This document shows positions 1 to 64,000 of a stretch of 64,000 nucleotides of DNA, piece by piece. Numbering within the stretch: the first letter of the stretch is position 1; the number at the start of each line of letters is the position of its first letter. The notes beneath the pieces were generated by a model. The model did not search any database. It was not told the origin of the DNA and worked only from the letters and a program-made list of their open reading frames with translations. Source of the stretch: Shigella phage pSb-1. The position numbers were made by a program, and so were the translations under genes. Location: the sequence record KF620435; one strand, given 5' to 3'.

Positions 1-198
1 TGAACGGAGTACCTACCGGAATCTGACCTAACACCTGAAGACGATTCACTTCGTTAGCAATGGTGTCATAAATACCATTCTCACGTTGTTCGTGAATGGT
101 GTGGAGTAAGCCACGATTCTGATAAAGAGCATCTTTACTGGCAGCATCCCATGTCGAGCTAATAACACCTAATGTAGCTTGTCCTTCTTGAGTAGACT

Positions 199-954
199 TT
201 AAGTCGTCAATTTCGGTTGCAAAATCTGCTTCGGTGTCTGTAACACGGTGTTTGCCACCTGGTAATTAATTTCCTCATCAGGATTAAAGTCCAGAGGATC
301 TGTACCAGAGTCTTTCAACAACTTTTTAATGGCTTCGGGATTCTTCTTATCCAGGTCAATCAGGAAAGAAAGTTTTTCCTCATCCATTAAACCGTTGTTC
401 TGTAACATCAGCATTACCTTACGGTACGGCTGAAGTTCTTGCATCTTACGAGTATAGTTAGCACCCATCTGCATCAGGCTAATGGCCTCCTCCGGTGAAC
501 GGGGAGTAATCATTTTGCCGTTAGCTTTAAAAGGAGCCATCAACTTCTCATAACCTTCCTTATAGTTGAAGTCAGCAGGCAGACCTTCAGACTGTTTGCC
601 TTCTTCTTTCTGTTCCTGGCCTGGTTCAGCAGTAGAAGGTTCAGCTTTAGTAATCGGCTCACCGTTACTATCAACTTCTGTGTCAACAACTTTATCATCA
701 ACTTTATCAGAAGTTAAAGAATTTGCTGAATCATCTTCAACTGGTTCAGTCTCAGGGGAGGTTTCTTCGGTTGGTAGGTCTTCAACAGCAGAGGTGTCAA
801 CTTCTTCATCAGGAGTCTGTACGCCGTTGGTTTCTGGGTTGTTCTGAGTGGAAGTATCTTCCTCAGCAATAATAGCTGGGGCTTCCATATTCAGAATCTC
901 ATCATCCGACATTGCGAGAATGTCGGAAGCTGTGGTTGCAGCTTCCGTAGTCAT
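199..954 (-). CDS. acidic late protein (scaffold- or virion-associated?); frame-linked to a partial ORF running off the window start
   Basis: 251-aa ORF, Glu/Asp/Thr-rich low-complexity N-terminal half; sits downstream of portal in late block. Confidence 0.4.
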   Translation of the reverse strand: MTTEAATTASDILAMSDDEILNMEAPAIIAEEDTSTQNNPETNGVQTPDEEVDTSAVEDLPTEETSPETEPVEDDSANSLTSDKVDDKVVDTEVDSNGEPITKAEPSTAEPGQEQKEEGKQSEGLPADFNYKEGYEKLMAPFKANGKMITPRSPEEAISLMQMGANYTRKMQELQPYRKVMLMLQNNGLMDEEKLSFLIDLDKKNPEAIKKLLKDSGTDPLDFNPDEEINYQVANTVLQTPKQILQPKLTT

Positions 955-973
955 AGGAAATATCTCCGGTTAA

Positions 974-1318
974 TTATTCGTCTTCAGGTTCAGCACGAAC
1001 TGCGTCGAGTTCTTCTTCTACCTGTAGAATAACGTCAGCTTCATTCTCACCCATACGAATGGCAAGGTCGAGCCAACGACGTAAGTGACCAGCAGCTTGA
1101 GCCATGTTCAGTGCATCTGCACGGTTATTAGGTTCAAGCAGTGGGTCACCAGACTCCTGCACGTAACGTGCACAATCTTCTACACAGAACTGGCGAAGGA
1201 TTACTTTACGGAACAGTGGATTCTCCAGAAGTTTACGTACATCTTCTGCGTGTGCAACTGCACCTTTAGCAGCTTCCAGTCGATGTTCCAGTCCTGCGAT
1301 TGTTGATTCTTTACTCAT
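974..1318 (-). CDS. hypothetical late protein
   Basis: 114-aa ORF tightly packed between portal and acidic protein genes. Confidence 0.4.
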   Translation of the reverse strand: MSKESTIAGLEHRLEAAKGAVAHAEDVRKLLENPLFRKVILRQFCVEDCARYVQESGDPLLEPNNRADALNMAQAAGHLRRWLDLAIRMGENEADVILQVEEELDAVRAEPEDE

Positions 1319-1331
1319 GTGAAGGTCTGCC

Positions 1332-3602
1332 TTATAGGTTCATACCAAGAGCCGATGCTGGGTCTTGGCTAGGGTCATAATACTGGGAACTGAGTGAATA
1401 AGTCGGATCTTGCTGTGCAGCTAAGTCACGTTCCTGTAAAGAGTTCCCGTTAGTCAAAGCGTTATATCCGACAGCAGCAGATATGTTGGGGGTAGTTTCA
1501 CCTTCTTTAGTAGGTGTTGTCAACGCCTTAGTTATTTGAAGGTTCTGGTTTCCTTGAGATTGTGCTTTTTGTTTTTCCATATCACGAGCATGTTTAGTAC
1601 CAGATTCCTGTTCCAGATAATCCAAATCTTTGAGGTCACCACTAGAAGCTGCTTCTTTAGCCTTAGCCATATTGAGTGCAATCTTACTTTGTAACTCTTC
1701 ATTCTCAAGCTGTGCTTTCTGAATTGCCAATTGCTTAAGCTGTTCTTCCATAGGGTCTGGCTGTGGTTTCCAGGTACGTAATTCATGAGCAAGGTCTGGC
1801 ATACGTTTAAGTTCTGCAATCTTAGCTACAAGAGATAACGTAATAGTCTGATCAACTGTATTACCTAACGTTTGAACCATGAAGCTCAGGTCCTGAGATT
1901 TCTGGTTATCAATTTCAGCAGTATTAATATCAACCTCAATATCGAAGTTACCTTTAAGGTCTTCACGGTTAATTTCTACATACTGCTCATTAGTAATACG
2001 TACTACTTCTTTCTCAGATAAGAACACAGCATTCATTGCACAAATCTTAGTACCAATGTCTGCCATACCCTTAGCTAATCGACGAAGGATTGCCATCTCA
2101 CGTTTGGATGCTGCATCGAGTGCACCACGAATACCAGCAGCCACATCTCCGTAAGCTGCACCAGTTACACCACCAGAGAATGCTTTAACACCGGTTAGTG
2201 CTTCAGCTTCCTGGTTCTGCATCTGAGTCATCACTATTGCTGACTGAGGTAACTCAGGGAACTTGTGTTCCATAATGGCCTGGCTAGGATTACCCTGCAT
2301 TGGGTTATACTCATAGTCTTGCCCGTCATCATATCGACGTCGATTCAGAGTATCTAACATCCCTTTAGGGTAACCACGTTGTCCGTTTGCACTTCGACCT
2401 AACAGGTCAATCATCCCACGCATAGTTGCACCAAGAATTGCCTGGTTATCACCTAACAGCTCAGCATCAGCTTCACCAAAGAGTTCACGTTTACGGGGCA
2501 TGTAGGGAACAACTACCAAAGGTAACTTACCATCCGGGAATGGGTTCTTCTCCATACGAATAAGGGTGGAACCAATCCAGGTAGCTACAATTGGTTCCAG
2601 TGAACCATCATCATTAATGTCGTAAAATCCCCAGTATTCATAAGCAACAACTTTCTTACGAAGTGCATCCTTAAACTGGAAGTCACTAGGAGTTTTACTC
2701 TCATGGTCTGGGTCAGTCATAGGACTAGAACTTTCCCAGTCAATCTTATCCAGGTTGTGATAACGGTCCTTATTCTTCATTAGGTCTGCTTTGCAAGTCT
2801 CAAATGAGATAACTGCATACAGAGCCTTATCCAAATCGCCATTACAGCTTGGGTCAATAACTACGTTATTAGGGTTAAGCATTTCAACAGTAGGTCTGTT
2901 AACCAGTGCCTTCTCTATCTCTACCTCAGTAACTCCTGTCTGGATTGCATAGGTAGCTTCCCCAGTTTCATTGAAGTAGTTAACAGCTTCCTTAATATCT
3001 TCCGGCATCGTTTCGTCATATTCACGGGGATTCTCTGCCTGAAGCTGTAAAGCCTGCTGAAGAATATCTGCTTGTTCCTGGTTCTCAATTGGATACAACT
3101 GGAAGACCGGAGTTTCTGTTTTAATCTTAACAGTCTTACGTTCCCAACCAATGCGAGCAATACCAGTACCATCATCCACGATACTATGTACGTAATCATC
3201 CACCAGTTTTACTTTATTAAGCTGGGTACGGAATTGGTAGTTAAGAACTAATTCATTCTGACGTGCAGCTAACTCATCCTCAAAAGTAACAGGGGTTACC
3301 TTAAAGAGTTTGTTGGATGAGAGGAATGGTTCAGACAATGGTGCATAACGCCATTCTGCCTGACGGCGAACCAGTCTAGGTTGGACTTGTGAACGTCCTT
3401 TAACCTTTGGGGGTTTAGCCTTACCTTTGACTTCCATCAGGTCATTCCACTCACGAATCTGTGCCATGATTGCATCGTGAGCAGGTTTAGCAGATTCCAA
3501 ATCACCCTTGAGTAATTGGATACTTGGTTCCTTCTTCCAATCCGTTAATTTCTCTGATTGAGCCGGGTCTGGTAAAGGCTTAAAAGTGTCTTGGTGTTCC
3601 AT
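1332..3602 (-). CDS. portal protein (N4 gp59-like)
   Basis: 756-aa intact ORF in late block; size and position match N4-like portal; no specific motif read. Confidence 0.55.
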
Positions 3603-3604
3603 AG

Positions 3605-4132
3605 TTATTCCTGTTCAAAAAGTTTACGGTCAGCCTGAATCTGTTTACCCAACTCAATTAGTTGGCTGTCACGGAGTCTAACAGTTGCCCTGAGTTCTTC
3701 AACCAAACGTCTGCCTTCTTCAAGACTGTTGTCGAGTCTGGCTGCATGGCTTGCAAGACTTCTGCACTCAAAGGTTCCGGCTTCGGCTTGACGTTTATAT
3801 ACCGATGCTCGTCTTTCAGACTGTTGCATCCGGCTGTCATAATCACTGCTAACGCGAGCAAGCTCGCTTGCGTAATTACTCTCAGCCGTCTGCAACCGGG
3901 AAGTAAGTAACCCAACTTCATAACTATGGTTTCTTTGGAGAGCATTGTATTTGTCCTGTAATTTTTGTATTGCCTTCTGATCTTCAATCTTTTGGTCATC
4001 CCACTTCTTTTGAACAGTAGACTGTCCGTTGGAATTACCCCAAAAGTAAATGGTGGCCCCGAGGACCACCACCAGAAGATAAGGCCAACCTTTAGAGATT
4101 AGCATCTTCATTACATGCCTCCAGCGGCACAT
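3605..4132 (-). CDS. i-spanin (Rz-like)
   Basis: N-terminal TM segment ([16 protein letters not shown]) followed by long coiled-coil; contains embedded out-of-frame lipoprotein ORF. Confidence 0.6.
3658..3921 (-). CDS. o-spanin (Rz1-like lipoprotein) embedded in i-spanin gene
   Basis: alternate frame inside Rz; signal peptide with lipobox ([12 protein letters not shown]); start chosen at internal Met. Confidence 0.5.
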   Translation of the reverse strand: MKLGYLLPGCRRLRVITQASLLALAVIMTAGCNSLKDEHRYINVKPKPEPLSAEVLQAMQPDSTTVLKKADVWLKNSGQLLDSVTAN

Positions 4133-4727
4133 TGCCTATTCGGTTAGCTACCCAACCATACGTAAAGTCTGGCATGTTTAATGAGGTGTAGTGGTTCAGT
4201 TGTTTAGCATCTAATAACTTAATCATTACCTGACATGCTGCAACTTTGCCTCGTTTTTTCTGTAATGCTTTATATGCATTAACAGTACTTGTACCGACTT
4301 TACCATCAACCTGTATTTTAGGGTAGTCTTTGCCATCACGGGACATTTCATTAAGAGATAACTGCAACCACTTAGCAGGACGAGTTACACCTGTGTTAAC
4401 ACCAGCATCCACCAGCTTATGTGTTACAGCAGGAGATATATCAGCGAAGGCTACGAAGTTAGGCTTAAGTACGTAGTCATCAATGTATATCTCAGCAGCC
4501 ATCTCTTTAGATAAACCTTTCATAGAACCATCCCAACCATACTCGGTAGCCAGAACTTCTTTATGAGTCTTAGCTACAGATTGGGTAATACCATGATTAG
4601 TTTCCCCACCTGGGTCACGAGGATTGTTTACATATCCCCCTTCCATATAAAACACTGCCCCCAGGATAGCAGCGATAACTCCTCCCACTGCACCACCTTT
4701 CGCAGCAAGTTTCTGTTTAGCTTTCAT
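4092..4727 (-). CDS. SAR-type endolysin, GH108 N-acetylmuramidase with PG_binding_3-like C-terminus
   Basis: EGGYVNNPRDPGGETNHGIT signature of glycoside hydrolase family 108; Gly/Ala-rich N-terminal signal-anchor-release-like segment. Confidence 0.8.
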   Translation of the reverse strand: MKAKQKLAAKGGAVGGVIAAILGAVFYMEGGYVNNPRDPGGETNHGITQSVAKTHKEVLATEYGWDGSMKGLSKEMAAEIYIDDYVLKPNFVAFADISPAVTHKLVDAGVNTGVTRPAKWLQLSLNEMSRDGKDYPKIQVDGKVGTSTVNAYKALQKKRGKVAACQVMIKLLDAKQLNHYTSLNMPDFTYGWVANRIGNVPLEACNEDANL

Positions 4728-4977
4728 GTGAATCTTCCTTTGGTCGGAATCGTATTAATCTACCTACAATATTTAAGGCAAACAGTGCGATTGCAATATT
4801 GGAACCATGGGGAATATCTTCTAGGATGTGACGAGGTAATCCTGTCAGCATTGGTTGAATGATATCTATGGCAGAAAACATAATTAAACCAAACGTACTA
4901 ATCTGAATAGATGCCCACTTCCAGCACCTTTTCCAGTTAGGTACTAACTCTACCCTTCTTTTTAACCTGCGAACCAT
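4717..4977 (-). CDS. holin-like protein (two predicted TM helices)
   Basis: small protein immediately upstream of endolysin; two hydrophobic helices; GGGAG RBS before internal Met. Confidence 0.45.
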   Translation of the reverse strand: MVRRLKRRVELVPNWKRCWKWASIQISTFGLIMFSAIDIIQPMLTGLPRHILEDIPHGSNIAIALFALNIVGRLIRFRPKEDSHES

Positions 4978-5291
4978 GCGAATATCTCCCGTCTTGCAGC
5001 AGCCAATACACCAATAATTGCACCTGCCCCAGCCCACACCCACTTACCGAAAATTCCAGCACCAACAACTTTATGCTTAATGGTGATGAACTCTTCAATA
5101 GTAGGTTCATTCTTAGCTAGACTATCCTCCACATTCTTTAGTCTGTTACCTATGTCATTGATTGAATCCCGTAGTTCTACCAGAGTTTCCTCCAGTTTCT
5201 CACGGTCCTGCCTGTCTCTTGCCTGGTTATCAAACAGAGTCTTCAATCGTTCCTCCAGTCTGACTAGAAGCAGTTCACCTGATTCATTCAT
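4962..5291 (-). CDS. membrane protein with coiled-coil and C-terminal TM helix (holin/antiholin partner?)
   Basis: 109 aa; first gene of lysis cassette; GAGIFGKWVWAGAGAIIGVLAAA hydrophobic C-terminus. Confidence 0.4.
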   Translation of the reverse strand: MNESGELLLVRLEERLKTLFDNQARDRQDREKLEETLVELRDSINDIGNRLKNVEDSLAKNEPTIEEFITIKHKVVGAGIFGKWVWAGAGAIIGVLAAARREIFAWFAG

Positions 5292-5415
5292 AATATTACC
5301 GTAGTTATGTAGTTAGGAATCCCGATAGGGTTGTATCATAAGATGACTCCTAGATAATACTTAGTATGATGGAGTACATCCAGACATAGTGTCTGGTATT
5401 AACTACGAGGTAACT

Positions 5416-6042
5416 ATGTCTATTAAAGATATTTTCCAAAGTGGTAGGGATGTTGTATGCAAAATGAAGGGTGGTTTGTTGGTCGTGGGAAGTTATGGAG
5501 AACGAATAGTTTCTGCTAATAATATCTCAGAGCTTCCACCAGAACTGCTACCCATCCCACCAACAGAGTTAGAAGATACTTTCCTTCTGGACTTGTATAC
5601 ATGGACTGGGAACCAAGCAGTAAATGATCAGTCCTGGTTCAATTACTTTTCATTACCAGGGATAACTAAATCACCCGGAGGTACAGCAGCCTTAACTATT
5701 GAAGAGGGTAATCTTAAGTTCCCTGTCAGAACCAGGAATACCCAAGTAATGTTCAGTGTTCGTATCTCGGGAACTATTGCAGGGGGTGCTGGTACAGCCA
5801 GGGAATGGAGAACACAAACAAGACGAATCAATGGAACTACAGTAGTAGGTTCAGACGCTAGTGTTAAAGTACAAGGTACGGACATTGCTAACAGAGATAA
5901 CGTACTAGCTACTTACACGCTTGGTTCAATGGACCCTTTCATGGTAGACGGTATTCAGTTGGGTATGCTTAATATCTCAGGACAAGTGATCACCTTAACA
6001 GCAGTATCGGTTAGGGTAATGCAAACTGTAAACTCCATATAA
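5416..6042 (+). CDS. hypothetical protein encoded opposite to the late block
   Basis: plus-strand ORF with GAGG RBS, flanked by divergent intergenic region (5292-5415) and convergent hairpin terminator. Confidence 0.45.
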   Translation: MSIKDIFQSGRDVVCKMKGGLLVVGSYGERIVSANNISELPPELLPIPPTELEDTFLLDLYTWTGNQAVNDQSWFNYFSLPGITKSPGGTAALTIEEGNLKFPVRTRNTQVMFSVRISGTIAGGAGTAREWRTQTRRINGTTVVGSDASVKVQGTDIANRDNVLATYTLGSMDPFMVDGIQLGMLNISGQVITLTAVSVRVMQTVNSI

Positions 6043-6066
6043 AAAGTATTATTAATAAGTAAAAAC

Positions 6067-6086
6067 TAACCCCGCCGAAGCGGGGT
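6067..6086. terminator. bidirectional hairpin terminator (AACCCCGC-CGAA-GCGGGGTT)
   Basis: GC-rich 8-bp stem; T-tract on minus strand side; sits between convergent genes. Confidence 0.6.
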
Positions 6087-6094
6087 TTCAAACA

Positions 6095-6559
6095 TCAATA
6101 AAGCACTTCCCATTTACCGTCTCCGGCTGAGAATAAGGTAACAAACTTACCTGCTTGTATCGTTTTTGCCGATGATATATTTATGTTTCCACCAGGCTCT
6201 AGAATTAAAGTATTAGCGGTATCTGCTCGCAGCATAACTTTTCTCCCCCGTACATAAGCACCAGAGTTTTGTATGGTTATATTGTTTACGTCTGCCGCTC
6301 CGTTTATTTGAATTATATCTCCAGCTGAGGGTATGCTTAGGGTGGCGCCGGATGCTGACACTCGTGAGTCGTTCATTGGGTCCCATCGGGTTACGTTGTT
6401 AGCAATGATAACCCTTCTACTCTGTGTAAAAATATCATCGGTAATACCAACCGAATTGCAGTTGTTTCCGGTGACAACAACATCATAGCTATTAGGGTCA
6501 ATTTGGATGGCGTACTTCTGACCGCCTCCACCACCTTTAAAGCTACCGTTAGAAACCAC
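6095..6559 (-). CDS. tailspike, C-terminal fragment (frame-broken continuation of 6571-7638)
   Basis: GTG-initiated ORF whose frame is open upstream into the preceding ORF; frames differ by one base. Confidence 0.4.
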   Translation of the reverse strand: MVSNGSFKGGGGGQKYAIQIDPNSYDVVVTGNNCNSVGITDDIFTQSRRVIIANNVTRWDPMNDSRVSASGATLSIPSAGDIIQINGAADVNNITIQNSGAYVRGRKVMLRADTANTLILEPGGNINISSAKTIQAGKFVTLFSAGDGKWEVLY

Positions 6560-6570
6560 TATGCCTTTAC

Positions 6571-7638
6571 TTAATCCGGTGAACGCATATCCACCAGTAC
6601 CTTGTGGACCAATACTTCAGCTTGCAAATCAGCTGGCGATTTACCTTTTAGATTTCCATGAGATATGAAACCGCTTAACGTGAACTCTTCACACGCATTA
6701 ATTTCAAAGCCTAACCACCCATTAGAGTGCGATATATCACCATTTGAACTTGAACTACGGCAGTCCCCAAAATCGAAACCAACACCAGTGTTGTTATACG
6801 ACACATTGCCCGTCGACGTTATAAACGTGCCATTATAAAGCATTCCCTGGTGTGACGTTGTTGTGCCGTTGTTATAGCTTCTGTTGTTTGAAACTATTGA
6901 GTGAGACGTCTGGCAAACAATACCGTTTTGACCGTTGTTATGAGACTTGCACTCGGAGATCAATACCTGGTCAGCTACCGGTGTCGACGAGTTAGTGATG
7001 AACTGAATAGTAATTCCGTTTCCGCCGTTATCATGCGCATGAACTTTCGATATAGTGACTGGCGAGGTAGTAAACGTAGCGTTAGATAGCACAAGCCCGT
7101 CAGAATACGCGGATTGAATTTCGGTGTCCTTTATAGTTTCACCGCGAACATTTCTCAGGTAGATACCATAACCAGAGCGAGTGCCGTCAACTAAACAGTT
7201 AGCTACCGTGTTACCACCGCCGACTGGGGTATCGCGTATTGTTATGCTGTGGCCTCCCGAAGCCTTTGATACTACACGGTCCAGCACAACACCTGTGCGA
7301 CCATTAATCATAATGTTATTGGCAGCTGAAGAACCGGACGTTCTTGTTCCATCTATAGTTACATTTACAATCCTTACGGAGTTAGTATTGACTTGTATTA
7401 AGTCTTCAGTTGTATCACTTTTGCGAGAAATGAACCCAGGACCAAACACATCGCATGTAACACTGATGGTTGTTACTTTATATTCAATATTTGGATTTAG
7501 TTTTACAAAAAAACCATTTGTAGTCGCATAGTCTATTGCTGTCTGCAATACGTCCTGATCTGATAATGATGACCGTCTAAAAATCTCAGGATCAACGCCT
7601 GACATAAAATAGAACCTTGGGATTATTTCACTTCGCAA
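6571..7638 (-). CDS. tailspike / tail fibre with right-handed parallel beta-helix repeats
   Basis: repeated [11 protein letters not shown] / [11 protein letters not shown] / [10 protein letters not shown] type motifs typical of pectate-lyase-like beta-helix. Confidence 0.5.
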
Positions 7639-7751
7639 TGAAGCATCACCAACACTAACCCACTTACCTAACCCAGTACCCCCAGCACTTTCAGGAGTTG
7701 AACCGGAAGAAACGATTTTAGGTAACTCACCCTCCCAGCGATACTTACCTC

Positions 7752-8111
7752 CTATATGATAAGTAGTTCATTTTTAGCATTAAGGGTAGCACCTGTATCA
7801 AATGATCCAGGTAATGTAACGTATTCTTCTCGAGATACGGCTAACTCCCCAAGGTCTACAGAACCAGCTGAATGTACAAGTACAGCATTAGCACCAAGAC
7901 TAACAGCAGTAGTACCTGGGGCAATACCAGCAGGTAGTGAATAGGATCTTTGCGTTTCTTTGTCATAAATGACTTTATACCCACCTAAATCTACGCCAAC
8001 TGAGAAGTAAACAACCTCAGACTGTTTAACACCAAACCTACGGGCAATGGCTTGTTTATTGGTAAGAATACCAGTAGAGCCTTTACCACCTTGTGAGAAC
8101 ATTTCGTTCAT
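7752..8111 (-). CDS. tailspike N-terminal fragment (frame-linked to 6571-7638)
   Basis: 119-aa ORF; downstream ORF frame open across the junction with a 1-nt offset. Confidence 0.35.
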
Positions 8112-8161
8112 AAGAACCTCTTTGTTTTTCTAGGAAACCCCTCCGAAGAGGGGGTTGTTTA

Positions 8162-8479
8162 TCAAGCGTAACTTAATTCAACTACAGCACCAACGCCAAC
8201 AGTACCTGTAAAAGTAATAGTAAGGTTGCTAGAGTCAGCTGCAATTGCAGTTACAACTGCTGCTGCTGCACCACTACCTACTTGAATTTGATTATCAAGC
8301 TTACTACTTACTACAGTATTATCAGCACACATGAAAATAGCACCTATTGCTAATCCATTACCGTTGGTGGTTTTAATACGCAAGAACTCTACTAAGGTAC
8401 TGCCAGTCTTGTTGAAGTTAGGGAACACTTCTTTAATGCGATACATAGGTATCTGGATAGTAGTACTGGGACTAGCCAT
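8162..8479 (-). CDS. hypothetical tail-associated protein
   Basis: 105-aa ORF in tail gene cluster. Confidence 0.3.
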   Translation of the reverse strand: MASPSTTIQIPMYRIKEVFPNFNKTGSTLVEFLRIKTTNGNGLAIGAIFMCADNTVVSSKLDNQIQVGSGAAAAVVTAIAADSSNLTITFTGTVGVGAVVELSYA

Positions 8480-9341
8480 ACCAACTTAGAATAGGGGATG
8501 AGTATGGGGAACCTGTAGCACTTGGAGTAGTAGTATAAGAGGGAGCCGATGCTCTTCCTTCCTGCAAAACACCATCCCTGTATCTACGAATTGCCCCACC
8601 GATACCAAGTTTTACATCAAGATAATTACCAATAGTACATACTGATTGTGGAACACCTTTAGAAGAACCATTCCAATAATTACTAATATCGATTTCTACA
8701 ACATTATCCGAACCAGTGACATTAGCAAGTCGGTACTTCTGAGTCCTGAAACGACCACATAGCTTAACAATAGCCCCGGTAGTACCCTTCACTACAGCAA
8801 CATAGTTAGTATTATCAGTAGTATCATCGTAAGTACTAAGGTAGGCATCAACTACCCCACCATCAACGTTGATGTATTCTACCGTAGCGTATTCTGCACC
8901 TAACGTACCTGTAACATTAGAATTGATAAATGTATAAGAAGCTAACGTAGCATGGTCTACAGCAGCCATAGCAAAGTTTGAGTAGTCTACGCCGTTCAAA
9001 TAAAAACCAGAACCACCCGGTGAATTAGCGTAGTACCCATCAAACAGTAGACTGGTAGCGGATTGTGCATCTGCAATAGGTACTCCTTCAGCATTTGTAC
9101 GTGTACCATCATAGAAGCAAGAGTGGGAAATAGTATCATTGCCACGAATGTCTTTGTGTGTTCCACGCCATGCATTCTTACACCAGATATCATATAAACA
9201 TCCACGGAAATTTATATTCTCTGTGCTGTAATTAGTAGCACTTGGGATGTAAATACCAACTGGACGGTCACCAATGGGAGCCTCGTTACACCAAATATCT
9301 ATGTTCTTAATTTGGAAGTAACGCACGGTCTCAGTGGCCAT
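8472..9341 (-). CDS. tail fibre/appendage protein, C-terminal fragment (frame-linked to 9428-11062)
   Basis: frame open upstream to 9467; junction at C5 homopolymer near 9436-9440. Confidence 0.4.
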   Translation of the reverse strand: MATETVRYFQIKNIDIWCNEAPIGDRPVGIYIPSATNYSTENINFRGCLYDIWCKNAWRGTHKDIRGNDTISHSCFYDGTRTNAEGVPIADAQSATSLLFDGYYANSPGGSGFYLNGVDYSNFAMAAVDHATLASYTFINSNVTGTLGAEYATVEYINVDGGVVDAYLSTYDDTTDNTNYVAVVKGTTGAIVKLCGRFRTQKYRLANVTGSDNVVEIDISNYWNGSSKGVPQSVCTIGNYLDVKLGIGGAIRRYRDGVLQEGRASAPSYTTTPSATGSPYSSPILSWYG

Positions 9342-9427
9342 GAATACGCAGTTAATGTTAGCAGGAGCATACCCACCAAAAACAGGTATTAAAGAAGTAA
9401 TGCCTGATTTAGTGGATGTTCTTTTTG

Positions 9428-11062
9428 CTACACGACCCCCTGATAAATCAATTTTAAAGTGGGAACCTTAAGTAGTATGGGTGCATCAATCACAAATCTC
9501 TTACTTGAGTCTGCGGAAAAGATTCGGTTGAGGGAGTTAAACATTCTCTGGAATGCATCGGAAGAATCAGCAATACCTGTTGTGTCATCCCCGGTATAAG
9601 AGATTGCACCAAAATCTTCTACAGTAGCATTATTGGTATCTACCCGTTCCCAATACCAGTTTGAATTTACTGTCGCAATCACCCCACCATCATCGTCTGG
9701 TACTTCAGACATACCTGTAGTAGAACGAGCAATAAATTCACCACCACCAGTATCACTATTATCATAGTACCCAGACAAAAGGACACGTGCACCAGCTGAA
9801 GGTGGAACCAAAGTTCTTAGAGCAGCGAATGACTGCACACGTCCGATATTGGTAAAGCCAAGAGGAGAATTTAAACTATTTTCTAAAGTCTCCAAAGCAG
9901 ACAACGCTTCACTAGGCATTGGCAATAGGTCAACTGTGATATTCCCTGGTGAGTAAGTTAACTGACCGTTGGATACAGAATTGATATAAACGTTAGTAGG
10001 TAGAGTAGGAAGACCATAAATCTTCTGCCCTACCACATCATATATGACCTTCATACCATTCAAATACTGAGTGGTATTCGTACTCAGAATAACATCATTC
10101 TCATGTACGTTAGCAGAACGAGCTACTTCCTGAACAGTACGGTCAGACATAATGAGCGTAGTGGATTCACCACCAATCTGAATAATCAGACGGTCATTAG
10201 TAGCTAATGGCTCAGTTAATAGGATACGTTGGTTAGCAGCATCAACCGCATAAGACTTGTCTGCTAAACCTGCATAATAACGTTCGCCATTCTTATAGAT
10301 AGCCGGTACAGATTCAAATGTGTAAGGAATAGCAATTACTTGCTCACCACCTGAAGCATACCCACCGTTGTACAACCAGTTGATCTGAACCCAGTCAGAT
10401 ACATTAGGATTATCAGGAACTGCTGGAGTACCAGTCAGGAACAGGTGTACTTCATCACCTGGTTCTAATGGTTGAGCCAGAGTAACGGTTAGTGTAGATG
10501 CATCGTAAGTAAAACCATAGCCAACTAAGTTGGTATAGCCATCAATTACAATCATCGGTACACCAACCGTACCAGCAGGCACTGGGATAGTGGTTTCACC
10601 ACCGATAGCAGAACCATTATTATATGAGTATGGAATGTATGGAGGTGATGCTTTACCTTCGCCGTCATCTCCACCACTATCTGAATTAGAAGTGGCAACC
10701 AGAATCCAGGAACCAGTAGCGGAAGGGTCATCTGGAATTACACCTGTACGGTCACCTTCTACATACAGATAATCTGTAACAACTCTTTTATTGGTATTGT
10801 CAAAACCATACAGTCGTACATAAGATGCACTGGTAGGTATGGCCTTCAGTTCAGTTTCTGATTGAACACCTAACACCATTCCATATTTATTTAAGAAATC
10901 ATAAATGAGTTTGAGGTTACCTAGGTTGCAGTACACAGTACGAACCACATGGTAAGCATTACCAAGTAATGCATCTACCATTGGGTCATTGGAACTGTTC
11001 TGGCAGTAAGGATTGGTCCAATCCTGCTTTGCATCAAAGGGGGTATGTGCGTTCATCGCCAT
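9428..11062 (-). CDS. tail fibre/appendage protein, N-terminal part
   Basis: 544-aa ORF, Gly/Ser/Thr/Asn-rich, position in tail cluster. Confidence 0.45.
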   Translation of the reverse strand: MAMNAHTPFDAKQDWTNPYCQNSSNDPMVDALLGNAYHVVRTVYCNLGNLKLIYDFLNKYGMVLGVQSETELKAIPTSASYVRLYGFDNTNKRVVTDYLYVEGDRTGVIPDDPSATGSWILVATSNSDSGGDDGEGKASPPYIPYSYNNGSAIGGETTIPVPAGTVGVPMIVIDGYTNLVGYGFTYDASTLTVTLAQPLEPGDEVHLFLTGTPAVPDNPNVSDWVQINWLYNGGYASGGEQVIAIPYTFESVPAIYKNGERYYAGLADKSYAVDAANQRILLTEPLATNDRLIIQIGGESTTLIMSDRTVQEVARSANVHENDVILSTNTTQYLNGMKVIYDVVGQKIYGLPTLPTNVYINSVSNGQLTYSPGNITVDLLPMPSEALSALETLENSLNSPLGFTNIGRVQSFAALRTLVPPSAGARVLLSGYYDNSDTGGGEFIARSTTGMSEVPDDDGGVIATVNSNWYWERVDTNNATVEDFGAISYTGDDTTGIADSSDAFQRMFNSLNRIFSADSSKRFVIDAPILLKVPTLKLIYQGVV

Positions 11063-11241
11063 CCTCGTTGTTCAAATTTAGTTTCGGTAATTGAAATACT
11101 TCCATTAGCCAGGTCGTAATCAACAACCTCACCACAGATGCTTTCATACGTTTGCAGATACTCTGCTGCCTTAGCGTTAGCTTCAGGAGTATTCAAACCA
11201 GTATGGTAACGATAACCCACCCAGTTATGAAGTGCTGTCAT
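11053..11241 (-). CDS. hypothetical structural protein fragment
   Basis: 62-aa ORF frame-linked (1-nt offset) to 11253-11762. Confidence 0.3.
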   Translation of the reverse strand: MTALHNWVGYRYHTGLNTPEANAKAAEYLQTYESICGEVVDYDLANGSISITETKFEQRGWR

Positions 11242-11252
11242 TAGCGTGTCTG

Positions 11253-11762
11253 CTAAGTCAACTTCCTGTTCTTCATCACCCGTAAGTACAGGTGCTTAGC
11301 TTGATAAGTTACGTTAAGTGCCTCGAAGTGTCGAGGTCGCATACACTGAATAGTATCAGGCCGTGGAGTGAAGATAGCATGAGGGTCTGAATCGTCGTTC
11401 AGTCTACGTCGATTCCCTGAGTTATCAAACACATTTAAGATTTTAATAACATCATCCCGGAAAGGTTTCATGAACCCATCCATGATATATGGATATTGAA
11501 TCTCAAGTGTGGGCTTAGTAAATCTGGAGTAGGCATACTTAGATTGAAGAGGATAATCAGTACGACCTTCCTTCATTTCCACAATACAACTATTAGTTCT
11601 AAGGGGGAAACGACTATGTAATCGTACCAGCCCCTCATTAATAGCAGCTAGTATCTCAGGCTTACTATCTGGTTCAATATCTAATCTGTCATCAGTGACT
11701 GCACCAGTACCTTTCAAGGTACTTAGTGCCAAGCCACGATATACTTCCGATAATTTTTGCAT
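11253..11762 (-). CDS. hypothetical structural protein
   Basis: 169-aa ORF directly downstream of terminase large subunit. Confidence 0.35.
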   Translation of the reverse strand: MQKLSEVYRGLALSTLKGTGAVTDDRLDIEPDSKPEILAAINEGLVRLHSRFPLRTNSCIVEMKEGRTDYPLQSKYAYSRFTKPTLEIQYPYIMDGFMKPFRDDVIKILNVFDNSGNRRRLNDDSDPHAIFTPRPDTIQCMRPRHFEALNVTYQAKHLYLRVMKNRKLT

Positions 11763-11768
11763 GGTTCC

Positions 11769-13040
11769 TCACACAATGTATGAACGTAGTGGGTTAACAC
11801 TATCTTCTTCTTCATCATCCCACATTGGGTCGCCCTTATTATCCACCATAGTCATACCTGCTTGTGGTTTCCAAGGATTGAGATAACCCAGCATGGAGAT
11901 AGTATCAATACAGTCATCCTTACCTTTAATTCCATTAATGGTAGCTAGTTTAATCTGGCCCATGAACAGACCCATAATAGTTGAGTCTCTCAACTCTTCC
12001 GGGAAGTACATCTTACCAGCTTTGAACCATGGAACTACCAGGTTAAAGCGTGACAGCTTAGAAGTTACAGGACGGATGCCTGGCTTACCACCTTCAGAGG
12101 ATGCAAAGTTAAAGAAGACATTACGGTTAATCATTTCTTTCTGAAGGAGTGAAATGAATCCATTTTGCTGTCCTGTGATTTCGACCCCAACGTTTTGTGG
12201 TTGGTATTCTTGAACCAGACGGAACAGGTCATCAAAGTTTTTATCCATAAGCTGACGATTAGCCACACCATCAATCCAGAACCAATCTCCATTAGAACTA
12301 TAAGCCCAAACTGATATGACACTGTAGTCACTGGTCTGTTTCTCCGAAGTAGCAAAGTCGGTTGTGATGTAATAGTTGTAGCAGGACTTCATCCTTAACA
12401 GTTGCTGTCTGCTATACCATCTAATTTCACTATCCTGAACCAGTCTCTCATCTTCGGAGCTAATACGGAGCATAAGTTCCTGATAGAAGCCTGCCAGCTT
12501 ACCAGTCTTAACTGCCATATCGTATTGAGCTTTGATGTAATCGTAAGAGAATCGGTCATCCCATGCACCCTGAAATTCTTCCCTACTACAAGGAAACTTC
12601 TCACACACAGGCCACACGTTTACATCCCATGCACCAGACTCAACTGCTTCAATGATAATGTCTTCCTTATTAAAGGGAGTACCATTGAAAATTACTTTAC
12701 GACGGGTCGGGTCAAGAGCATGGTTCACACCTTTATAAACAGTATCTTTAATAGCTTCCATGCTAGTCTTGGAGTTAGCATCCCCGTCACTAATCAAGTC
12801 ATCCAGTACACAGAGTGTTGGACGCTTACCATATATCTTCGTACCACGAAGACCTGTCTTAGCACCAAATAGCTTAACACCAAGTCGATGCCCCTCTACA
12901 TTACGAAACTCCAATAGGTTATCCGTAAAGGTAGCTTCGGGTATCCATTGCTGAAGGAACTCACTATTCTTGTAACGAAACTCAATGTTCTTACGTGCAG
13001 ACTTAGCACCGTTATCCATTGAGTCAGATACGTAAATCAT
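11769..13040 (-). CDS. terminase large subunit, C-terminal nuclease part (frame-broken)
   Basis: RNaseH-like nuclease region (ITTDFATSEKQTSDYSVISVWA); N-terminal ATPase part lies in adjacent ORF in another frame. Confidence 0.7.
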   Translation of the reverse strand: MIYVSDSMDNGAKSARKNIEFRYKNSEFLQQWIPEATFTDNLLEFRNVEGHRLGVKLFGAKTGLRGTKIYGKRPTLCVLDDLISDGDANSKTSMEAIKDTVYKGVNHALDPTRRKVIFNGTPFNKEDIIIEAVESGAWDVNVWPVCEKFPCSREEFQGAWDDRFSYDYIKAQYDMAVKTGKLAGFYQELMLRISSEDERLVQDSEIRWYSRQQLLRMKSCYNYYITTDFATSEKQTSDYSVISVWAYSSNGDWFWIDGVANRQLMDKNFDDLFRLVQEYQPQNVGVEITGQQNGFISLLQKEMINRNVFFNFASSEGGKPGIRPVTSKLSRFNLVVPWFKAGKMYFPEELRDSTIMGLFMGQIKLATINGIKGKDDCIDTISMLGYLNPWKPQAGMTMVDNKGDPMWDDEEEDSVNPLRSYIV

Positions 13041-13045
13041 TCCTT

Positions 13046-13378
13046 CTACCTTACCCAGCTTGGTAAGTGCCCAAACACTGCCAGGAACAAAGTAAAGTAT
13101 TCCATGAACACAGCAGTCTTACCTGCACCACGGAAACACAGATTAACTACATACTGGTTCGGACTAATCATCTTATCCAACATCTTCAGGTGAACTGGTG
13201 GTGTTTTGTTGGATTCGCCCTCTTTGCCATTAACCAACTTAATAAAGTTGGCAAAGGTAAGAGCAAACTGACTAGGAACATAGTTAGATGAATTAAGGTG
13301 GGAGTAATCCACCTGGTCTAGCCATTCATCCAGTTCCTGTTTAATTAACTCAGACATCTGTAATGTCCTCATCTGCAC
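13046..13378 (-). CDS. terminase large subunit, N-terminal ATPase fragment
   Basis: Walker A CFRGAGKT; frame offset to downstream ORF consistent with one missing base. Confidence 0.65.
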   Translation of the reverse strand: MQMRTLQMSELIKQELDEWLDQVDYSHLNSSNYVPSQFALTFANFIKLVNGKEGESNKTPPVHLKMLDKMISPNQYVVNLCFRGAGKTAVFMEYFTLFLAVFGHLPSWVR

Positions 13379-14039
13379 GTACTAGTTTAGAACCAGCAAC
13401 CTCTTTGGTAGGTACGCCACTATTGATTGCATTAATCTGCTGTTCAGCTAATGCAGCAAGTGTTGCCTTGAGGTCAGTCAACCCAGAGTTCTCTCTTAAG
13501 TCCAGATTGATATTCGTTACCTGGTCTTTTGGTTTAGCTAAGTGAGTAAGGATAGAGTTAGCTGCATCACATCTTACCTTCTCACTTGCTGCTGTAGTCA
13601 TCAGTTCAACCTGAACGTTGATTGCCTTCTGATAATTATCCTGGTTTACAATCCACACTGGAACCAAACTTTGTTCCATGATGAGGTTAACTAGCTTACC
13701 TCTGTGGTAAGCAGATACGTAAGCACTAATATCTTTCTCACTGGTTCCCCGTGCTACAAGTTCTGCTTGTCGGTTAGGGAATGTCTTGAAGTAGGCTTCC
13801 TTATTTGAGTAGCCCATATGTTTGTAAGTCACATACTGAACTGCATTCATGTAGTCCTGTGTCTTAAACTTACCTTCCTTCATTACACCAGAGTAGGAGA
13901 TAAAGTTTTCACGAAAGGACTCAGCAACCAGTTGGTCTTGGGTTATGTTGTTAATCGTGTCTACCAACTCCTGGGTCACACTGTTTTTGAAGTTAGCAGG
14001 TAAGGCATTAATAATCTGCTGCTTAGTTAGTTCACTCAT
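13350..14039 (-). CDS. possible terminase small subunit
   Basis: 229-aa ORF overlapping start of terminase large subunit; call by position only. Confidence 0.3.
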   Translation of the reverse strand: MSELTKQQIINALPANFKNSVTQELVDTINNITQDQLVAESFRENFISYSGVMKEGKFKTQDYMNAVQYVTYKHMGYSNKEAYFKTFPNRQAELVARGTSEKDISAYVSAYHRGKLVNLIMEQSLVPVWIVNQDNYQKAINVQVELMTTAASEKVRCDAANSILTHLAKPKDQVTNINLDLRENSGLTDLKATLAALAEQQINAINSGVPTKEVAGSKLVRADEDITDV

Positions 14040-14086
14040 ACTTATCTCGCTACAAAGTTATGTCTATTAAAGAAGATTCTTTTCTT

Positions 14087-14101
14087 GGGGTGAGATACCC
14101 C
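14087..14101 (+). promoter_or_regulatory. candidate vRNAP-type hairpin promoter (GGGGTG-AGA-TACCCC)
   Basis: 5-6 bp stem with 3-nt purine-centred loop about 110-125 nt upstream of first early ORF. Confidence 0.3.
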
Positions 14102-14210
14102 TTGAAGAAACGATACCATACAGTTACACTTTAGTCATGATATAGAAAAAGTTCATGATACTAAATAGTATGTAATGTTCCGATGACCCTATTCCCTAAA
14201 GGAGTAACCT

Positions 14211-14501
14211 TTGAGAATCTATATGAGAGTCCACGACTCTAAAGATGAATACAAGGAGCTAGACCACACTAAGGCTGGTATTCTTTCAGATGATATTATC
14301 ATTACTCACGATGAAGATACCTATCATGAATTGGCTGGGATGATGCTTTTAGAGAATCGACCCGGCATTAAAATCTTAGAACCAAGAGAAACTTACTCTT
14401 TAGAAAAACATCCTTCATCTCTTGTGTTCTTCACAAAATTACCTCATAGTGTCTCCGTCAGGCGAAGCAAAGACAGTGTTCGGATGACGGTGACGATGTG
14501 A
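14211..14501 (+). CDS. early protein, member 1 of tandem paralog family
   Basis: shares IIITHDEDTYHELAGMMLL motif with five downstream ORFs. Confidence 0.55.
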   Translation: MRIYMRVHDSKDEYKELDHTKAGILSDDIIITHDEDTYHELAGMMLLENRPGIKILEPRETYSLEKHPSSLVFFTKLPHSVSVRRSKDSVRMTVTM

Positions 14502-14576
14502 TTAGTCATGCCGCCTAGTAGACAGTGGCGGTACTCGTAAAGAGTTAATAACTTCTACAGTCAGGGTTGCCCGGCT

Positions 14577-14589
14577 CCTTTCCTACCTA
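14577..14589 (+). promoter_or_regulatory. candidate hairpin promoter or regulatory hairpin (CCTAC-CTA-GTAGG)
   Basis: 5-bp stem, 3-nt loop; CCTAGTAG element also at 14513-14522. Confidence 0.25.
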
Positions 14590-14649
14590 GTAGGCTAACG
14601 ATACACATGTATCTAGGGTGATGAACTGACCCGTGATTGAAAACGGTAA

Positions 14650-14685
14650 GGGTAGAGTCGAGAGGCTCTACCCCATTTCTTTTTC
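14650..14685 (+). terminator. hairpin plus T-tract (early terminator/attenuator)
   Basis: GGGTAGAG...CTCTACCC stem followed by CATTTCTTTTT, just upstream of RBS of 14701 ORF. Confidence 0.45.
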
Positions 14686-14700
14686 AGGAGGTATGCAAAA

Positions 14701-15099
14701 ATGAGCATCTACGCTTTTGATATTGATATTACCGGAGTACTTCGTAAGCAAGAACCCTACTACTTAGGGGAACCAGAGATAGTAAGTAAGTTCCTAACAC
14801 CTAAACAAATGGTCTTCCTGCCTGATTGTGAAGAATCCCATGAGATAGTTGGTTCATTCTTCTTAAGTAACCTGCAAATCAATACACGTATACTTACTGA
14901 ACCAGTTGTGTATGACCTTACTAAGTATGCAGACTTCGAAACATTCTTCCCAGGAGTCAAGTTCTATAAAGTACCTGGTTGGGAAATGATAGCTGATCAT
15001 AACGTCTTTAATAAAACACTTTCCATTTACTTCAGACCTATTCCTAAAGGAAGGAAAATCCATCATGAAATTCATAATGACCATCCCCAGTTTTGCTGA
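14701..15099 (+). CDS. early protein, paralog family member 2
   Basis: motif VFLPDCEESHEIVGSFFL. Confidence 0.55.
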   Translation: MSIYAFDIDITGVLRKQEPYYLGEPEIVSKFLTPKQMVFLPDCEESHEIVGSFFLSNLQINTRILTEPVVYDLTKYADFETFFPGVKFYKVPGWEMIADHNVFNKTLSIYFRPIPKGRKIHHEIHNDHPQFC

Positions 15100-15376
15100 A
15101 GAGCCTATGTATACAACTGACTTCACTTTAGAAGAAGTCATGAACAGTAATCCCCAGCAAGTAATCCTGGTTCCTACCTTAGAGGACTACCATGAAGTAA
15201 GGGGTCAACTCTTCTTAGCAGGTAATGACCGTAAGGTTGTGTGTATCATTCCTCCTTCTGTCTATACCAATAGTGGTGCGTATGATGCTCTACCTTTTAT
15301 GTTGATATCTGATGACTACCAATGGGATAGTCGTTATGAGAATGAGGAATACCGTTACTACTATGTAAGGAAGTAA
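15065..15376 (+). CDS. early protein, paralog family member 3
   Basis: motif VILVPTLEDYHEVRGQLFLAG. Confidence 0.55.
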   Translation: MKFIMTIPSFAEEPMYTTDFTLEEVMNSNPQQVILVPTLEDYHEVRGQLFLAGNDRKVVCIIPPSVYTNSGAYDALPFMLISDDYQWDSRYENEEYRYYYVRK

Positions 15377-15379
15377 GTT

Positions 15380-15703
15380 ATGCACTTCTACTCATTAGTT
15401 GCTCTAAGTACAAGTTGCTATCGCAGTAAAGTAACTAAACGGGATTGTTTAAATGGTAAACTGGATGGAACTACTATTTTATATGAACCAAGTGAAGAAG
15501 CCGATGAGTTCATAGGTACTTGTCTAATGTTAGGCATACCCATCACTTTCACTAAGATAGATACATCAATTGAGATATCTGAGTTTGCAAGGGTATACAT
15601 CTTATCAACTGCTGAACCTATGGTAGTAACTACCTTAACTGGTAGACTTATTACCCTCTATCCTTCTACCTCATATTTATCTAGCGACGAGTGTGCCCTA
15701 TGA
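15380..15703 (+). CDS. early protein, paralog family member 4
   Basis: motif TILYEPSEEADEFIGTCLMLG. Confidence 0.5.
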   Translation: MHFYSLVALSTSCYRSKVTKRDCLNGKLDGTTILYEPSEEADEFIGTCLMLGIPITFTKIDTSIEISEFARVYILSTAEPMVVTTLTGRLITLYPSTSYLSSDECAL

Positions 15704-16038
15704 ATAGAGTACTATACCCCCATCAATATAAGGATGAAGTCTCTGTTTACTCCGAGAATGTCAATAAAGCTATTGATTGGTTACTCCCACAAGACTGTCA
15801 TATGCTTATGCTACCTGGTGAGTTAGCAGATAGTACCCGTGGTTCCATCCTTCTTCTCAATAGTCCAGCTAAGTTAACCATCATTAACCCAGGGGAATCC
15901 ATAAAGATACCTGCTGGTGAATCTGCATTCTTGTTCTTTGAACCAAGGATAGAAGAAGGGTTCGATGGGCTTACTATGGATAGTAGACCCAATAAAGATT
16001 TTAAAAGAGTAAGGATTATATCTCATGAAACTTACTAA
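15691..16038 (+). CDS. early protein, paralog family member 5
   Basis: motif HMLMLPGELADSTRGSILLL. Confidence 0.5.
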   Translation: MCPMNRVLYPHQYKDEVSVYSENVNKAIDWLLPQDCHMLMLPGELADSTRGSILLLNSPAKLTIINPGESIKIPAGESAFLFFEPRIEEGFDGLTMDSRPNKDFKRVRIISHETY

Positions 16039-16351
16039 GATAGGTTATGCTGGTGGTCCTAATCCCACCAGACACACAACCTTACAAAACCTTCTTGGAA
16101 GGCTCACTCCTATTATCCTTGTACCGGATGAGCAAACACTTCACGAAGTTAAGGGGTTAGCTCTAATATTAGGCAAAAAGGTTATTGTAAAAGTACAAGA
16201 ACCAGGAAAAGAATTACCATGGCCTTCCTCCTTATACTCCCCGTGGCATGTGAATACGGATAAGTACACTCTTACCTTCACCACTAGTGATACTTTCCAA
16301 TCACCACATTTGGTATATGCTCCCTCCTATTTAACTACTTATAAGGATTAA
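16025..16351 (+). CDS. early protein, paralog family member 6
   Basis: motif IILVPDEQTLHEVKGLALILG. Confidence 0.55.
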   Translation: MKLTKIGYAGGPNPTRHTTLQNLLGRLTPIILVPDEQTLHEVKGLALILGKKVIVKVQEPGKELPWPSSLYSPWHVNTDKYTLTFTTSDTFQSPHLVYAPSYLTTYKD

Positions 16352-16713
16352 CATGTGGTATGTAATAGTTAAGGGCTTACCTGAACCAGTGATAGTACAC
16401 AGCCTGGCTTTCGTAGAAGTGGGTAGACCATTACTTGTAAATGGTAAGCTGTATGAGGTTTTAAGTATCAAACGCTATGATGAATAAGAGATAAATAGGA
16501 GGTAGATAGATACCTCCTCATAATATTTTTGCATGTCAAAATTGTGATAGCTATGTATGGCTACAGTGGTGTGGCTGGGGCTACACCCTTACACTCAACC
16601 ATCCCCCCCGGTATGTTGACGGTGTAGCCACTACCCTACCCCACCTTACACGTTACACATGCTCCGCATGTTATGGACATGTTGTCCTATCATCAACTAT
16701 TGGAGCTATCATC

Positions 16714-17036
16714 ATGACTACTCAAGCTACTGTACGTATGACCGCAGGAACTTTACTTGGTACTGTTAACTCAGCTGCTACTACTGTTGCAGATACATTC
16801 GGTACAGCAACTAAAGCAGTAGGTATGCTTAATTCATATGTAAGTACTATGCAGAGAAACAAGCCATTCGTACTAAATTAGAAATGCATACATTCGTTAA
16901 TAAACTGGCAGAGGAAACAGCTATGACTGAGACTCTGCGTAAGAAAAGTATTGAGGAATTCTGCAAGGATTCAGAAAACGCTCGTATCTATAACGCAGAA
17001 TATTCCAAAGTAATTGACATCCTGACTAAAGACTAA
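16714..17036 (+). CDS. small hypothetical protein, frame-broken (two ORFs 16714-16881 and 16884-17036)
   Basis: GGAG RBS; second ORF frame continues first with 1-nt offset. Confidence 0.35.
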
Positions 17037-17044
17037 GTCACCTA

Positions 17045-17070
17045 GGAGACTCTTCGGAGTCTCCTGTTTT
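17045..17070 (+). terminator. intrinsic terminator (GGAGACTC-TTCG-GAGTCTCC + TGTTTT)
   Basis: perfect 8-bp stem, TTCG tetraloop, T-tract. Confidence 0.7.
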
Positions 17071-17122
17071 GAACATTAGATAGTTCAACTATTCCGCATA
17101 AAAAGTTAAAAGAGATTCCTAC

Positions 17123-17269
17123 TATGAGCAAACTAGAAAACGCATTTATCTTAACTGTTTGTGTACTTGCATTGGTTACTTTGGTTTCCGTTCACATTGG
17201 AAAACCTCTGGTAAACACTGACTATGGTAATGGTCAAAAAGTAAAATCCATCCTGCTATCAGATAAGTA
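17123..17269 (+). CDS. small membrane protein
   Basis: 48-aa ORF with hydrophobic helix ILTVCVLALVTLVSV. Confidence 0.3.
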
Positions 17270-17324
17270 AAAACTAAGCTGTTCCACAGCTTACGGATAC
17301 ATTTCAACCAATTAGGAGACATCC

Positions 17325-17540
17325 ATGAACGTAGAGAATATCCGTATGATTGAGGATTGCTTTAGCAATAAACCTGTAGACCTAAGCAATGCAAAAAGGT
17401 CTACAGATAAAGAGTATGGAGAGTTTCTATCATTACTCGATGAATACCGTATGCAAGGACATGTTGAATTACATGCCTATCTGCATAACTCAGGCTACTT
17501 CATGGATAAACTGGAAACTGAAACAGGCTGTCCATTCTGA
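17325..17540 (+). CDS. hypothetical early protein
   Basis: 71-aa ORF. Confidence 0.35.
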   Translation: MNVENIRMIEDCFSNKPVDLSNAKRSTDKEYGEFLSLLDEYRMQGHVELHAYLHNSGYFMDKLETETGCPF

Positions 17541-17668
17541 AAACCAAGACGCTCCGCGTCTTATGGATGATGTAAATGCATCCACTAATCATTGAACTTT
17601 TATCCTTTTGTTTGGGTGTTCTCACCGACGAGTTCACCCGTAAATCACATAAATCTGGAGAGTACAAA

Positions 17669-18048
17669 ATGTCTATTCAAAAATTCACTTTCGGTCAATC
17701 TAACGCTGCTGCTACCACTGCTAAAGCTGACAAACCAAAAGCTCAGTTCTGGCTGAACATTGGTTATGTAGCTAATGAAGCTCTGATGATGAGAAATTCA
17801 TCTCTCTGCCTACTGGTATTCCACTGGATACTCAGGAACCACTGCCTACTAATAGCAGCAATGCTGACTTCCGTGCTATGCGTTGTGCACAGAATGACTT
17901 GCTGGAACAGTTAATCGCATATGCTCAGAACCTGGAACCAGGTGAAGAAGGTATCATTAACCTGCAAGTTCAACTTCGTCGTGTGAAAGCAGAGGCTGCT
18001 GACATCCCAGCAGACGAGAATAAATATGCTCGTAAACTGACTTTCTAA
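17669..18048 (+). CDS. hypothetical protein, frame-broken near 17790
   Basis: ATG with GGAG RBS; C-terminal two thirds continue in frame offset by one base; ends before terminator. Confidence 0.4.
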
Positions 18049-18058
18049 TCAACCACTA

Positions 18059-18086
18059 GACTCCCTTCGGGGAGTCTTTTATTTTT
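18059..18086 (+). terminator. intrinsic terminator (GACTCCC-TTCG-GGGAGTC + T-tract)
   Basis: 7-bp GC-rich stem, TTCG loop, TTTTATTTTT. Confidence 0.75.
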
Positions 18087-18191
18087 AACTAGACGATAAG
18101 CTATTTCTACTTTTTGAGTATCTTTAGACGAAGGGTACTGAAACAGTAACCAGATAGATATAGATTTATATTAGATGAAGGAGTAACCATT

Positions 18192-18377
18192 ATGCGTATA
18201 GTATGTAACCGATATAATCCAACTAGTCTGATTGAGTTCATGGAACCAATTGGTAGTCGTATTAACTACGATAAACGATGGCAAGTAACATTAGTGGATA
18301 AACGTGAACGTCATTATGACCACTTCTTTGTAGCTAAACCTACTCGTAAACAAATCCGTAAACTTCACAAAGGATAA
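18192..18377 (+). CDS. hypothetical protein
   Basis: 61-aa ORF. Confidence 0.35.
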   Translation: MRIVCNRYNPTSLIEFMEPIGSRINYDKRWQVTLVDKRERHYDHFFVAKPTRKQIRKLHKG

Positions 18378-18381
18378 TGCT

Positions 18382-18534
18382 ATGAAGCTACTAGCAGAGA
18401 CTCTATGTATTCTATTAATGATACTGCTGGTAGCTGCATTTCCGTGGCTATTAGCCGTAGGCGTAATTATTGGTATGTTCATAGCCGGAGCGAGTGATGC
18501 TCGTGGAAGAGATGAACCAGGTGGAGAAGTGTAA
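18382..18534 (+). CDS. small membrane protein
   Basis: 50-aa ORF, one hydrophobic helix. Confidence 0.3.
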   Translation: MKLLAETLCILLMILLVAAFPWLLAVGVIIGMFIAGASDARGRDEPGGEV

Positions 18535-18958
18535 ACACTGCTGTCACATGTCTCACTGTCAGAAGAGTGTGTACGGAGGAACCAGTGATATTCACTAACA
18601 TAGAAGATGCCATTGAAGAATGTATCTTTCGTAGGTATCACACTGGTGTACAGAAACGGCACTATGGTGTTGTGCAACTCAATGGCTATCAAATGGTTGT
18701 AAGAATTGTACGTAACAGTAAACCTTTTAACTTTATGTGGAGTACTAAATCATGCGTAAGTCATTAATCATGGGAACCAAAGCTGACGTACAAAAGATGA
18801 AAGAGCGTCTGGCTGCTAAGCAAAAGACATCTGAACCAGTACGTAAGATTGTTACCTTCAATCATCCATGTATCAAATAACTAGGAGTCCTCCATTAGGG
18901 GGACTTCTATTTTTTATTCTTGAATAGTTAGATATGTATTTAAATAGGAGAAATAATC

Positions 18959-19273
18959 TTGAATGAAATTATTTGTATACTTCCACATTCAGCTAAGATA
19001 GCTGACCGGAATATACGTATCCACTTACCATTCCCTTTAAGCAATCCATTCACTCGTAATGAAAGAACCACAGTAGAGGATGTAGAGGTAGCTTATGAAG
19101 CTTACCTTCGTAATCGTCTTATTAATGGTGACAAGTTAATTACAGCAGAGATGGAAAGGATTGCTTCCTTTGTAACAGATAGTACAGGTAAGCCTGTTGG
19201 CTTAATTGGTACTGAATCTGATGTTAACGTTATTCGTAAAATACTAATGGAGGCACTAGGTGAACAATCTTAG
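18959..19273 (+). CDS. hypothetical protein
   Basis: 104-aa ORF. Confidence 0.4.
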   Translation: MNEIICILPHSAKIADRNIRIHLPFPLSNPFTRNERTTVEDVEVAYEAYLRNRLINGDKLITAEMERIASFVTDSTGKPVGLIGTESDVNVIRKILMEALGEQS

Positions 19274-19506
19274 TGATGTCATCGTAGATAAAACAATATT
19301 AGTAAATCCCAAAGGGTATGCCTGGTTCATGCTAAAGCATACCCGTAAGGTATATGTTAGATAGGTATATATACGTAATTTTAGTAAGTTATCCTACAGA
19401 GAAGTACGTATTAATAATGAGATGTACTTTCTGGATGAGTCAGTGATTATCAAATCAACTGAAGACAGAAAGGCTCCTTACTTTAACTATTACGGATTCA
19501 ACTAAA

Positions 19507-19728
19507 ATGATGTACTCAACTGATTATGGTCTTTGCCCTGTATGCAACAAACGTAGAGGAGTTGCCAATCATAAACGTTGCAGTCGTATCCTACAAAAAC
19601 GACGGAACCATGAAGAATGGGATAAGATATTGGAAAACCAACACAAAGATGAGTTCAAGCAGATGGCTGTTAAGGCATCTACTCAGCTCATTCGTCGTAC
19701 TAACTTCATAGAAGGTTATCAGAAATGA
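19507..19728 (+). CDS. hypothetical protein
   Basis: 73-aa basic ORF. Confidence 0.35.
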   Translation: MMYSTDYGLCPVCNKRRGVANHKRCSRILQKRRNHEEWDKILENQHKDEFKQMAVKASTQLIRRTNFIEGYQK

Positions 19729-20081
19729 AGCTAATCGTAGCTGGTGGGAGAGACTTCGTAAATACCCAAGTAATGATTACAGTATTAATGGATTTAGTGG
19801 AGAAGGGTAAGATTGACCCTAATCCAGAATTAGTATGTGGTATGGCTCGTGGAGCAGATATGCTTGCATATAGCCTATGGGCTAATAACAAAATGACTAT
19901 TCATAATTTCCCAGCAAACTGGGATAAATATGGAAAATCTGCTGGTTATAGACGTAATCAGGAAATGGGTGAATTTGCAGACGCTGCTGTATGCTTCTGG
20001 GATGGTAATTCCAAAGGAACCAAGCACATGATTGATATCATGAATAGGCTTAATAAACCTGTATACGTTGTGAGGTATTAG
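19725..20081 (+). CDS. SLOG/DprA-like Rossmann-fold protein (DUF2493-like)
   Basis: VAGGRD ... GMARGADMLA motif resembling DprA/Smf-like GxARGxD. Confidence 0.4.
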   Translation: MKLIVAGGRDFVNTQVMITVLMDLVEKGKIDPNPELVCGMARGADMLAYSLWANNKMTIHNFPANWDKYGKSAGYRRNQEMGEFADAAVCFWDGNSKGTKHMIDIMNRLNKPVYVVRY

Positions 20082-20336
20082 ATGATTATTACATATCCTA
20101 CAGGCAAGAACGTGGAATATATGGGACATACTATCCAAGTGCCTCACTGGGTTAAGTATGTAGCACTATTACCACGACAGTATAAGAGTGCTAATACCTC
20201 ACTAATAGGATTCTCTAAGAAGCCTAAGCTAACAGAAAACAATATCTGGGTATCCTCTGGGAGACAAGAAGAGATTGGTTTCTGTGATTTAAGTATTGTA
20301 GATAATAACATCTATGGGACATTGAAAAAGGTATGA
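20082..20336 (+). CDS. hypothetical protein
   Basis: 84-aa ORF. Confidence 0.35.
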   Translation: MIITYPTGKNVEYMGHTIQVPHWVKYVALLPRQYKSANTSLIGFSKKPKLTENNIWVSSGRQEEIGFCDLSIVDNNIYGTLKKV

Positions 20337-20647
20337 AAACTATTCTAGTAGTTCATGATTCTACATTTACTGATGTAGATAAGATGATGCGTAATATTGA
20401 TTATGTATCTCAGACAAGCCAAGCATTCAATGAAGAGTTTACTCTTTACTGTAATGCTGAATCTCCACTGGTTCCTATCCTTAAGGATTCAGGGCTACCA
20501 TTCTCTACAGAGAACTTCCCAGAAGAACCGGACTATGTAATTTCATTTATCTATGACTTACATGATGGTTCTGAAACTAGTGAACTAGCTATGAACCAGT
20601 GGCGTAGTAAACGTCCTGTGTTTGCATTTCAGGTACTTAAACCATGA
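20333..20647 (+). CDS. hypothetical protein
   Basis: 104-aa ORF. Confidence 0.35.
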   Translation: MKTILVVHDSTFTDVDKMMRNIDYVSQTSQAFNEEFTLYCNAESPLVPILKDSGLPFSTENFPEEPDYVISFIYDLHDGSETSELAMNQWRSKRPVFAFQVLKP

Positions 20648-21024
20648 AGATTATGTCATTAGGTAACGACACCAATGCTTTACTAGGTGTATCTGCACGT
20701 CCAATCATCATTGTTAATAAACATCATGGTAAATCAGGTGAGTATATTGGACGTGGTTCACCATTAGGCAATCCATTTGTCATTGGTAAACATGGAACCA
20801 GAGAGCAAGTAATTGCTAAGTATAAAGTCTGGTTACAAGATCAGATTGATAAAGGTAATCCAGTTGTACTGGATGAACTTAATCGTCTGGGTAATAAAGC
20901 CATTGACGAGAAAGGGTTAGCCTTACAGTGCTTCTGTTATCCGAAACCATGCCATGGTGAGGTTATTAAAGAGAAGCTAGTAAAGGCTATGTATAACTAC
21001 TTTGTAGAAAATCCAAAAGGATAA
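20644..21024 (+). CDS. DUF4326-like protein
   Basis: YIGRGSPLGNPF motif and Cys/His cluster (CFCYPKPCHGEV). Confidence 0.45.
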   Translation: MKIMSLGNDTNALLGVSARPIIIVNKHHGKSGEYIGRGSPLGNPFVIGKHGTREQVIAKYKVWLQDQIDKGNPVVLDELNRLGNKAIDEKGLALQCFCYPKPCHGEVIKEKLVKAMYNYFVENPKG

Positions 21025-21027
21025 TTC

Positions 21028-21378
21028 ATGAAAGAAATCTTAGTATTCACTACCAATGTACTTGGGCAGCATACCAATACTGCTGCCAAACTGGCATATA
21101 AGAAGCATGGTGCTCGCTGGGGTATGGCCTATGGTCATTACGGTAATAGCTTTGCCATTCCAGTAAGGGATGGCAGTGGTAACCGAATTAAAGAAGGTGC
21201 TATCTATGGCTTCGTTGAAGGCTTTATTTCCTATGCATCTACTAATCCACAGTGGGATTTCAAAGTAATGGAAGATGCCCTTCTGGACCCATACCTGTTC
21301 AATAATGTCACTGGCAATGTGCTATTGCCAGAAGCATGGCGTAAATACTTAGGGGATGCTTACAATTATTGGAGTTAA
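21028..21378 (+). CDS. hypothetical protein
   Basis: 116-aa ORF. Confidence 0.35.
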   Translation: MKEILVFTTNVLGQHTNTAAKLAYKKHGARWGMAYGHYGNSFAIPVRDGSGNRIKEGAIYGFVEGFISYASTNPQWDFKVMEDALLDPYLFNNVTGNVLLPEAWRKYLGDAYNYWS

Positions 21379-21426
21379 AGCTGCTCCGCAGCTTTTGGTT
21401 ATTAATCACATTTAGGAGAATAAGCG

Positions 21427-22242
21427 ATGTACTCATCTATTGAACATCAGAAGCAACTCGAAAAACTATTCAATAAAAATCAGCTCTTGCCTCGCATGAG
21501 GAAGGAATTCGAGGACTCCGAAGAAATTGACTTTAAGGCATTCGCTGCCTATTTAGAAATTGATTATAAGCTGCTCATTGATGCAATGGTGCAGATTGCC
21601 TTACATAAACGTGCCAACATCCAAACTATGATTGGCTCCCTCATGAGTCACTCAGATGATGCTCAGTACATCGCTGATTGTCTGTATAAGATGGCAGAGA
21701 ATGACTGCTTCAACTATGACCCTACCATCGACATGTTCGGTGTTATCTATGAGATTAGTGAAGATGTTCAGATGGAATTGGAAGCATTCCAGTACCCATT
21801 GCCCATCGTAAGTGCTCCTAAGCCTGTTAAGTGTAACCGTGATACTGGTTACTACGAAAGCAGGGGCAGCATCATCCTCAAGAAGAACCATCATGAGATG
21901 GATGTCTGTCTTGACCACATCAACCGCATGAATAACCAACGTCTCTGCATTAACTGGGACGTTGCTAACTATGTAAAAGACTCCCGTCCTAACATGGATA
22001 AACCTAAAGAAGGTGAAACTCGTCAGGACTATGAGAAACGTGTTAAAGCCTTTGAGAAGTACAGCCGTACTGCTAAGGAAGTAATGGAGTTAGTGACCAA
22101 AGAAGGTAATAACTTCTCCTTGGCTCACAAATACGATAAACGTGGGCGTACATATGCCTGTGGTTACCACATAAATTATGCAGGTACTTCATGGAATAAG
22201 GCAGTGGTAGAATTCGCACAAAAAGAACTCGTGGAGGACTAA
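21427..22242 (+). CDS. RNA polymerase II small subunit (N4 gp15-like, T7-RNAP N-terminal homolog)
   Basis: 271 aa; DKRGR matches T7-RNAP T/DxxGR motif; precedes palm-domain subunit. Confidence 0.6.
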   Translation: MYSSIEHQKQLEKLFNKNQLLPRMRKEFEDSEEIDFKAFAAYLEIDYKLLIDAMVQIALHKRANIQTMIGSLMSHSDDAQYIADCLYKMAENDCFNYDPTIDMFGVIYEISEDVQMELEAFQYPLPIVSAPKPVKCNRDTGYYESRGSIILKKNHHEMDVCLDHINRMNNQRLCINWDVANYVKDSRPNMDKPKEGETRQDYEKRVKAFEKYSRTAKEVMELVTKEGNNFSLAHKYDKRGRTYACGYHINYAGTSWNKAVVEFAQKELVED

Positions 22243-22856
22243 TGAAAATCTGCAAGGACTGTGGGGAAACAAAAGACCTCACAGAGTTCGTACCAAAATC
22301 ATCTTGCAAAGACGGTTATGAGGTACGGTGTCGTAAATGTCGAGCCTTAAGGTATAACAAAGCTGACCCAGTATGTATGTTCAGGAAGACCTATCTAACT
22401 CAACTAACTCACTCTATAAAAAGAGGACACCCACCACCCAGCTATTCACTAGAGGATTTCTATGAATGGTTGGATAAGCAACCAAATATCCATCAACTAT
22501 GGGATGATTATGTGGCGAGTAACTATGCAAAAGACTACAAACCATCCGTAGACCGTATTAATGACCACAAACCATATACTCTAGATAACATTCAGCTAAT
22601 GTCCTGGAAAGAGAATAGAGATAAAGGAGCACGTAGCAAGAAAGAAGGTAACATTGCCACTGCACAACCCGTTATCGCCTATCATCTAGATGGTACATTC
22701 TATAAAGAATTTGCTACTACAGCAGAAGCTGCACGTCATGTAAGTGGTAGAACGTGGGGTATTATAACAGTAGCCAATGGCATCCCTGTGAAAGATGGTA
22801 GAGGTCATATTTATAACCCCAAAACGTACAAAGGCTTTAAGTGGGCCTGGAAATAA
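22242..22856 (+). CDS. homing-endonuclease-like protein (Zn finger + HNH-like + NUMOD1-like)
   Basis: Cys4 cluster at N-terminus, VDRINDHKPYTLDNIQLMSWKEN, C-terminal EAARHVSG...ITVANGI. Confidence 0.5.
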   Translation: MKICKDCGETKDLTEFVPKSSCKDGYEVRCRKCRALRYNKADPVCMFRKTYLTQLTHSIKRGHPPPSYSLEDFYEWLDKQPNIHQLWDDYVASNYAKDYKPSVDRINDHKPYTLDNIQLMSWKENRDKGARSKKEGNIATAQPVIAYHLDGTFYKEFATTAEAARHVSGRTWGIITVANGIPVKDGRGHIYNPKTYKGFKWAWK

Positions 22857-22912
22857 TCATCCAATAAGCAGGCTCTCCATAGTGGGGAGCCAAGAAGCAA
22901 AAGGAACATAAA

Positions 22913-23707
22913 ATGCAACTGTTAACCGCTCGTGAATACCTGAAAGTAGATATTGCTAATAACTATGGCTTAGATAAAAAGACATGGGATGAACGTATTA
23001 GCTGGTTCGATGAGAATGAAGCTAACCTGCTTAATCTGGTAGATGAAGCTGAAGATTCTGCTCTGTTCTTTGCTGGTGTAAATGCATGGAAAGATATGAA
23101 AGCCGGTAAGCCTATTGGTTATGCTGTAGCTCTGGATGCTACATCATCTGGCTTACAGTTACTGGCCTGCCTGACTGGTGACCGTTCTGCTGCTGAACTG
23201 TGTAACGTAGTTAACTACATGGGAGAGAATGGTAAGCCATTACGTCGTGATGCTTATACAGTCATCTACCACAAGATGCTGGACATCCTTGGTGAAGCAT
23301 CTCGTATTAAACGTAGTGACACTAAGCAGGCAGTTATGACTGCATTCTACGGTTCAGAAGCCAAGCCTAAAGAAGTATTCGGTGAAGGTATTCGTCTCAA
23401 GACTTTTGAAAATGTAATGGAAACTGTTGCTAGTGGTCCTTGGGCACTGAACAAGTTCTTACTGCAATGTGGTAACCCGGATGCTAACCGTTACATATGG
23501 GTACTGCCTGACAACTTCCACGCTGTCATTAAGGTCATGGTTCCAGAAGTACAAACTGTTAACTTCTTAGGTAAGCCATTCGACATCACTCGTATGGTTC
23601 AGGGCACTGAAGAGAAGACTCGTATGCTCTCTGCTAACATCACCCACTCTATTGATGGATGGTGGTACGTGAGATGCTGCGTCGTTGTAACTTCGACCGT
23701 GACTTAG
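22913..23707 (+). CDS. RNA polymerase II large subunit, N-terminal part (frame-broken)
   Basis: T7-RNAP motif A (LDATSSGLQLLACL) and motif B (RSDTKQAVMTAFYGS). Confidence 0.8.
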   Translation: MQLLTAREYLKVDIANNYGLDKKTWDERISWFDENEANLLNLVDEAEDSALFFAGVNAWKDMKAGKPIGYAVALDATSSGLQLLACLTGDRSAAELCNVVNYMGENGKPLRRDAYTVIYHKMLDILGEASRIKRSDTKQAVMTAFYGSEAKPKEVFGEGIRLKTFENVMETVASGPWALNKFLLQCGNPDANRYIWVLPDNFHAVIKVMVPEVQTVNFLGKPFDITRMVQGTEEKTRMLSANITHSIDGWWYVRCCVVVTSTVT

Positions 23708-24129
23708 TGGAAGCTGTGCGAGAACTCTGCGATGAAGGTCCATCAGAATATGGGGAAATTGCAGGTAATCTGGAGAAGGTACAGGAGTTATGGAGCCATT
23801 ATGAGAAATCTGGCTTCTTATCCTTATCAATCCTGGATTATCTTGACCCATGTACTATTGCTTATGTAGATCGTCAGGTAGTAGCAGATATGATTGACAC
23901 TATGCCTAAGAAACCATTCCCTGTAATGACTGTACACGACTGCTTCCGTTGCCATCCTAACTACGGTAATGACCTGCGTCGTCAGTACAATCAGATTCTG
24001 TCTGACATTGCTAAGAGTGACCTACTGGGCTTCATCCTGTCTCAGGTACTGGGACAAGAGTTCTCTGCTGGTAAGCTGGATGACAGCCTCTGGCAGGACA
24101 TCCTTGAAACAGACTATGCATTAAGTTAA
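23659..24129 (+). CDS. RNA polymerase II large subunit, C-terminal part
   Basis: motif C VMTVHDCF; joins upstream ORF by re-reading one base near 23659. Confidence 0.75.
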   Translation: MVVREMLRRCNFDRDLVEAVRELCDEGPSEYGEIAGNLEKVQELWSHYEKSGFLSLSILDYLDPCTIAYVDRQVVADMIDTMPKKPFPVMTVHDCFRCHPNYGNDLRRQYNQILSDIAKSDLLGFILSQVLGQEFSAGKLDDSLWQDILETDYALS

Positions 24130-24135
24130 TAAACT

Positions 24136-24168
24136 AGCCTCACTCCCGAAGGAGTGAGGCTTATTTTT
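24136..24168 (+). terminator. intrinsic terminator (AGCCTCACTCC-CGAA-GGAGTGAGGCT + T-tract)
   Basis: 11-bp stem, tetraloop, TTATTTTTT. Confidence 0.75.
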
Positions 24169-24186
24169 TGCTTGGAGGTAACAACT

Positions 24187-24369
24187 ATGCTAATCCCTTT
24201 TGAAGTAATCTTTCAGCTAATACTGATAGTTTTATCTGTACTAGTTCTGTCTACAATAGTTCATGCCCACAAAACTAAGTTTGCTTATTACTACTATGGA
24301 GCATACTCACTAGGCTGCTTTGCAATGGCAGGATGGCTAGCTTTTGCTATCTACTGTGTAAACAACTAA
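24187..24369 (+). CDS. small membrane protein
   Basis: GGAGG RBS before internal Met; two hydrophobic segments. Confidence 0.4.
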   Translation: MLIPFEVIFQLILIVLSVLVLSTIVHAHKTKFAYYYYGAYSLGCFAMAGWLAFAIYCVNN

Positions 24370-24397
24370 CCCTCCTTTTGGAGGGTTTTTATTTTTA
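24368..24397 (+). terminator. intrinsic terminator (AACCCTCC-TTTT-GGAGGGTT + T-tract)
   Basis: 8-bp stem and TTTTATTTTT. Confidence 0.7.
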
Positions 24398-24443
24398 TTC
24401 ATCATGTATACTAATCCTGCTATTTACTTATGAGGAAATTGAT

Positions 24444-25277
24444 ATGCCAACTTTGAAAGTAGGTTTTAACAAAACCACCAATGTTGCAACTGTACTGGAT
24501 GCCAGTGGTTCTATCCCAGGTGGTTCCGTAGAAGTAGGTACTTTTGTACACCCTGATGCCACTTACCCTGATAGTTTAGTTATCTTTCATGGTGTTCGTG
24601 ATCTGCTGTATAAACGCTCTGCTAAAAACCCAGCCGAAGCAGGCTTCTGGCCTAACAACATCGTGGATATGCAGTCCATCTCTATTGATATGAAAGCTAC
24701 TCCACGACTGACTATTGCTACCAAACTGCCTCGTGTAGTCTCCACCATCGAAGGTGAAGATATTAACTGGCATGTTGATGTAGCAGGTGGTAAAGCACCA
24801 TTTACTTATAAATGGCAGTTCAAAGCAAATACTGCTGGTGCAGCATTCGCTGATATTAGCTCTAGTACTAACCCATCTGCTGCTACTGCAACATTGATTC
24901 TTAATGATGTAACAGCTACTTCTGCTGGTATTTATAAAGTGATTGTTACTGATGCTAATGGAACCACTGTAGAAGATGAATCGTTGTTAGCTGTAGGCTA
25001 CTACGAAGCAAGCTCTCTGGTAGCTACTCCTGATTCACTTGCTCTGTCTGTTGCTGACGATCTTGCTGCCGGTAAGACCGTAACAATTGTTGCTATGCCT
25101 GTTGGTTCTTCTTCTGGTGCTTTGTCTATCAAGACCGCTCCAGATTCTGGTCGTGCTACGGCTACCATTGCTGGTAATGTACTGACAGTTAAACCAGTGG
25201 CTGCTGGTGATGCTACTTCTGTAGTAGTTACCAATGGTACGGTAGATGTGACCATCCCTGTTACTGTTGCAGAATAA
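24444..25277 (+). CDS. Ig-like (Big_2-type) domain protein
   Basis: Thr/Ala/Val-rich beta-strand repeats (TVTIVAMPVGSSSGALSIKTAP; VVVTNGTVDVTIPVTVAE); GAGG RBS at internal Met. Confidence 0.45.
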   Translation: MPTLKVGFNKTTNVATVLDASGSIPGGSVEVGTFVHPDATYPDSLVIFHGVRDLLYKRSAKNPAEAGFWPNNIVDMQSISIDMKATPRLTIATKLPRVVSTIEGEDINWHVDVAGGKAPFTYKWQFKANTAGAAFADISSSTNPSAATATLILNDVTATSAGIYKVIVTDANGTTVEDESLLAVGYYEASSLVATPDSLALSVADDLAAGKTVTIVAMPVGSSSGALSIKTAPDSGRATATIAGNVLTVKPVAAGDATSVVVTNGTVDVTIPVTVAE

Positions 25278-25327
25278 GAGTATCCTTTGTTTGGGGTTAT
25301 AAACCCTGAAATGAAACCCTCAAGTTT

Positions 25328-25357
25328 GACCTCCCTATTGAAGGGAGGTCTTTTTTT
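25328..25357 (+). terminator. intrinsic terminator (GACCTCCC-TATTGA-AGGGAGGTC + T7)
   Basis: stem-loop followed by TTTTTTT. Confidence 0.75.
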
Positions 25358-25382
25358 GACTTAAACATCCTGGAGCCAGGAA

Positions 25383-25568
25383 ATGAAATCCGAAACAGTC
25401 TTTGCTTTGATTGTAGGCTTTGCGTTTGGGCTGTTCACTATGGGTATGTTAATGACTCATATTGGCCCAAACTCTAAGGCCAAGGTTGATTCACTCAAGG
25501 CTGAATGTGAATTAAATATCCCTCGTAATCAAAACTGTGTAATGCAGTTCGTACCGGAGAAGAAATGA
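25383..25568 (+). CDS. small membrane protein
   Basis: 61 aa, N-terminal hydrophobic helix. Confidence 0.4.
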   Translation: MKSETVFALIVGFAFGLFTMGMLMTHIGPNSKAKVDSLKAECELNIPRNQNCVMQFVPEKK

Positions 25569-25750
25569 AATTAACTCAGTCCCAAGCAATCTTCCTTCGT
25601 ATGGTTCAAGGTGGCTCTGCCACCAGCAACCGTAATAACAAAACCGCACAGTCTCTTAAGAAGCTGGGCTTAGTACAGTTCAATGCTGGTCTTGGGTGGT
25701 CATTAACCCCTACCGGAGCACTGCAACTCAACGAATTAAAGGGTAACTAA
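25565..25750 (+). CDS. hypothetical protein
   Basis: 61-aa ORF. Confidence 0.35.
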   Translation: MKLTQSQAIFLRMVQGGSATSNRNNKTAQSLKKLGLVQFNAGLGWSLTPTGALQLNELKGN

Positions 25751-26080
25751 ATGAAAACTTTACTTAAAGGTATTGCAGTAGCTGCACTGATAGCTTTGGT
25801 TCCAAATGCACAAGCAATTGAACCAGAACCTATTCTGGAAGGTGCTCAGGCTTATCTGGATGACACCAGGGATGCGTTCGGACAAGGATTCTTCATGGGC
25901 AGTATGATCTCTTACATCGAGAGCACAAATAACTGTGTTCCCGAAGGTATTAAGTATTCAGTCATTCCGCCTAAAATTGCCAAAGTAGTTATTTATGATT
26001 CTGCAATCCTCAAATTGAAGAATACATCTCAAATTGTTGTGTACTCAGTACACAAGGCATACCCCTGCACTAAATCTTAA
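25751..26080 (+). CDS. secreted/periplasmic small protein
   Basis: N-terminal signal peptide ending AQA. Confidence 0.45.
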   Translation: MKTLLKGIAVAALIALVPNAQAIEPEPILEGAQAYLDDTRDAFGQGFFMGSMISYIESTNNCVPEGIKYSVIPPKIAKVVIYDSAILKLKNTSQIVVYSVHKAYPCTKS

Positions 26081-26114
26081 TTAGCAATTCCATTAGCTTT
26101 AGGAGAGTAAGTAA

Positions 26115-26321
26115 ATGGCAAGCATTGACTCCTTGACCGTATGTAATTCACGTCAAGCTCGTAACTTTATTATCCGTGCCCTAAAAGCAGGCAACGTACC
26201 GTTCCTGACTTCATCACCCGGCATGGGTAAATCTGCAATCATTCGTTCTATTGCAGAAGAATTTGGCATGAAGCTGATAGACCACCGTCTATCTACTTCT
26301 GCCCCGGAAGACCTTAACTAA
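26115..26321 (+). CDS. AAA+ (MoxR-like) ATPase, 5' exon-like segment
   Basis: Walker A SSPGMGKSAI; ORF stops right before HNH ORF; Walker B lies 0.9 kb downstream in another frame. Confidence 0.6.
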   Translation: MASIDSLTVCNSRQARNFIIRALKAGNVPFLTSSPGMGKSAIIRSIAEEFGMKLIDHRLSTSAPEDLN

Positions 26322-27192
26322 TAGGGCTTTGTGGGGGTGACCTCACATCGAAAGCTATCTAAATGGGGAAACTCCTACTATTACAGGGAAACCATGATAC
26401 ACTCTGGTTTCCCAATAGAGGACAATCCCATGCTAAATATTAATGAAAGTTGGAAAGACATTGTTGGTTATGAAGGTTACTATGAAGTCTCTACGCATGG
26501 TCGCGTTAGAAATACCCGTACAGGTATGATAAAGAACCAATGTGTACAGACTAGCGGTAAGTATCTACAAGTCAGTTTGTGGAAAGGCAACAAAGAAAAA
26601 AGATGTTTAATACATCGCTTAGTTGCTATAGCCTTCATTCCTAACCCTGAAGACAAGCCTCAAGTAAACCATTTAGACAAAAATGATAAGAACAACCATG
26701 TTCAAAATTTGGAATGGGTAACCATATCCGAGAATCATTTACATGCATTTGCTAATGGTAGAAAAGGCTCCAAATCCCGACTAGGTGAAAAAACTAGTAA
26801 AGCCTCTCAGTACCGATATGTGTACTGGGATACCAAAAGAGCTGTTTGGAAAGCATCTATAAAGATAGATGGCAAAACAGTAAACATTGGTAGATTCAAT
26901 ACTGACCTAGAGGCAGCTTTAGCCGCTGATGAGGCAATTGATTCCTGGGGCTGGGATAGAATTAAAAACTTTCAATAATTAAATGCCTAACGACTATCGA
27001 AAACACGTAGTGATACGGAAGTGAGTAGAGTAGGGTGCAAGCCAATGGCACTCGAAAAGATAGCCACCCGGACAGGTAAAGCTGAGGGTGTTGATATAGT
27101 CTGGTCTGCGTAGTAATACGTAGCTGTATATGTCCAACTCGCATATACGGGTAGAGCCTTGCAAACTCTACTGAACATAACGTAGTGGTCTG
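26320..27192 (+). mobile_element. putative group I intron carrying an HNH homing endonuclease gene, interrupting the AAA+ ATPase gene
   Basis: ATPase Walker A and Walker B separated by about 870 nt containing HNH ORF plus about 200 nt non-coding; boundaries approximate. Confidence 0.45.
26331..26978 (+). CDS. HNH homing endonuclease (NUMOD4 + HNH + AP2-like)
   Basis: GYEGYYEVSTHGRVRN, VNHLDKNDKNNHVQNLEWVTISEN, AP2-like YRYVYWDTKRAVWKASIKIDGKTVNIGRF. Confidence 0.8.
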   Translation: MGVTSHRKLSKWGNSYYYRETMIHSGFPIEDNPMLNINESWKDIVGYEGYYEVSTHGRVRNTRTGMIKNQCVQTSGKYLQVSLWKGNKEKRCLIHRLVAIAFIPNPEDKPQVNHLDKNDKNNHVQNLEWVTISENHLHAFANGRKGSKSRLGEKTSKASQYRYVYWDTKRAVWKASIKIDGKTVNIGRFNTDLEAALAADEAIDSWGWDRIKNFQ

Positions 27193-28035
27193 CCATTCCG
27201 TAATGGTGACCGTGCAGAGTTTATTCCATTCGCTGACTTATTCCCTATTGAAGGGGATGAAGTACCAGAAGGATATAACGGGTGGCTCCTGTTCCTTGAT
27301 GAGTTCCCATCCGCTCGTAAAGAAGTAATAGCTGCTGCATACAAACTAATTCTAGACCGTATGACAGGTCAGAAAAAACTTCATCCTAATGTGATGATTG
27401 TCTGTGCTGGTAACAAAGCTACTGACCGTGCCATTGTTAACCCGCTAGGCACTGCAATGCAGTCTCGTGTGGTCCATTTTGAAATGGAACTTAACTTCGA
27501 CATCTTTGTTGAAGACGTAATGATTCCTCAACAATGGGATGAACGTCTGGTTGCATTCTTACATGCTAACCCTGGTTATCTGCATGACTTCGACCCGGCC
27601 CATAAGAACAAAACATTCTGTTGTCCTCGTACTTGGGACTTTGTTAATAAAGACCTCAAGAACCAGCCAGAAGGTGCTCTTCCTGATGAAGATTCCATCT
27701 ACTATGCAGGTCACGTTACTGCTGGTAAGGCTACAGAATTTGTTCAGTTCACTCAGGTATATAATCGTATCATTACGATTGAAAAGGTAGTCAAAGACCC
27801 ACTGGGCTGTGCACTACCGGAAGATAACAACCTGTGCTGGGCTACCGTTAACCATCTGGCTAACAAAACTACTGAAGAGAACTTTGTTGATGTTCTTCAG
27901 TACATTGAACGCTTTAAAACGTTCACCCATAAGATTCTGTACTTCCGTACAGTAGGCAATGCATTACCAGATCTTCAGGCTACTCCTGAATGGCGTAAGG
28001 CTGCTGCTAATATCTCTCGTTACATTCACGGATAA
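27193..28035 (+). CDS. AAA+ (MoxR-like) ATPase, 3' exon-like segment
   Basis: frame open from 27181; Walker B LLFLDEF, sensor MIVCAGN; ORF track starts it at 27361. Confidence 0.55.
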   Translation, partial: PFRNGDRAEFIPFADLFPIEGDEVPEGYNGWLLFLDEFPSARKEVIAAAYKLILDRMTGQKKLHPNVMIVCAGNKATDRAIVNPLGTAMQSRVVHFEMELNFDIFVEDVMIPQQWDERLVAFLHANPGYLHDFDPAHKNKTFCCPRTWDFVNKDLKNQPEGALPDEDSIYYAGHVTAGKATEFVQFTQVYNRIITIEKVVKDPLGCALPEDNNLCWATVNHLANKTTEENFVDVLQYIERFKTFTHKILYFRTVGNALPDLQATPEWRKAAANISRYIHG

Positions 28036-28042
28036 TCACAAC

Positions 28043-28546
28043 ATGAACCAATTTCCTCAGCACACACTTAGTGATGAACAACTCATGCGTGAGTACGACC
28101 GTATTCAGGCTAAGGCGTTTCTTGGACGCAGTGCAGCGTTCTTTGGTTCATTACTGTGTAGTCTTAAGTTCTCATGGAATCGTGAGAATTGTCCCACTGC
28201 ATGTACTGATGGGATAGAACTCCATTTCAACCCAGACTTCTTTATCTGGATGTGTCCAGATGCAAGAGAAACAGTGTTAATGCACGAACTCTGGCATGTG
28301 GCATATCTACATGACATCCGTCGTGGAAGCCGTGACCCAGAAGTCTGGAACCAGGCATGTGACCACTTCATTAACCTTCAGTTAGAAGAAGATGGTTACA
28401 AGTTCACTGGCATTGATAAAGGCATTTGCAAAGACCCTCAATATAAAGGATGGGTCGAAGAAGACATCTACGATGACCTGATGAAGAACCTCAGAAAAGG
28501 CAGAAGCCGTCTGGGGGTGCTGGAGCTGGTCTTGCTGGCGACATGA
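28043..28546 (+). CDS. putative metallopeptidase-like domain protein (DUF2201_N-like), possibly fused to the downstream VWA ORF
   Basis: HELWH (HExxH) motif; G5 homopolymer at 28513-28517 lies before the VWA ORF. Confidence 0.4.
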   Translation: MNQFPQHTLSDEQLMREYDRIQAKAFLGRSAAFFGSLLCSLKFSWNRENCPTACTDGIELHFNPDFFIWMCPDARETVLMHELWHVAYLHDIRRGSRDPEVWNQACDHFINLQLEEDGYKFTGIDKGICKDPQYKGWVEEDIYDDLMKNLRKGRSRLGVLELVLLAT

Positions 28547-28601
28547 AATCCCCACTTCGGGGCAGTCCCAGGGTGCTGTTGTCAACAACGTAGTACGTGC
28601 A

Positions 28602-29216
28602 ATGCAGAGCCAGAAGATGGCTGGTGGACAGATGCCCGGTAAAGGTGCTGGTCGTATGGAAGAGGTTATTACCCAATTCCTTAAACCAGTGGTTCCATGG
28701 CAGGAAGTTCTGATGAACTTCTTTACCGACATTGATGACACTCACTATACGTGGGCCAGGCCTAACCGTCGTTACACTGACATTTATCTACCTTCCCTGG
28801 AAGATGATGAAGGACGCTTACGACACTTAGCTTATTTTGAGGATGTATCTGGTTCTATTAGTAGTGCTGATTCTCTGCGTTTTAACTCAGAGGTTGCCTA
28901 TGTTAAGAGCCAGTTCAATCCTAAGAAGATGTCCCTAATTACCTTCGACGATGTTATCCAGGAAGAGATAGACATCACTGAAGAAGATACTTTTGAAGAG
29001 ATTAAGATTACAGGTCGTGGTGGTACAAGCCTTGTGCCTGTACGAGATTGGATTATTAAGAATAAGCCAACCGCTGCAATCATATTCTCCGATATGTATG
29101 TTCGTCCAATGGAAGAATTGCCATTTGATATCCCCATCATCTGGTGTGTTCTGAATAATCCCAATGCTACCGTACCTTTTGGGGAGGTAGTTCATATCCC
29201 TAAAGGAATGAAATAA
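28602..29216 (+). CDS. VWA-domain protein
   Basis: MIDAS-like DVSGSIS motif; adjacent to AAA+ ATPase. Confidence 0.55.
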   Translation: MQSQKMAGGQMPGKGAGRMEEVITQFLKPVVPWQEVLMNFFTDIDDTHYTWARPNRRYTDIYLPSLEDDEGRLRHLAYFEDVSGSISSADSLRFNSEVAYVKSQFNPKKMSLITFDDVIQEEIDITEEDTFEEIKITGRGGTSLVPVRDWIIKNKPTAAIIFSDMYVRPMEELPFDIPIIWCVLNNPNATVPFGEVVHIPKGMK

Positions 29217-29722
29217 TGGTTGTTAATGGTAATTCTCTTTATCGTTCATCCCAATTGCTGGATGTCCCAGACCGTAAGGTATCCGAACATGGTGTAAGCT
29301 ATGGATTAGGTGAAGCTGGTTATGATATTCGTATCAAACAGGATATTACCTTCTATCGCTTATTTGGGTTGATTCCAATGGTGAAGGTCGTTGATGGAGA
29401 TCAAGTATCACGCCATTTCGGTAAGTTCACATTGGCTTCAGCAATTGAGAAGTTCAACATGTCCCCATCCTGTGTAGCTATCGTTCATGACAAGTCTACA
29501 TGGGCAAGACGTGCATTATCTGTGTTCAATACCGTAATAGAACCAGGATGGAAAGGGTATTTGACTCTTGAACTGGTCTATCATGGTCGTAAGAAATTAC
29601 ATATCCCGGCTGGTGCTGGGATAGCTCAAGTATTATTTCATCTGGTTCAAGAACCTGCTAATTACAATGGCAAGTATCAGAACCAGGAAAACCAACCAGT
29701 AGCTGCTAGACCTTCAAAATAA
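29216..29722 (+). CDS. dcd: dCTP deaminase (dUTPase superfamily)
   Basis: IEPGWKGYLTLEL and PAGAGIAQVLF align with E. coli Dcd IDPGWSG/...PGMLIGALSF. Confidence 0.75.
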   Translation: MVVNGNSLYRSSQLLDVPDRKVSEHGVSYGLGEAGYDIRIKQDITFYRLFGLIPMVKVVDGDQVSRHFGKFTLASAIEKFNMSPSCVAIVHDKSTWARRALSVFNTVIEPGWKGYLTLELVYHGRKKLHIPAGAGIAQVLFHLVQEPANYNGKYQNQENQPVAARPSK

Positions 29723-29752
29723 AAGGCTATCCGGCTTAATCAAGGAAACAAC

Positions 29753-29953
29753 ATGTCAATATTTCAAGTAACTCCTACCGACAGCACTATGCGTAAAACT
29801 ATTGTTGCAACTAATGTAGTAGATGTAGATGAAACTCCAGCTGGTGCTGTAATTCATCTGATTGATGGTCGTTCAGTATCTGTGAAAGAAAGCTATCGTT
29901 CAGTACGTGGTTACGTTCGTAAAGCTTTGACTGCTGCTTCAGAAGCAGAGTAA
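29753..29953 (+). CDS. hypothetical protein
   Basis: 66-aa ORF. Confidence 0.35.
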   Translation: MSIFQVTPTDSTMRKTIVATNVVDVDETPAGAVIHLIDGRSVSVKESYRSVRGYVRKALTAASEAE

Positions 29954-30026
29954 GTAGCTGCCTAAATAGCCCAGCATATTTGGGCTATTTGTGAAGAAAC
30001 TAACTCAACCCCACATAGGAACCATC

Positions 30027-30269
30027 ATGGAATCTTTAGCAGCAATCCTTGTTCTGTTATTCGTATTAGCTGTATACCTTATCCCTACTATCATTGCTTT
30101 TGCACGAGGCCACGCCTCTAAGTGGGGTATTGGTGTGCTTAATATCGTATTAGGCTGGTCACTAGTCTTCTGGGTAGTAGCATTGATTTGGTCGCTGTCC
30201 AACAAAGGTCAGAACCAAGTTACAAATGTAACTGTTGTTCAAACCAATGGTGGCAGTAAAGCAGAGTAA
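30027..30269 (+). CDS. superinfection-immunity (Imm-like) membrane protein
   Basis: two TM helices with YLIPTIIAFARGH ... LNIVLGWSLVFWVVALIWSL pattern; AGGA RBS. Confidence 0.55.
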   Translation: MESLAAILVLLFVLAVYLIPTIIAFARGHASKWGIGVLNIVLGWSLVFWVVALIWSLSNKGQNQVTNVTVVQTNGGSKAE

Positions 30270-30343
30270 CTAACCTAAGCATCATTACATAGTGGTGCTT
30301 GTGGAAGTTGCTTCCAGCTCATTGCTTATCCATCTCCTAACCC

Positions 30344-30370
30344 AAGCCCACCTAACCCGTGGGCTTTTTT
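30344..30370 (+). terminator. intrinsic terminator (AAGCCCAC-CTAACCC-GTGGGCTT + T6)
   Basis: stem-loop and TTTTTT. Confidence 0.7.
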
Positions 30371-30386
30371 AATTACAGGTACTGTT

Positions 30387-30779
30387 ATGTTTCAAAATAG
30401 ACGAGGTAAATCAGTCCTATATGACATGGACTTTAGCAAACTGGAAGAGAGACTAATTGCTCATGCAGGCATTCATGACTCAGTGGACATTACTGTTTCT
30501 AAGTTTGATTTAAAGAATCTGGAAAAAATGTTCTCCAAGATGGATCAAGCATTAACTAGAGGTTGGGCGCCTGTATTTGTTGATACATATATACCTTCCC
30601 CACCAAGACTTAAGAGCCAGGTAGACAGGATTATAGATTCCTTCTGGGAAAATCCAGTAGAAGGTGATGTATATCTTTACCTGGCTCAATTGGAAAAGAA
30701 TCCCAGAACCAAAGACGTATTTAAGGGTAAGAGCACTACCCATCACTACCCCTGGTATAGAAGAGGTAGTAAATACTAA
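30387..30779 (+). CDS. hypothetical protein
   Basis: 130-aa ORF. Confidence 0.4.
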   Translation: MFQNRRGKSVLYDMDFSKLEERLIAHAGIHDSVDITVSKFDLKNLEKMFSKMDQALTRGWAPVFVDTYIPSPPRLKSQVDRIIDSFWENPVEGDVYLYLAQLEKNPRTKDVFKGKSTTHHYPWYRRGSKY

Positions 30780-31222
30780 TGCGTATCCCATTCCTAAGAA
30801 AAAGGGAACGAAATCCTGTTCTTTACAATAAAGGCATAGAGGATGAGTATGAACTCAATCGTAAAGCTCGTTCCTACACAACAGAATTATTCATAGGGAC
30901 TAGAAATCCTGATAGATTACTGGACTTTGTTTTTGAACAAGTCTTTATCATATACAGCTTAGCTATGTCTGCTGGTTCACAAGAAGTAAGTGATAAGGCA
31001 AGAAATGCTCTCTGTATGCTCCGTAGGGAGTATGAAGCCCTCATGTATGAAGACTTATACTCCTTTAAAAAAGAAACCGCTGTAGCGTGTTCTGTGGCTC
31101 TTACTGAAGGTGTAGCAGTATTACAGGAACTACCTCGTAGTGAGTTTAAGCTGGTATATGTTCAGGTTAAGAAAATCACAGAAACGAGAAGTGGTATCAC
31201 CAACTATCTAAGGTCATTCTAA
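30779..31222 (+). CDS. hypothetical protein
   Basis: 147-aa ORF. Confidence 0.4.
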   Translation: MRIPFLRKRERNPVLYNKGIEDEYELNRKARSYTTELFIGTRNPDRLLDFVFEQVFIIYSLAMSAGSQEVSDKARNALCMLRREYEALMYEDLYSFKKETAVACSVALTEGVAVLQELPRSEFKLVYVQVKKITETRSGITNYLRSF

Positions 31223-32139
31223 TGATTAAGGCATCAGTTATTGCAGATTCCGTTCATCCAGAAACAGGAACTCGTATCACAACCTTTGAATTGGTTTATC
31301 CCCGATTCATTCACAGTGAGTTTATGACACACCGTGTATTCAACCGCAATGCTTCAAGCAGTCGTGCTATCCCCACTGCTAAGTTCATCGAACAGGTTCG
31401 TAATGAGCCAGTGATGCCAAGTCACTGGGGCAAGAACCAGAAAGGCATGCAGGCATTTGAAGAACTATTAGAAGACCAACGCAGTGATGCAATTTTTATC
31501 TGGGAACAGGCTGCATCCAGTGTTGCTACCTATGCAGAAATGCTGCGTCGTGGGCAAGTGCATAAGCAGATTGTTAACCGCATTCTGGAACCATTCACAC
31601 ATATTCGTGTAGTAGTAACCTCAACTAGCTGGGCTAATTTCTATGGACTGCGTGACCACAAAGATGCACAACCAGAGATTCGTGAACTGGCTCAGGCAAT
31701 GCGTAAGGCACATGAAGAAAGTACACCGAGAGCATTACCATATGGGCAATGGCATCTACCGTATATTGCCCATATTGATCGTGTTGGGGCTTACAATTTC
31801 TGCAAACGCAATCGAGTTACACGCGATGAACCAAGTGATGCAGAAGTACATGGACTACTTCTCAAAGTAAGTGCTGCACGCTGTGCACGTGCTTCTTATA
31901 ACAATTTTGAAGGACGTCCATCCACTATTGAAGAAGACCTTGGCTTATTCGCTAAATTAGTGGAAAACCAACCTATTCATGCTTCTCCAACGGAACATCA
32001 AGCTACACCTATGAACCTTGGTGAAAAGTACGTTAATAACATGAACCAGTTACCTGGGAACAAGGTGTTACATCCATGGATAAAGAAGGAAATCTGTACT
32101 CAGGTAACCTGCTTCATTTTATCCAATTCCGTAAATTAA
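31222..32139 (+). CDS. thyX: flavin-dependent thymidylate synthase (ThyX-like)
   Basis: THR-x7-S-SR segment matching ThyX RHR-x7-S signature spacing. Confidence 0.55.
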   Translation: MIKASVIADSVHPETGTRITTFELVYPRFIHSEFMTHRVFNRNASSSRAIPTAKFIEQVRNEPVMPSHWGKNQKGMQAFEELLEDQRSDAIFIWEQAASSVATYAEMLRRGQVHKQIVNRILEPFTHIRVVVTSTSWANFYGLRDHKDAQPEIRELAQAMRKAHEESTPRALPYGQWHLPYIAHIDRVGAYNFCKRNRVTRDEPSDAEVHGLLLKVSAARCARASYNNFEGRPSTIEEDLGLFAKLVENQPIHASPTEHQATPMNLGEKYVNNMNQLPGNKVLHPWIKKEICTQVTCFILSNSVN

Positions 32140-32161
32140 TCCCAGGTGAGACTATTACTGA

Positions 32162-32398
32162 ATGAAACGCCTAGCTATTCAAGCAATGATTATAAGTATC
32201 ATCCTGGTTCTGGAATTTGTATTTTCATTGCACAATGCTCAGAGCCTAGAAGAGATGTTCTTCGTAGTGGCTCGCTTCTCTGCATGTGTTCTTGGCCTAT
32301 GGTGTGTATATTATTATGCACGAGACTATGTAGCCATTAAGGAACATGATGAAGCGAAAGAACGTATGAGACGCTTCATTGAAGAAAATAGTAAGTAA
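32162..32398 (+). CDS. small membrane protein
   Basis: 78 aa with two hydrophobic segments. Confidence 0.4.
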   Translation: MKRLAIQAMIISIILVLEFVFSLHNAQSLEEMFFVVARFSACVLGLWCVYYYARDYVAIKEHDEAKERMRRFIEENSK

Positions 32399-32404
32399 AC
32401 CTAA

Positions 32405-32430
32405 GACCTCCTCCGGGAGGTCTTTTTTTG
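32405..32430 (+). terminator. intrinsic terminator (GACCTCC-TCCG-GGAGGTC + T7)
   Basis: 7-bp stem, tetraloop, TTTTTTT. Confidence 0.75.
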
Positions 32431-32682
32431 GTTTCAATTACTGTCCCAGGAGGACTTATGGCAAGTTGGTATGCAACTATGTTGGAGAAAGACTCCAATG
32501 GAATATACAGGGAATCTACAGGCAGTTTTAAAAACATCTGTATAGATGGGCGTTTATGCAAAATTAACGCAATAGATACTGCGGAAGAAATTCTGTTTAA
32601 AGAAGCAGGGTATGCAGGTTTTAAGTTGGAAAAACTTAATAGAGCCTGGGATTACAGAAATCCCATTATTATTAAAAAATAA
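32428..32682 (+). CDS. hypothetical protein
   Basis: 84-aa ORF. Confidence 0.35.
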   Translation: MVSITVPGGLMASWYATMLEKDSNGIYRESTGSFKNICIDGRLCKINAIDTAEEILFKEAGYAGFKLEKLNRAWDYRNPIIIKK

Positions 32683-32691
32683 GGAAACAAT

Positions 32692-32910
32692 ATGCCTGCT
32701 AAATACCGTATCAAAGACACACCAGTAATGTGTGAGGGTGAGAAGGGCGACATTGTATATGCCTGTATCCAGGATGATTTCAATGCTGCTCAGATGCTAA
32801 CCCAAATGACAAATACACTACATGTATCAGTAACACTGGACCCTACCGGTGACTATCCATGCTTCCCTATCCCTGCCCATAACCTGGAGCAAATTCATGA
32901 TCAATCCTGA
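32692..32910 (+). CDS. hypothetical protein
   Basis: 72-aa ORF. Confidence 0.35.
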   Translation: MPAKYRIKDTPVMCEGEKGDIVYACIQDDFNAAQMLTQMTNTLHVSVTLDPTGDYPCFPIPAHNLEQIHDQS

Positions 32911-33217
32911 AGTTATTCATAGTAAAACCGGTAAGGCTGTCCCACTTAGTGAGATTGCAGTAACTGGTGATATTGCTGCTTGTCCTGCAAATATTGCTTC
33001 TCTCTGTATGTGCATTGCTGCACTAGCAGAAGAACGTAAGTTATGGCTGGAACCAAGCAAGGAAATGATTCAGGCTGGTTTAGCTGAAGTGCAAAACACA
33101 TTAGATAACTGGGAAGAGAACGGCCCACTCCCTTATGGGACGGTCAACGATATAACAGATGACATGGCATCAGATATGGCTGTGTTTGTATTACAAGCAA
33201 TGGCAAGTAAACGTTAA
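32849..33217 (+). CDS. hypothetical protein
   Basis: 122-aa ORF. Confidence 0.35.
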   Translation: MTIHASLSLPITWSKFMINPEVIHSKTGKAVPLSEIAVTGDIAACPANIASLCMCIAALAEERKLWLEPSKEMIQAGLAEVQNTLDNWEENGPLPYGTVNDITDDMASDMAVFVLQAMASKR

Positions 33218-33257
33218 TCAATGTTAAGAAGCAACATTTAATCTGGAGAGTAAATAA

Positions 33258-35825
33258 ATGTTAGTTGCAGATACCAATGAAGTAGCTACCTCAGCGACAC
33301 TGGGTGGCAAAGAAACAATTGCCTTTGGCATCTCTGATGACCCGGCATTCTTTCACGTATTAAGTACTTCCCTGTATAACAATCCTACTCTGGCAGTAGT
33401 TCGTGAGACTATCTGTAACAGTTGGGATGCTCATATTGAAGCAGGCAAAACTGATATTCCTATTCGTATCACTATTGATACTGATAACTTTATTACCTTC
33501 CGTGACTACGGTAATGGAATCCCAGATGAACTCATTGGTTCCATTTATGGTGTCTACGGTGCATCTACTAAGAAGTCCAACAGTAGTGTTACTGGTGGCT
33601 TTGGTCTGGGATGTAAATCCCCATTCGCTTACACAGATAGCTTTCAGGTTACTTCATGGAACCAAGGAAAGATGTCGGTATATAACGTAGCTAAGGCTGC
33701 GATTGAGAATGATGGTAAGCCGGGTATTGTTCCTATTGTTACCAATATTCCTACTGAGGAATCTGGTCTGGAAGTTAAATTCCAGTTAGACAAACATGAC
33801 GTAAATACCTTTGTACATTACATTACATCAATTGTATTTAACGGTGAGATTAAAGCCGAGCTTAGTATCCCTAAACTTGTTAAAACAGAAGCAGGAAATA
33901 GTATTCAACAAGGTGACTACACTCTACTGAATACACTGGGTATGTCATTTGAACCTGGTTCATATGATATGTCTGATAGCTGGTATAAAGGCTATATGGG
34001 TAACAGTAACATATTCGTTCGTTACGGTAACGTAATGTACCCAATTGTATCCAGTCCTGCTAGTGAAGAAGCTGTAGGACTTATACTCAACTTTATGAAC
34101 ATCATTGGTGCATCTAATTTAGTAGTTCAGGCTGCACCAGATACTCTAGCTATTGCCCCTAGTCGAGAAACGCTGTCTAACCAGAAGTTAACCGACGATG
34201 GTATTACTACTCTGTGTGTAGATTTAGTAGACCGTATGGAGAAAGAAATTAAGGCTAAGATTCCTGAAGCTATTAAGCAAATTGAAGAATATGCCTCTAA
34301 ATCCTCTACTCGCTTCTGGGAATATCCATCTTTCCTGGGTGCTGTTACAGACAGGACTGTTCAACGCTATATGTCTTCTAGTTTGTGGGCTAAGCAACGT
34401 AAGCATTACATCAAACACTGGCGTAATTTATCCAATAAGGCATTATTAGCTCGTCCTGAATATGCAGGTCTTAAGAAACTGTATGGTAAGGCTATGCGTG
34501 CTCTTAAGGATACTCGTGAAGGAAATACATATTCCCAATTCCAGGAATTTGTATATCGTCATCTGCACTTACCTCAGCTTGCTGCTTTAAAAGCTACTGG
34601 TATTAAGTGGTCTGGTTACATAGTGAACCAGGGTAACAGTGTTGACTTGGTAAAAGGTAAACTTACTGATTACTTTAAGATGTACCATAACTCCCATCAG
34701 AGTATTGGCATATTCACTACCAAGAACGTTGTAGTTACTCGACGTTTATCTGACTGTGCAGACTCTTTCTCGTACTTCCCTGAATACAATCGAGGCGACC
34801 TGGAGCGTACAGCTTTTGTTCACGTCGTTGGTCCTAAGAAGGGTGCAGCGGAGGAAACTGTAGCTAAGTTCACTGCTATGGGTTATCGGGTAATTGACCT
34901 TACTCAATATAATGAGTGGGACAAACCAACTAACTTCCGTAGAGAACAAGCTAAGATGGCTGCCGAGAAACGGGCTAAGACAATAGCTGCCAATAAAACC
35001 AAAGCAGGAGGTAAAACTAATGCTCTTATTTCATTGAATGCAGTTCTTGGTACTACTCTTGTACGAGATAAAAATGGTGATTGGGTATCTAAGCCATACA
35101 TTGATAAGGATTTTGCTGACCCGAGATTAAATGAGAAATCTGATTTCATCGAAGTAGAGCAACCTAAGTACTATGTACTGGCTAATCAGGTTAGTTCTGG
35201 TAGTCCTGTAACTGCTCGAATTGGAACCATGTGGAAATGGTACGAGTTATCCGATGAGATGAAAGCAGAGACAGTTGTCTGCCGTAATCAAATTGAGGCT
35301 AACAAGGCAAAACGACGTGGTGCTATTCATATTGATGATGTTCGCTTTAGTGAACTGATGTCAGTTATTACCAGTAAAGGCTTCAAGAAATATGTTACTG
35401 AACACCGTATTGGTATTTTGGAATATGTAGGACTGGATGACAGAGAGTATTGGGAAATCCTCGACATACTGGGTCTAACATTCAAACCATTACAGAATCT
35501 GATTTTTAAACCAGAATATGAATGGGCATATGACTTTCTACGAAATCGACCACACGACAACAAAGAAAAACTTGTTGAAATGGGTTGTATTAAGTCAGTT
35601 GATGACTTAGAGCCATATAGCATGATGGTTAATCCACGTAACCATAAGTACTTTGAAATACTTAATGGTTACAAAGGATTATTCAGTTATAGCTGGAATA
35701 AAAATGACATCCTACAGACGCTGGACTTAGGTAGTTTAGTCAAACACCTCAAGAAGAATCCAGAGGATATTCCTGGGTTTAAGTCCCTCTACCGTAATCG
35801 TCTAAATAAACTGAAAGGTAACTAA
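33258..35825 (+). CDS. rIIA-like protein with N-terminal GHKL (HATPase_c) ATPase domain
   Basis: N box RETICNSWDA, G1 box RDYGNGIP, G2 box GGFGLGCKS. Confidence 0.6.
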   Translation: MLVADTNEVATSATLGGKETIAFGISDDPAFFHVLSTSLYNNPTLAVVRETICNSWDAHIEAGKTDIPIRITIDTDNFITFRDYGNGIPDELIGSIYGVYGASTKKSNSSVTGGFGLGCKSPFAYTDSFQVTSWNQGKMSVYNVAKAAIENDGKPGIVPIVTNIPTEESGLEVKFQLDKHDVNTFVHYITSIVFNGEIKAELSIPKLVKTEAGNSIQQGDYTLLNTLGMSFEPGSYDMSDSWYKGYMGNSNIFVRYGNVMYPIVSSPASEEAVGLILNFMNIIGASNLVVQAAPDTLAIAPSRETLSNQKLTDDGITTLCVDLVDRMEKEIKAKIPEAIKQIEEYASKSSTRFWEYPSFLGAVTDRTVQRYMSSSLWAKQRKHYIKHWRNLSNKALLARPEYAGLKKLYGKAMRALKDTREGNTYSQFQEFVYRHLHLPQLAALKATGIKWSGYIVNQGNSVDLVKGKLTDYFKMYHNSHQSIGIFTTKNVVVTRRLSDCADSFSYFPEYNRGDLERTAFVHVVGPKKGAAEETVAKFTAMGYRVIDLTQYNEWDKPTNFRREQAKMAAEKRAKTIAANKTKAGGKTNALISLNAVLGTTLVRDKNGDWVSKPYIDKDFADPRLNEKSDFIEVEQPKYYVLANQVSSGSPVTARIGTMWKWYELSDEMKAETVVCRNQIEANKAKRRGAIHIDDVRFSELMSVITSKGFKKYVTEHRIGILEYVGLDDREYWEILDILGLTFKPLQNLIFKPEYEWAYDFLRNRPHDNKEKLVEMGCIKSVDDLEPYSMMVNPRNHKYFEILNGYKGLFSYSWNKNDILQTLDLGSLVKHLKKNPEDIPGFKSLYRNRLNKLKGN

Positions 35826-35829
35826 TCTG

Positions 35830-37860
35830 ATGAAAATCGAACTGATTTCTATCATCGCACTGGCAGTTGACAGTCGTAACCTCACACTGTGGAAGCCTGA
35901 TGGCTCCACGGTTGTATATCCTCAGAGCGACCCACGGGTTGCTCGTATTGTATCTGAAGCACAAACCAAAGGCCTGGGAACTACCAAAGATCAGATAGAA
36001 GTAAACATTGCACCAGAAGTAAACCTGCGTACTGAATACCTGGAAGCAGAGAAGAACACTAACGGATTCGTCCGTTTCTTCAAGGTAGCTAAAGCTAAAC
36101 TTAAAGAGTTCTTCCAGGATGGTACGGGTACTCAACCTGACCGTATAGTTTCTGATATTAAGCTGGGGAATCCTACTAAGACACTGGTATCTAAAGCTAT
36201 GGATACCTTTCTGGCTGTACAAGCTAATGAACCAGAAGTAACTGTAACAGATGGTTATTACGACAGGCGTGACAACCTGATGTGGGTTACTGGCTGGGAT
36301 AAGGACCATAACCATCCTGCACTGGTTCGTTTTATCAATGACGTACTGTGTTGGGGTTATAAGCATACTGACAATATTCTTAAGCAAGAATGGCCTATTG
36401 CAATTCGTGCAGTATCCGATGATGAAATGGGTGAGTTTGCTAAACAAGCTCAGCACATCAAAGGAGTACACATTGTATTTACCAGTCGTGATGAAACGCC
36501 ACTACCCTATGTGGAAGTAGCTAAAACTACGAACCAGGATAAGCTGGCTGCTGCTTCTGAGAAGTTAGCTGCATTAGGAGCTATTAGTACCGATGATGCT
36601 AACTTCCATACTGAAGTGAAGGAAGATGAAGTGGTTGTTGCTGTTACCAATAATGGGGTTATCCCTGGAGTTGAGAACCTGCATCGTCACTTACGTCAGT
36701 CTGCCAAGCTGAAAGACTACAAGGGCTTTACTAAGTTCCTTGAGCGTCTGGCTCCAGTTATTAAAGACCGTCTGCACTCAGTGGAAGACCTGATGAAGTT
36801 CATGGAAACTGCTGAACTGCCTATCGCTGATGATGGCTCTATCCTGTTCCTGAAACGACTTATGTTCAGGGGTACAGAAGATGGTAAGCGTGTATTCGTT
36901 GACTGTCACTCAGGTAACATACGTCAGTGGGTAGGCTGTAAAGTACAGGTACGAGAAGACCTGGTAGACCCTGACCGTCGTCAGGACTGCTCCAACGGCC
37001 TGCACGTAGCATCCATGAGTTATATCCGTAGCTTCGGTGGTGACGTAACTATCCTTGGTAAAGTAGCACCTGAAGATGTATTTGCTGTTCCTGAGTACAG
37101 TACCAATAAGATGCGTGTATCTGCATATCATATTATTGCTGAGCTGCCGGAAGAGGAACGTAATAACGTTAACAACGGTATCTACCTGTCTAAAACAGAA
37201 GTAGGTAAGAAATTGCTTAACGATGCCATCGTTGGGAACCATAGTTCACCTACCACACTTATTATGGTTGGTGGTCATCGTGGTACTAACCTCAAGTACA
37301 CTAATCTCACATCTGGTTCTGTAGAACAATTCCGTACAGTTGCTAGTAAAGAAGCACTGAACATGGAAGAGTCACTGAATGAAGCTGTAGCTGCTGAACC
37401 AGTGAAAGCTACTGACCTTAAACCTGTTGTTAAGAAGGCTCCTACTGTGAAAGAACAAATCCAGGAACTGGTCAAAGAGTTCCTCAATGCAACAACACCG
37501 GAAGATAAGTTAGCTGCTGCTGACCTTCTGGTAGAACTGCGTTCCAAAGCCAAAAAGCCTTGGGGTGCATTCGATGTAGGTAGTGATGTGGTAGCTAAGA
37601 TTGCTGATGTACGTGCAACTTACACAGCTAAACCTATTGGCAAACCTAAACCAGTGAAGGCAAGTAAGCCTGCTAAACCGGTTAATAGCAAACATGCTGA
37701 TAATCTGCGTAACATCCTGAACGATACGACGTACTCCGACTACCAGAAAGGTCATGCTCTGCAAGACTATAAGCGTCATGCTAAGAAGTCATTCACTGCA
37801 ATGGGTCTGACTGAAGAAGAAGCTAAGTTAGCTACCAAGCTGGTCAAGGCTGCTAAGTAA
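35830..37860 (+). CDS. rIIB-like protein (by position next to rIIA-like gene)
   Basis: 676-aa ORF immediately downstream of rIIA-like gene. Confidence 0.35.
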   Translation: MKIELISIIALAVDSRNLTLWKPDGSTVVYPQSDPRVARIVSEAQTKGLGTTKDQIEVNIAPEVNLRTEYLEAEKNTNGFVRFFKVAKAKLKEFFQDGTGTQPDRIVSDIKLGNPTKTLVSKAMDTFLAVQANEPEVTVTDGYYDRRDNLMWVTGWDKDHNHPALVRFINDVLCWGYKHTDNILKQEWPIAIRAVSDDEMGEFAKQAQHIKGVHIVFTSRDETPLPYVEVAKTTNQDKLAAASEKLAALGAISTDDANFHTEVKEDEVVVAVTNNGVIPGVENLHRHLRQSAKLKDYKGFTKFLERLAPVIKDRLHSVEDLMKFMETAELPIADDGSILFLKRLMFRGTEDGKRVFVDCHSGNIRQWVGCKVQVREDLVDPDRRQDCSNGLHVASMSYIRSFGGDVTILGKVAPEDVFAVPEYSTNKMRVSAYHIIAELPEEERNNVNNGIYLSKTEVGKKLLNDAIVGNHSSPTTLIMVGGHRGTNLKYTNLTSGSVEQFRTVASKEALNMEESLNEAVAAEPVKATDLKPVVKKAPTVKEQIQELVKEFLNATTPEDKLAAADLLVELRSKAKKPWGAFDVGSDVVAKIADVRATYTAKPIGKPKPVKASKPAKPVNSKHADNLRNILNDTTYSDYQKGHALQDYKRHAKKSFTAMGLTEEEAKLATKLVKAAK

Positions 37861-37922
37861 TAGCCTGTTCAAATGGCCTCACTTATAATAAAGTGAGGCT
37901 ATCTTTGAAGAGGAAATAAGCT

Positions 37923-38294
37923 ATGTCTAAAGTATTCAGAAGTAATCGCAAAGCAACTGATGAAGACATCATTCGTATGAATGCTGTTGGTCTGTCCCTC
38001 GCAACTATCGCTAAGACGTTGGGGGTTCACCCCACTACGGTTACTTTGCGATTGCGTTCTCTAAATATTGAACCAGCCGACACACGTCGGACGTTCATGG
38101 AAAACGTATTACGTCCTTTACCAACCCATGTGGCTGATTGGCTATCAGAACAAGTTGGCCCTAAGTATGAGATTCGCTCATATGTAAGGGACTTGATTCT
38201 GGAGGCATATAATAATCGCCACCTTAACCAAGAGAGTGAGCATGACAAGTTCATCCGTTTGTACGCTGGAAAGAACCGGGATGAATTGGGGTGA
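37923..38294 (+). CDS. HTH DNA-binding protein
   Basis: helix-turn-helix-like LSLATIAKTLGVHPTTVTLRL. Confidence 0.4.
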   Translation: MSKVFRSNRKATDEDIIRMNAVGLSLATIAKTLGVHPTTVTLRLRSLNIEPADTRRTFMENVLRPLPTHVADWLSEQVGPKYEIRSYVRDLILEAYNNRHLNQESEHDKFIRLYAGKNRDELG

Positions 38295-38760
38295 CATATT
38301 TACTTATCGGAACGGTAAATTGTACTGGAAGGTAAAAGCAGCGGCGCATACCGTAGTTGGCTCGGAAGCCGGGTGCTATGACAAATCCTCCGGGTATGTT
38401 CTAGTACGCTACAAACGAAGACTACGGAGAGCACACTGCATAATATGGGAAATGCACAATGGTCCTATACCTAAAGGTATGCTCATTGACCATCTAGATA
38501 GGGTAAGGACCAATAATCACATTGGAAACCTTCGCTTAGGTGGTCAAGACCTCAACCAAAAGAATCGTAGTAAACAATTTAATAACTCTTCCGGAATAAC
38601 AGGTATTTCCTGGGATAAGGAAAGAAGTAAGTGGAATGCTAAGATTCAGGTGGAGGGCAAAACTATTAATCTAGGTCGCTTTACGGACTTAGATGAAGCT
38701 GCCAGAGTCCGCTATCAAGCAGAAAAAGACTATGGCTTCACTCCAACACACGGGAAATAA
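38281..38760 (+). CDS. HNH homing endonuclease with AP2-like domain
   Basis: IDHLDRVRTNNHIGNLRL HNH motif and AP2-like GITGISWDKERSKWNAKIQVEGKTINLGRF. Confidence 0.75.
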   Translation: MNWGDIFTYRNGKLYWKVKAAAHTVVGSEAGCYDKSSGYVLVRYKRRLRRAHCIIWEMHNGPIPKGMLIDHLDRVRTNNHIGNLRLGGQDLNQKNRSKQFNNSSGITGISWDKERSKWNAKIQVEGKTINLGRFTDLDEAARVRYQAEKDYGFTPTHGK

Positions 38761-38762
38761 CA

Positions 38763-39206
38763 ATGTCAGATATTATCACCCAAACCAAAAAATGGTTTGA
38801 AATCGCAGTACCAAATCCGACGAGTAAGAACATTAGTACCCAGATGGGTTGCCATCTGGAAGAAGTAGAAGAAATGCTTCAGACCATTTATCCAAATGGT
38901 ATCTACGATGCAGAATTGCTACAACGTGCGCAAGATGCTCTTACAAATCTGGCAAATCATATGAAGCGTAAAGCTGATGCCTACCGTATTGATGTTAGTA
39001 CCGACCTGCTGGACTCACTGGCAGACCAGATTGTTACAGCAACTGGCGTCGGTACTTTCCTTGGGATGAATGTCCCCGGAGCATTGGCTGAAGTCAATCG
39101 CTCAAACTATTCTAAGTTTGAAGATGGCGAACCTGTCTTCAATGAGAATAAGAAAGTTATGAAAGGGAAAGACTACACTCCCCCAGATTTAACCCCTTAC
39201 ATCTAA
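38763..39206 (+). CDS. MazG-like NTP pyrophosphohydrolase (tentative)
   Basis: acidic HLEEVEEM ... DLLDSLADQ pattern resembling ExxE...ExxD. Confidence 0.35.
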   Translation: MSDIITQTKKWFEIAVPNPTSKNISTQMGCHLEEVEEMLQTIYPNGIYDAELLQRAQDALTNLANHMKRKADAYRIDVSTDLLDSLADQIVTATGVGTFLGMNVPGALAEVNRSNYSKFEDGEPVFNENKKVMKGKDYTPPDLTPYI

Positions 39207-39227
39207 CCCTCTACGGAGGGTTTTTTA
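39205..39227 (+). terminator. intrinsic terminator (AACCCTC-TACG-GAGGGTT + T6)
   Basis: stem-loop and TTTTTT. Confidence 0.7.
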
Positions 39228-39239
39228 CTGGAGATTTTA

Positions 39240-39467
39240 ATGTTTTCCAAACCTACCAAAGCCCCACTGAACAAGGGGCAAGAAGCGGTTGCGAAGGAGT
39301 TCTTCGACTTCCTGCTCGACCCTAATGCTACCGAATTCAATATTAGTGGCCCAGGGGGAACTGGCAAGACATTCCTGATGTCGCACCTCATTGATGACAC
39401 TATGCCTGCATATATGGAAACTTGCTCCCTTATGGGAACCAAGCCTCTGTATAACGAAGTGTTATGA
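39240..39467 (+). CDS. Dda-like SF1 helicase, N-terminal fragment
   Basis: Walker A GPGGTGKT; motif Ia (TATTNKAA...TYHSF) and Walker B (IIFVDEASM) lie downstream in two other frames. Confidence 0.65.
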   Translation: MFSKPTKAPLNKGQEAVAKEFFDFLLDPNATEFNISGPGGTGKTFLMSHLIDDTMPAYMETCSLMGTKPLYNEVL

Positions 39468-39648
39468 CTGCGACCACGAACAAGGCTGCTGAAGTTCTGG
39501 CTCAGGCTACTGGACGCCCAACGTCTACCTATCACTCCTTCCAGGGCTGATTGTTAAGAATGACTTTAAAACTGGTGAGGCTAATGTCGTACCTTCTAAG
39601 TCATTCAATATTAAGAAGAACAAAATCATCTTCGTAGATGAAGCATCC

Positions 39649-40548
39649 ATGATTGACCGTCAGTTACTTAAGTATGCTCGTGAAGGTACTCACCAGTGCA
39701 AACTGGTATTCGTAGGTGATGCTTCTCAGCTTCTGCCTGTTAAAGAGAATAAGTCTCCAGTGTATGCAGGCAATATCCCAACACACTATCTGACTGAACA
39801 GATGCGTACCGATGCACCGGAACTTAAAGCATTGCACCAGCAATTGCGTGATACGGTAGAAGGTAAGACAGGCTTCCTGCCTATTAAATGTATTCCAGGC
39901 ATCATTGACTGGGTACAAGGAGAAGAGATGGAGAAACTGGTTCTCAGTCACTTCACTCAACCTACCAACAGCCGTATTGTTGCTTACACGAATGATCAGG
40001 TTATTAATTACAATAACTACATTCGTGAAGCTAATGGCTACGTGGGCGAGTACTCCATTGGTGAACAGTTAGTATCTAACTCTGCTGTTCGCTTGGGTGT
40101 GGAAGACCGTCTGTCTATTGAACAAGACGTAAAACTCATTGACCAGGATAGTAGTACTCGCATGATTCCAGTTACAGGTGATCTGGAACTAGAAGTTCGT
40201 GATAGTACTCTGGACCTTGGTTATGGTGGTATTGTAAGTGAAGTTCCAGTACCTACTGACCCAGAATACTTCAACCGTTTGGTTAAGTGGCTAGGTAAAG
40301 AGAAGAACTGGGAACCTTACTTCCGTCTTAAAGAAACCATCCCAGACCTACGTGCTACTCATGCATGTACTGTCCATAAATCGCAAGGCTCTACTTACGA
40401 CACAATCTTCATTGATGCAGATGACCTCTCAAGCTGTCGCCAACCAGATATGGTTGCTCGTCTGCTTTACGTCGCTGTGTCTCGTGCCCGTAAGCGAGTA
40501 GTGTTCTATGGCAATCTTGCCAGTAAGTACGGTGGTCTAACTTTCTAA
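39649..40548 (+). CDS. Dda-like SF1 helicase, C-terminal part
   Basis: VHKSQG and YVAVSRA motifs; frame open upstream to 39493. Confidence 0.7.
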   Translation: MIDRQLLKYAREGTHQCKLVFVGDASQLLPVKENKSPVYAGNIPTHYLTEQMRTDAPELKALHQQLRDTVEGKTGFLPIKCIPGIIDWVQGEEMEKLVLSHFTQPTNSRIVAYTNDQVINYNNYIREANGYVGEYSIGEQLVSNSAVRLGVEDRLSIEQDVKLIDQDSSTRMIPVTGDLELEVRDSTLDLGYGGIVSEVPVPTDPEYFNRLVKWLGKEKNWEPYFRLKETIPDLRATHACTVHKSQGSTYDTIFIDADDLSSCRQPDMVARLLYVAVSRARKRVVFYGNLASKYGGLTF

Positions 40549-40558
40549 GGGAGGATAT

Positions 40559-41089
40559 ATGCCTCAGATTGGTTCAGCGACTATTGGTCAGGTTGCCAAT
40601 AGCAGTGATATAGTCAAACACCTGTTCTTAGCAGAACTGGTTCGTCTTGATAGTGTGTTAAACGGTATCATTGATAAGAACGACCGTATCAATGGTATTG
40701 ATGTATCGGCTGGATTCCTTTATCAAGGGGAGTTCTATCAGCGTTCTAACGCTGCCAGACCTCCAACCTACGGTGAGAGATTAACACTTAACCCAGAACT
40801 ATGGCCTGCAATGGACAAGTATCTGAAAGCCTCCAGTCGTTTGATTATGGAAGTACACCTTGTGAACCAGACTGTATATCGCCTGGTTCGTGGTTGTATG
40901 TCCTATCAGGATGTACGTGATGCTTTACCTGAATGCCTGGTAGCGCAAGACCAGACCGGTAAGTACAAGGAACTGCCACGTACTCGTGAAGCAGCCTGGA
41001 CTCTTGCTGGGGATCCCATGGCAATAAAACAGTATGAGAAGATTCTTCCCTCTATTGAGTACTATGCAGCTTCTCATCTGATTTTCTAG
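40559..41089 (+). CDS. hypothetical protein
   Basis: 176-aa ORF between helicase and DNA polymerase. Confidence 0.4.
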   Translation: MPQIGSATIGQVANSSDIVKHLFLAELVRLDSVLNGIIDKNDRINGIDVSAGFLYQGEFYQRSNAARPPTYGERLTLNPELWPAMDKYLKASSRLIMEVHLVNQTVYRLVRGCMSYQDVRDALPECLVAQDQTGKYKELPRTREAAWTLAGDPMAIKQYEKILPSIEYYAASHLIF

Positions 41090-41098
41090 GGTAAAGCT

Positions 41099-43678
41099 AT
41101 GCGTTACATCACCTCTCAAGATACGGGTAAGTATCCTATTGCTATCCTCGGTCATCAAATCCGAAGGGAGGAGATGATTAAAACCTACCTGCTGCCTAAT
41201 GACCTAAGCATGGAAGATTTCATCTTCATTGAACTTCATTCTGCCCCTGGCAAGAAGAAGACTCCTGCAAGGGAGATTAAGGAGTTCATACAGCAGGAAC
41301 TGCAGCAAGTACTGGATGATGCAGAGACTCAGTACATTATCTGTACCGATTCTGATTACTTTAAAATACTGACTAAAGAAGCTAAAGCAGAGGCTAACCT
41401 CGGCTATGTTTGTGACTCAGTATGGGGTAAGCAGAAGGTTATCTATGCACCTAGCTACAGGCAGGTCTTTTATGACCCACCTGTAGTGAAAGCCAAGATT
41501 GCTCAGGGTATGGATGCATTACTTAACCACATTCGTGGGCAGTATGCTGAACCAGGTCAGGGAATCATTGAGTTTGAAGCCTACCCGGATACTCCAGAGA
41601 AGATTAAAGCTTGGCTAGACCAACTGCTTGAGATGAATAAGCCACTGGCTATAGACATTGAAGCATTCGGTTTAAAGCACTATAACGCTGGCATAGGAAC
41701 AATTACATTCTGTTGGAGTAAGACACAGGGCATAGCCTTTAATGTGGACTACGAGCCGATTCCTGGGGCTACTGAAGCACCATACGGGCGTATTAACAGA
41801 AATGATGTTGTTCGAAACCTTCTTCGTGAGTTCTTCATTAAGTACACCCAACGTCAGATGTATCACAACATTAGCTATGACGTGTATGTGCTTATCTATC
41901 AGTTATTCATGGATAACCTGATTGATACAGAAGGCTTACTGCATGGCATGGAAATCATGCTACGTAACTGGGATTGCACTAAGTTAATCACCTACCTGGC
42001 TACTAACAGTTGTGCTGGTAACCACCTTAGTCTGAAAGACCAGGCTCAGGAGTATGCTGGTAACTATGCTCAGGATGACATTAAAGACATTCGTCTTATT
42101 CCTAATGAGCAATTGTTACGTTACAACCTCATTGATGGTTTGTGTACGTGGTACACCTACGAGAAGCACTGGGATACTCTCATTGCTGATGACCAACTGG
42201 ATGTTTACAACAACATCTTTAAGCCAGCTTGTGAAGACATCATCCAGATGCAGTTAACCGGTATGCCCATGAATATGGAAACCGTTAACCAAGTAGCTAA
42301 GGAGATGGAAACTGACAGGAACCAGGCTTTGAAAACTATTCGTGAGTCTAAGCTCATGAAGAATTTCACACTGATGCTTCGTCAGGAATGGGTAGACGAT
42401 AAGAACGCCAAGCTCAAGAAAAAGCAAGTAACGCTTGCTGACTGTGACATCGAGTTTAATCCTAACTCCGGTCCACAATTACAGAAGCTATTATTTGATT
42501 ATATTGGCTTACCGGTTCTTGGTCTTACTAAGAGCAAGCAACCTGCTACTGACGGTGACACTATTAAAGCACTGCGTACGCATACGCAGAGTGAAGATGT
42601 TAAGGAACTGCTCAATGCACTTATCGACTATAAGCTCGTGGATAAGATTATCACTAGCTTTATACCAGCTTTCCGGAATGCCCAACCGGGACCGGATGGC
42701 TGGCACTACCTATTCGGTAACCTCAATCTGGGAGGCACAGTCTCCGGTAGGTTATCAGCTTCAGAACCAAATCTACAAACAATTCCATCCGGCTCTAAAT
42801 ATGCCAAGAAGATTAAGAAATGCTTCGAAGCTCCTCCAGGCTGGATATTTTGCGGCTTGGATTTCGCCTCGCTGGAAGACAGAATCTCTGCACTAACTAC
42901 TAAAGACCCCCAGAAGCTTAAGGTATATACCGATGGCTATGATGGTCACAGTCTTCGTGCGTATGCTTACTTTGGTGAGCAGATGCCAGACATAGTAGAT
43001 ACTGTAGAATCCATTAACTCCATTCAGCATAAGTACAAATCATTACGTAGTGACTCGAAGGCTCCAACCTTCCTGCTTACCTATGGTGGTACTTATATGG
43101 GCTTAATGAAAAACTGTGGCTTCTCAGAGGAGAAGGCTAAGACTACAGAGAAACGTTATCACGATCTCTATGTAGTTAGTGACAGGTGGGTTCAGGCTAA
43201 GCTAGACGAAGCTGCCAAAACTGGTTATGTTACTGCCGCATTCGGTTTGAGAGTGCGTACTCCTTTACTGGCTCAGGTATTACGTGGGACATGTAAGACT
43301 CCGTATGAAGCAGAAGCAGAAGGCAGAACTGCTGGTAATGCCTTAGGGCAAAGCTGGTGTCTACTGAATAACCGTGCTGGCTCAGAATTTATGCGTAAAG
43401 TTAGAGCCAGTGAGTTCAGATTAGATATACGTCCTAGTATTCATATTCATGATGCCCAGTACTTCATGATTCGTGACAACATGGATACCCTGCAGTTCAC
43501 GAACAAGCATTTGGTTGAAGCCGTTAACTGGCAAGACCATCCTGATATTGCTCATCCAGAAGTTGGTTTGGGTGGGGAACTATCCTTGTTTTACCCAACG
43601 TGGGCTAACGAGATTGAAATTCCAAATCACGCTACCCCAGAAGAAGTTCATCAAATAATTCAAAAGGCATTCACATGA
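41099..43678 (+). CDS. DNA polymerase, family A, with 3'-5' exonuclease domain
   Basis: exo I LAIDIEAFGL; motif A LDFASLEDRI; motif B RSDSKAPTFLLTYGG; motif C IHIHDAQYF. Confidence 0.9.
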   Translation: MRYITSQDTGKYPIAILGHQIRREEMIKTYLLPNDLSMEDFIFIELHSAPGKKKTPAREIKEFIQQELQQVLDDAETQYIICTDSDYFKILTKEAKAEANLGYVCDSVWGKQKVIYAPSYRQVFYDPPVVKAKIAQGMDALLNHIRGQYAEPGQGIIEFEAYPDTPEKIKAWLDQLLEMNKPLAIDIEAFGLKHYNAGIGTITFCWSKTQGIAFNVDYEPIPGATEAPYGRINRNDVVRNLLREFFIKYTQRQMYHNISYDVYVLIYQLFMDNLIDTEGLLHGMEIMLRNWDCTKLITYLATNSCAGNHLSLKDQAQEYAGNYAQDDIKDIRLIPNEQLLRYNLIDGLCTWYTYEKHWDTLIADDQLDVYNNIFKPACEDIIQMQLTGMPMNMETVNQVAKEMETDRNQALKTIRESKLMKNFTLMLRQEWVDDKNAKLKKKQVTLADCDIEFNPNSGPQLQKLLFDYIGLPVLGLTKSKQPATDGDTIKALRTHTQSEDVKELLNALIDYKLVDKIITSFIPAFRNAQPGPDGWHYLFGNLNLGGTVSGRLSASEPNLQTIPSGSKYAKKIKKCFEAPPGWIFCGLDFASLEDRISALTTKDPQKLKVYTDGYDGHSLRAYAYFGEQMPDIVDTVESINSIQHKYKSLRSDSKAPTFLLTYGGTYMGLMKNCGFSEEKAKTTEKRYHDLYVVSDRWVQAKLDEAAKTGYVTAAFGLRVRTPLLAQVLRGTCKTPYEAEAEGRTAGNALGQSWCLLNNRAGSEFMRKVRASEFRLDIRPSIHIHDAQYFMIRDNMDTLQFTNKHLVEAVNWQDHPDIAHPEVGLGGELSLFYPTWANEIEIPNHATPEEVHQIIQKAFT

Positions 43679-43980
43679 CCAAAAGTACTAAAGAAACTGT
43701 AGTCAAAAAATATCATTGGATGGTAGCAGCACAAGTAGTATTCCAGCTTCCTAAAGTGGATGATGGTTCCCTGCTTACCATGAACACGATGTTGCTCACT
43801 GATGAACCTTATGTGACCTATAAAGATTTGGCCCGTGCCAATCATTCCTTGAAGATTAGTCTGGACCAGCGTTTCGATACCTCAGTTGACTTGAAAGACA
43901 TTGTTTACCTGTCCCTCAGCAACCTGGGTCTGATGTCTGAACCAGAGTTCCAGGCAAACATGATTCCTAAGGATAAATAA
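43675..43980 (+). CDS. hypothetical protein
   Basis: 101-aa ORF overlapping polymerase stop. Confidence 0.4.
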   Translation: MTKSTKETVVKKYHWMVAAQVVFQLPKVDDGSLLTMNTMLLTDEPYVTYKDLARANHSLKISLDQRFDTSVDLKDIVYLSLSNLGLMSEPEFQANMIPKDK

Positions 43981-43999
43981 TGCTAAGCTCTCCGGTGGA

Positions 44000-44263
44000 T
44001 TGAATAACTGGTATGTAGTACCAGTTAAGCACCCTCAACGGAAAGAGCAAGAGCCATATCAAGCAGAGTGTGAAGATATTATACAAGCACTAGGCATGAC
44101 CTTCGATGAAGGTTGTGCCTTTAAAGCTCTGTGGCGAAATGCTGCTGCCCGTATGGGTAATGGTAAACCTGGAAACTCTTCGGTGTACGACTCAGAGAAG
44201 ATTGTGCACTATGCCAATCGCATATTGAAAAAGGCTTATAATGAAGATAACCAACAATCATGA
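44000..44263 (+). CDS. hypothetical protein
   Basis: 87-aa ORF. Confidence 0.4.
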   Translation: MNNWYVVPVKHPQRKEQEPYQAECEDIIQALGMTFDEGCAFKALWRNAAARMGNGKPGNSSVYDSEKIVHYANRILKKAYNEDNQQS

Positions 44264-45113
44264 TGTCTCACTGGCTCTGGCTGTATGGCTATTGCATGAC
44301 GAATATGACTATGTAGATAACCCTAAGTACCTGTCTGTTACTACATTGCTTAAGCCCATTAAGCAAATCGTCATGAAGCATCGTGTAGATTTAAGTGACC
44401 AGTCAATTGATGTTATGGATTTCGTCTCCACATCAATGGGTACTGGTTTACATGATTCTATCGAGAAAGCCTGGAAGCTAGGTCATAAGACTGCATTGAA
44501 GAAGTTGGGGTATCCTCAACGAGTAATTGATGCAGTAGTCATTAACCCAACCGAAGCAGACTTTGATACTAACCCTGACCTTATCCCAATCTACATTGAA
44601 CAGCGTGGAACCAGGATAGTTAAGGGTTGGACTATCGGTGGTAAGTTCGACATCGTAACAGAAGGTCTGCTGCAGGACTTTAAGTCTACCTCCACCTATT
44701 CCTGGGTTGCTGGTTCCCGTGATGATGAACACAAGATGCAAGGTAGCTTGTACCGTTGGATTCACAACGACATCATTACTGAGGATGTAATTCGTATTAA
44801 CTACATCTTCACTGACTTCATGAAGCATATGGCTAATAGCAATCCGAACTATCCTGCTAATCGTATTATGCATAAGGATATTCCGTTGCTATCTATCGAG
44901 AAGACTGAACGTTGGGTAGAAGAGAAGATTCACCTCATTGAGAAGTACTGGAATGCACCTGAAGAGAAAATTCCTGAATGTACTGACGAGGAGTTGTGGC
45001 GAACAGAGCCACAGTTCAAGTACTTCTCTGATGCTTCTAAGGTAGATGTACCTGGAGCCAGAAGTACCAAAAACTTTGATGATATGGCATCTGCTCGTAT
45101 CTTCATGGACTGA
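44241..45113 (+). CDS. PD-(D/E)xK family nuclease (putative exonuclease)
   Basis: GKFDIVTEGLLQDFKST resembles D...(D/E)xK core. Confidence 0.4.
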   Translation: MKITNNHDVSLALAVWLLHDEYDYVDNPKYLSVTTLLKPIKQIVMKHRVDLSDQSIDVMDFVSTSMGTGLHDSIEKAWKLGHKTALKKLGYPQRVIDAVVINPTEADFDTNPDLIPIYIEQRGTRIVKGWTIGGKFDIVTEGLLQDFKSTSTYSWVAGSRDDEHKMQGSLYRWIHNDIITEDVIRINYIFTDFMKHMANSNPNYPANRIMHKDIPLLSIEKTERWVEEKIHLIEKYWNAPEEKIPECTDEELWRTEPQFKYFSDASKVDVPGARSTKNFDDMASARIFMD

Positions 45114-45161
45114 AAAAGGTGGCAAGGGTGCTATCAAGGTCGTGGAGGGGCAGGTTAAGCG

Positions 45162-47372
45162 TTGTCTATACTGCCCTGTCGCATCCATTTGCAAACAAAG
45201 AGAGAGATATTTTCCATCATGAGTATTGACCTGACCGGAGTCACTCACCACCCTGCAATCGAAGAAATTGTAGACGTGCTGTGTAACAAGACACAAAACA
45301 ACGACAGAGGATTCTTCCGTGTCGAAGTAGCCTACTTCCTGGCTAAAATGGCATCCTGCATGGGTGCAACCATTGTCACTAAAGACCGTGGTGACTTACC
45401 AGTCAACATTTACGCTATGGCATTAGCAACGTCTGGCTTCGGTAAAGGTCACTCGGTAAATATTATTGAAGATGGGTTCATGACTGGCTTCCGTAAACGT
45501 TTTATGGAAGACACCATGCCCGTCATTGCAAATGACCGTCTATGGAAAATTGCTAACGAACGTGCTGCTCGACAAGGTACAGACCAGAATGATGAATTTG
45601 ATAAAGTTGAAGCAGAGTATAAGCGTGCCGGGGCATATCCGTTTACGTTTGACTCTGGTACTCCACCAGCAGTTAAACAACTACGGCATAAGCTGTTAAT
45701 GGCTGGGTGTGGTTCAATCAACCTACAGATTGATGAAATTGGTTCGAACCTGTTGGCTAACACAGATGTATTAACCCTGTTCCTGGAGCTATATGACCAG
45801 GGTAAGGTTAAGCAGAAGTTAACCAAGAACACTGCTGAAAGCGTTCGTGGTGAAGAACTGGATGGTAAGACCCCAGCTAACCTGTTGCTGTTTGGTACAC
45901 CAAGTAAGTTGTTAGATGGTGGTCAGACTGAAGACCAGTTCTATGACTTTCTGGATACAGGGTATGCACGTCGCTGTCTGTTTGCCATTGGGCATTTAGA
46001 CAAACGAGCACATGCAACAATGTCTCCAGAAGAAATCTACCGTAACCTGATTAAGCAGGATAACGTACAGTCTCTTGGCAAGTGGGCTAATCACTTCCAT
46101 AGCCTGGCTGACCCAAACCTGTTTGGCTTTAAGATGGTTGTAGAAGATGCTGTGGGTATTGCTCTGATTACTTACAAAATTGATTGTGAGAAACAAGCAG
46201 AAGCTATGGCTGACCACGAAGAAATTCGTAAGGCTGAAATCTCCCACCGTTACTTCAAAGCTCTTAAGCTGGCAGGTGCATTAGCGTTTGTTGACCAGAG
46301 TTCATTCATTGAGATGTCCCATCTTAAACAAGCAATCCTGCTTGTAGAGGAATCCGGGGCAGCATTCCAGGGTATTCTCAATCGTGAGAAAGCCTATGTG
46401 AAGCTGGCTAAGTACATTGCCTCTGTAGGTAAAGAAGTAACTCATGCTGACTTACTGGAGTCATTGCCGTTCTATAAGAGTGGCAATGCAGCTCGTAATG
46501 AGATGATGACTCTTGCTACAGCATGGGGATATAAACAGCACATCATCATTAAGAAAACCTTCAATGAAGGTATTGAGTTCTTCCGTGGTGAAACTCTGAA
46601 AGAAACTGACATCAATGAGATGATAGTGGCATATAGTGATAGCTTTGCTTATGACTACATTGGTGAACGTGTACCGTTCGACCAGTTGCATGTATTAACC
46701 CAAGCTCCCGGTATGCACTGGGTGAACCATCACATGAAGAATGGGCATCGTTCTGAAGAGAACGTTATTCCAGGATTTAACATGATTGTTATTGACTGTG
46801 ATGGTGGAGTACCACTGCATACGTGCCATGAACTAATGAAGGAATATAAGTTCATGACCTATACCACTAAACGTCATTCTGATGAAGAGAACCGATTCCG
46901 ACTGATTATTCCAATGAACTATGAGTTACACCTCGATACTGAGGAATACAAAGAGTTCATGAATAACGTCATGTCCTGGCTACCGTTCGAAACGGATGAA
47001 TCTGCTAACCAGCGAGCCAAGAAATGGATGTCCTGCGAGACTGGTTCTTATCATTACAATCTTGAAGCAAATCTGTTGGACGTGCGTGACTTTATTCCTC
47101 GTACTAGTAAGAACGAGCAGTTCCAGAACCAGATGAAGGAAGTACAGTCGTTGGATAATCTGGAGCGTTGGTTCGCTAGTCGTATTGCTACCGGTAATCG
47201 TAATAATCAAATGATTAAGTACGCACTGGCATTGGTTGACAGTGGTTGGGATTTTGCCCAAGTACAGCAAGCCGTCCACTCATTCAATAAGAAACTGGCT
47301 AATCCATTACCAGATGATGAATTGAATGCAACCGTAATGGTCACCGTGGCTAAACGCTTCGCTGGCAAGTAA
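45162..47372 (+). CDS. putative DNA primase (N4 gp43-like) with P-loop-like N-terminal region
   Basis: 736-aa ORF between nuclease and RecA-like ATPase; call largely by synteny. Confidence 0.45.
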   Translation: MSILPCRIHLQTKREIFSIMSIDLTGVTHHPAIEEIVDVLCNKTQNNDRGFFRVEVAYFLAKMASCMGATIVTKDRGDLPVNIYAMALATSGFGKGHSVNIIEDGFMTGFRKRFMEDTMPVIANDRLWKIANERAARQGTDQNDEFDKVEAEYKRAGAYPFTFDSGTPPAVKQLRHKLLMAGCGSINLQIDEIGSNLLANTDVLTLFLELYDQGKVKQKLTKNTAESVRGEELDGKTPANLLLFGTPSKLLDGGQTEDQFYDFLDTGYARRCLFAIGHLDKRAHATMSPEEIYRNLIKQDNVQSLGKWANHFHSLADPNLFGFKMVVEDAVGIALITYKIDCEKQAEAMADHEEIRKAEISHRYFKALKLAGALAFVDQSSFIEMSHLKQAILLVEESGAAFQGILNREKAYVKLAKYIASVGKEVTHADLLESLPFYKSGNAARNEMMTLATAWGYKQHIIIKKTFNEGIEFFRGETLKETDINEMIVAYSDSFAYDYIGERVPFDQLHVLTQAPGMHWVNHHMKNGHRSEENVIPGFNMIVIDCDGGVPLHTCHELMKEYKFMTYTTKRHSDEENRFRLIIPMNYELHLDTEEYKEFMNNVMSWLPFETDESANQRAKKWMSCETGSYHYNLEANLLDVRDFIPRTSKNEQFQNQMKEVQSLDNLERWFASRIATGNRNNQMIKYALALVDSGWDFAQVQQAVHSFNKKLANPLPDDELNATVMVTVAKRFAGK

Positions 47373-47428
47373 GCAAACAGGAGTCTTTCTTTGGTTTGAA
47401 GGACTCCTAAATTAAATGAGGAAAAATA

Positions 47429-48181
47429 ATGTCCGAAGTAATTCCCAATGATATGAACACTCAGCTAATCCTGATTGCAGGATTCTCAGCGAGTGGTAAA
47501 TCAGCATCACTGCGTAATATCAGGAACCAGGAACGCTGGCTCTATCTGAATACTGAAGCAGGTAAACGTCTGCCTTTCCGTAATAAATTCAATACCTACA
47601 ACATTGAAGACCCATACCAAATCTGGGAAGCATTTGATGTTGCATCTCCTGGTGGAGAAATGGCAGACGATGTTGATGGTATCATCATTGACTCAGCAAC
47701 CTTCATGATGGACATGCTGGAATCCCAGTACGTATTGCCATCTGCAAACACGCAAAAGGCGTGGGGTGATTTTGCACAGTTCTTTAAGATACTGCTGCAA
47801 CAAAAAGTAGTTAAGTTTGGTAAGCCAGTAATTATTACTGCTCATGCTAAAGACGAACTGGATGAAGCTGCTGGTGTAATGAAAACATTCATCCCAGTGA
47901 AAGGTTCTCTGAAGAATAACGGGCTTGAAGCCTACTTCTCTACCGTGGTTTACGCAGAGCGTGTAGACATTAAAGAACTGGAGAAGTATGGGAACAAGAT
48001 GTTAGAAATTACGGAAGAAGAACGTGACTTAGGGTATAAGCACGTATTCCAGACCCGTCCTACCAAGAAGTCGGTTGGTAAACGACTTCGTTCCCCAATG
48101 GGTATGTTTGATAAGTCCGAGACTTACATTGATAACGATGCCCAGAAACTCTTAGACCATCTGGCTGAATACTACGCTTAA
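47429..48181 (+). CDS. RecA-like P-loop ATPase (AAA_24/Sak4-like recombination protein)
   Basis: Walker A AGFSASGKSAS, Walker B GIIIDSATF. Confidence 0.5.
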   Translation: MSEVIPNDMNTQLILIAGFSASGKSASLRNIRNQERWLYLNTEAGKRLPFRNKFNTYNIEDPYQIWEAFDVASPGGEMADDVDGIIIDSATFMMDMLESQYVLPSANTQKAWGDFAQFFKILLQQKVVKFGKPVIITAHAKDELDEAAGVMKTFIPVKGSLKNNGLEAYFSTVVYAERVDIKELEKYGNKMLEITEEERDLGYKHVFQTRPTKKSVGKRLRSPMGMFDKSETYIDNDAQKLLDHLAEYYA

Positions 48182-48220
48182 GCGTTTGCCTGGTTGTTAA
48201 TCACTTATTAGGAAAATCAT

Positions 48221-48541
48221 ATGTCATTGTTCAGTAATCTGAAAGAAAAAACCAAAAACGTTGAAGCTGTTAAAGACTCCCTGGGTGGTGGTGGCTTCGG
48301 TGCAAAAGAATCCGATATCTACACCGGTACTGTAAAAGTAGCTTACGTAGGTAAAGCTGACTCTGGTGCAGACTGGATGCAGTTAATCATTGAAGACCTG
48401 AAAAACTCAGATGGCGTACCTGCCGGTGAGTTCCGTGCTCAGGTGTACTTCACTTCTGGTAATGCTAAAGGCAATAAGCGACTTACGAGAAGAACGGTAA
48501 AGAGTACTTCCTGCCTGGCTACACTGTCATTAATGACATGA
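48221..48541 (+). CDS. single-stranded DNA-binding protein, N-terminal fragment (tentative)
   Basis: position after recombination ATPase; joins next ORF with 1-nt offset. Confidence 0.35.
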   Translation: MSLFSNLKEKTKNVEAVKDSLGGGGFGAKESDIYTGTVKVAYVGKADSGADWMQLIIEDLKNSDGVPAGEFRAQVYFTSGNAKGNKRLTRRTVKSTSCLATLSLMT

Positions 48542-49017
48542 TGCTGATGGCTACTGGTTGTGAACTGCCAGATGCAGACTTCGAAGAGAAGATCGTTAAA
48601 GTCTACGACTTCGATGCTAAAGCAGAAGTTAATAAATCCGTCATGGTTCCAGTTGATCTGGTTGGTCAGACTGTTACCTTCGCTCTGGAAAAAGTTCTGG
48701 AATCCAAGCAGGTTAAGGGTGACAACGGCTACGTTGACTCTGGTGAAACTCGTGAAGTAAACGAGATTCAGAAAGTGTTTCACCCGGAACTGCTGGTCAC
48801 AGTCGTCGAGGCTCAGGAAGCAGAGAAGGCTGAGAAAGAACTGACCCCAGAACTGGCTGTATTCTACGCAGCATGGCTGGAAAAGAACAAAGGTAAAACC
48901 CGTGATAAGACCAAGGGTTCTGCTGGTGGTAATGGTAAAGGTGGCTTGCCTCCTAAACCAGGTGCTGGCACGAGTACTACTCCTGCTGGTGGTAAATCAC
49001 TGTTCGGTAAACGTTAA
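48538..49017 (+). CDS. single-stranded DNA-binding protein, C-terminal part (tentative)
   Basis: Gly-rich flexible tail; combined length about 265 aa as recalled for N4 SSB. Confidence 0.35.
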   Translation: MMLMATGCELPDADFEEKIVKVYDFDAKAEVNKSVMVPVDLVGQTVTFALEKVLESKQVKGDNGYVDSGETREVNEIQKVFHPELLVTVVEAQEAEKAEKELTPELAVFYAAWLEKNKGKTRDKTKGSAGGNGKGGLPPKPGAGTSTTPAGGKSLFGKR

Positions 49018-49571
49018 TGAAAATCCCAATTGTTGGTGCAGACATTAGTCTCCGCAATTGGGGTTTAGCTCGTGGGATGCTGGACATTGAGTCCGGCGTC
49101 TTCGAGCAGGTCGAACTTAAACTGGTTCAAACTGAAGTTGACCACAACAAACAAGTTCGAACCAACTCCAAAGATATACAAGCCGCTCACGATTTGTTTC
49201 TTGGTTGTGAGGAATGGTTACGATCTGCTAAAGCAGTATTCGTAGAAGTACCAGTAGGCTCTCAGTCTGCTAATGGTATGAAATCCTATGGAGTATGCGT
49301 AGGATTAATTGGTGCATTTCGTGCATTGGGTTGTCCAATCTTTGAAGTATCCCCAATTGAAAACAAACTTGCACTGGTCGGTGATAAAACTGCATCCAAA
49401 GACACGATGATTCGTGCTGCTCATGCCATCTATCCCGAAGCCAACTGGCTCACAGATAAGAAAGGTAAACTTCTGAATAAGAATGAGCACTTAGCTGATG
49501 CAATCGGTGCAATCCATGCTGGTGTAAATCTCCCAGCTTTCCAGAACCTTATTAAGTTATTAAAGGCGTAA
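49017..49571 (+). CDS. RuvC-like Holliday junction resolvase
   Basis: N-terminal IVGADIS and C-terminal EHLADAIGAIHAG motifs. Confidence 0.55.
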   Translation: MKIPIVGADISLRNWGLARGMLDIESGVFEQVELKLVQTEVDHNKQVRTNSKDIQAAHDLFLGCEEWLRSAKAVFVEVPVGSQSANGMKSYGVCVGLIGAFRALGCPIFEVSPIENKLALVGDKTASKDTMIRAAHAIYPEANWLTDKKGKLLNKNEHLADAIGAIHAGVNLPAFQNLIKLLKA

Positions 49572-49572
49572 T

Positions 49573-50016
49573 ATGCAAATCATTTTGAACCAGTCCGAAG
49601 TAGAAGCTGCTGTACAGGCTTATGTCGATGATCAAATCAATCTTGCTGGTGACATTAATATTGTCATCAATGCAGACGGTACAGCCTCCGTTGGTATCAA
49701 CGAAGATGTAAGTCATAACGATGATACTCCACCCTTGGTAGAGAAGAAAACTCGCCGTTCTCGTAAGAACCCTCAAGAAGCTAAACACCGTCCGGTAGAA
49801 CCAGAGCCGGAAGAAGTAGTTGAAGAGATAAAGGAAGAAGAAACCCAGACCTCTACTGGTGGTCCGAACGGGAGTTCTACGCCGGAACCTGAAGAAGAAG
49901 CAGTAGCTGAACCAGAAGCACAAGAAGAAGTTGTGCAGGAAGAAGTTAAGGCTGAAGAACCAGCAGAGAAACCTGCTACTAAGCCTTCACTGTTCGCTGG
50001 CCTTAAACGTAGTTAA
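49573..50016 (+). CDS. charged low-complexity protein
   Basis: Glu/Lys/Pro-rich 147-aa ORF. Confidence 0.4.
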   Translation: MQIILNQSEVEAAVQAYVDDQINLAGDINIVINADGTASVGINEDVSHNDDTPPLVEKKTRRSRKNPQEAKHRPVEPEPEEVVEEIKEEETQTSTGGPNGSSTPEPEEEAVAEPEAQEEVVQEEVKAEEPAEKPATKPSLFAGLKRS

Positions 50017-50151
50017 TCTGGTAGGTGGCTCAGAAGCTGCTGCTATTTGTGGTAGTGTTCGTAATTCTGATGCTATTGCTTATCAGGATTCTGGACGTGT
50101 CGGCTCCATACATAGCATTTATCATCACTGTGCTTATACTTTGGAAACTCA

Positions 50152-50421
50152 GTGATAAAAACGGTGGTGACAAGCCGCCAGAGTAACAACAACAACCGAA
50201 CCAGTGTGCAGGAATACTCTCCCCTGTGCATTGGTTCAACTGAGGCTAATATGAACAAATTTACTATTCACTGGCTCAATGGGAAGGTTAGTTCTTTCAT
50301 GGGTGGAGAACCCGTTGAAGGAAAGAAAGCATTTCACATTGAATCAGAAGGCTGCAAAATCTTAGTACCATATGTTTGGTATAAAGATGGTGAAGTAGAA
50401 GCATTAAAAAAGAGTAGTTAA
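50152..50421 (+). CDS. hypothetical protein
   Basis: 89-aa ORF, last gene of plus block. Confidence 0.35.
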   Translation: MIKTVVTSRQSNNNNRTSVQEYSPLCIGSTEANMNKFTIHWLNGKVSSFMGGEPVEGKKAFHIESEGCKILVPYVWYKDGEVEALKKSS

Positions 50422-50821
50422 TATCGTGAAGGGTTCTGTTAGAATCCTTTGAGATAGGAACTCCTATCATAACCTTTCTTAACTTAATCTTTGCCGTATG
50501 GCACTGACGCTAGGGGTGGCCCCCCATCCGTCAGTCAGACTATTTTAAGAATGGGTTATCACAGAAAATGTAAAGCAACATTCGGGTTAATCAATGGCCT
50601 CTCCCTATAGAGGCCATTTCTGAATCTTAGGCTATATCCCAAAGGTTAGTATCTTTGGGATAAGGCTTCAGATCCCTTATCAACTAACGCTCATGTTGAG
50701 CACAACATTAACTAATAATGTCGGATAGTTCATTACGCTATTCATTCAGCATCGAGATGTTAGGTCTTACATGTAATATAGGGTATAAAGGGAGGATTCG
50801 TCCCCTCCTCCTATTATAATG

Positions 50822-50891
50822 GTCGGGGTAGCACGTAGGCATGTGCAGCTGGTCGCTACTTCTCTCGCTGGTTCGAATCCAGCCCCTGACC
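50822..50891 (+). tRNA. tRNA-like gene (anticodon arm not canonically foldable as given)
   Basis: acceptor GTCGGGG/CCCTGAC, D arm GCAC/GTGC, T arm GCTGG-TTCGAAT-CCAGC; anticodon region 2-3 nt too short. Confidence 0.55.
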
Positions 50892-51182
50892 TACTGACAT
50901 CCTATCAATGAGTACATTAGGCTAACGTGCGGAGGTTTACACTGTAGCCGGTGTAGGTAGAGAAGACGGCAGGGTAGCTACCTGTGCTTAGTGTACTCTT
51001 TGATAGGTTGTACTATCAAAGTCCAGACGATATCTGAGTGACTATAAAAACAGATGGAGCCAGGTGGAATCCCTGGCAATTAATTCAAAGTAGCATTGCA
51101 CTAATCCATCTCGGAATTCAAAGGCCAACCATGGAGCAGTGCTACTTTGAATTAGAAGAATTATGACGGGTCTGGTGAAGTA

Positions 51183-51276
51183 GATGGGGTTCGATTCCCT
51201 CCGGTGGATAAAACCACTAGCGTGCTTGGTGCACGAATAAGACTTAATACTGGTGGTTCGATTCCATCCCCCGTTA
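51183..51276 (+). tRNA. tRNA-like element(s) with two TTCGATT T-loop motifs
   Basis: GGGG-TTCGATT-CCCT and GGTGG-TTCGATT-CCATC motifs; no complete cloverleaf could be drawn. Confidence 0.3.
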
Positions 51277-51471
51277 TCCGAAGTCGCCAGGTACTTATGG
51301 CAAACGGGTAGTAACGAACTAGTCATTCGTCAAACGCCCACCCAATTATGAGTCAGCAAGAACGCCTTCACTTAAACTTAAACAAAAAAGCTTAACGCAA
51401 TAATTATGTAGGGGTATGTAAGGATTGCGAAGAAGGAGCCAGTTAAAGCCTGGCATGACTCACCTATTTAT

Positions 51472-51556
51472 GCCCACTTAGCTCAATGGTAGAGCGCAGG
51501 AAAGCTTCGAGAGAACAAGGTGTCTGTGGTCACTGGTTCGAATCCAGTAGTGGGTA
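51472..51556 (+). tRNA. tRNA-like gene, 85 nt (long-variable-arm type or disrupted)
   Basis: acceptor GCCCACT/AGTGGGT, D arm GCTC-AATGGTA-GAGC, T arm ACTGG-TTCGAAT-CCAGT; anticodon stem not resolved. Confidence 0.55.
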
Positions 51557-51783
51557 CTCATTAATAGAGAACATAGTCCTGATTGCATTGCACTCTAAAG
51601 ACAATGCCGGTGAGACAGTCCGGCACTCTAGTTATTGTAAACATGCCTATCGATATGAGTATGAGCAGACTATAATGCTCAAATACAGTTATCTATTATC
51701 GGACTATCAATCCTGTTTGCTGGTACAAGCACCAGTGGTAATAGTTAACTGGCCTAGCCTCGTTAGCTGCGTTAAAGCTACTA

Positions 51784-51813
51784 AGTCCCTCTTCGGAGGG
51801 ACTTTTTTATTTG
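51784..51813 (+). terminator. intrinsic terminator (AGTCCCTC-TTCG-GAGGGACT + T-tract)
   Basis: 8-bp stem, TTCG loop, TTTTTTATTT. Confidence 0.75.
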
Positions 51814-52240
51814 AGTATTAATAATTGGACATTCACTATGATTGACCTAATCTCTACTCCGTATGCCTATGAGGTAACGGATAACCGAGGGCACAAGTAC
51901 TTGGTATTTGCAGGTAGCGTAGCCTATAACAACGCAGTCATGTTTAAGTACAAACTCAAACCACTCTATGAGGCTAATAATGGAATTTGATGATTTAGAT
52001 TTTGAAGCTATCGAAAAAGCGAACCAAGCAAAACTGGAACAAGCTAACCGTGAAGCTGAAGAACTGGAAAATGCCAAAGATAACAATGAATGTACAAGTG
52101 GTGGTTGCACTATCTAGTACAAAAGCGTAAGGTGGTTTTTACCGAAAGGTACTGAACTACCCGACAAAGTAGTAAGGCTTAAAAAGCCAAAACAAAACAA
52201 GCCCTCCTAGTGAGGGCTTTCTCATTTATAGGAAAATAGC

Positions 52241-52474
52241 ATGACACAAGTATCTATTACCTCTGTTGTTCGTGAGGCCATTCTCAACAATACTGTTCGT
52301 ACATATTCATTTGATGAAATCGCGGAGAAACTTGGAGTAACTCGTTACGTAGCTAAGAAACTTTACTTCTCGTTCCTGTGGTTCCCTTCCGAAGAAACAT
52401 TACGGAAGATTAAAGAGACTGGTAAATTTCCAAGCGAAGGGCGTAAGCCTAAGATGTGGAGAAAATGTGACTAA
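52241..52474 (+). CDS. hypothetical small protein
   Basis: 77-aa ORF after tRNA region. Confidence 0.35.
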   Translation: MTQVSITSVVREAILNNTVRTYSFDEIAEKLGVTRYVAKKLYFSFLWFPSEETLRKIKETGKFPSEGRKPKMWRKCD

Positions 52475-52510
52475 ATCATTTACAGCACATCAAGTATGAG
52501 TATTAGTAGA

Positions 52511-52536
52511 AGCCCCTCTAATGAGGGGCTTTTTCA
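52511..52536 (+). terminator. terminator at convergence of plus and minus blocks (AGCCCCTC-TAAT-GAGGGGCT + T-tract)
   Basis: 8-bp GC-rich stem followed by TTTTTCATTT. Confidence 0.65.
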
Positions 52537-52563
52537 TTTAGTTAGTGAGGTTGAGCCACGGGT

Positions 52564-55500
52564 TCAGGGTATGGGCACGTAAGCCTTGTCCGAAACCGAA
52601 TGAGTAACCGAGGTTGCCTGTGCAGCAATACTAAAGATGTTGTCCTGAATAGGCAAACCAACGTTACCAAACATGGTAGGAGTTGGAGCCAACATAGCCA
52701 TAGCAGCATGTACTGGGTTATTACGAATCATGGACACTGCAACTTTTGCAGAACGAATCTTAAAGTTGTAGAACCACATTAAACCAACACTTTCCATATA
52801 CCCACGGAATCGACCAGGTAAACGGTCATAGTTAATGAACTCTTCCGTTACACGTCCCAGTGCTTCTTCACGAGTCTTACCTTTACGCTGGGTCAATTCA
52901 TCATAGATGATTGCTTTAGCGATAAAGTCAGAGTACTCAACCGTTTTCTGGATACCCTGGAATAGAGCAGTATCCTTAGTGAAAAGTGCATAACGACCTG
53001 CGTTACGTACAGACTTAGGCAGCTTATCAGCTAGCTTATCCATGTATTCGTGAAGTTTACCTTCAGTAATCAGGATGTCATCACGACCAATACCAGCATC
53101 TGCAATTGAAGAGAACTCACCAGCTTCTAACAGAGGCCAGATACTCAAACGCTTATGGCTATCCGTAATGGACTGAATCTCAGCCTTAAGTTTACGAATC
53201 TGGTTCGGGTTAGTAGCTGCACGTAATTCTGCTTCTGCATCTACCTGACGAAGTCGAGATTTCAGGTACTGGTTAATCTCAGCAGTCTTCTGTGGAATGC
53301 TCTTAGCAATGTTCTTAACAGGTACACCACGAGCAACCATCTGGTAAAGGTTAGCCAAGAAGTTAACAGCAGGTACAATCACTGACTTAACTACAATCAG
53401 GGTCTTAGCTTCTTTAACTAAGTTTTGAACCAGATTCTCACCACCCATTACATACTTATAGGCACGGTTGCCAAATACACCCAACATAGCTTTCTTGAAG
53501 GTATCCAGTGTTTCTGGGGACCAACGAGAATTACCAGACCAGGCATCCCCAACAGAAGCTGCACGATAACCCAGAGCATCATTCAGCATGTCACGACGTA
53601 CCCACAACTCACCTGGGCCAAACAGACTTTCTGCTTTCTGACGTGTTTCACTGTTCATCAGCTTAAGAGCATCAGCAGTCACTGGGTCCAGTTTGGAACC
53701 AAGAAGGTTCACGTACTGGGACTTATTAGAAGCAGACATCTTAATGTCGTTCTCATACATGCTATACAGGTTCTCAATTAGCATATCGTTGAAACGCTGA
53801 GCCTTAGCCTCTTCTACCTGACGACCACGCCATACACCGATTGCACGGGCAAGATGGTTTTCACCCTCGATGTGCTTCAGCATATTAGGGTCAATGGATT
53901 GCTCGTAAGCAACCACATTACCATTGGCATCATATACAGGCAGGAGTGGTTCATTACCACGTTCACCACGAGCCAGTGCTTTAGTGATACGGTCTACGGA
54001 AGGCTTGTCAGTGATACGACCAGCTACCATGGTTCCCATAGTAAAGCCTGTACCAAGGTCTACACCACCAGCAGTATTGCGAACGTTCTGTAAGATACCT
54101 TGGGAGAACGGAGCCTGTGCCTGTACTGGTGCAAAGTAGTAGCTACGTGCCGGTCCACGATTAGCAGAGCTACCTTGATAAGTGCCCAGTCGTACATAGG
54201 ATTTTTCAATCAAATCAGCAAACTGACTATCTTCAGCAACAATCAGGTTAACACCTTGTTTGTTCTCACCGGGAATATACCCTTTGTACTGGTTCAGGGT
54301 TGCACGGCTATCAGACTTGGCTTTAGCCATTTCATCTTTACGCTGACCAACCAGGTAAGAAGTAGCAAAGTCCATGCCTTCAATTTCTGTCTGAGCCAGT
54401 GAAGATAACATCTCACGGTCAGTCTTATTCATTGCTTCCAGTGCATACAGGGTAATGAGTTTATCCAGTTGAGCTACGTCTACAGTAGAACGTGTAGTCT
54501 TACGTTCACCCAGCAAGCGAGAAATTGCAGTAGCATTACGCAGCAGGTTATTACCGACTGTACCGTTAATCATGTACTGAGCCAGTTGCTTAGATTTACG
54601 GCTAATCAGGGGCCAGTTACGCCCTGCTTGTTTCTGCAAATCTGCTTCCAGTTTATTAACTTCACGGTCAACAATCTTCTGGTCAGTCAGCAAGTCACGG
54701 ATTTCAGCCAGAGACATAGTATCACGCAGGACAGCTAAGTCAGTTTTACCCATGCCAGTATGCATTGCTTTCCACTCTTCATTAGTCAGTTTACGACTGA
54801 ACTTAGATGCGATAGTGGTAGGCAAGTGTTCACGGAACTGTTGACGGTCAGCTTGTACCTGTGCACGAACTGCCTTAATCAAATCGTATACAGAAGCATT
54901 GCTCTTAGTACGTCCAATTATGTCATTAACCAGGTCATGGAAAGGTTGCCATACTTTACCCTGGTTCATTGCAGCCATAACACCTTCCGCTACGATTGAA
55001 CCATTCTTCTCTGTAGCAATAGCAGCTATCAGTTGTGCAGCATGAGCAGCACCTTTAACCAACGGGTTTTTGGTATTAGCTGCAACTTCACGAGCACCTT
55101 CCAATGCACGGGTAGACAGTACATCAATAGAGTCCACCAGATACTGGTTAGCACGGTCAATAGCATTACCGGTAGGAGTAGCAACGGAATCATAGAAGGA
55201 CTCTGCATTAAGACTGGTCTGCATGATTGTCTGAGCCAGTGCATCCATACCTTCCTGTACGTTAGTGGCTTTAGTATCACCTGCTACACGAGCATTCAGA
55301 CTAGCCATTGCAGCAGTACCGATGTTAGTCAGCATTGCATCAACGGTATTACCTGATTTCTTATCTGCTTTCATAACAGGAATGTCAGCCAGTACTTTAC
55401 GTACCTCTTCACTTACCATTGCCAGGCCAACAAAGGTAGGCAGTAAGGAAGAACGACCCTGTGCATCAAACTCAATGTTGTTAGCACCCATGATGGTATC

Positions 55501-56250
55501 GAACCTCTGCTGTGCATAATAACGGTCAGCAGGGTTAGTACTATCTGGGTCAGACATGAACGCTTCAACAGTCAGGTTCTTAGTAACATGTGTGTAGTAT
55601 TCCTGTGCACGAGCCAAAGCAGCTGGATTAATAGCAGCCTCGGTAGCCAGTGCAGCAACAATATTAGTGAAGAGACGTTGTTCCTGCATATTCATAGTGA
55701 AACCATGAGCCTGAACATCACGAGTTACTTTAGTTGCATTCACTACTGCATCAGAGAACTTACCTTTACGAATTACTTGCTGTACTGGCTCTGAACCAAT
55801 GTAGTCAGTAATCAGCTTATCGAAGGTCTTACCTAGCTCTTCCAGACGGGTATTGTCACCGTATGCTTTGTTATGGAACAGAGTAGTGTCTTTGGCTACA
55901 GCAGCAGTAGGAGCTTGTCCACGCATAACTACAGCAGAGTTAAACAGTAAGCCAGAGAACATATCATCTGCATTAGCAGGAGCTTTCTTACGTCCAAATA
56001 TCAGACGTTTGATTGCTTCATATACAGCCTGAACCATAGTTTTAAGTGCAGTGGTTTTCTTCTGCTTACTAATAAGTTCACGGTTAGTTAAGCCCCAAGC
56101 CATGTACTCATTCAGTGCAGCAGCTTTAGCCATTGCTGGTTCAATGAAGCCATTAGACAAGTGACCATTAATGGTATTCAGTGCATCAGCATATGCTTCA
56201 CGTACTGCCGGAGATTCATCCTTAACATCCAGAGAACGGAACTGGTTCAT
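52564..56250 (-). CDS. virion RNA polymerase (vRNAP), C-terminal region
   Basis: 1228-aa ORF whose start overlaps the stop of the polymerase-core ORF (TGATG) with 1-nt frame offset. Confidence 0.6.
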   Translation of the reverse strand: MNQFRSLDVKDESPAVREAYADALNTINGHLSNGFIEPAMAKAAALNEYMAWGLTNRELISKQKKTTALKTMVQAVYEAIKRLIFGRKKAPANADDMFSGLLFNSAVVMRGQAPTAAVAKDTTLFHNKAYGDNTRLEELGKTFDKLITDYIGSEPVQQVIRKGKFSDAVVNATKVTRDVQAHGFTMNMQEQRLFTNIVAALATEAAINPAALARAQEYYTHVTKNLTVEAFMSDPDSTNPADRYYAQQRFDTIMGANNIEFDAQGRSSLLPTFVGLAMVSEEVRKVLADIPVMKADKKSGNTVDAMLTNIGTAAMASLNARVAGDTKATNVQEGMDALAQTIMQTSLNAESFYDSVATPTGNAIDRANQYLVDSIDVLSTRALEGAREVAANTKNPLVKGAAHAAQLIAAIATEKNGSIVAEGVMAAMNQGKVWQPFHDLVNDIIGRTKSNASVYDLIKAVRAQVQADRQQFREHLPTTIASKFSRKLTNEEWKAMHTGMGKTDLAVLRDTMSLAEIRDLLTDQKIVDREVNKLEADLQKQAGRNWPLISRKSKQLAQYMINGTVGNNLLRNATAISRLLGERKTTRSTVDVAQLDKLITLYALEAMNKTDREMLSSLAQTEIEGMDFATSYLVGQRKDEMAKAKSDSRATLNQYKGYIPGENKQGVNLIVAEDSQFADLIEKSYVRLGTYQGSSANRGPARSYYFAPVQAQAPFSQGILQNVRNTAGGVDLGTGFTMGTMVAGRITDKPSVDRITKALARGERGNEPLLPVYDANGNVVAYEQSIDPNMLKHIEGENHLARAIGVWRGRQVEEAKAQRFNDMLIENLYSMYENDIKMSASNKSQYVNLLGSKLDPVTADALKLMNSETRQKAESLFGPGELWVRRDMLNDALGYRAASVGDAWSGNSRWSPETLDTFKKAMLGVFGNRAYKYVMGGENLVQNLVKEAKTLIVVKSVIVPAVNFLANLYQMVARGVPVKNIAKSIPQKTAEINQYLKSRLRQVDAEAELRAATNPNQIRKLKAEIQSITDSHKRLSIWPLLEAGEFSSIADAGIGRDDILITEGKLHEYMDKLADKLPKSVRNAGRYALFTKDTALFQGIQKTVEYSDFIAKAIIYDELTQRKGKTREEALGRVTEEFINYDRLPGRFRGYMESVGLMWFYNFKIRSAKVAVSMIRNNPVHAAMAMLAPTPTMFGNVGLPIQDNIFSIAAQATSVTHSVSDKAYVPIP

Positions 56251-59200
56251 CAGGTCTTCAATATTCTGAACGGCTTCATTAGGAGTGCTTCATAATGAGC
56301 CAGTACAGATTCAAAGGTAGAAGCATGTACCAATTCATGAACCAGAGTCTCTAAGGAAGGGGTAACTAAGTAGATGGTCTTATCTTCAAAGTTAGTCCAG
56401 CCATATGCATTACCAGCTTCAGCAGCTTCAATATCTTCCGGTGCTGGACGAGTAATATTCTTCTCAATAGCGTAGGCATCCAGTTGAGAAGGTGTACCGT
56501 AAACAACCTTGTAGTCTTTAGCAGCAAGGGATTTCTGTATTTCTTTCAATACTGCTTGCTGTTCAGGAGACATCTCTTTAGCCAGCTTAGTAATAGCAGT
56601 ATTAGATAGCAGACGTACACCGGACTTCAGTACACGACCTACTTGTTCCATTGCTGGTACTTCTGCCACCGGCACTTCTTTCACTGGTTCTGCTTTAACT
56701 GATTCCTCTTTCGTACCTCGTACTGCATCACGACGTTTGTTTAATTCAGCATCAAACAGTTCGTTCAGCTTAGCTACTTGCTGGTCTACAGTCAGACCTT
56801 CAAGAGAGATTTTACCGTTGTTCACATAAGGAGCACCAACAGCAGCCATCTGGTCAACTGTGACTTGTACCTGGTCCATTACCTTGTGACGAATATCCAC
56901 ACCCAGAGCAATGTTACGCAGGTTACGCTCAATCAATGCAATACCAGAATCTTTAATCATAGAAATTTTATAATCTCTATCACCATCTACTCTGGCAATA
57001 TGAGTACGTTGCTCAAAGTCTAAAGCAGACTTCGCAATAGCATCTATTGCTGAATCGGACAACTTATTTAAATCAACATTCTTAGCAAACTTAGAAAAAG
57101 ACTCATATACATTCTTGATAGGGTTGCCCTGCCAGGAAGTATATACAGCCTCGTTAGCTTTACGGCTTGCATCAGTAATGTCATTAATACCAATGTTCAT
57201 ACCATCAAAGATTTTAAGGGTATTCTTTGGAGCACCTTTCATAGTAGAAAGAGTCTGCATCATCATGCCATCACCAGTACCGATGGTCATAAATGGAATA
57301 CCTGCAACCCCTGCCTGTGAAGGAGCATAGATGCTCATTGGCACACGCATACGGTCATCTAAGTTGGTAGCCAGTACTTGGTTAGCAACATCAGTGTTCT
57401 CACTGCCAGCAATGTAGAAAGTCTGTGAACCAGTCTCAATCATTGGAGCCAGTGGAGATAAGCTATTCTGGATTTCATTCAGTTCTTTCTGTGTTAAGAA
57501 ATCACCTTTCTTCCATGTTGGGTCTTTTTCTTTTTCTGCCAGTTTAGCCTGTACAGCCTGTTGGAACATATCCTGCAATACCAGCGACTGAATCTGAGTA
57601 GCCTTCTGTAAGTTTTCAGTAGAGTGCATCAACCCTTCACCAACAGTAAATCGGATACCTTGTCTCATTGGCTCAACGAAGAAATGAAGCATATTCTCTT
57701 GTAAGTTCTTAAGAGCATCACCAGATATGGTAAACTCCTGAGGATCTAACTTACCAGTCAGAACACCATCTACTTCCTTAATGAATAACTTACCTTTACG
57801 CTTAGCTGGAATATTACCAGTCAATGCTTTCATAGAAGTAAGGAAGGTATCCAGCATAGCCTGAGCATCAGCTTCAGAAGCAGCCTCCTTACCAAACATA
57901 GCCATAGCTGGGGAAATGTTAGGGTCAACAGCACGGGCTTTCAGAACGTCGCTTAAGCGTTCATAGATGGTATCAGTAATTGCACTTACCATTTTGCTAG
58001 CAATACCACGAGCACCAGAACCATAGATGGTAATGGTAAGTGGGTTTTTAGCGATACCACGTTTCAGGTCCAGAGTACCATCTTCATTCAGGTTAAAATC
58101 TTTGATGAACAAATCCATTAACTTCTGGAGATGGTTCATCTGGTTTATAACAGGAATATTTTTACTATAAGCATTACGTAGTTCATTCAGATAGAATTGC
58201 AGACTATTGGTAGATGCTTCATACAGGTCAACACTGTCATCCTGTGTATGATGCTCGTTCATAGTCTTACCAGCTTTACCGAAGAACAAACCACCTTTAG
58301 CAGTATTCTTAATCCAGTTAGGAGTGAACTTACCACCAGTCATTAATACCATTGCGTTGATTGGCCCGTTGGTTACACCATCGGCTTCAACGTACAGTGG
58401 AGTATTAAAGTTGGCACGATCATCACTGTTAAGGTAACGGGCATATTCCATAAGAGCCATGAGAGCTACGAATGATTTATCATTCCCCAGAGATGTTCTC
58501 AGGATATCCACTGCATCAGTAGGTAAGTAGCCAGACTTATCAAACTCAACCATCATATCTACAGCAGGTTTCAGCTTACCCTCCAGAGCTTTGGTAAGTT
58601 CTTCTGACATAGCTTCACGGGTCATTTTATGTACTTTGATACCCAATGCCTGAGCCAGTCCAAGCTGGAAGCCAGAGAAATCTTCATTGTTCTGGTTCGA
58701 TAAATCCAGAGTAGCTTTAGTAGGTAAGATAGCCTCACGAACCAGCTTAGCTGATTGAGGGTTATATTTACCTAACATCTGCATACGACCAACACGGGTC
58801 ATATTGTATGCATAGTGAATAGGTACAGAAGAAATGTCTTCACTCTGTGCTCTTACCTGCTCAATAACAGAGAACAGTTGGTTGTAAGAATCCTCTACTG
58901 AACGATTCTTACCTTCCAGGGATTTAGCATGGTTCTTATTAAGTAAATCCTTATCCAGAGTACCTGCACCCATCAGTTCGAGGATACGGTCTTTACCTAA
59001 CGCCTCATAGAACTGAACCATTGGGGTATGCACAAAGAACTCTGTAGCCTGTTCTGCTTTAAGAGCAGCTTTTTGTTCTGGGGTATTACGGACAGCAGGG
59101 TTACGTAACTGAGTATGAGCTACAGGAGGAATATCATCACCGAGATACAGTTTCTCTACTGGTTCTACAAGAACAGCTTCCTCGATAGCAGTAGGGAATT

Positions 59201-60611
59201 TGTTAATGGCATCATTATCATCTAACTTCTCAATGGTATACAGACCAACAGTCTTGTTAGATTCTGGATCAATCTCAGAAACATCAAGCAAAGTTTCTTT
59301 AACTTCACCCATTTCAATGAGAGAAGACAGAATTTCTGTAGCCATTGCCATAGGGATACCCTTGGTATAACCCAATGGTGCATCAGCATTACGATTAAGC
59401 CCCCAATAAGATTCAATCTTTTGAGCCAGAGAGTTAGTAGCCTCTACTAAGGTTTGAGCATTATCAAACTCTGCTAGGATACCTTCTGGTAACAAGGAAG
59501 CATTTACACCAGTAATTGCAGCCACATCCTGCATGTCTTTAATGGCAGCATTCTGTGTAGCAGTCAGTCGCCATTGCAAACCAGCGAGTACAGCAGTCTC
59601 TAATAACTGGTCATTGAACTTAAAGGTATCACCGTCTTTCTCAACGATATTCAGCAGTTTGCCTCCCACCCAACGGTTAGCCTCAGTACCTTCTGCAAAA
59701 CGTTTACCAACATCCTTATTAGCAAGGAACTTAGCCAGACGGTCAGACAAAGTAGTCTTCAGAGTTTCACCAAACTCAAATAAGTCCTGGTAACGCTTAA
59801 TCACATCACTTGTGAGAGCGTTATTTTCTTTTTGAGTAAATGCTTCAAAGCGAGCAGCAGAAGACAGTGCTTTCTTAACATCAGTCAAAGGAGACTCAGA
59901 ACCAATGGTACGAGACTTAGGTTCTTCTGGTAGAGAAAATGCTTTAAGGAACTGGTTCGGAGTCTTTTCATTGTTATAGACAGGGAACACTGCTTCCATT
60001 CCCGATAGAGGTTTGCCACCAACGGTATAGTCTGCTTTCAGTTGAGCCAGTGATACTTCTTCTTTCTCAACGTTATTGGTATTAAGCCCAGATGTATCTA
60101 CACCAATCTGAATCAGTGCATTGTTTGCTTCTACGAATGATTGAACAGTATTGAATTGTTCAGCAGTTAGCTTCTGATTATCAAACAATTGCAGAGATAC
60201 GAACGGTTGCTCACTACCTTTGTAGAAAGTAGAACGTACAGCACCAGTATCCAGAGACATGTCACGATAACCATCATGACCAAATACATCAGACAGGCTA
60301 ATGTGGTCACCATTGGAACCAACAACAGTACCATCAGCAAAGAGCCAAGGACTCTCTTTACGGTCACCATATTTATTAAGAGTATCTTGGGAAATAGTAT
60401 TCTCTCCCACATAAGCATCTTTTTCCGATTCAGTAGACTGTTCAACGGTAACCTGTTTTTCAGACTGGTTCTCAGGCTCTTTTACAGGCTGTGGTTTAGA
60501 CTCTTTAATAGTAGGTTCTGTTTTAACAGCTTCACTAACAGAGGGTTTAGTCTGTACAGTAGGGGTAACTGGTTCCTGTTTCGTAACAGGAGTTTCATCA
60601 ACCTGATTCAC
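56250..60611 (-). CDS. virion RNA polymerase (N4 gp50-like), catalytic core
   Basis: T7-like single-subunit RNAP motifs: TRVGR (R609), VEADGVTNGPINAM (D744), RGIAKNPLTITIYGSG (K855, Y863), KIFDGMNIG (D1136). Confidence 0.85.
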   Translation of the reverse strand: MNQVDETPVTKQEPVTPTVQTKPSVSEAVKTEPTIKESKPQPVKEPENQSEKQVTVEQSTESEKDAYVGENTISQDTLNKYGDRKESPWLFADGTVVGSNGDHISLSDVFGHDGYRDMSLDTGAVRSTFYKGSEQPFVSLQLFDNQKLTAEQFNTVQSFVEANNALIQIGVDTSGLNTNNVEKEEVSLAQLKADYTVGGKPLSGMEAVFPVYNNEKTPNQFLKAFSLPEEPKSRTIGSESPLTDVKKALSSAARFEAFTQKENNALTSDVIKRYQDLFEFGETLKTTLSDRLAKFLANKDVGKRFAEGTEANRWVGGKLLNIVEKDGDTFKFNDQLLETAVLAGLQWRLTATQNAAIKDMQDVAAITGVNASLLPEGILAEFDNAQTLVEATNSLAQKIESYWGLNRNADAPLGYTKGIPMAMATEILSSLIEMGEVKETLLDVSEIDPESNKTVGLYTIEKLDDNDAINKFPTAIEEAVLVEPVEKLYLGDDIPPVAHTQLRNPAVRNTPEQKAALKAEQATEFFVHTPMVQFYEALGKDRILELMGAGTLDKDLLNKNHAKSLEGKNRSVEDSYNQLFSVIEQVRAQSEDISSVPIHYAYNMTRVGRMQMLGKYNPQSAKLVREAILPTKATLDLSNQNNEDFSGFQLGLAQALGIKVHKMTREAMSEELTKALEGKLKPAVDMMVEFDKSGYLPTDAVDILRTSLGNDKSFVALMALMEYARYLNSDDRANFNTPLYVEADGVTNGPINAMVLMTGGKFTPNWIKNTAKGGLFFGKAGKTMNEHHTQDDSVDLYEASTNSLQFYLNELRNAYSKNIPVINQMNHLQKLMDLFIKDFNLNEDGTLDLKRGIAKNPLTITIYGSGARGIASKMVSAITDTIYERLSDVLKARAVDPNISPAMAMFGKEAASEADAQAMLDTFLTSMKALTGNIPAKRKGKLFIKEVDGVLTGKLDPQEFTISGDALKNLQENMLHFFVEPMRQGIRFTVGEGLMHSTENLQKATQIQSLVLQDMFQQAVQAKLAEKEKDPTWKKGDFLTQKELNEIQNSLSPLAPMIETGSQTFYIAGSENTDVANQVLATNLDDRMRVPMSIYAPSQAGVAGIPFMTIGTGDGMMMQTLSTMKGAPKNTLKIFDGMNIGINDITDASRKANEAVYTSWQGNPIKNVYESFSKFAKNVDLNKLSDSAIDAIAKSALDFEQRTHIARVDGDRDYKISMIKDSGIALIERNLRNIALGVDIRHKVMDQVQVTVDQMAAVGAPYVNNGKISLEGLTVDQQVAKLNELFDAELNKRRDAVRGTKEESVKAEPVKEVPVAEVPAMEQVGRVLKSGVRLLSNTAITKLAKEMSPEQQAVLKEIQKSLAAKDYKVVYGTPSQLDAYAIEKNITRPAPEDIEAAEAGNAYGWTNFEDKTIYLVTPSLETLVHELVHASTFESVLAHYEALLMKPFRILKT

Positions 60612-60670
60612 TGGTTCATTGGTCTGTTGGGATTGAGCAGCATCAAGATTGCCCTGACGGAACTCTTTAA

Positions 60671-63370
60671 CTACCTGGCAGCAGGCTTGTCCAGACGTGA
60701 ATCCAATGGGGTAACTTTCACATGAGAAACATTAAGCTCCGGGTAAGCCGTAGCAAGTGCGTTAGCAATATCAGCTACGGTCTTGGCTTCCAGTCCTACT
60801 TGCTGGGCAAACTTAACCGACTTGGTATCATACGGATTGACACCGAGGCCAGTACGACTACGTACCCATTCACGCGAAGGAGTAAGAGCCTGATAATGGA
60901 CAGACTTATTCTTATCCGCATTCCCAGAAATCAAATGCTCATTCAACGCTCCGACCTTATTCTGCATGTGCTGGGCGAACTTCATAAAGTCGTCGAGATA
61001 AGCGGAAGCCAGGTCGAAGTTACCAGAGTTGTACGCAGAACGAATGCGTTTAGCATGTTGCAACGCAGAGTACTGGCCTTCATTAGAACGAGATTCGTCG
61101 GTTTTAATCTGTTTACTAACAATGTCCTGAGGACGTAAGCCTAGTTCTTCTGCTTTAGCATCAAATTCTCGTGCTCCTTGCAATAGAGCAGCAGCAGATT
61201 GCAGGGCAGCACGCTGACGATTCCCCAGTGTAATCTTACCTTCACTTGCATGTTTCAGAACCATGTTCACTGAATCTGCATCCAGTACTTCTGGAGACAT
61301 ATCAGCAGCCATAGCAATGTTGTTTGCCTGGGCTTGGTTAGCTTCTTCAGTAGCTTTCAATTTACCTGCTTCAGCCTGTTCCTGAATCATGGAATGGATG
61401 GCACGGAATGCACGAAGTACCTTCGGTGTATTCTGAACGTTAGCCATCAGGCCAGAGAACTGGTCTACGATTGCAGCAGCAGGAGAGCCTTGTTCCAGAT
61501 TAGCCAATGCACCCGGGTCACGGTTGATGAAGCTATCCATAGACATGATATTGTCATACATCTGGATTGCAGCTTCCATTTGAACGTTAGGGTCTTCAGC
61601 AGTATTAACCAAGTCAGCCATCTTCTGAATAGCTTCAACACGGTTAGTGGAACCAGAAACAGCTTCACGGATTACTGGGCTAGCTTGTTCCAGTTCTACT
61701 GGATCAAACTTCATTACCTGAGTTAGGTCAGCAGCATACTGAGTAGCAGCAGCTTTCTCTTCTGGAGAAATGTCCATTGCATCTACTGCTTCCTGAACAG
61801 TTGCTTGGGCCTGCTCTGCCTGAGCAGTAGCTTCCTGTGCAGCAGCATTAACCGTAGCATCAGATACAGGGGATGCTTGTTCATTACGCTTAGCAACTTC
61901 TTCCCCACGTTGAACCAGAATGTTAGTAATAGGAGAAGCTGCTTTTGCTAGTGCTTTACCAGCCAGAGAAGCACCAGCCAGGGTAGTACGTACAGCAGGA
62001 CCAACGGCAGCACCAGCAGCTTTAACAGTTGCACCAGGAGCTTGAGCAACTCCAGCAGAACCGAAGCCATACAATGCACCAAGCCCAGTTTGTTCACCCA
62101 CACCTTTAAGCAGATCACGTTTAGCATCTACATTACCCTGAATTGCCTTGTTCTGTGCAAGCTGGCTAGTACCAGACTGGATACCTTCTTCTACGGTTTC
62201 ACGAAGCATGTTAGAACCAGCACCAGCCAGTGAACCTACCTTAAGTGGGTTAAGTTCAAACTTAGATACCAGTGGACCAGTAAGAGCAGCAACTGGAGCA
62301 GTTAAGCCAGCAGCAGTGATACCTGTTTCAGATGCAGTCTGACGACGTGCTTCTTCAGGAGATAAACCATCTTTAATATGCTGTTGGTATACAGGAGATT
62401 TAGCAGCTAGTTCACTGAATGGCATTTCCATAATTTCATTGGCAGTCTGTTGGTATGCACCACCAGCTTCCATACCACCGATTGCTATAGCAGGAGCAGC
62501 AACACGACCAGCAGACTGTGCAATACGTGCAGGACGTGAACCTAACTCAGCAGCTAGGGTAATACCCTTAACAGCTTTATCCCCACCTACCATTACTTTA
62601 CCAAGTGCAGATACACCACGGATAAGTGGACCACCAGTAAACAGGGAACCAACACCTTCAGCCAGACCATCTGTAGCAGCCATACCATTGGACAAAGTGT
62701 TAGCAACAGAATCATAAGCATCACGACCAATACGAGATAAGGAAGCAACGAGTTCACTTTCTCCTTTATCAATATCCTGCTTATACTGTTTCTCATTTTC
62801 CTGTGCAGATATTACGTTCTGGTTCTGTACTACATTACGTCGTGCATTAAGTGCATCAGATTGTAAGTTGTGTACACCTTTGTTCAACCAATCAAGACCG
62901 GAAGCAATGGATGCCCCGGCATTATCATTGACCAAGCCTGTGCCAAGAGCAGCAATGCCCCCAAGGGTATTAGCAACACCAAGACCAACACCAGAAAGGG
63001 TATCACCAAGTGCTTCACCATATGTACGACTCTTAGTTAAATCACGACGAACAGCATTAGCTGCATTGACACGAGCATTGAGGATATCCATCCCTTGCTC
63101 ATTGCCATATTTGTTTATGATTTCAAGAGGAGAGGCATTAGTAAAATCTGCCTGAATAGAACCTGGGTCAAATGCACCAGCACCTAAATCACCGGCACGG
63201 CCTGCCTGTAATTGGTAGGCGTTCTGTGGGGTTAGTTGGAAAGGGCTTTGCCCTTGTTCAGCTTGTTTCCGAGAGGTTGCAGTAGAGACATCGACTTGCT
63301 TAGCAGTAGTGATGCTGTCTGCGAAACCTGCCAGACGGTCAAATGTTGACATAGCATGATTCCTGTTCAA
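60671..63370 (-). CDS. virion RNA polymerase, N-terminal region (frame-broken from core)
   Basis: 899-aa Gly/Ala-rich ORF ending in TAG; core ORF frame is open upstream past this stop with 1-nt offset. Confidence 0.5.
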   Translation of the reverse strand: MNRNHAMSTFDRLAGFADSITTAKQVDVSTATSRKQAEQGQSPFQLTPQNAYQLQAGRAGDLGAGAFDPGSIQADFTNASPLEIINKYGNEQGMDILNARVNAANAVRRDLTKSRTYGEALGDTLSGVGLGVANTLGGIAALGTGLVNDNAGASIASGLDWLNKGVHNLQSDALNARRNVVQNQNVISAQENEKQYKQDIDKGESELVASLSRIGRDAYDSVANTLSNGMAATDGLAEGVGSLFTGGPLIRGVSALGKVMVGGDKAVKGITLAAELGSRPARIAQSAGRVAAPAIAIGGMEAGGAYQQTANEIMEMPFSELAAKSPVYQQHIKDGLSPEEARRQTASETGITAAGLTAPVAALTGPLVSKFELNPLKVGSLAGAGSNMLRETVEEGIQSGTSQLAQNKAIQGNVDAKRDLLKGVGEQTGLGALYGFGSAGVAQAPGATVKAAGAAVGPAVRTTLAGASLAGKALAKAASPITNILVQRGEEVAKRNEQASPVSDATVNAAAQEATAQAEQAQATVQEAVDAMDISPEEKAAATQYAADLTQVMKFDPVELEQASPVIREAVSGSTNRVEAIQKMADLVNTAEDPNVQMEAAIQMYDNIMSMDSFINRDPGALANLEQGSPAAAIVDQFSGLMANVQNTPKVLRAFRAIHSMIQEQAEAGKLKATEEANQAQANNIAMAADMSPEVLDADSVNMVLKHASEGKITLGNRQRAALQSAAALLQGAREFDAKAEELGLRPQDIVSKQIKTDESRSNEGQYSALQHAKRIRSAYNSGNFDLASAYLDDFMKFAQHMQNKVGALNEHLISGNADKNKSVHYQALTPSREWVRSRTGLGVNPYDTKSVKFAQQVGLEAKTVADIANALATAYPELNVSHVKVTPLDSRLDKPAAR

Positions 63371-63420
63371 ACTTATATCGTATAAGAAGATTCACTGTAC
63401 AGTAAGTGAATGTAAGAGAA

Positions 63421-63438
63421 AAGCCCCGGATGGGGCTT
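63421..63438 (-). terminator. hairpin with downstream T-rich tract on minus strand
   Basis: AAGCCCC-GGAT-GGGGCTT between 63456-63929 gene and vRNAP start. Confidence 0.45.
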
Positions 63439-63455
63439 TATTAGTATGTAAGATT

Positions 63456-63929
63456 TTATCGAGGTTGCATATAGGGAGGTAAACCCTCTGCTAATTTTCG
63501 ATAACGTTTAGCTCGTTCTTCATCTTCACGACTACGCTCACGCTCTACTGAAGCATTAGAACGGAAGTTCTGTGGAACCAGATTTCCCTGGTTAGCTACC
63601 ACAGTATTAACAGCAGCATCCAGTGCAGCACGTGCTCTTACTAACTCAGCCTCACGAGCAGGGATAGTAGCAGCAAGTCCACTTTGCCCAGCAGCTACGC
63701 GACGACGAGTATCAGCAAGCAAGGCTTCTGCTTGGTTTACCTGGTTCTGAGCATTTTCAATATTGCCCTGTACCTGAGTAAGAACATTATCACGAGCAGT
63801 AGCTTCAATGCCTTCTCCTCGTCGTACTGAACGTGCTAGTTCTCTGGCAACGGTATCATCAATACGAATACCACCACCACCTTCATTGGAGATGAATGGG
63901 TTAAGTGCATCAAGTGCTCGACTAATCAT
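63456..63929 (-). CDS. hypothetical virion/late protein upstream of vRNAP
   Basis: 157-aa ORF, Arg/Ala/Glu-rich. Confidence 0.4.
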   Translation of the reverse strand: MISRALDALNPFISNEGGGGIRIDDTVARELARSVRRGEGIEATARDNVLTQVQGNIENAQNQVNQAEALLADTRRRVAAGQSGLAATIPAREAELVRARAALDAAVNTVVANQGNLVPQNFRSNASVERERSREDEERAKRYRKLAEGLPPYMQPR

Positions 63930-64000
63930 ACCTTCCGGTACGTTGGTGGTAGACTGCTTAAGGATCTCGGCAGCTACAGCTGGAGACTGTCCTGATTCCT

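Follow-up and report, generated by a model that had tools for sequence, protein, structure and literature searches.

The N4 gp24-like AAA ATPase gene of Shigella phage pSb-1, a Gamaleyavirus (N4-like coliphage/Shigella phage), is very probably interrupted by a mobile group I intron of subgroup IA2 that is homologous to the td intron of phage T4 and is predicted to splice. The gene lies at 26115-28035 on the + strand of the window, the whole stretch of 64,000 nucleotides that was analysed. Group I introns with homing endonuclease genes are well-known selfish elements, and one in a phage gene is of a well-known kind; the case changes no concept, and its main value lies in correct annotation, as a single ATPase gene that carries a mobile intron. 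The deposited records of pSb-1 and PW8 instead list three genes that look unrelated, with an HNH endonuclease between a 'hypothetical protein' of 68 aa and a truncated 'ATPase', and the truncated exon-1 products appear to form an 'unknown function' PHROGs family of their own, phrog_21479. HNH-split gp24 genes in N4-like phages were reportedly noted in 2013.

The interrupted ATPase gene

The gene is uninterrupted, at 1053 nt, in 55 of 56 related phage records; the copy in pSb-1 is longer by exactly 868 nt. When aligned with the intact genes of ShWW44 and ECBP1, it divides into these parts:

26115-26314, + strand: exon 1 of the ATPase gene; codons 1-66 and two bases of codon 67, the second being U26314; Walker A (GMGKS) lies here
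26315-27182, + strand: probable group I intron, subgroup IA2 (T4 td-like); 868 nt, starting UAACUAAUAGGGC and ending ...CUGAACAUAACG, with terminal G27182
27183-28035, + strand: exon 2 of the ATPase gene; runs from the third base of codon 67 to the stop after codon 350; Walker B (LLFLDEF) lies here

By tblastn, exon 1 is 100% identical to residues 1-67 of the ECBP1 ATPase, and exon 2 is 96.8% identical to residues 68-350. The initial annotation had described a Walker A frame that closes early and a Walker B frame that lacks a start, and both descriptions hold. The 68-codon frame from ATG 26115 contains SSPGMGKSAI and closes at TAA 26319-26321, adjoined by TAG 26322-26324, whereas the LLFLDEF frame is open from 27181, after TAA 27178-27180, and has no ATG, GTG or TTG from 27181 to 27360, its first start being ATG 27361, downstream of Walker B. 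With the intervening sequence removed in silico, the product is 350 aa, the same length as the ECBP1 and ShWW44 ATPases and collinear with them. This product matches phrog_1297 over residues 4-349 (E=6.7e-133) and Pfam AAA at 24.4 bits (cut-off 21.2); a PDB sequence search with the ATPase returned no match.

Alignment to the uninterrupted genes places the junction at 26314|27183, for which 26315|27184 is a sequence-equivalent reading. Group I introns have a U before the 5' splice site, in a U.G wobble within P1, and a terminal omega-G; 26314|27183 is the one placement among the sequence-equivalent ones that has both the U and a terminal G, G27182. The joined protein reads EDL|SGLPFRNG at this point. 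An earlier proposal of EDL|PFRNG (26315|27193) is incorrect because it would delete Ser-Gly-Leu, which is present in every intact homologue, and the 3' splice site is placed at 27182|27183 rather than 27192|27193. At the RNA/DNA level, the ligated exons would read ...GAAGACCU|UAGUGGUCUG..., and the junction peptide of the full-length ATPase would be ...STSAPEDLSGLPFR.... The intron-free sequence at the insertion site, as in ECBP1 or G7C, is CCAGAAGATCTTTCTGGTCTACC. The GAAGACCU|UAGUGG junction is invariant across all intron-carrying alleles, with clustered synonymous changes relative to intron-free alleles; the Ser68 codon, for example, is AGU in 8/8 intron-carrying genomes and UCU or UCA in the intron-free alleles examined.

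The open frame within the insertion (26331-26978) is shared with exon 1, as would be the case for an intein. However, two in-frame stops (TAA and TAG, 26319-26324) and 204 nt of non-coding RNA core with stops (26979-27182, close to the 200 nt or so estimated earlier) lie between the coding parts, and read-through is therefore impossible. PW8 and 11 independent metagenome contigs carry this insertion too, which likewise rules out an assembly artefact. We give an intein, another protein-level element or an artefact practically no weight, this reading being already refuted by the sequence itself.

Homology of the ribozyme core

The two segments that flank the endonuclease gene are homologous to the T4 td intron, with identities of 73.4% in the 5' core and 72.2% in the 3' core. 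The 3' core matches introns in 299 phage records. A blastn search for distant relatives with the 5' core, a segment too short and too variable for this tool, matched PW8 only, and td homology was therefore demonstrated by direct alignment. A search profile of six other td-like introns, from which the present sequence was left out, matched only the two flanks within the 64-kb window at E<=1 (26977-27182, E=1.4e-35; 26329-26438, E=2.9e-14), and no further td-like core was found in the window.

A covariance-model search for a group I core, as first suggested, gave a match that stayed under the Rfam threshold. In E-value mode, RF00028 scored 26.8 bits (E=1.4e-4 for a 1-kb stretch), below its gathering threshold of 50 bits, a low score that arises because the 549-nt ORF in P6 breaks the model. 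At the gathering threshold, one tRNA was the sole Rfam match in the whole window. The proven T4 td intron, run as a control with the same Rfam tool, reached 40.3 bits and thus also fell short, so the threshold test is undecisive for introns that contain an ORF. In its 5' half, the RF00028 alignment extends into the ORF and is meaningless there.

Assignment to subgroup IA2 follows from the td core homology, a P7.1 hairpin at 27006-27017 and a td-like GAGUAG...ACUCGAAA segment.

Predicted fold and covariation

The predicted fold comprises the following elements, all on the + strand:

26308-26330, +: P1 hairpin; internal guide sequence 26322-26330, partner 26308-26316 (end of exon 1 and start of the intron)
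26331-26346, +: P2 hairpin; GUGGGG, GUGA tetraloop, CCUCAC; 6/6 pair, with compensatory changes in every pair
26354-26360, +: P3 5' strand, GCUAUCU; partner 27058-27064; 7/7 pair, compensatory changes in 4/6 aligned pairs
26364-26430, +: P4-P5 domain; P4 26364-26368/26426-26430, P5 26373-26376/26419-26422, P5a 26378-26382/26414-26418, P5b 26386-26394/26405-26413
26985-26986, +: P6 3' strand, GC; partner G26432-C26433; conserved UAAAU stretches on either side
26992-26997, +: P7 5' strand, GACUAU; partner 27096-27101 (AUAGUC); pseudoknot with P3
26999-27053, +: P7.1/P7.2 region, typical of IA2; hairpin CGUA-GUGA-UACG at 27006-27017
27058-27064, +: P3 3' strand, AGAUAGC; partner 26354-26360
27065-27090, +: P8 hairpin; CACCC, loop, GGGUG; 5/5 pair, compensatory changes in 4/6 aligned pairs
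27091-27101, +: J8/7 and P7 3' strand, UUGAUAUAGUC; the best-conserved stretch of the group I intron core
27106-27171, +: peripheral 3' hairpins; P9 27106-27123 (GUAA loop), P9.1 27126-27148, P9.2 27151-27171
27183-27188, +: P10 strand in exon 2, UAGUGG; can pair with intron bases 26315-26320 (5/6 pair)

Covariation was assessed over 59 pairs in seven aligned related introns (alignment A1), with P7 added as a pseudoknot. In this alignment 93.9% of cells are paired and 35 of the 59 pairs show compensatory changes, against 36-42% paired cells and 4-8 compensatory pairs in slid-partner controls; none of 500 shuffles attained the observed values. RNAalifold recovers P1, P2, P3, P4, P5, P6, P8, P9 and P9.2, and the minimum-energy fold of a single sequence, an ORF-less construct, recovers the P4, P5, P5a and P5b helices.

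At the 5' end, eight of the nine P1 positions pair, with one A.C mismatch; the U26314.G26324 wobble marks the 5' splice site, is U.G in 7/7 aligned introns and is flanked by pairs that covary. One metagenome copy (L014) replaces the P2 pair G26331-C26346 by A-U. All positions of the P4-P5 domain pair, with covariation in P4 and P5. P6 consists of two pairs, one of which has a compensatory A-U in NAN33P5 intron 2. P7, which by analogy is the guanosine-binding helix, pairs at 6/6 positions, with 97.6% of its cells paired and one compensatory change, U-A to C-G, in Vibrio phi 1. The U1G and NAN33P5 introns differ very little from the present one in the P7.1/P7.2 region, and GAUAUAGUC at 27093-27101, which aligns with the Rfam consensus at high posterior probability, is invariant or nearly so in alignment A1. 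All positions of P9, P9.1 and P9.2 pair, and compensatory changes occur in 5/7 pairs each of P9 and P9.2. Folded alone, the 204-nt 3' segment is not significantly better than shuffled sequence (z = -1.59), as expected for a segment whose pairing partners sit 600 nt upstream.

A mobile but non-splicing insert would leave the ATPase as two cooperating polypeptides, a 68-aa piece that holds Walker A and a C-terminal piece that holds Walker B. A precedent for such a split gene exists in the same phage group, since a similar insertion in g39, the DNA polymerase gene of the G7C-like phage 10Gb, was reported as non-splicing (bioRxiv 10.1101/542787). GenBank records annotate two 'ATPase' CDSs, and in PW8 the position equivalent to 27190 is a TTG that annotators used as the start. 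In pSb-1, however, 27190 is a CTG with no evident Shine-Dalgarno sequence, and exon 2 offers no in-frame ATG, GTG or TTG before 27361, past Walker B. Moreover, the complete ribozyme core has covariation behind it and is conserved at 100% in eight genomes, a degree of conservation that would be pointless in a non-splicing insert, and P1 and P10 fit the flanking exon bases. We therefore consider two separately translated halves quite unlikely. The preference of the initial annotation for a group I intron is upheld by the precise insertion, the td homology, the covariation of P1-P9.2, the splice-site rules and the start-less exon 2.

The intron-encoded endonuclease

26430-26978, + strand: homing endonuclease gene; 182 aa, 549 nt; NUMOD4, HNH and AP2-like regions; I-HmuI-like; fills the P6 loop
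26417-26422, + strand: Shine-Dalgarno-like AGAGGA within the 3' strands of P5a and P5; 7 nt separate it from the endonuclease ATG downstream

The first codons of the endonuclease gene overlap P4' and P6, and the same 182-aa frame was chosen by gene callers in six metagenome contigs and in the PW8 record. An HNH/AP2 ORF in the frame of exon 1 had been noted at the outset; the frame and the HNH assignment stand, with NUMOD4 (51.5 bits, cut-off 23.4) and HNH_3 (31.5 bits, cut-off 24.8) both above their Pfam cut-offs, whereas AP2, at 29 bits (E=1.3e-6), remains below its cut-off of 33.3. Residues 7-110 match I-HmuI (PDB 1U3E; E=9e-17), and the alignment preserves the catalytic His (H of 'vnH') and the Asn residues of the HNH motif. 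By family, the enzyme is an HNH endonuclease of the I-HmuI-like kind and presumably cleaves DNA. Its closest matches in IMG/VR were relatives of 39% identity only. The AGAGGA element, which lies inside P5a/P5, may have a regulatory role; no sigma-70-like promoter was found within the intron.

Proposed splicing and homing

In our model, transcription of the ATPase gene would yield a single pre-mRNA whose intron folds into the P1-P10 architecture. Free guanosine would attack after U26314, held in P1 by the U26314.G26324 wobble, and the freed 3'-OH of exon 1 would then attack after the terminal G27182, at a site positioned by P10 (27183-27188 with 26315-26320). The exons would join as ...GAC CU|U AGU GGU..., giving ...PEDL-SGLPF... 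in one 350-aa ATPase. In a mixed infection, ATPase genes lacking the intron would be nicked or cut by the endonuclease in the vicinity of codon 67; with the intron-carrying genome as the repair template, the intron would be copied in, along with a few bases of the adjoining exons. Splicing, the activity and target site of the endonuclease, and homing are all inferred here from sequence.

Distribution and signs of mobility

The distribution of the intron among related phages is patchy. Across eight intron-carrying genomes, the intron is 98-100% identical (3' core 100%, 5' core 95-100%, endonuclease gene 98-99.6%), whereas the host exons are 89-96% identical; for the rest of exon 2 the values are 89-94% in those comparisons that are free of confounding by an extra intron in one of the genomes (L017). 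That the intron is far more conserved than the exons that carry it points to its recent horizontal spread.

The adjoining gp25-like gene has two frameshifts in this assembly, and some genes in the record look damaged, as might be expected if the ATPase gene were a pseudogene holding a decayed intron in a phage that does without gp24. Against this, both exons have unbroken reading frames with 94-97% identity to functional homologues, the changes close to the junction are synonymous, the endonuclease ORF is likewise intact, and the same intron-carrying allele occurs in at least eight independent genomes. Decay is accordingly very unlikely.

Insertion sites in gp24-like genes across the Schitoviridae number at least five; those in the U1G and NAN33P5 genes were placed with an exact split-scoring script, default MAFFT having misplaced them. 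The closest RNA relative of the present intron occupies a site 114 nt further downstream in the ATPase gene of sister phages and likewise follows a ...CCU| exon end matching a near-identical guide sequence. We suggest, tentatively, that the gp24-like ATPase gene might be a hot spot in which one td-like intron lineage has moved repeatedly to new sites. If so, the gene would be a natural record of group I intron site switching, via reverse splicing or relaxed endonuclease specificity. The intron-encoded nuclease might also act as a weapon among co-infecting Gamaleyaviruses. The pSb-1 intron is a clean example for phage group I introns, with exact splice sites, an identical intron across diverged genomes and relatives elsewhere in the same gene, and the intron set of gp24-like genes can be used for studying homing and site switching in N4-like phages.

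Comparison with known systems

The closest RNA relative, 77.9% identical over 149 nt, is the intron of Escherichia phage U1G and intron 1 of the Gamaleyavirus NAN33P5, at the Walker B site. With the Schitoviridae introns of gp24-like genes (U1G, NAN33P5 introns 1 and 2, pYD6-A, Pollock, and Vibrio JA1/VchO139-I), the present intron has in common the host gene, the td-like family and a NUMOD4-HNH-AP2-like endonuclease, yet those endonucleases are only 34-38% identical to the present one. The insertion sites also differ, being after nt 200 (codon 67) here and after nt 314 (codon 105), near codon 119 and after nt 648 (codon 216) in the others; Pollock has an additional, ORF-less intron in the 5' part of its gp24-like gene.

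The g16 intron of G7C-like coliphages, for which RT-PCR and peptide mapping demonstrated splicing (Babenko et al., bioRxiv 10.1101/542787, 2019), belongs to the same genus and by its published description resembles the present one in its size of about 800 bp, its homing endonuclease ORF and its residence in an essential or core gene; its host gene encodes an RNA polymerase subunit (bioRxiv 10.1101/542787). I-HmuI, from the DNA polymerase intron of Bacillus phage SPO1 (PDB 1U3E), is likewise encoded inside a phage group I intron and aligns with the present endonuclease in the N-terminal DNA-binding sheet region and the HNH motif, whereas the C-terminal part is AP2-like here (below the Pfam threshold), unlike the C-terminal domain of I-HmuI.

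The T4 td intron is matched by a ribozyme core 72-73% identical in both halves, the same P1-P9.2 helix order including the P7.1/P7.2 region, the conserved core motif GAUAUAGUC, a 3' terminus of the form ...CUGAACAUAA(C/U)G and the placement of an ORF in the P6 loop. It differs in its host gene, which encodes thymidylate synthase rather than an AAA ATPase, and in carrying the GIY-YIG enzyme I-TevI rather than an HNH, I-HmuI-like enzyme, while the present intron has an extended P5a/P5b arm, a larger P7.1 and an ORF that begins inside P4'/P6 instead of deep in the loop.

The ATPase gene is interrupted at codon 67

The gp24-like AAA ATPase gene (26115-28035 of the window) carries an 868-nt insertion at codon 67, dividing it as follows.

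26115-26314: exon 1
26315-27182: predicted intron
26331-26978: ORF within the insertion, in the same frame as exon 1
27183-28035: exon 2

As the initial annotation had noted for the Walker A frame, the exon-1 frame from the ATG at 26115 (MASIDS...SSPGMGKSAI...APEDLN) ends at two consecutive stop codons, TAA (26319-21) and TAG (26322-24). The ATPase remainder, including ...LLFLDEF..., lies in a frame open over 27181-28035 whose earliest ATG, GTG or TTG is at 27361, past Walker B. After the ORF come 204 nt without an ORF, in agreement with the approximately 200 non-coding nt reported earlier. The joined ATPase scores 24.4 bits against Pfam AAA (cut-off 21.2).

By megablast, the window belongs to the genus Gamaleyavirus (G7C-like, N4-like; Schitoviridae). 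Among 56 related phage records, 55 have the gene uninterrupted (1053 nt, 350 aa); the insertion recurs only in Escherichia phage PW8, where it is annotated as ATPase, HNH endonuclease, ATPase. Proteins of pSb-1 identical to the 68-aa exon-1 product and to the 224-aa ATG-started C-terminal ORF are named 'hypothetical protein psb1_0062' and 'ATPase', respectively. ATPase residues 1-67 are also matched by phrog_21479 of PHROGs (68 positions, 'unknown function'; compare the 68-aa product of 26115-26321). Its members appear to be exon-1 fragments made by the codon-67 intron, in which case a reference library has taken up an annotation artefact.

Split-scoring alignment gave a surplus of exactly 868 bases over the uninterrupted genes, with four sequence-equivalent placements. 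Since a single one of them combines a U preceding the 5' site with a terminal G, we place the intron at 26315-27182. The joined exons read ...GAA GAC CU|U AGU GGU CUG CCA... (...E D L S G L P...), and the spliced 350-aa product is collinear with the intact ATPases of ECBP1 and ShWW44 and matches phrog_1297 'ATPase' over residues 4-349 (E=6.7e-133). The junction first proposed, EDL|PFRNG (26315|27193), would remove Ser-Gly-Leu, so its 3' side is misplaced by 9 nt.

The insertion resembles the T4 td intron

A covariance-model search, suggested in the initial annotation, found no match at the insertion at the Rfam gathering threshold and, in E-value mode, an Intron_gpI match of 26.8 bits, of which the core sequence GAUAUAGUC and helix P9 were convincing. 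Because T4 td itself scored only 40.3 bits with the same tool, a sub-threshold score is normal for this intron type with an ORF in the P6 loop. Taking td from the T4 record and aligning the two non-coding intron parts to it directly gave 73.4% identity for the 5' part and 72.2% for the 3' part, with common blocks AUCUAUCUAAA(C/U)GGGGAA, GACAAUCCC(G/A)UGCUAAAU, AAAUGCCUAACGACUAUC, GAUAUAGUCUG and CUGAACAUAA(U/C)G. A profile from six other td-like introns, the window intron left out, matched two places only in the 64-kb window: 26329-26438 (E=2.9e-14) and 26977-27182 (E=1.4e-35), the latter ending exactly at G27182. Searching with the 204-nt 3' segment gave matches in 299 phage records, several of them at an annotated homing endonuclease or interrupted terminase gene. 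On this sequence evidence, we assign the insertion to the group I introns of subgroup IA2, as a relative of T4 td.

Helices of the predicted fold
P1: 26308-16 / 26322-30; 8/9 paired, U26314.G26324 at the splice site
P2: 26331-46; GUGA loop
P3: 26354-60 / 27058-64
P4: 26364-68 / 26426-30
P5, P5a, P5b: 26373-26422
P6: 26432-33 / 26985-86
P7: 26992-97 / 27096-101
P7.1/P7.2: 26999-27053
P8: 27065-90
P9: 27106-23
P9.1: 27126-48
P9.2: 27151-71
P10: 27183-88 / 26315-20; 5/6 paired

Covariation was assessed on seven introns with ORFs removed (window, Escherichia phage U1G, NAN33P5 introns 1 and 2, T4 td, Escherichia phage Pollock, and DNA polymerase intron 1 of Vibrio phage phi 1). Unaided, RNAalifold found P1, P2, P3, P4, P5, P6, P8, P9 and P9.2, with compensatory changes in 34 of 53 pairs. 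Once P7 was included as a pseudoknot, pairing stood at 93.9% of cells and 35 of 59 pairs changed on both sides, values attained by 0 of 500 shuffles; sliding partners by 1-3 columns left 36-42% pairing and 4-8 two-sided-change pairs. In metagenome copy L014, G26331-C26346 of P2 becomes A-U.

The intron encodes an HNH endonuclease

The ORF wholly occupies the P6 loop. Its product matches Pfam NUMOD4 (51.5 bits) and HNH_3 (31.5 bits), with AP2 scoring below its cut-off (29 versus 33.3 bits). The HNH assignment and reading frame given initially hold. PHROGs places it in HNH endonuclease families, and it matches I-HmuI, the SPO1 intron endonuclease (PDB 1U3E), over residues 7-110 (E=9e-17), with the HNH histidine and asparagines conserved. 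Translation likely starts at ATG 26430 (182 aa), which has AGAGGA 7 nt upstream; the PW8 annotation and gene calling on six metagenome contigs use this start too. The ribosome-binding site lies inside P5a'/P5' and the start codon inside P4'/P6, so that a folded ribozyme would mask both, suggesting that folding may limit endonuclease translation. No sigma-70-like promoter was found within the intron.

Probable spread and splicing of the codon-67 intron

Eleven more contigs from public assemblies encode an identical exon-1 product, and in at least six of them the same 182-aa ORF comes next. Independent copies rule out an assembly artefact, as in-frame stops do an intein.

Pairwise identity among eight intron-carrying genomes
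3' core: 100%, for all pairs that cover it
5' core: 95-100%
Endonuclease gene: 98.2-99.6%
Exon 1: 94.5-98%
Rest of exon 2: 89-94%, comparisons free of the extra intron of metagenome contig L017

All intron-carrying alleles share GAAGACCU|UAGUGG, whereas the intron-free alleles examined read GAAGA(U/C)(C/U)U(U/G)|UC(U/A)GG. The differences are synonymous and clustered; the serine codon is UCN in intron-free and AGU in intron-carrying alleles, and AGU creates the P10 pairing. Such a pattern is what one would expect of an intron that spread horizontally not long ago, with short co-conversion tracts, and we infer homing with high confidence.

Permanent division of the ATPase without splicing is a real possibility in this phage group, given the similar g39 insertion of phage 10Gb, which is unspliced and yields two polypeptides with their own start signal (bioRxiv 10.1101/542787). 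It fits poorly here, because exon 2 has no in-frame start before Walker B (position 27190 is CTG, versus TTG in PW8), no part of the ribozyme core is missing and its conservation is strict, and the neighboring exon bases are adapted to pairing in P1 and P10. A pseudogene is contradicted by exons that are intact and conserved. Splicing is thus strongly favored by the sequence, and the initial preference for a group I intron over separately translated halves is supported by td homology, covariation and the startless exon 2.

Neighboring genes

The downstream gp25-like gene (28043-29216), DUF2201/VWA-like and encoding 391 aa in relatives, is split into two ORFs because two C-runs have each lost one base compared with PW8, ShWW44 and ECBP1: CCC is reduced to CC at about 28488, and CCCCC to CCCC at about 28549. 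In U1G, a single nucleotide is missing at another position close by. Homopolymer sequencing error is the likely cause, real frameshifts being possible. This gene is named 'HNH endonuclease' in ShWW44 (L002, 2676-3851), U1G (L004, 3946-5120) and Pollock (L008, 3443-4543), apparently a propagated misnomer; in L014, a true HNH_3 gene, free-standing, is inserted between the ATPase and gp25-like genes.

Elsewhere, 51472-51556 matches the Rfam tRNA model (54 bits), while ARAGORN found no tRNA in the whole window. In its acceptor arm and T arm it agrees with the tRNA-Ile annotated in ECBP1; the D-arm/anticodon-arm region is replaced by a different, longer sequence (24 nt versus 11 in the model). A weak tRNA-Sec-like match (50821-50891; 26.7 bits) is below threshold.

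Related introns in N4-like phages

Td-like introns with related endonucleases (34-45% identity to that of the window) occupy several other sites in gp24-like genes.

U1G and NAN33P5: after nt 314, codon 105, inside Walker B (L004 2318-3199; L005 1065-1946)
NAN33P5, second intron: after nt 648, codon 216 (L005 2281-3145)
Pollock: near codon 119

The NAN33P5 gene thus holds both the codon-105 and codon-216 introns. The pYD6-A intron, whose record already annotates a joined CDS, lies at about the codon-216 position, and L017 combines the codon-67 intron with a second endonuclease-containing insertion downstream in exon 2, probably at the codon-216 site. Pollock has in addition an unannotated ORF-less group I intron (L008 1252-1604; Rfam 101.4 bits) adjoining, upstream, the first recognized ATPase exon; gp30 (a 28-aa 'hypothetical protein') is probably the true first exon. 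That related introns recur at different positions within a single gene is, in our view, the most interesting aspect. The DNA polymerase gene of Vibrio phage phi 1 has two td-like introns (L009 1882-2717 and about 2977-3660) with one HNH endonuclease each, the first being the closest relative of the window endonuclease outside the PW8 lineage (44.6% identity).

A literature search, with the pSb-1 genome paper outside its scope, found no description of the codon-67 ATPase intron. HNH genes split homologues of gp24, DNA polymerase and gp43 in Vibrio N4-like phages, for which Fouts et al. (2013) suggested introns (PMC3670811); a td intron occurs in one N4-like Vibrio phage (PMC5746245), and an approximately 800-bp insertion in g16 of G7C-like phages splices, as RT-PCR demonstrated (Babenko et al., bioRxiv 10.1101/542787). 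Its sequence puts the codon-67 insertion in a well-known class of elements, mobile group IA2 introns that carry HNH homing endonucleases; the deposited genomes leave it unannotated.

What the first reader, a model, noticed from the sequence alone, without database searches (positions are those of the whole stretch)
50780..51560. tRNA-like cluster with non-canonical anticodon arms
Clear acceptor, D and T arms (GGTTCGAATCC-type T-loops) define elements at 50822-50891 and 51472-51556, and two more T-loop motifs lie at 51186-51268. The segment between D and T arms is too short in the first (20 nt against 22-23 expected) and too long in the second (35 nt), and no 5-bp anticodon stem can be drawn. 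They may be genuine tRNAs damaged by the same deletion-type errors, or degenerate or unusual tRNA-like RNAs.
Basis: seen in the sequence. Interest (0 to 1): 0.45.

Follow-up and report, generated by a model that had tools for sequence, protein, structure and literature searches.

The report
Non-decoding tRNA-shaped RNAs in N4-like phage
This stretch of an N4-like coliphage carries three tRNA-shaped RNA genes that cannot read codons; two belong to conserved RNA families shared by unrelated phages, so they are real genes of unknown function rather than sequencing damage.

Summary
The T-loop motif GGTTCRAWTCC occurs four times in the 64-kb window, all on the + strand at 50870-51545, against 0.13 expected by chance.

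The motifs define three elements, not four:
- E1, 50821-50891.
- E2, 51164-51277. Both middle T-loops belong to this single 114-nt RNA.
- E3, 51472-51556.

The window is a Gamaleyavirus (N4-like). The elements lie in a roughly 1.36-kb non-coding unit between a sigma70-like promoter and a strong terminator.

None of the odd features is a sequencing error. Independent genomes carry the same architectures without indels.

E3 has a canonical tRNA body. Its anticodon arm is replaced by a near-invariant hairpin, CAGG-ARAGY-UUC-GNRA-GAA-CAAGGUG-YCUG. It recurs inside tRNA clusters of Ackermannviridae and a T5-like phage, with a covarying acceptor stem. The same hairpin sits in the anticodon-arm position of a different cloverleaf in temperate phages.

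E2 also occurs in tRNA clusters of T4-like phages; 14 of its 27 pairs show compensatory changes.

E1 is confined to a few Gamaleyaviruses and looks degenerate.

My best reading is that these are non-decoding tRNA-like RNAs matured by host tRNA enzymes. E3 acts as a natural tRNA scaffold displaying a portable hairpin. The target is unknown; a decoy or anti-defence role is a guess.

The parts
50418..50445 (+). Sigma70-like promoter (TTAATA-16-TG-TAGAAT), immediately after the last upstream ORF. Candidate start of the non-coding transcription unit.
   Evidence: Consensus scan only. The number of promoter-like sites in the region does not exceed chance, so this is an inference.
50821..50891 (+). 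E1, a tRNA-like element. Layout: 8-bp acceptor (50821-28 with 50884-91); 6-bp D stem with a 4-nt loop (50831-46); T arm (50867-83); central 50847-66 with only 3 of 5 anticodon-stem pairs. Positions 50849-50850 are hypervariable among relatives.
   Evidence: Rfam tRNA-Sec 26.7 bits, below its gathering score of 47; ARAGORN calls the homologues tRNA-Ala(cgc).
50902..51006 (+). Module M2, a long irregular helix (CTATCAA-T-GAGTACATTAGGC ... GCTTAGTGTACTC-T-TTGATAG). In relatives it lies directly upstream of a tmRNA-tag-like module that this window lacks.
   Evidence: Read from the sequence. Mosaic map. The shared start UCCUAUCAAUGAGUACAUU is also present in Klebsiella phage VLCpiP4a.
51007..51021 (+). 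Deletion junction. Relatives carry about 250-270 nt here: the tag module plus a tRNA-Cys-like or P-stem hairpin. The window has GTTGTA-CTATCAAAG instead, which can pair with 50998-51006.
   Evidence: HK2 and PW8 share this junction. The resume-codon motif GCAAACGA is absent from the whole window.
51164..51277 (+). E2, a 114-nt tRNA-like RNA with two T-loops. Layout: acceptor-like stem 51164-70 with 51270-76; GG-containing 15-nt segment 51171-85; T-like hairpin 51186-51200; variable hairpin 51203-18; hairpin 51221-35 with loop UUGGU; conserved single strand 51236-51 (GACUUAAUA); true T arm 51252-68.
   Evidence: RNAalifold. Covariation count: 27 pairs, 97.1% paired, 14 compensatory, 0 of 500 shuffles as high. 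Covariance model R1 scores 133 bits here and 107-114 bits in T4-like and Klebsiella N4-like phages.
51392..51423 (+). 32-nt motif (…ATGTAGGGGTATGTAAGG…) shared with the 3' domain of a stand-alone RNA of about 490 nt in Buchananvirus Sa179lw.
   Evidence: blastn, 87.5% over 32 nt, E = 4e-6, collinear in St11Ph5.
51472..51556 (+). E3, a tRNA body carrying a payload arm. Layout: acceptor 51472-78 with 51549-55; D arm 51481-95; arm stem CAGG 51497-51500 with TCTG 51523-26; 22-nt interior 51501-22 containing TTC-GAGA-GAA (51506-15); variable loop 51527-31; T arm 51532-48; discriminator A 51556.
51783..51814 (+). Intrinsic terminator (9-bp stem AAGTCCCTC/GAGGGACTT followed by a T run). Candidate end of the non-coding unit.
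   Evidence: Conserved in relatives.

Best explanation
The cluster consists of three tRNA-shaped RNA genes that do not decode codons. They lie in a dedicated non-coding transcription unit of about 1.36 kb in a Gamaleyavirus (N4-like) phage.

Shown:
- E3 is a fully canonical tRNA body. Its anticodon arm is replaced by a near-invariant 30-nt hairpin: a 4-bp stem, a purine-rich internal loop, and most likely a UUC/GAA helix capped by a GNRA tetraloop.
- The same gene sits among ordinary tRNAs in Ackermannviridae and in a T5-like phage. Its acceptor stem covaries freely while the arm stays fixed.
- The same arm occupies the anticodon-arm position of an unrelated cloverleaf in temperate-phage RNAs.
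- E2 is a five-helix RNA: an acceptor/T-arm minihelix plus a second T-loop hairpin and two further hairpins. It is conserved with many compensatory changes between N4-like and T4-like phages.
- E1 is restricted to a few Gamaleyaviruses and carries disruptive substitutions.

Inferred:
- The unit is transcribed as one precursor.
- The tRNA-like ends are cut by host RNase P and 3'-processing enzymes, and CCA is added. This would yield stable small RNAs.
- E3 works as a natural 'tRNA scaffold' that presents a portable hairpin to an unknown partner.
- E2 presents tRNA-elbow-like surfaces.
- Both act as ligands or decoys, for example for tRNA-directed host factors or defence nucleases, and not in translation.
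- E1 is probably a decaying relic.
- The presence/absence mosaic of modules arises by recombination between the repeated T-arm sequences.
For: Identity of the window and the locus:
- The window is a Gamaleyavirus; the locus lies between the gp47-like ORFs and the virion RNA polymerase gene.
- ARAGORN finds no tRNA in the window. Rfam finds only E3, through its body.

E3:
- Sequences 93-97% identical occur in T5-like phage EP_H11, 5 nt after tRNA-Gly; in Kuttervirus Vi01, just after tRNA-Ser; and in Agtrevirus SKML-39, 3 nt after tRNA-Ser. They also occur in the N4-like phages HK2 and Bas96.
- About 138 phage records hold it. They annotate it inconsistently as tRNA-OTHER, Leu, Pro or Val, or not at all.
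- All 23 pairs are formed in all 7 sequences. 5 of 7 acceptor pairs are compensatory, and the discriminator varies between A and C.
- Variation inside the arm falls only at the two middle tetraloop positions (GAGA, GGAA, GGGA, GAAA) and at two internal-loop positions.
- The arm also sits in a second scaffold: lambdoid prophages L013, L048 and L151, and Klebsiella phage JYSS3 (L160). A metagenome scan gave 14 true hits, found only in these two scaffolds.

E2:
- Homologues lie between tRNA-Met and tRNA-Arg in Dhakavirus VR5, and next to tRNA-Met in Kanagawavirus PEi20. Further homologues are in Karamvirus CkP1 and in two Klebsiella N4-like phages.
- 14 of 27 pairs are compensatory, 97.1% of cells are paired, and slid controls collapse to 40-58%.
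- Model R1 finds them at 107-133 bits.

No artefact: there are no indels inside E1, E2 or E3 relative to the nearest relatives.

Recombination: the Moonfish hybrid joins the E1 5' part to another module's T arm and 3' acceptor. E1 is precisely absent in HK2, and E3 is precisely absent in St11Ph5.

Transcription unit: promoter-like site and terminator.

Context: anti-defence genes are annotated just downstream in relatives. Phage tRNAs are known to counter tRNA-cleaving defences (PMC10264068, PMC11464382, PMC13056530).
Against: - No expression, processing or binding data exist for this phage.
- The partner of the E3 arm is unknown. I found no similarity or complementarity to E. coli 16S, 23S or 5S rRNA, nor to 4.5S RNA or tmRNA.
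- The GNRA hairpin is not proven. ViennaRNA prefers an alternative GCUU/AGGU pairing for most variants, and the observed variation fits both.
- None of the three elements encodes a 3' CCA in this window.
- All modules are dispensable in some relative: presence and absence vary between phages.
- Sequence diversity of E3 is low, so only its acceptor stem gives covariation.
- Promoter-like sites in the region are no more frequent than chance.
Confidence: 0.55

Rival explanations
1. The elements are decaying tRNA pseudogenes with no function. They would be relics of a former phage tRNA array, eroded by substitutions and by recombination between T arms.
For: E1:
- Found in only 12 phage records, all Gamaleyavirus.
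- In the window its anticodon stem has 2 mismatches. It is intact in St11Ph5.
- PW8 carries a T-loop G57-to-U change and a broken D-stem pair. Bp4 has an A-C mismatch in the acceptor.
- Moonfish carries a non-pairing hybrid.

All modules are present in some relatives and absent in others. In the window the GNRA loop of the E2 variable hairpin is degraded to AUAAAA.
Against: - E2 keeps 5 helices with 14 compensatory pairs across two phage families.
- The E3 arm is more conserved than its acceptor stem across three phage families and a second scaffold.
- Pseudogenes would not be retained in about 125 Kuttervirus genomes.
Confidence: 0.2
2. E3, and possibly E2, is an intron-containing tRNA that becomes a normal decoding tRNA after splicing. 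This is what tRNAscan or ARAGORN intron modes imply.
For:
- GenBank annotators list homologues as tRNA-Val, Leu or Pro.
Against: - There is no unique solution. Deleting 8-17 nt at any of 66 positions yields a 'tRNA' with many different anticodons, and the annotations disagree with one another.
- The stem has only 4 bp. No bulge-helix-bulge motif is present: the bulges are 5 and 7 nt around a 3-bp helix.
- Enterobacteria have no tRNA splicing endonuclease, and bacterial tRNA introns are group I introns of more than 200 nt (established knowledge).
- The 'intron' is the most conserved part, and it also occurs in a non-tRNA scaffold.
Confidence: 0.04
3. The elements are ordinary tRNA genes corrupted by deletion-type sequencing errors in this assembly.
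For: The window has a 1-nt deletion in a C run at 52619 in the vRNAP gene relative to three relatives, and 1-nt homopolymer differences at 50513 and 50807.
Against: - E1 has the same length in 5 independent genomes.
- E2 and E3 have no indels relative to HK2 and others.
- E3 is 11 nt longer than a tRNA, not shorter. The same architecture occurs in about 138 records and in metagenomes.
Confidence: 0.02
4. The tRNA-like elements are components, or remnants, of a phage tmRNA-like (trans-translation) system. E1 or E3 would serve as the tRNA-like domain for the tag-encoding module that relatives carry between M2 and M3.
For: - Relatives carry a tag frame, ANDDVVLMAA** (ANDNTFLAVA* in Vi01). Its Ala-Ala codons differ only synonymously in three lineages: GCG GCG, GCA GCC and GCU GCU.
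- Rfam tmRNA_permuted reaches its gathering score in Klebsiella phage VLCpiP4a (47.8 against 47), and scores 26-33 bits elsewhere.
- The E3 arm sits in the cloverleaf of the RNAs that carry this tag in temperate phages. That cloverleaf is followed by N-CCA in L151 and L048.
- Kuttervirus carries both the tag module and E3, about 2.8 kb apart on the same strand.
Against: - The window has no tag module: GCAAACGA is absent and there is a deletion junction at 51007-51021.
- The tag occurs without E1 (UE-S5b), E1 occurs without the tag (window, PW8), and E3 occurs without the tag (window, HK2).
- No G3-U70 pair is present in E1, E2, E3 or the cloverleaf.
- ARAGORN with default settings finds no tmRNA in any locus.
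- The relaxed ARAGORN 'tmRNAp' call in the window (tag AHPIMSQQERLHLNLNKKA) has a C-terminus that is not conserved in relatives.
Confidence: 0.1

Closest known systems
Phage T4 'species 1' and 'species 2' stable RNAs (rnaC, rnaD)
   Same: Small stable RNAs of unknown function encoded in a phage tRNA cluster. rnaC ends with a canonical T arm (CCGGG-TTCGAAT-CCCGG) followed by an acceptor-like strand. E2 homologues likewise sit inside tRNA clusters of T4-like phages.
   Different: No detectable homology. The E2 covariance model gives no hit on rnaC or rnaD. They share only an 8-mer, ACUUAAUA, before the T arm, which may be chance. E2 has two T-loops and lies at a different position in the cluster.
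Engineered tRNA scaffolds for RNA expression (Ponchon and Dardel, 2007; cited from memory)
   Same: E3 has exactly that design. An intact acceptor, D arm and T arm carry a foreign hairpin grafted in place of the anticodon stem-loop. The engineered versions are known to give RNase-resistant, correctly processed RNA in E. coli.
   Different: E3 is natural, conserved and horizontally spread. Its payload and target are unknown.
tRNA-like processing elements: plant mitochondrial t-elements (PMC1920247) and mascRNA-type elements
   Same: An acceptor/T-arm mimic without a working anticodon arm, embedded in a longer transcript where RNase P and RNase Z cuts define RNA ends.
   Different: Those elements mainly mark the ends of neighbouring RNAs. 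Here the elements themselves are conserved, especially the E3 arm and the internal hairpins of E2. That points to a function of the excised RNA.
Phage tRNAs that counter tRNA-cleaving defences (PMC10264068, PMC11464382, bioRxiv 10.1101/2023.03.15.532788, PMC13056530)
   Same: tRNA-shaped phage RNAs with altered anticodon loops, encoded in tRNA clusters or accessory regions of T5-like and other virulent enterobacterial phages.
   Different: Those are decoding tRNAs that replace cleaved host tRNAs. E2 and E3 have no anticodon loop at all, so they could at best act as decoys. This was not tested.
tmRNA and permuted tmRNA (Rfam RF00023, RF04321)
   Same: A tRNA-like acceptor/T-arm domain without an anticodon. 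Relatives of this phage carry a tag-like reading frame in the same locus.
   Different: The window has no tag frame, no G3-U70 pair and no Rfam or default ARAGORN hit.
Bacterial Y RNA YrlA tRNA-like domain (PMC4201824)
   Same: A non-coding RNA that mimics the tRNA D and T arms and carries a different module where the anticodon stem would be.
   Different: In YrlA the RNA ends emerge from the anticodon-stem side, which binds Ro/Rsr. E3 has an open acceptor end. There was no Rfam match to any Y RNA family.

Membership tests
Canonical decoding tRNA (Rfam RF00005) | 7-bp acceptor stem, D arm with GG, T arm with a TΨC-type loop | tested here: met
   E3 meets all three and scores 54 bits against a gathering score of 29. 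E1 has an 8-bp acceptor and a 6-bp D stem. E2 has an acceptor and T arm but no D stem conserved across families.
Canonical decoding tRNA (Rfam RF00005) | 5-bp anticodon stem with a 7-nt loop (U33, anticodon, purine 37) | tested here: not met
   E3 has a 4-bp stem enclosing 22 nt in every homologue. E2 has none. E1 forms 3 of 5 pairs in the window, and its loop GUCGCUA has G32 and U37. ARAGORN with default settings finds 0 genes.
Canonical decoding tRNA (Rfam RF00005) | Conserved aminoacylation identity (acceptor or discriminator, or anticodon) | tested here: not met
   In E3 the pair at 1-72 is G-U, G-C or U-A. The discriminator is A or C, there is no G3-U70 and no anticodon. Charging itself cannot be tested here.
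tRNA-Sec (Rfam RF01852) | 8-bp acceptor with 5-bp T stem, and a 6-bp D stem with a 4-nt loop | tested here: met
   E1 has GGTCGGGG/CCCTGACC, GCACGT-AGGC-ATGTGC and GCTGG/CCAGC.
tRNA-Sec (Rfam RF01852) | UCA anticodon, long variable arm, score at or above the gathering score | tested here: not met
   There is no UCA. Only 20 nt lie between the D and T arms. The score is 26.7 bits against 47.
tmRNA or permuted tmRNA (RF00023, RF04321) | Tag reading frame with a resume codon, ending in hydrophobic Ala-Ala plus stop | tested here: not met
   Absent from the window but present in relatives. The relaxed ARAGORN candidate in the window was judged a false positive.
tmRNA or permuted tmRNA (RF00023, RF04321) | G3-U70 in the acceptor stem of the tRNA-like domain | tested here: not met
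   Not present in E1, E2 or E3.
Intron-containing tRNA (archaeal or eukaryal bulge-helix-bulge type) | Two 3-nt bulges flanking a 4-bp helix, with exons that rejoin into a 5-bp stem and 7-nt loop | tested here: not met
   E3 has internal loops of 5 and 7 nt around a 3-bp helix. The deletion scan gives no unique product.
T4 rnaC/rnaD stable RNAs | Sequence and structure homology | tested here: not met
   Model R1 gives no hit at L161 1909-2172 up to E = 10 with default filters.
E2 family (defined here; model R1) | Five helices in order, invariant UUCGAUU and YUGGW loops, and the GACUUARUA linker | tested here: met
   The window scores 133 bits, but it is one of the sequences the model was built from. 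All 13 members, including the 5 from T4-like phages and Klebsiella N4-like phages at 107-114 bits, were training sequences. The independent support is the covariation count.
E3 family (defined here; alignment A2) | tRNA body plus the arm CAGG-ARAGY-UUC-GNRA-GAA-CAAGGUG-YCUG | tested here: met
   Window 51497-51526 matches exactly.

The most novel reading that the evidence does not exclude
E2 and E3 are founding members of two undescribed families of non-decoding, tRNA-shaped phage RNAs, exchanged horizontally among unrelated virulent enterobacterial phages (N4-like, T4-like, T5-like and Ackermannviridae).

E3 would be a natural tRNA scaffold displaying a portable GNRA-capped hairpin. The same hairpin is displayed by the tRNA-like cloverleaf of a widespread phage RNA of about 500 nt that carries a tmRNA-like tag frame.

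The hairpin, on either scaffold, would bind a conserved host or phage factor. It could act as an RNA decoy against tRNA-directed immunity, or as the tRNA-like partner of a phage-encoded trans-translation-like system.
Probability: 0.3. Interest if true: 0.8.

Novelty: new variant of a known kind. Interest (0 to 1): 0.6.

Why it matters
Phage tRNA genes have recently been recast as counter-defence tools, but attention has stayed on decoding tRNAs. This locus shows that enterobacterial phages also keep and exchange tRNA-shaped RNAs that cannot decode.

Two points stand out:
- E3 looks like a natural version of the laboratory 'tRNA scaffold'. It carries a conserved hairpin that is reused on a second scaffold.
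- E2 is a double-T-loop RNA with strong covariation.

Neither matched any Rfam family at its gathering score here, apart from the generic tRNA model matching the E3 body. GenBank records leave them unannotated or name them inconsistently.

They give concrete, testable candidates for RNA-based phage-host interference. They also bear on the old puzzle of stable RNAs in phage tRNA clusters, such as T4 rnaC and rnaD.

On the practical side, annotation pipelines currently call E3 tRNA-Val, Leu, Pro or OTHER at random.

Tried and rejected
- **Sequencing-error explanation.** Rejected by comparison with independent genomes.
- **Intron explanation for E3.** ARAGORN intron modes and a systematic deletion scan gave 66 arbitrary solutions.
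- **Mimicry or antisense pairing of the E3 arm to E. coli RNAs.** Resemblances seen by eye did not hold on inspection: the sarcin-ricin loop (CGAGAG), SRP domain IV, kink-turn, CsrA sites, boxB, and CRISPR or ToxI repeats.
- **Host or other bacterial copies of the arm.** The GTDB species-representative scan gave only chance matches. In E. coli, the arm was found in only 11 of 5426 genomes, at prophage loci where I looked.
- **Homology of E2 to T4 rnaC/rnaD.** No covariance-model hit.
- **A short ORF in E2 ending at the conserved UAA/UAG.** The frame is not conserved in T4-like homologues (read from alignment A4).
- **A tmRNA in the window.** No Rfam or default ARAGORN hit. The relaxed ARAGORN 'tmRNAp' call was rejected because its tag C-terminus is not conserved.
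- **D-like hairpin of E2 (51171-74 with 51181-84).** Predicted by RNAalifold on N4-like sequences only. The pairs fail in the T4-like and Klebsiella homologues (alignment A4), so I left it out of the model.
- **Literature.** Searches found no description of these elements or of the tag ANDDVVLMAA.
Full report
**What the window is**

The region around the finding matches N4-like phages of the genus Gamaleyavirus (St11Ph5, Bp4, ECBP1, HK2, PW8, G7C) at 85-97% identity.

In those genomes the stretch lies between the gp46/gp47-like ORFs and the virion RNA polymerase gene. It is almost free of annotated genes except for sporadic 'tRNA' calls: Ala, Cys, Ile/Xle, Thr-pseudo and OTHER.

In the window, ORFs stop at 50421. 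A sigma70-like promoter lies at 50418-50445 and a strong intrinsic terminator at 51783-51814. Together they bracket about 1.36 kb without a credible ORF.

**Checking the observation**

The T-loop motif GGTTCRAWTCC occurs four times in the 64 kb, all on the + strand, at 50870, 51188, 51255 and 51535. The chance expectation is 0.13.

ARAGORN with default settings finds no tRNA in the whole window. Rfam at gathering thresholds finds one match, tRNA at 51472-51556 (54 bits). Its alignment has 24 nt where the model expects 11 in the anticodon loop region.

The two middle T-loops turn out to belong to one RNA.

**Not sequencing damage**

- E1 (50821-50891) has exactly the same length as its homologues in St11Ph5, Bp4, ECBP1 and PW8. 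ARAGORN calls those tRNA-Ala(cgc). E1 differs only by substitutions.
- E2 and E3 align without indels to HK2 and other genomes.
- The window does carry a 1-nt deletion in a C run at 52619 inside the vRNAP gene, relative to three relatives. Assembly errors may therefore exist elsewhere, but they do not explain these elements.

**E3 (51472-51556)**

- *Body.* It has a 7-bp acceptor, the D arm GCUC-AAUGGUA-GAGC, the variable loop UGGUC and the T arm ACUGG-UUCGAAU-CCAGU.
- *Arm.* In place of a 17-nt anticodon arm stands CAGG-AAAGC-UUC-GAGA-GAA-CAAGGUG-UCUG.
- *Distribution.*
  - T5-like phage EP_H11 carries the same gene 5 nt after tRNA-Gly.
  - Kuttervirus Vi01 carries it just after tRNA-Ser.
  - Agtrevirus SKML-39 carries it 3 nt after tRNA-Ser.
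  - The N4-like phages HK2 and Bas96 also carry it.
- *Records.* About 138 phage records hold it, mostly Kuttervirus. They annotate it as tRNA-OTHER, Leu, Pro or Val, or not at all.
- *Covariation.* In a 7-sequence alignment all 23 pairs are formed in every sequence, and 5 of the 7 acceptor pairs change on both sides. The D arm, T arm and the arm are invariant apart from a G-U to G-C change.
- *Identity.* The 1-72 pair and the discriminator vary and there is no G3-U70. No consistent aminoacylation identity is visible.
- *Variation in the arm.* It is confined to the two middle tetraloop positions (GAGA, GGAA, GGGA, GAAA, always G-N-R-A) and two internal-loop positions. This fits a UUC/GAA helix capped by a GNRA loop. 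However, ViennaRNA prefers a GCUU/AGGU alternative for most variants, which the data cannot exclude.

**The E3 arm is a portable module**

The same 30-34 nt occur in a different context in:
- lambdoid prophages: L013 and L151 between Q and the holin gene, and L048 between the repressor region and N;
- Klebsiella phage JYSS3.

There the arm occupies the anticodon-arm position of another cloverleaf: P1, AAU, GCGCA-GGCUGA-UGCGC, G, the arm, 6-7 nt, then GCCGG-AGWUCAGCR-CCGGY closing back to P1. P1 covaries between loci.

A metagenome scan for the arm interior gave 14 genuine hits, all in one of these two scaffolds, plus 5 chance hits in coding sequence. The scan of GTDB species representatives gave only chance matches. 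Only 11 of 5426 complete E. coli genomes hold the arm, at prophage loci where I looked.

**E3 is not an intron-containing tRNA**

- Deleting 8-17 nt anywhere in the arm yields 66 different ARAGORN 'tRNAs' with many anticodons.
- Relaxed ARAGORN modes call Pro or Leu, while GenBank annotators call Val, Leu, Pro or OTHER.
- There is no bulge-helix-bulge geometry.
- The 'intron' is the most conserved part of the gene.

**E3 locus alleles**

In Bp4, ECBP1, PW8 and Moonfish the same slot holds a canonical tRNA-Ile(AAU). It scores 64.8 bits in Bp4 and ECBP1 and has the same acceptor and T arm as E3. In St11Ph5 the slot is empty.

**E2 (51164-51277)**

RNAalifold on eight Gamaleyavirus copies gives the following layout:
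- an acceptor-like closing stem;
- a T-like hairpin, GGGG-UUCGAUU-CCCU;
- a variable hairpin, capped by GUAA in most relatives and degraded to AUAAAA in the window;
- a hairpin CGUGC-UUGGU-GCACG;
- a conserved single strand containing GACUUAAUA;
- a true T arm, GGUGG-UUCGAUU-CCAUC, one nucleotide before the 3' strand of the closing stem.

BLAST then found homologues at 73-80% identity:
- inside the tRNA clusters of two T4-like phages: Dhakavirus VR5, between tRNA-Met and tRNA-Arg, and Kanagawavirus PEi20;
- in a third T4-like phage, Karamvirus CkP1;
- in two Klebsiella N4-like phages.

On a 13-sequence alignment the five helices hold. 97.1% of cells are paired, and 14 of 27 pairs have changes on both sides. 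No shuffle out of 500 reached any observed measure, and slid controls fall to 40-58% paired.

A covariance model (R1) scores 133 bits in the window and 107-114 bits in the other families. All of these were training sequences.

The D-like hairpin predicted on N4-like sequences alone fails in the other families, so I dropped it.

From the anatomy I infer, without a test, that each of the two T-loops docks a GG-containing loop: the 5' GG segment and the YUGGW loop. That would give two tRNA-elbow-like modules.

R1 gives no hit on T4 rnaC or rnaD. These classical stable RNAs are therefore an analogue, not a demonstrated homologue.

**E1 (50821-50891)**

It folds with an 8-bp acceptor, a 6-bp D stem with a 4-nt loop and a 5-bp T stem. 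This geometry resembles tRNA-Sec, but the Rfam tRNA-Sec score is 26.7 bits against 47. There is also no UCA anticodon and no long variable arm.

It occurs in only 12 records, all Gamaleyavirus.

The would-be anticodon stem is intact in St11Ph5 and PW8 (AGAAG/CUUCU). It has one mismatch in Bp4 and two in the window.

The two responsible positions, 50849-50850, read CT, AA, AT or TT in otherwise 96-97% identical copies, while the partner strand is constant. I cannot explain this hypervariable dinucleotide.

PW8 also has a T-loop G57-to-U change and a broken D-stem pair, and Bp4 has an A-C mismatch in the acceptor. E1 is best read as a lineage-specific, probably decaying tRNA-like gene.

**Mosaic structure**

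Pairwise maps show that the locus is built of modules that are precisely present or absent between relatives:
- E1 is missing in HK2 and UE-S5b.
- E3 is missing in St11Ph5.
- Two further tRNA-like modules ending in A-CCA-AUU (Bp4 2445-2632) are missing in the window.
- E2 is replaced by other sequence in Bp4.

Shigella phage Moonfish carries a hybrid of the E1 5' part with the T arm and 3' acceptor of another module. This shows that recombination between the repeated T-arm sequences generates the deletions.

Other relatives carry further tRNA-shaped genes with non-canonical anticodon loops. One example is UE-S5b 'tRNA-OTHER', which has a 6-nt loop.

**Side lead: a tmRNA-tag-like module (absent from the window)**

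- *The tag frame.* Between M2 (window 50902-51006) and M3, the relatives carry a module with the frame GCA AAC GAU GAU GUU GUU CUG AUG GCN GCN UAA, which reads ANDDVVLMAA. The two Ala codons differ only synonymously among St11Ph5 (GCG GCG), Bp4 (GCA GCC) and Klebsiella phage VLCpiP4a (GCU GCU). Vi01 has ANDNTFLAVA in the same conserved frame context.
- *Rfam.* tmRNA_permuted reaches its gathering score in VLCpiP4a (47.8 against 47) and scores 26-33 bits elsewhere, mainly through the tag region.
- *Distribution.* The module matches 691 phage records, none annotated as an RNA gene in the rows shown. They include Kuttervirus, Felixounavirus, Buchananvirus, and Klebsiella and Erwinia phages.
- *A stand-alone gene.* In Buchananvirus Sa179lw the module starts a gene of about 490 nt with its own promoter and terminator. 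That gene also contains the cloverleaf and a motif found in the window at 51392-51423.
- *In the window.* The module is deleted, with a junction at 51007-51021, and the resume motif is absent.
- *Independence from E1 and E3.* The tag occurs without E1, and E1 and E3 occur without the tag. The window's elements are therefore not obligatory parts of that system.

**Mechanism**

Shown: E2 and E3 are conserved structured RNAs with tRNA-type acceptor/T-arm ends and no anticodon loop. They are embedded among tRNAs in other phages, at the spacing typical of tRNA arrays.

Inferred from established knowledge of tRNA maturation: an acceptor/T-arm minihelix is sufficient for RNase P and the CCA-adding enzyme, and T4 tRNAs lacking an encoded CCA depend on host CCA addition. 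The elements would therefore be excised from the precursor and stabilised like tRNAs.

E3 would then act as a carrier for its invariant hairpin, and E2 as a tRNA-elbow mimic.

What they bind is unknown. A decoy role against tRNA-directed host nucleases is plausible for two reasons. Defences that cleave or modify tRNAs and phage counter-tRNAs are well documented (PMC10264068, PMC11464382, PMC13056530). Anti-defence genes are also annotated just downstream in relatives. Nothing here tests that role.

**Novelty and score**

tRNA-like non-coding RNAs are a known kind: T4 rnaC/rnaD, t-elements, the tmRNA tRNA-like domain and YrlA. These two families, and the reuse of one hairpin on two tRNA-like scaffolds, were not found in Rfam 15 or in the papers searched. 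I rate the finding a new variant of a known kind, with interest 0.6.

Noticed in passing
Relatives: L001 2103-2290, L002 2126-2215, L169 578-799, L170 770-900, L151 2240-2431, L171 1201-1388. Window junction 51007-51021.: A tmRNA-tag-like module is absent from the window but matches 691 phage records; none of the listed rows annotates an RNA gene there. The tag reads ANDDVVLMAA** in N4-like and lambdoid phages and ANDNTFLAVA* in Vi01. The Ala-Ala codons differ only synonymously in three lineages. Rfam tmRNA_permuted passes its gathering score in Klebsiella phage VLCpiP4a (47.8 against 47). ARAGORN finds no tmRNA in any of the loci I scanned with it (L001-L004, L151, L169-L171).
   Followed up: partly
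L171 about 1160-1690; L160 about 1640-2130; L152 about 1760-2210; L151 2160-2640; L013 about 3990-4215 (minus strand): A structured RNA of about 500 nt occurs in Buchananvirus, Jedunavirus and lambdoid or CPS-53-like prophages. It consists of an optional tag module, a long covarying stem (ACAACAGGNAAG...CAYT / AGTG...CCNGTTGT), a tRNA-like cloverleaf with a variable 'anticodon' arm, a 3' domain and a terminator. The cloverleaf is followed by N-CCA in L151 and L048. Part of the sequence matches 682 of 5426 E. coli genomes. There is no Rfam match.
   Followed up: partly
window 52619: A 1-nt deletion in a C run inside the virion RNA polymerase gene, relative to St11Ph5, HK2 and Bp4. The longest ORF there is only 1228 aa (52564-56250, minus strand). 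This is probably a frameshift, possibly a sequencing error.
   Followed up: partly
window 51984-52097: The gp48-like gene of relatives (381 nt, for example L001 3834-4214) has no counterpart. About 114 nt of unrelated sequence lie there instead.
   Followed up: no
window 50849-50850: A hypervariable dinucleotide in E1: CT here, AA in St11Ph5 and PW8, AT in Bp4 and ECBP1, TT in Moonfish. The copies are otherwise 96-97% identical and the opposite strand is constant. Unexplained.
   Followed up: partly
L163 1503-1580 (Shigella phage Moonfish): A hybrid element joins the E1 5' acceptor, D arm and centre to the T arm and 3' acceptor of a different module (…GGTTCGAGTCCAGACGCCGGAACCAATT). This is direct evidence that recombination between T-arm repeats reshuffles the locus.
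   Followed up: yes
window 51082-51154, 51059-51077 and 50998-51021: Further strong hairpins in the non-coding unit. One is a near-perfect inverted repeat of 18-20 bp (AATTCAAAGTAGCATTGCAC / GCAGTGCTACTTTGAATT). One is GCCAGG-TGGAATC-CCTGGC. One is CTTTGATAG-GTTGTA-CTATCAAAG, which competes with the M2 helix.
   Followed up: no
L013 4307-4368 (minus strand): A weak Hammerhead_3 match (30.5 bits against a gathering score of 48.5, E = 4.5e-4) lies upstream of the cloverleaf RNA in a lambdoid prophage.
   Followed up: no
L163 2938-3065 (Moonfish gp18); hit H15 (phage 24-32N): Relatives annotate a Thoeris anti-defence 2-like protein and an anti-CRISPR protein next to this non-coding locus. The region may be an accessory or anti-defence hotspot.
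   Followed up: no
window 51212-51557: ARAGORN at an 80% score threshold proposes a permuted tmRNA with the tag AHPIMSQQERLHLNLNKKA (51336-51395). I judged it a false positive: the C-terminus shifts frame in Bp4 and St11Ph5, which differ by an indel at 51386-51391.
   Followed up: yes
window 50815-50820: A perfect TATAAT hexamer abuts the first base of E1, just after a GGGAGGA-TTCG-TCCCCTCC hairpin (50789-50808). The scan flagged no -35 partner.
   Followed up: no
L170 3766-3851 (Vi01): The Vi01 copy of E3 was not reported by the Rfam E-value scan of that locus, although the window copy scores 54 bits. The speed filters probably lose it because of the 24-nt insertion. Automated pipelines will therefore detect this gene erratically.
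   Followed up: no

Follow-up and report, generated by a model that had tools for sequence, protein, structure and literature searches.

The virion RNA polymerase (vRNAP) of N4-like phages is packaged in the virion, ejected, and transcribes the early genes from hairpin promoters. The closest described proteins are the gp50 proteins of the Gamaleyavirus phages St11Ph5, vB_EcoP-ZQ2 (ZQ2), EC1-UPM and G7C and, in another genus of the same subfamily (Enquatrovirinae), gp50 of phage N4, with structures for the protein of 3500 aa (PDB 9pnr and 11gp) and for its mini-vRNAP (PDB 2po4, 3c2p and 3q0a). In the cryo-EM structure, N4 vRNAP is organised into an N-terminal domain (NTD, residues 1-906), a low-complexity linker (907-1006), the RNAP domain (1007-2101), a second linker (2102-2123) and a C-terminal domain (CTD) extending to residue 3500 (PMC13434306).

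We analysed a stretch of 64,000 nucleotides from Shigella phage pSb-1 (sequence record KF620435), hereafter called the window. An earlier note on this sequence had recognised an N4-type vRNAP apparently divided among three ORFs, and had proposed that it was either a single gene carrying two indels or a genuinely tripartite enzyme. Our analysis indicates that the tripartite appearance is very probably an artefact of sequencing and that the locus holds one ordinary vRNAP gene of a G7C-like coliphage.

Relatives of the window

The region was compared by megablast with 50,697 phage records, of which 83 matched; all were N4-like coliphages or phages akin to them, and Gamaleyavirus phages gave the best matches. 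The window belongs to this genus (Schitoviridae) and comes from a G7C-like coliphage with about 94% DNA identity to St11Ph5, ZQ2 and EC1-UPM. Over the aligned vRNAP gene, taken as a whole, identity was 94.7% with St11Ph5, 94.0% with ZQ2, 93.6% with EC1-UPM and 87.4% with G7C.

The annotation tables of eight relatives were read (St11Ph5, ZQ2, EC1-UPM, G7C, CU10EC, PW8, nithesis and HK2) and in all eight the vRNAP is a single uninterrupted CDS of 10.4-11.2 kb. Likewise, one large annotated feature lies under the match in 30 of 30 records among the matches listed. As with the Gamaleyavirus gp50 genes, a gp51-like structural gene is found upstream of the vRNAP locus: positions 52507-64000 of the window align with St11Ph5 37074-48540, which comprises gp50 and the start of gp51, and synteny with the St11Ph5 genome extends over the rest of the window. 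Ordinary substitutions and the three missing bases are all that sets the locus apart from these genes; G7C has, compared with the window, an extra insert of 450 nt in the linker region.

Gene extent and coding pieces

The ORF listing contains the three minus-strand ORFs at the coordinates given in the earlier note, 60671..63370, 56250..60611 and 52564..56250. When they were searched with phmmer against the full-length N4 vRNAP chains of the PDB, all three matched with E = 0, in order, over N4 residues 1-3475. ORF1 (60671..63370, minus strand, 899 aa from a TTG codon) corresponds to the NTD, its residues 1-892 matching N4 gp50 1-897. The vRNAP start is not this TTG at 63370 but the ATG at 63352, which is preceded by AGGA 9 nt upstream and is common to all relatives compared; counted from there, ORF1 encodes 893 aa. 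ORF2 (56250..60611, minus strand, 1453 aa from an internal GTG) holds both the linker and the RNAP domain and extends some 125 residues into the CTD, with residues 1-64 matching N4 gp50 920-990 and residues 196-1445 matching 1000-2248 (phmmer, PDB chains). In this frame, similarity to St11Ph5 gp50 begins at 60710, upstream of the GTG. ORF3 (52564..56250, minus strand, 1228 aa from an internal ATG) covers most of the CTD and matches N4 gp50 2252-3475. Its ATG is a conserved internal Met (EDLMNQF) in all relatives aligned there, and its frame stays open, with conservation, from 56286 onwards. A further piece, at 52538..52618 on the minus strand and in a frame different from that of ORF3, carries the 26 conserved codons with which the gene ends, followed by its true stop; St11Ph5 gp50 3570-3595 matches window positions 52618-52541 with 96% identity (tblastn).

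The whole of St11Ph5 gp50 (3595 aa) could be placed on the window by tblastn, residues 1-3595 being covered by four collinear pieces of 95-98% amino-acid identity. Identity stays within this range on either side of every break in the vRNAP and does not drop past a break, and six-frame translation across the junctions shows that coding carries on in an adjacent frame at each of them. With one N inserted per deletion site (see below), the gene reads through as a single frame of 3605 aa without any further stop, the same length as ZQ2 gp50. The restored gene, an orthologue of N4 gp50, extends over 52538..63352 on the minus strand (3605 codons and a stop). The size of about 3580 aa suggested earlier is to be corrected to 3605 aa, the restored length.

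The alignment to N4 gp50 and to other Schitoviridae vRNAPs that the earlier note had proposed as a check gave a collinear match over all three domains. With respect to N4 gp50, the protein is about 100 residues longer, chiefly in the variable low-complexity linker. Judged on its sequence, the locus is the vRNAP gene of an N4-like (Schitoviridae) phage, a kind already known, and shares with such genes the catalytic motifs, the three collinear domains and the position next to a gp51-like gene. A single giant uninterrupted ORF is absent from the sequence as given, and present once the three single bases, found in every relative compared, are restored.

Polymerase domain and catalytic residues

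The T7-like single-subunit RNAP domain, equivalent to the N4 mini-vRNAP, lies at 56721..60026 on the minus strand, where ORF2 residues 202-1297 match 3q0a, 3c2p and 2po4 with E = 0. All five catalytic residues that the earlier note had listed, with the spacing of the N4 mini-vRNAP, align one-to-one to the solved N4 vRNAP chains. On the minus strand, the codon of R609, in the T/DxxGR motif (TRVGR), is at 58785..58787 and corresponds to N4 gp50 residue 1421; the codon of D744, the aspartate of motif A (YVEADG), is at 58380..58382 and corresponds to residue 1556; motif B (AKNPLTITIY), from K855 to Y863, is encoded at 58023..58049, these two residues corresponding to 1667 and 1675; and the codon of D1136, the aspartate of motif C (KIFDGMN), is at 57204..57206 and corresponds to residue 1948. 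Since the N4 mini-vRNAP begins at gp50 residue 998, these positions are equivalent to mini-vRNAP R424, D559, K670, Y678 and D951, respectively. Together with the collinear domains, they bear out the identification of the locus as an N4-type vRNAP.

Three single-base deletions in the vRNAP gene

The vRNAP gene was aligned with four relatives using MAFFT, and more relatives and IMG/VR contigs were added later for the counts at individual sites. The alignment with the four relatives contains exactly three 1-nt gaps, all of them deletions in the window compared with 4 of 4 relatives. Other length differences are few and in frame (15, 18, 21 or 450 nt).

At site 1 (60677..60679, minus strand), relatives read GCTGCCCAGG and the window reads GCTGCCAGG, corresponding to C3 reduced to C2 on the coding strand. 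The deletion brings in a TAG stop at 60671-60673, and the extra base is found in 13 of 13 relatives (MAFFT, blastn). At site 2 (56289, minus strand), relatives have GAAGGT or GAGGGT and the window GAAGC, with one G missing; the deletion lies 37 nt upstream of the end of ORF2 and leads to its TGA stop at 56250-56252. The extra base is present in 11 of 11 relatives. At site 3 (52619, minus strand), relatives read CACAGGGC or CACAAGGC and the window CACAGGC, which puts the tail out of frame and results in the premature stop of ORF3 at 52564 (extra base in 8 of 8 relatives). All three deletions fall in short G/C runs and are unique to the pSb-1 sequence. Intact junction 1 was recovered in 5 IMG/VR contigs; no copy of deleted junctions 1 and 2 was found in the IMG/VR scan and none of deleted junction 1 in the JGI metagenomes scan.

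The earlier note had described the two junctions between its ORFs as 1-nt frame offsets. Both are, the second being caused by the deletion at 56289 rather than by an event at 56250-56252. Its proposal of a single gene with two indels agrees with our analysis as to the single gene but not as to the count, as there are three single-base deletions, the one near 52619 having been missed.

Frame breaks across the window

The whole window was aligned to the complete St11Ph5 genome and isolated indels in well-conserved context were counted. This comparison yielded 27 isolated frame-changing indels. Of these, 18 fall within CDSs of St11Ph5, and checking each site individually confirmed 17 of the 18. 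The 17 confirmed 1-nt breaks disrupt 13 conserved genes, including the vRNAP with its three. Those outside the vRNAP are located at window positions 260, 11293, 13058, 16851, 17781, 23659, 28489, 28550, 32046, 39461, 39547, 43982, 45109 and 48479, and the 12 other broken genes are gp57, the gp67 tail protein, the terminase large subunit, gp1, RNAP1 subunit A, RNAP2 subunit A, gp25 (two breaks), thymidylate synthase, the DNA helicase (two breaks), gp41, gp42 and the single-stranded DNA-binding protein (SSB). Thirteen of these breaks are deletions, 12 of them in G/C runs; at 45109, one nt is inserted. ORFs called at these genes in the pSb-1 sequence are not to be relied upon.

Every one of the 20 isolated single-base deletions is located in a homopolymer, and 18 are in G/C runs of 2-5 nt, whereas G/C runs hold 16.6% of the bases (binomial p = 1.3e-12). 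The possibility that errors at Dcm sites (CCWGG) caused the deletions was rejected, only 3 of the 20 being at CCWGG. From the rate of breaks elsewhere in the window, 3.6 would be expected in the 10.8 kb of the vRNAP gene, to be compared with the 3 observed; the vRNAP is split because it is the largest target for breaks occurring across the window. As a control, ZQ2 was compared with St11Ph5: none of the 17 sites was gapped, and a single isolated frame-changing indel within CDSs was found over the ZQ2 genome, against 18 in the window. After the breaks, amino-acid identity is 95-100% in every shifted frame (tblastn), and no nonsense substitution was detected at the broken genes by tblastn against the St11Ph5 proteins.

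Other features of the window

The window is circularly permuted with respect to St11Ph5, window position 16574 corresponding to St11Ph5 position 1. The pSb-1 record therefore does not begin at the physical end of the genome, as is the convention for the reference phages. Two ORFs on the plus strand encode HNH homing endonucleases within stretches without a St11Ph5 alignment, one at 26331-26978 (NUMOD4, HNH_3 and AP2) and one at 38236-38760 (HNH_3). Both are probably insertions of mobile DNA that differ from one Gamaleyavirus to another; the HNH genes of ZQ2 are at other positions than those of the window. The tail-fibre/tailspike module at 5396-9944 is essentially unalignable to St11Ph5, with only one island of 100 nt matching, and is probably a swapped host-range module. 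Within it, the ORF at 6571-7638 (minus strand) has a sub-threshold match to a NosD/beta-helix-like Pfam family.

A tRNA-Ala(cgc) is called by ARAGORN in St11Ph5 (34352-34423) and not at the equivalent window positions 50822-50893, where two adjacent substitutions (AA to CT) are observed together with a 1-nt deletion 15 nt upstream. In ZQ2, the region of RNAP2 (gp16), at L008 30607-32168 (ZQ2 record 70607-72168), is annotated as three CDSs, namely RNA polymerase, hypothetical protein and RNA polymerase, which hints at either an insertion or a fault of annotation or sequence in ZQ2 as well.

Search for stand-alone N-terminal domains

A large protein database was searched with ORF1 for proteins consisting of a stand-alone NTD and three matches were obtained. 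One is cut by the end of its contig and was discarded, as was a second, on a 2.2-kb contig, which is probably also cut by the contig end. The third comes from L019 (ENA ERZ28618834, scaffold_286, 41.7 kb), a metagenomic Gamaleyavirus in which the vRNAP is called as two proteins of 955 aa and 2608 aa. At L019 12866-12868, an in-frame TAA lies within the low-complexity linker between the NTD and the RNAP domain, where four close relatives have GAA. This single substitution, at another position than the breaks of the window, does not represent the same phenomenon, and this match was rejected as well. The other called genes of L019 have normal lengths (over 22.9 kb of the scaffold), and the sequence of the stop was not found in IMG/VR. 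The stop may stem from an error, represent variation within the population, or mark a split that the flexible linker tolerates. Unconfirmed and unrelated to the breaks of the window, it is the sole hint of a linker that may tolerate being interrupted.

Origin of the breaks

In the reading that we consider very probable, under-calling of one base at each of three short G or C runs would have split one ORF of about 3605 codons, so that the apparent three ORFs would really be four coding pieces, and these under-calls would belong to a pattern of errors, of base-calling or of assembly, affecting the entire window. We infer a technical rather than a mutational cause from the pattern of the lesions. 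This pattern resembles the homopolymer indel errors of phage assemblies, which are isolated single-base deletions in runs, occur at a uniform rate and break conserved ORFs; its marked bias towards G/C runs of 2-5 nt, as against A/T runs, would not be expected of every platform. The deletions might instead be real and the genome defective or decaying; the sequence would then represent, for example, a non-infectious variant, a degraded copy or the consensus of a population carrying mutations, and the vRNAP would be a pseudogene. The lesions are indeed present in the sequence as given, and a bias towards deletions is also typical of gene decay. But decay in general does not leave lesions concentrated in G/C runs, which are a signature of base-calling, and the conservation of every shifted frame together with the lack of nonsense substitutions at the broken genes does not fit with it either. 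Moreover, because phages of the N4-like group are strictly lytic, there is no known reservoir in which a genome could persist once its genes for terminase, helicase, SSB and vRNAP are broken. We regard such a defective genome as very improbable. A phage could not propagate with these four genes frame-shifted. Systematic under-calling in G/C runs is the simplest reading.

The breaks might also reflect a functional split, with separate N-terminal, polymerase and C-terminal polypeptides, or with pieces joined by -1 ribosomal frameshifting. ORF2 does hold the entire polymerase domain with all catalytic residues, the domains of N4 vRNAP are loosely joined by flexible linkers (PMC13434306), and the ORF2 stop overlaps the ORF3 ATG (TGATG) in a manner resembling translational coupling. 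Two observations count against an artefact: break 1, at about N4 residue 898, is close to the natural NTD-linker boundary, where a split would be tolerable in principle, and in L019, the related metagenomic contig, the same linker is interrupted by an in-frame stop that arose independently. Break 2, however, at about N4 residue 2250, falls some 125 residues inside the folded CTD and not in the 2102-2123 linker (PMC13434306), and break 3 substitutes an out-of-frame tail for the 26 conserved residues at the C-terminus. The breaks are shared by none of the 13, 11 and 8 relatives compared at sites 1, 2 and 3, respectively, and these have no frame change that could be conserved. The earliest start codon available to ORF2 in its frame is a GTG, 66 nt beyond the break, and no Shine-Dalgarno sequence precedes it; conserved coding extends upstream of the putative starts of both downstream ORFs, and the ATG of ORF3 is an internal Met in relatives. 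The sites (GCTGCCAGGTAG, TATGAAGCACTCC and GCACAGGCAAC) display no X XXY YYZ heptamer and no run longer than 2 nt. Programmed frameshifting and transcriptional slippage were rejected on these grounds, there being no slippery heptamer and only runs of at most 2 nt at the junctions. A functional split would further require the terminase, the helicase, the SSB and others to function while split. We thus hold it to be very improbable, and the genuinely tripartite vRNAP envisaged in the earlier note is not supported: its deletions are unique among the relatives compared, 12 other conserved genes of the window, some of which are essential, are broken by G/C-run deletions of this kind, ORF2 has no ribosome-binding site and break 2 is inside the CTD. 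In a full-text literature search on the vRNAP of N4-like phages and Schitoviridae, no title or abstract had a split vRNAP as its subject, and where hits were read, the word split had other meanings.

Implications

By homology to N4 gp50, the vRNAP of pSb-1 would be packaged in the capsid, ejected into the cell and would transcribe the early genes. This genome sequence very probably contains, every 3-4 kb or so, a single-base error that breaks a frame, and the ORF calls made on it, such as the three vRNAP fragments and the split terminase, helicase, SSB and thymidylate synthase, are unfit as evidence of unusual gene architecture. We judge it extremely improbable that the deletions are real in an infectious phage, with the vRNAP made as three polypeptides or joined by unconventional recoding. 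Were this true, a giant ejected polymerase would need not be a single chain, and a tripartite vRNAP would bear on how an enzyme of 3500 residues is packaged and threaded through the tail.
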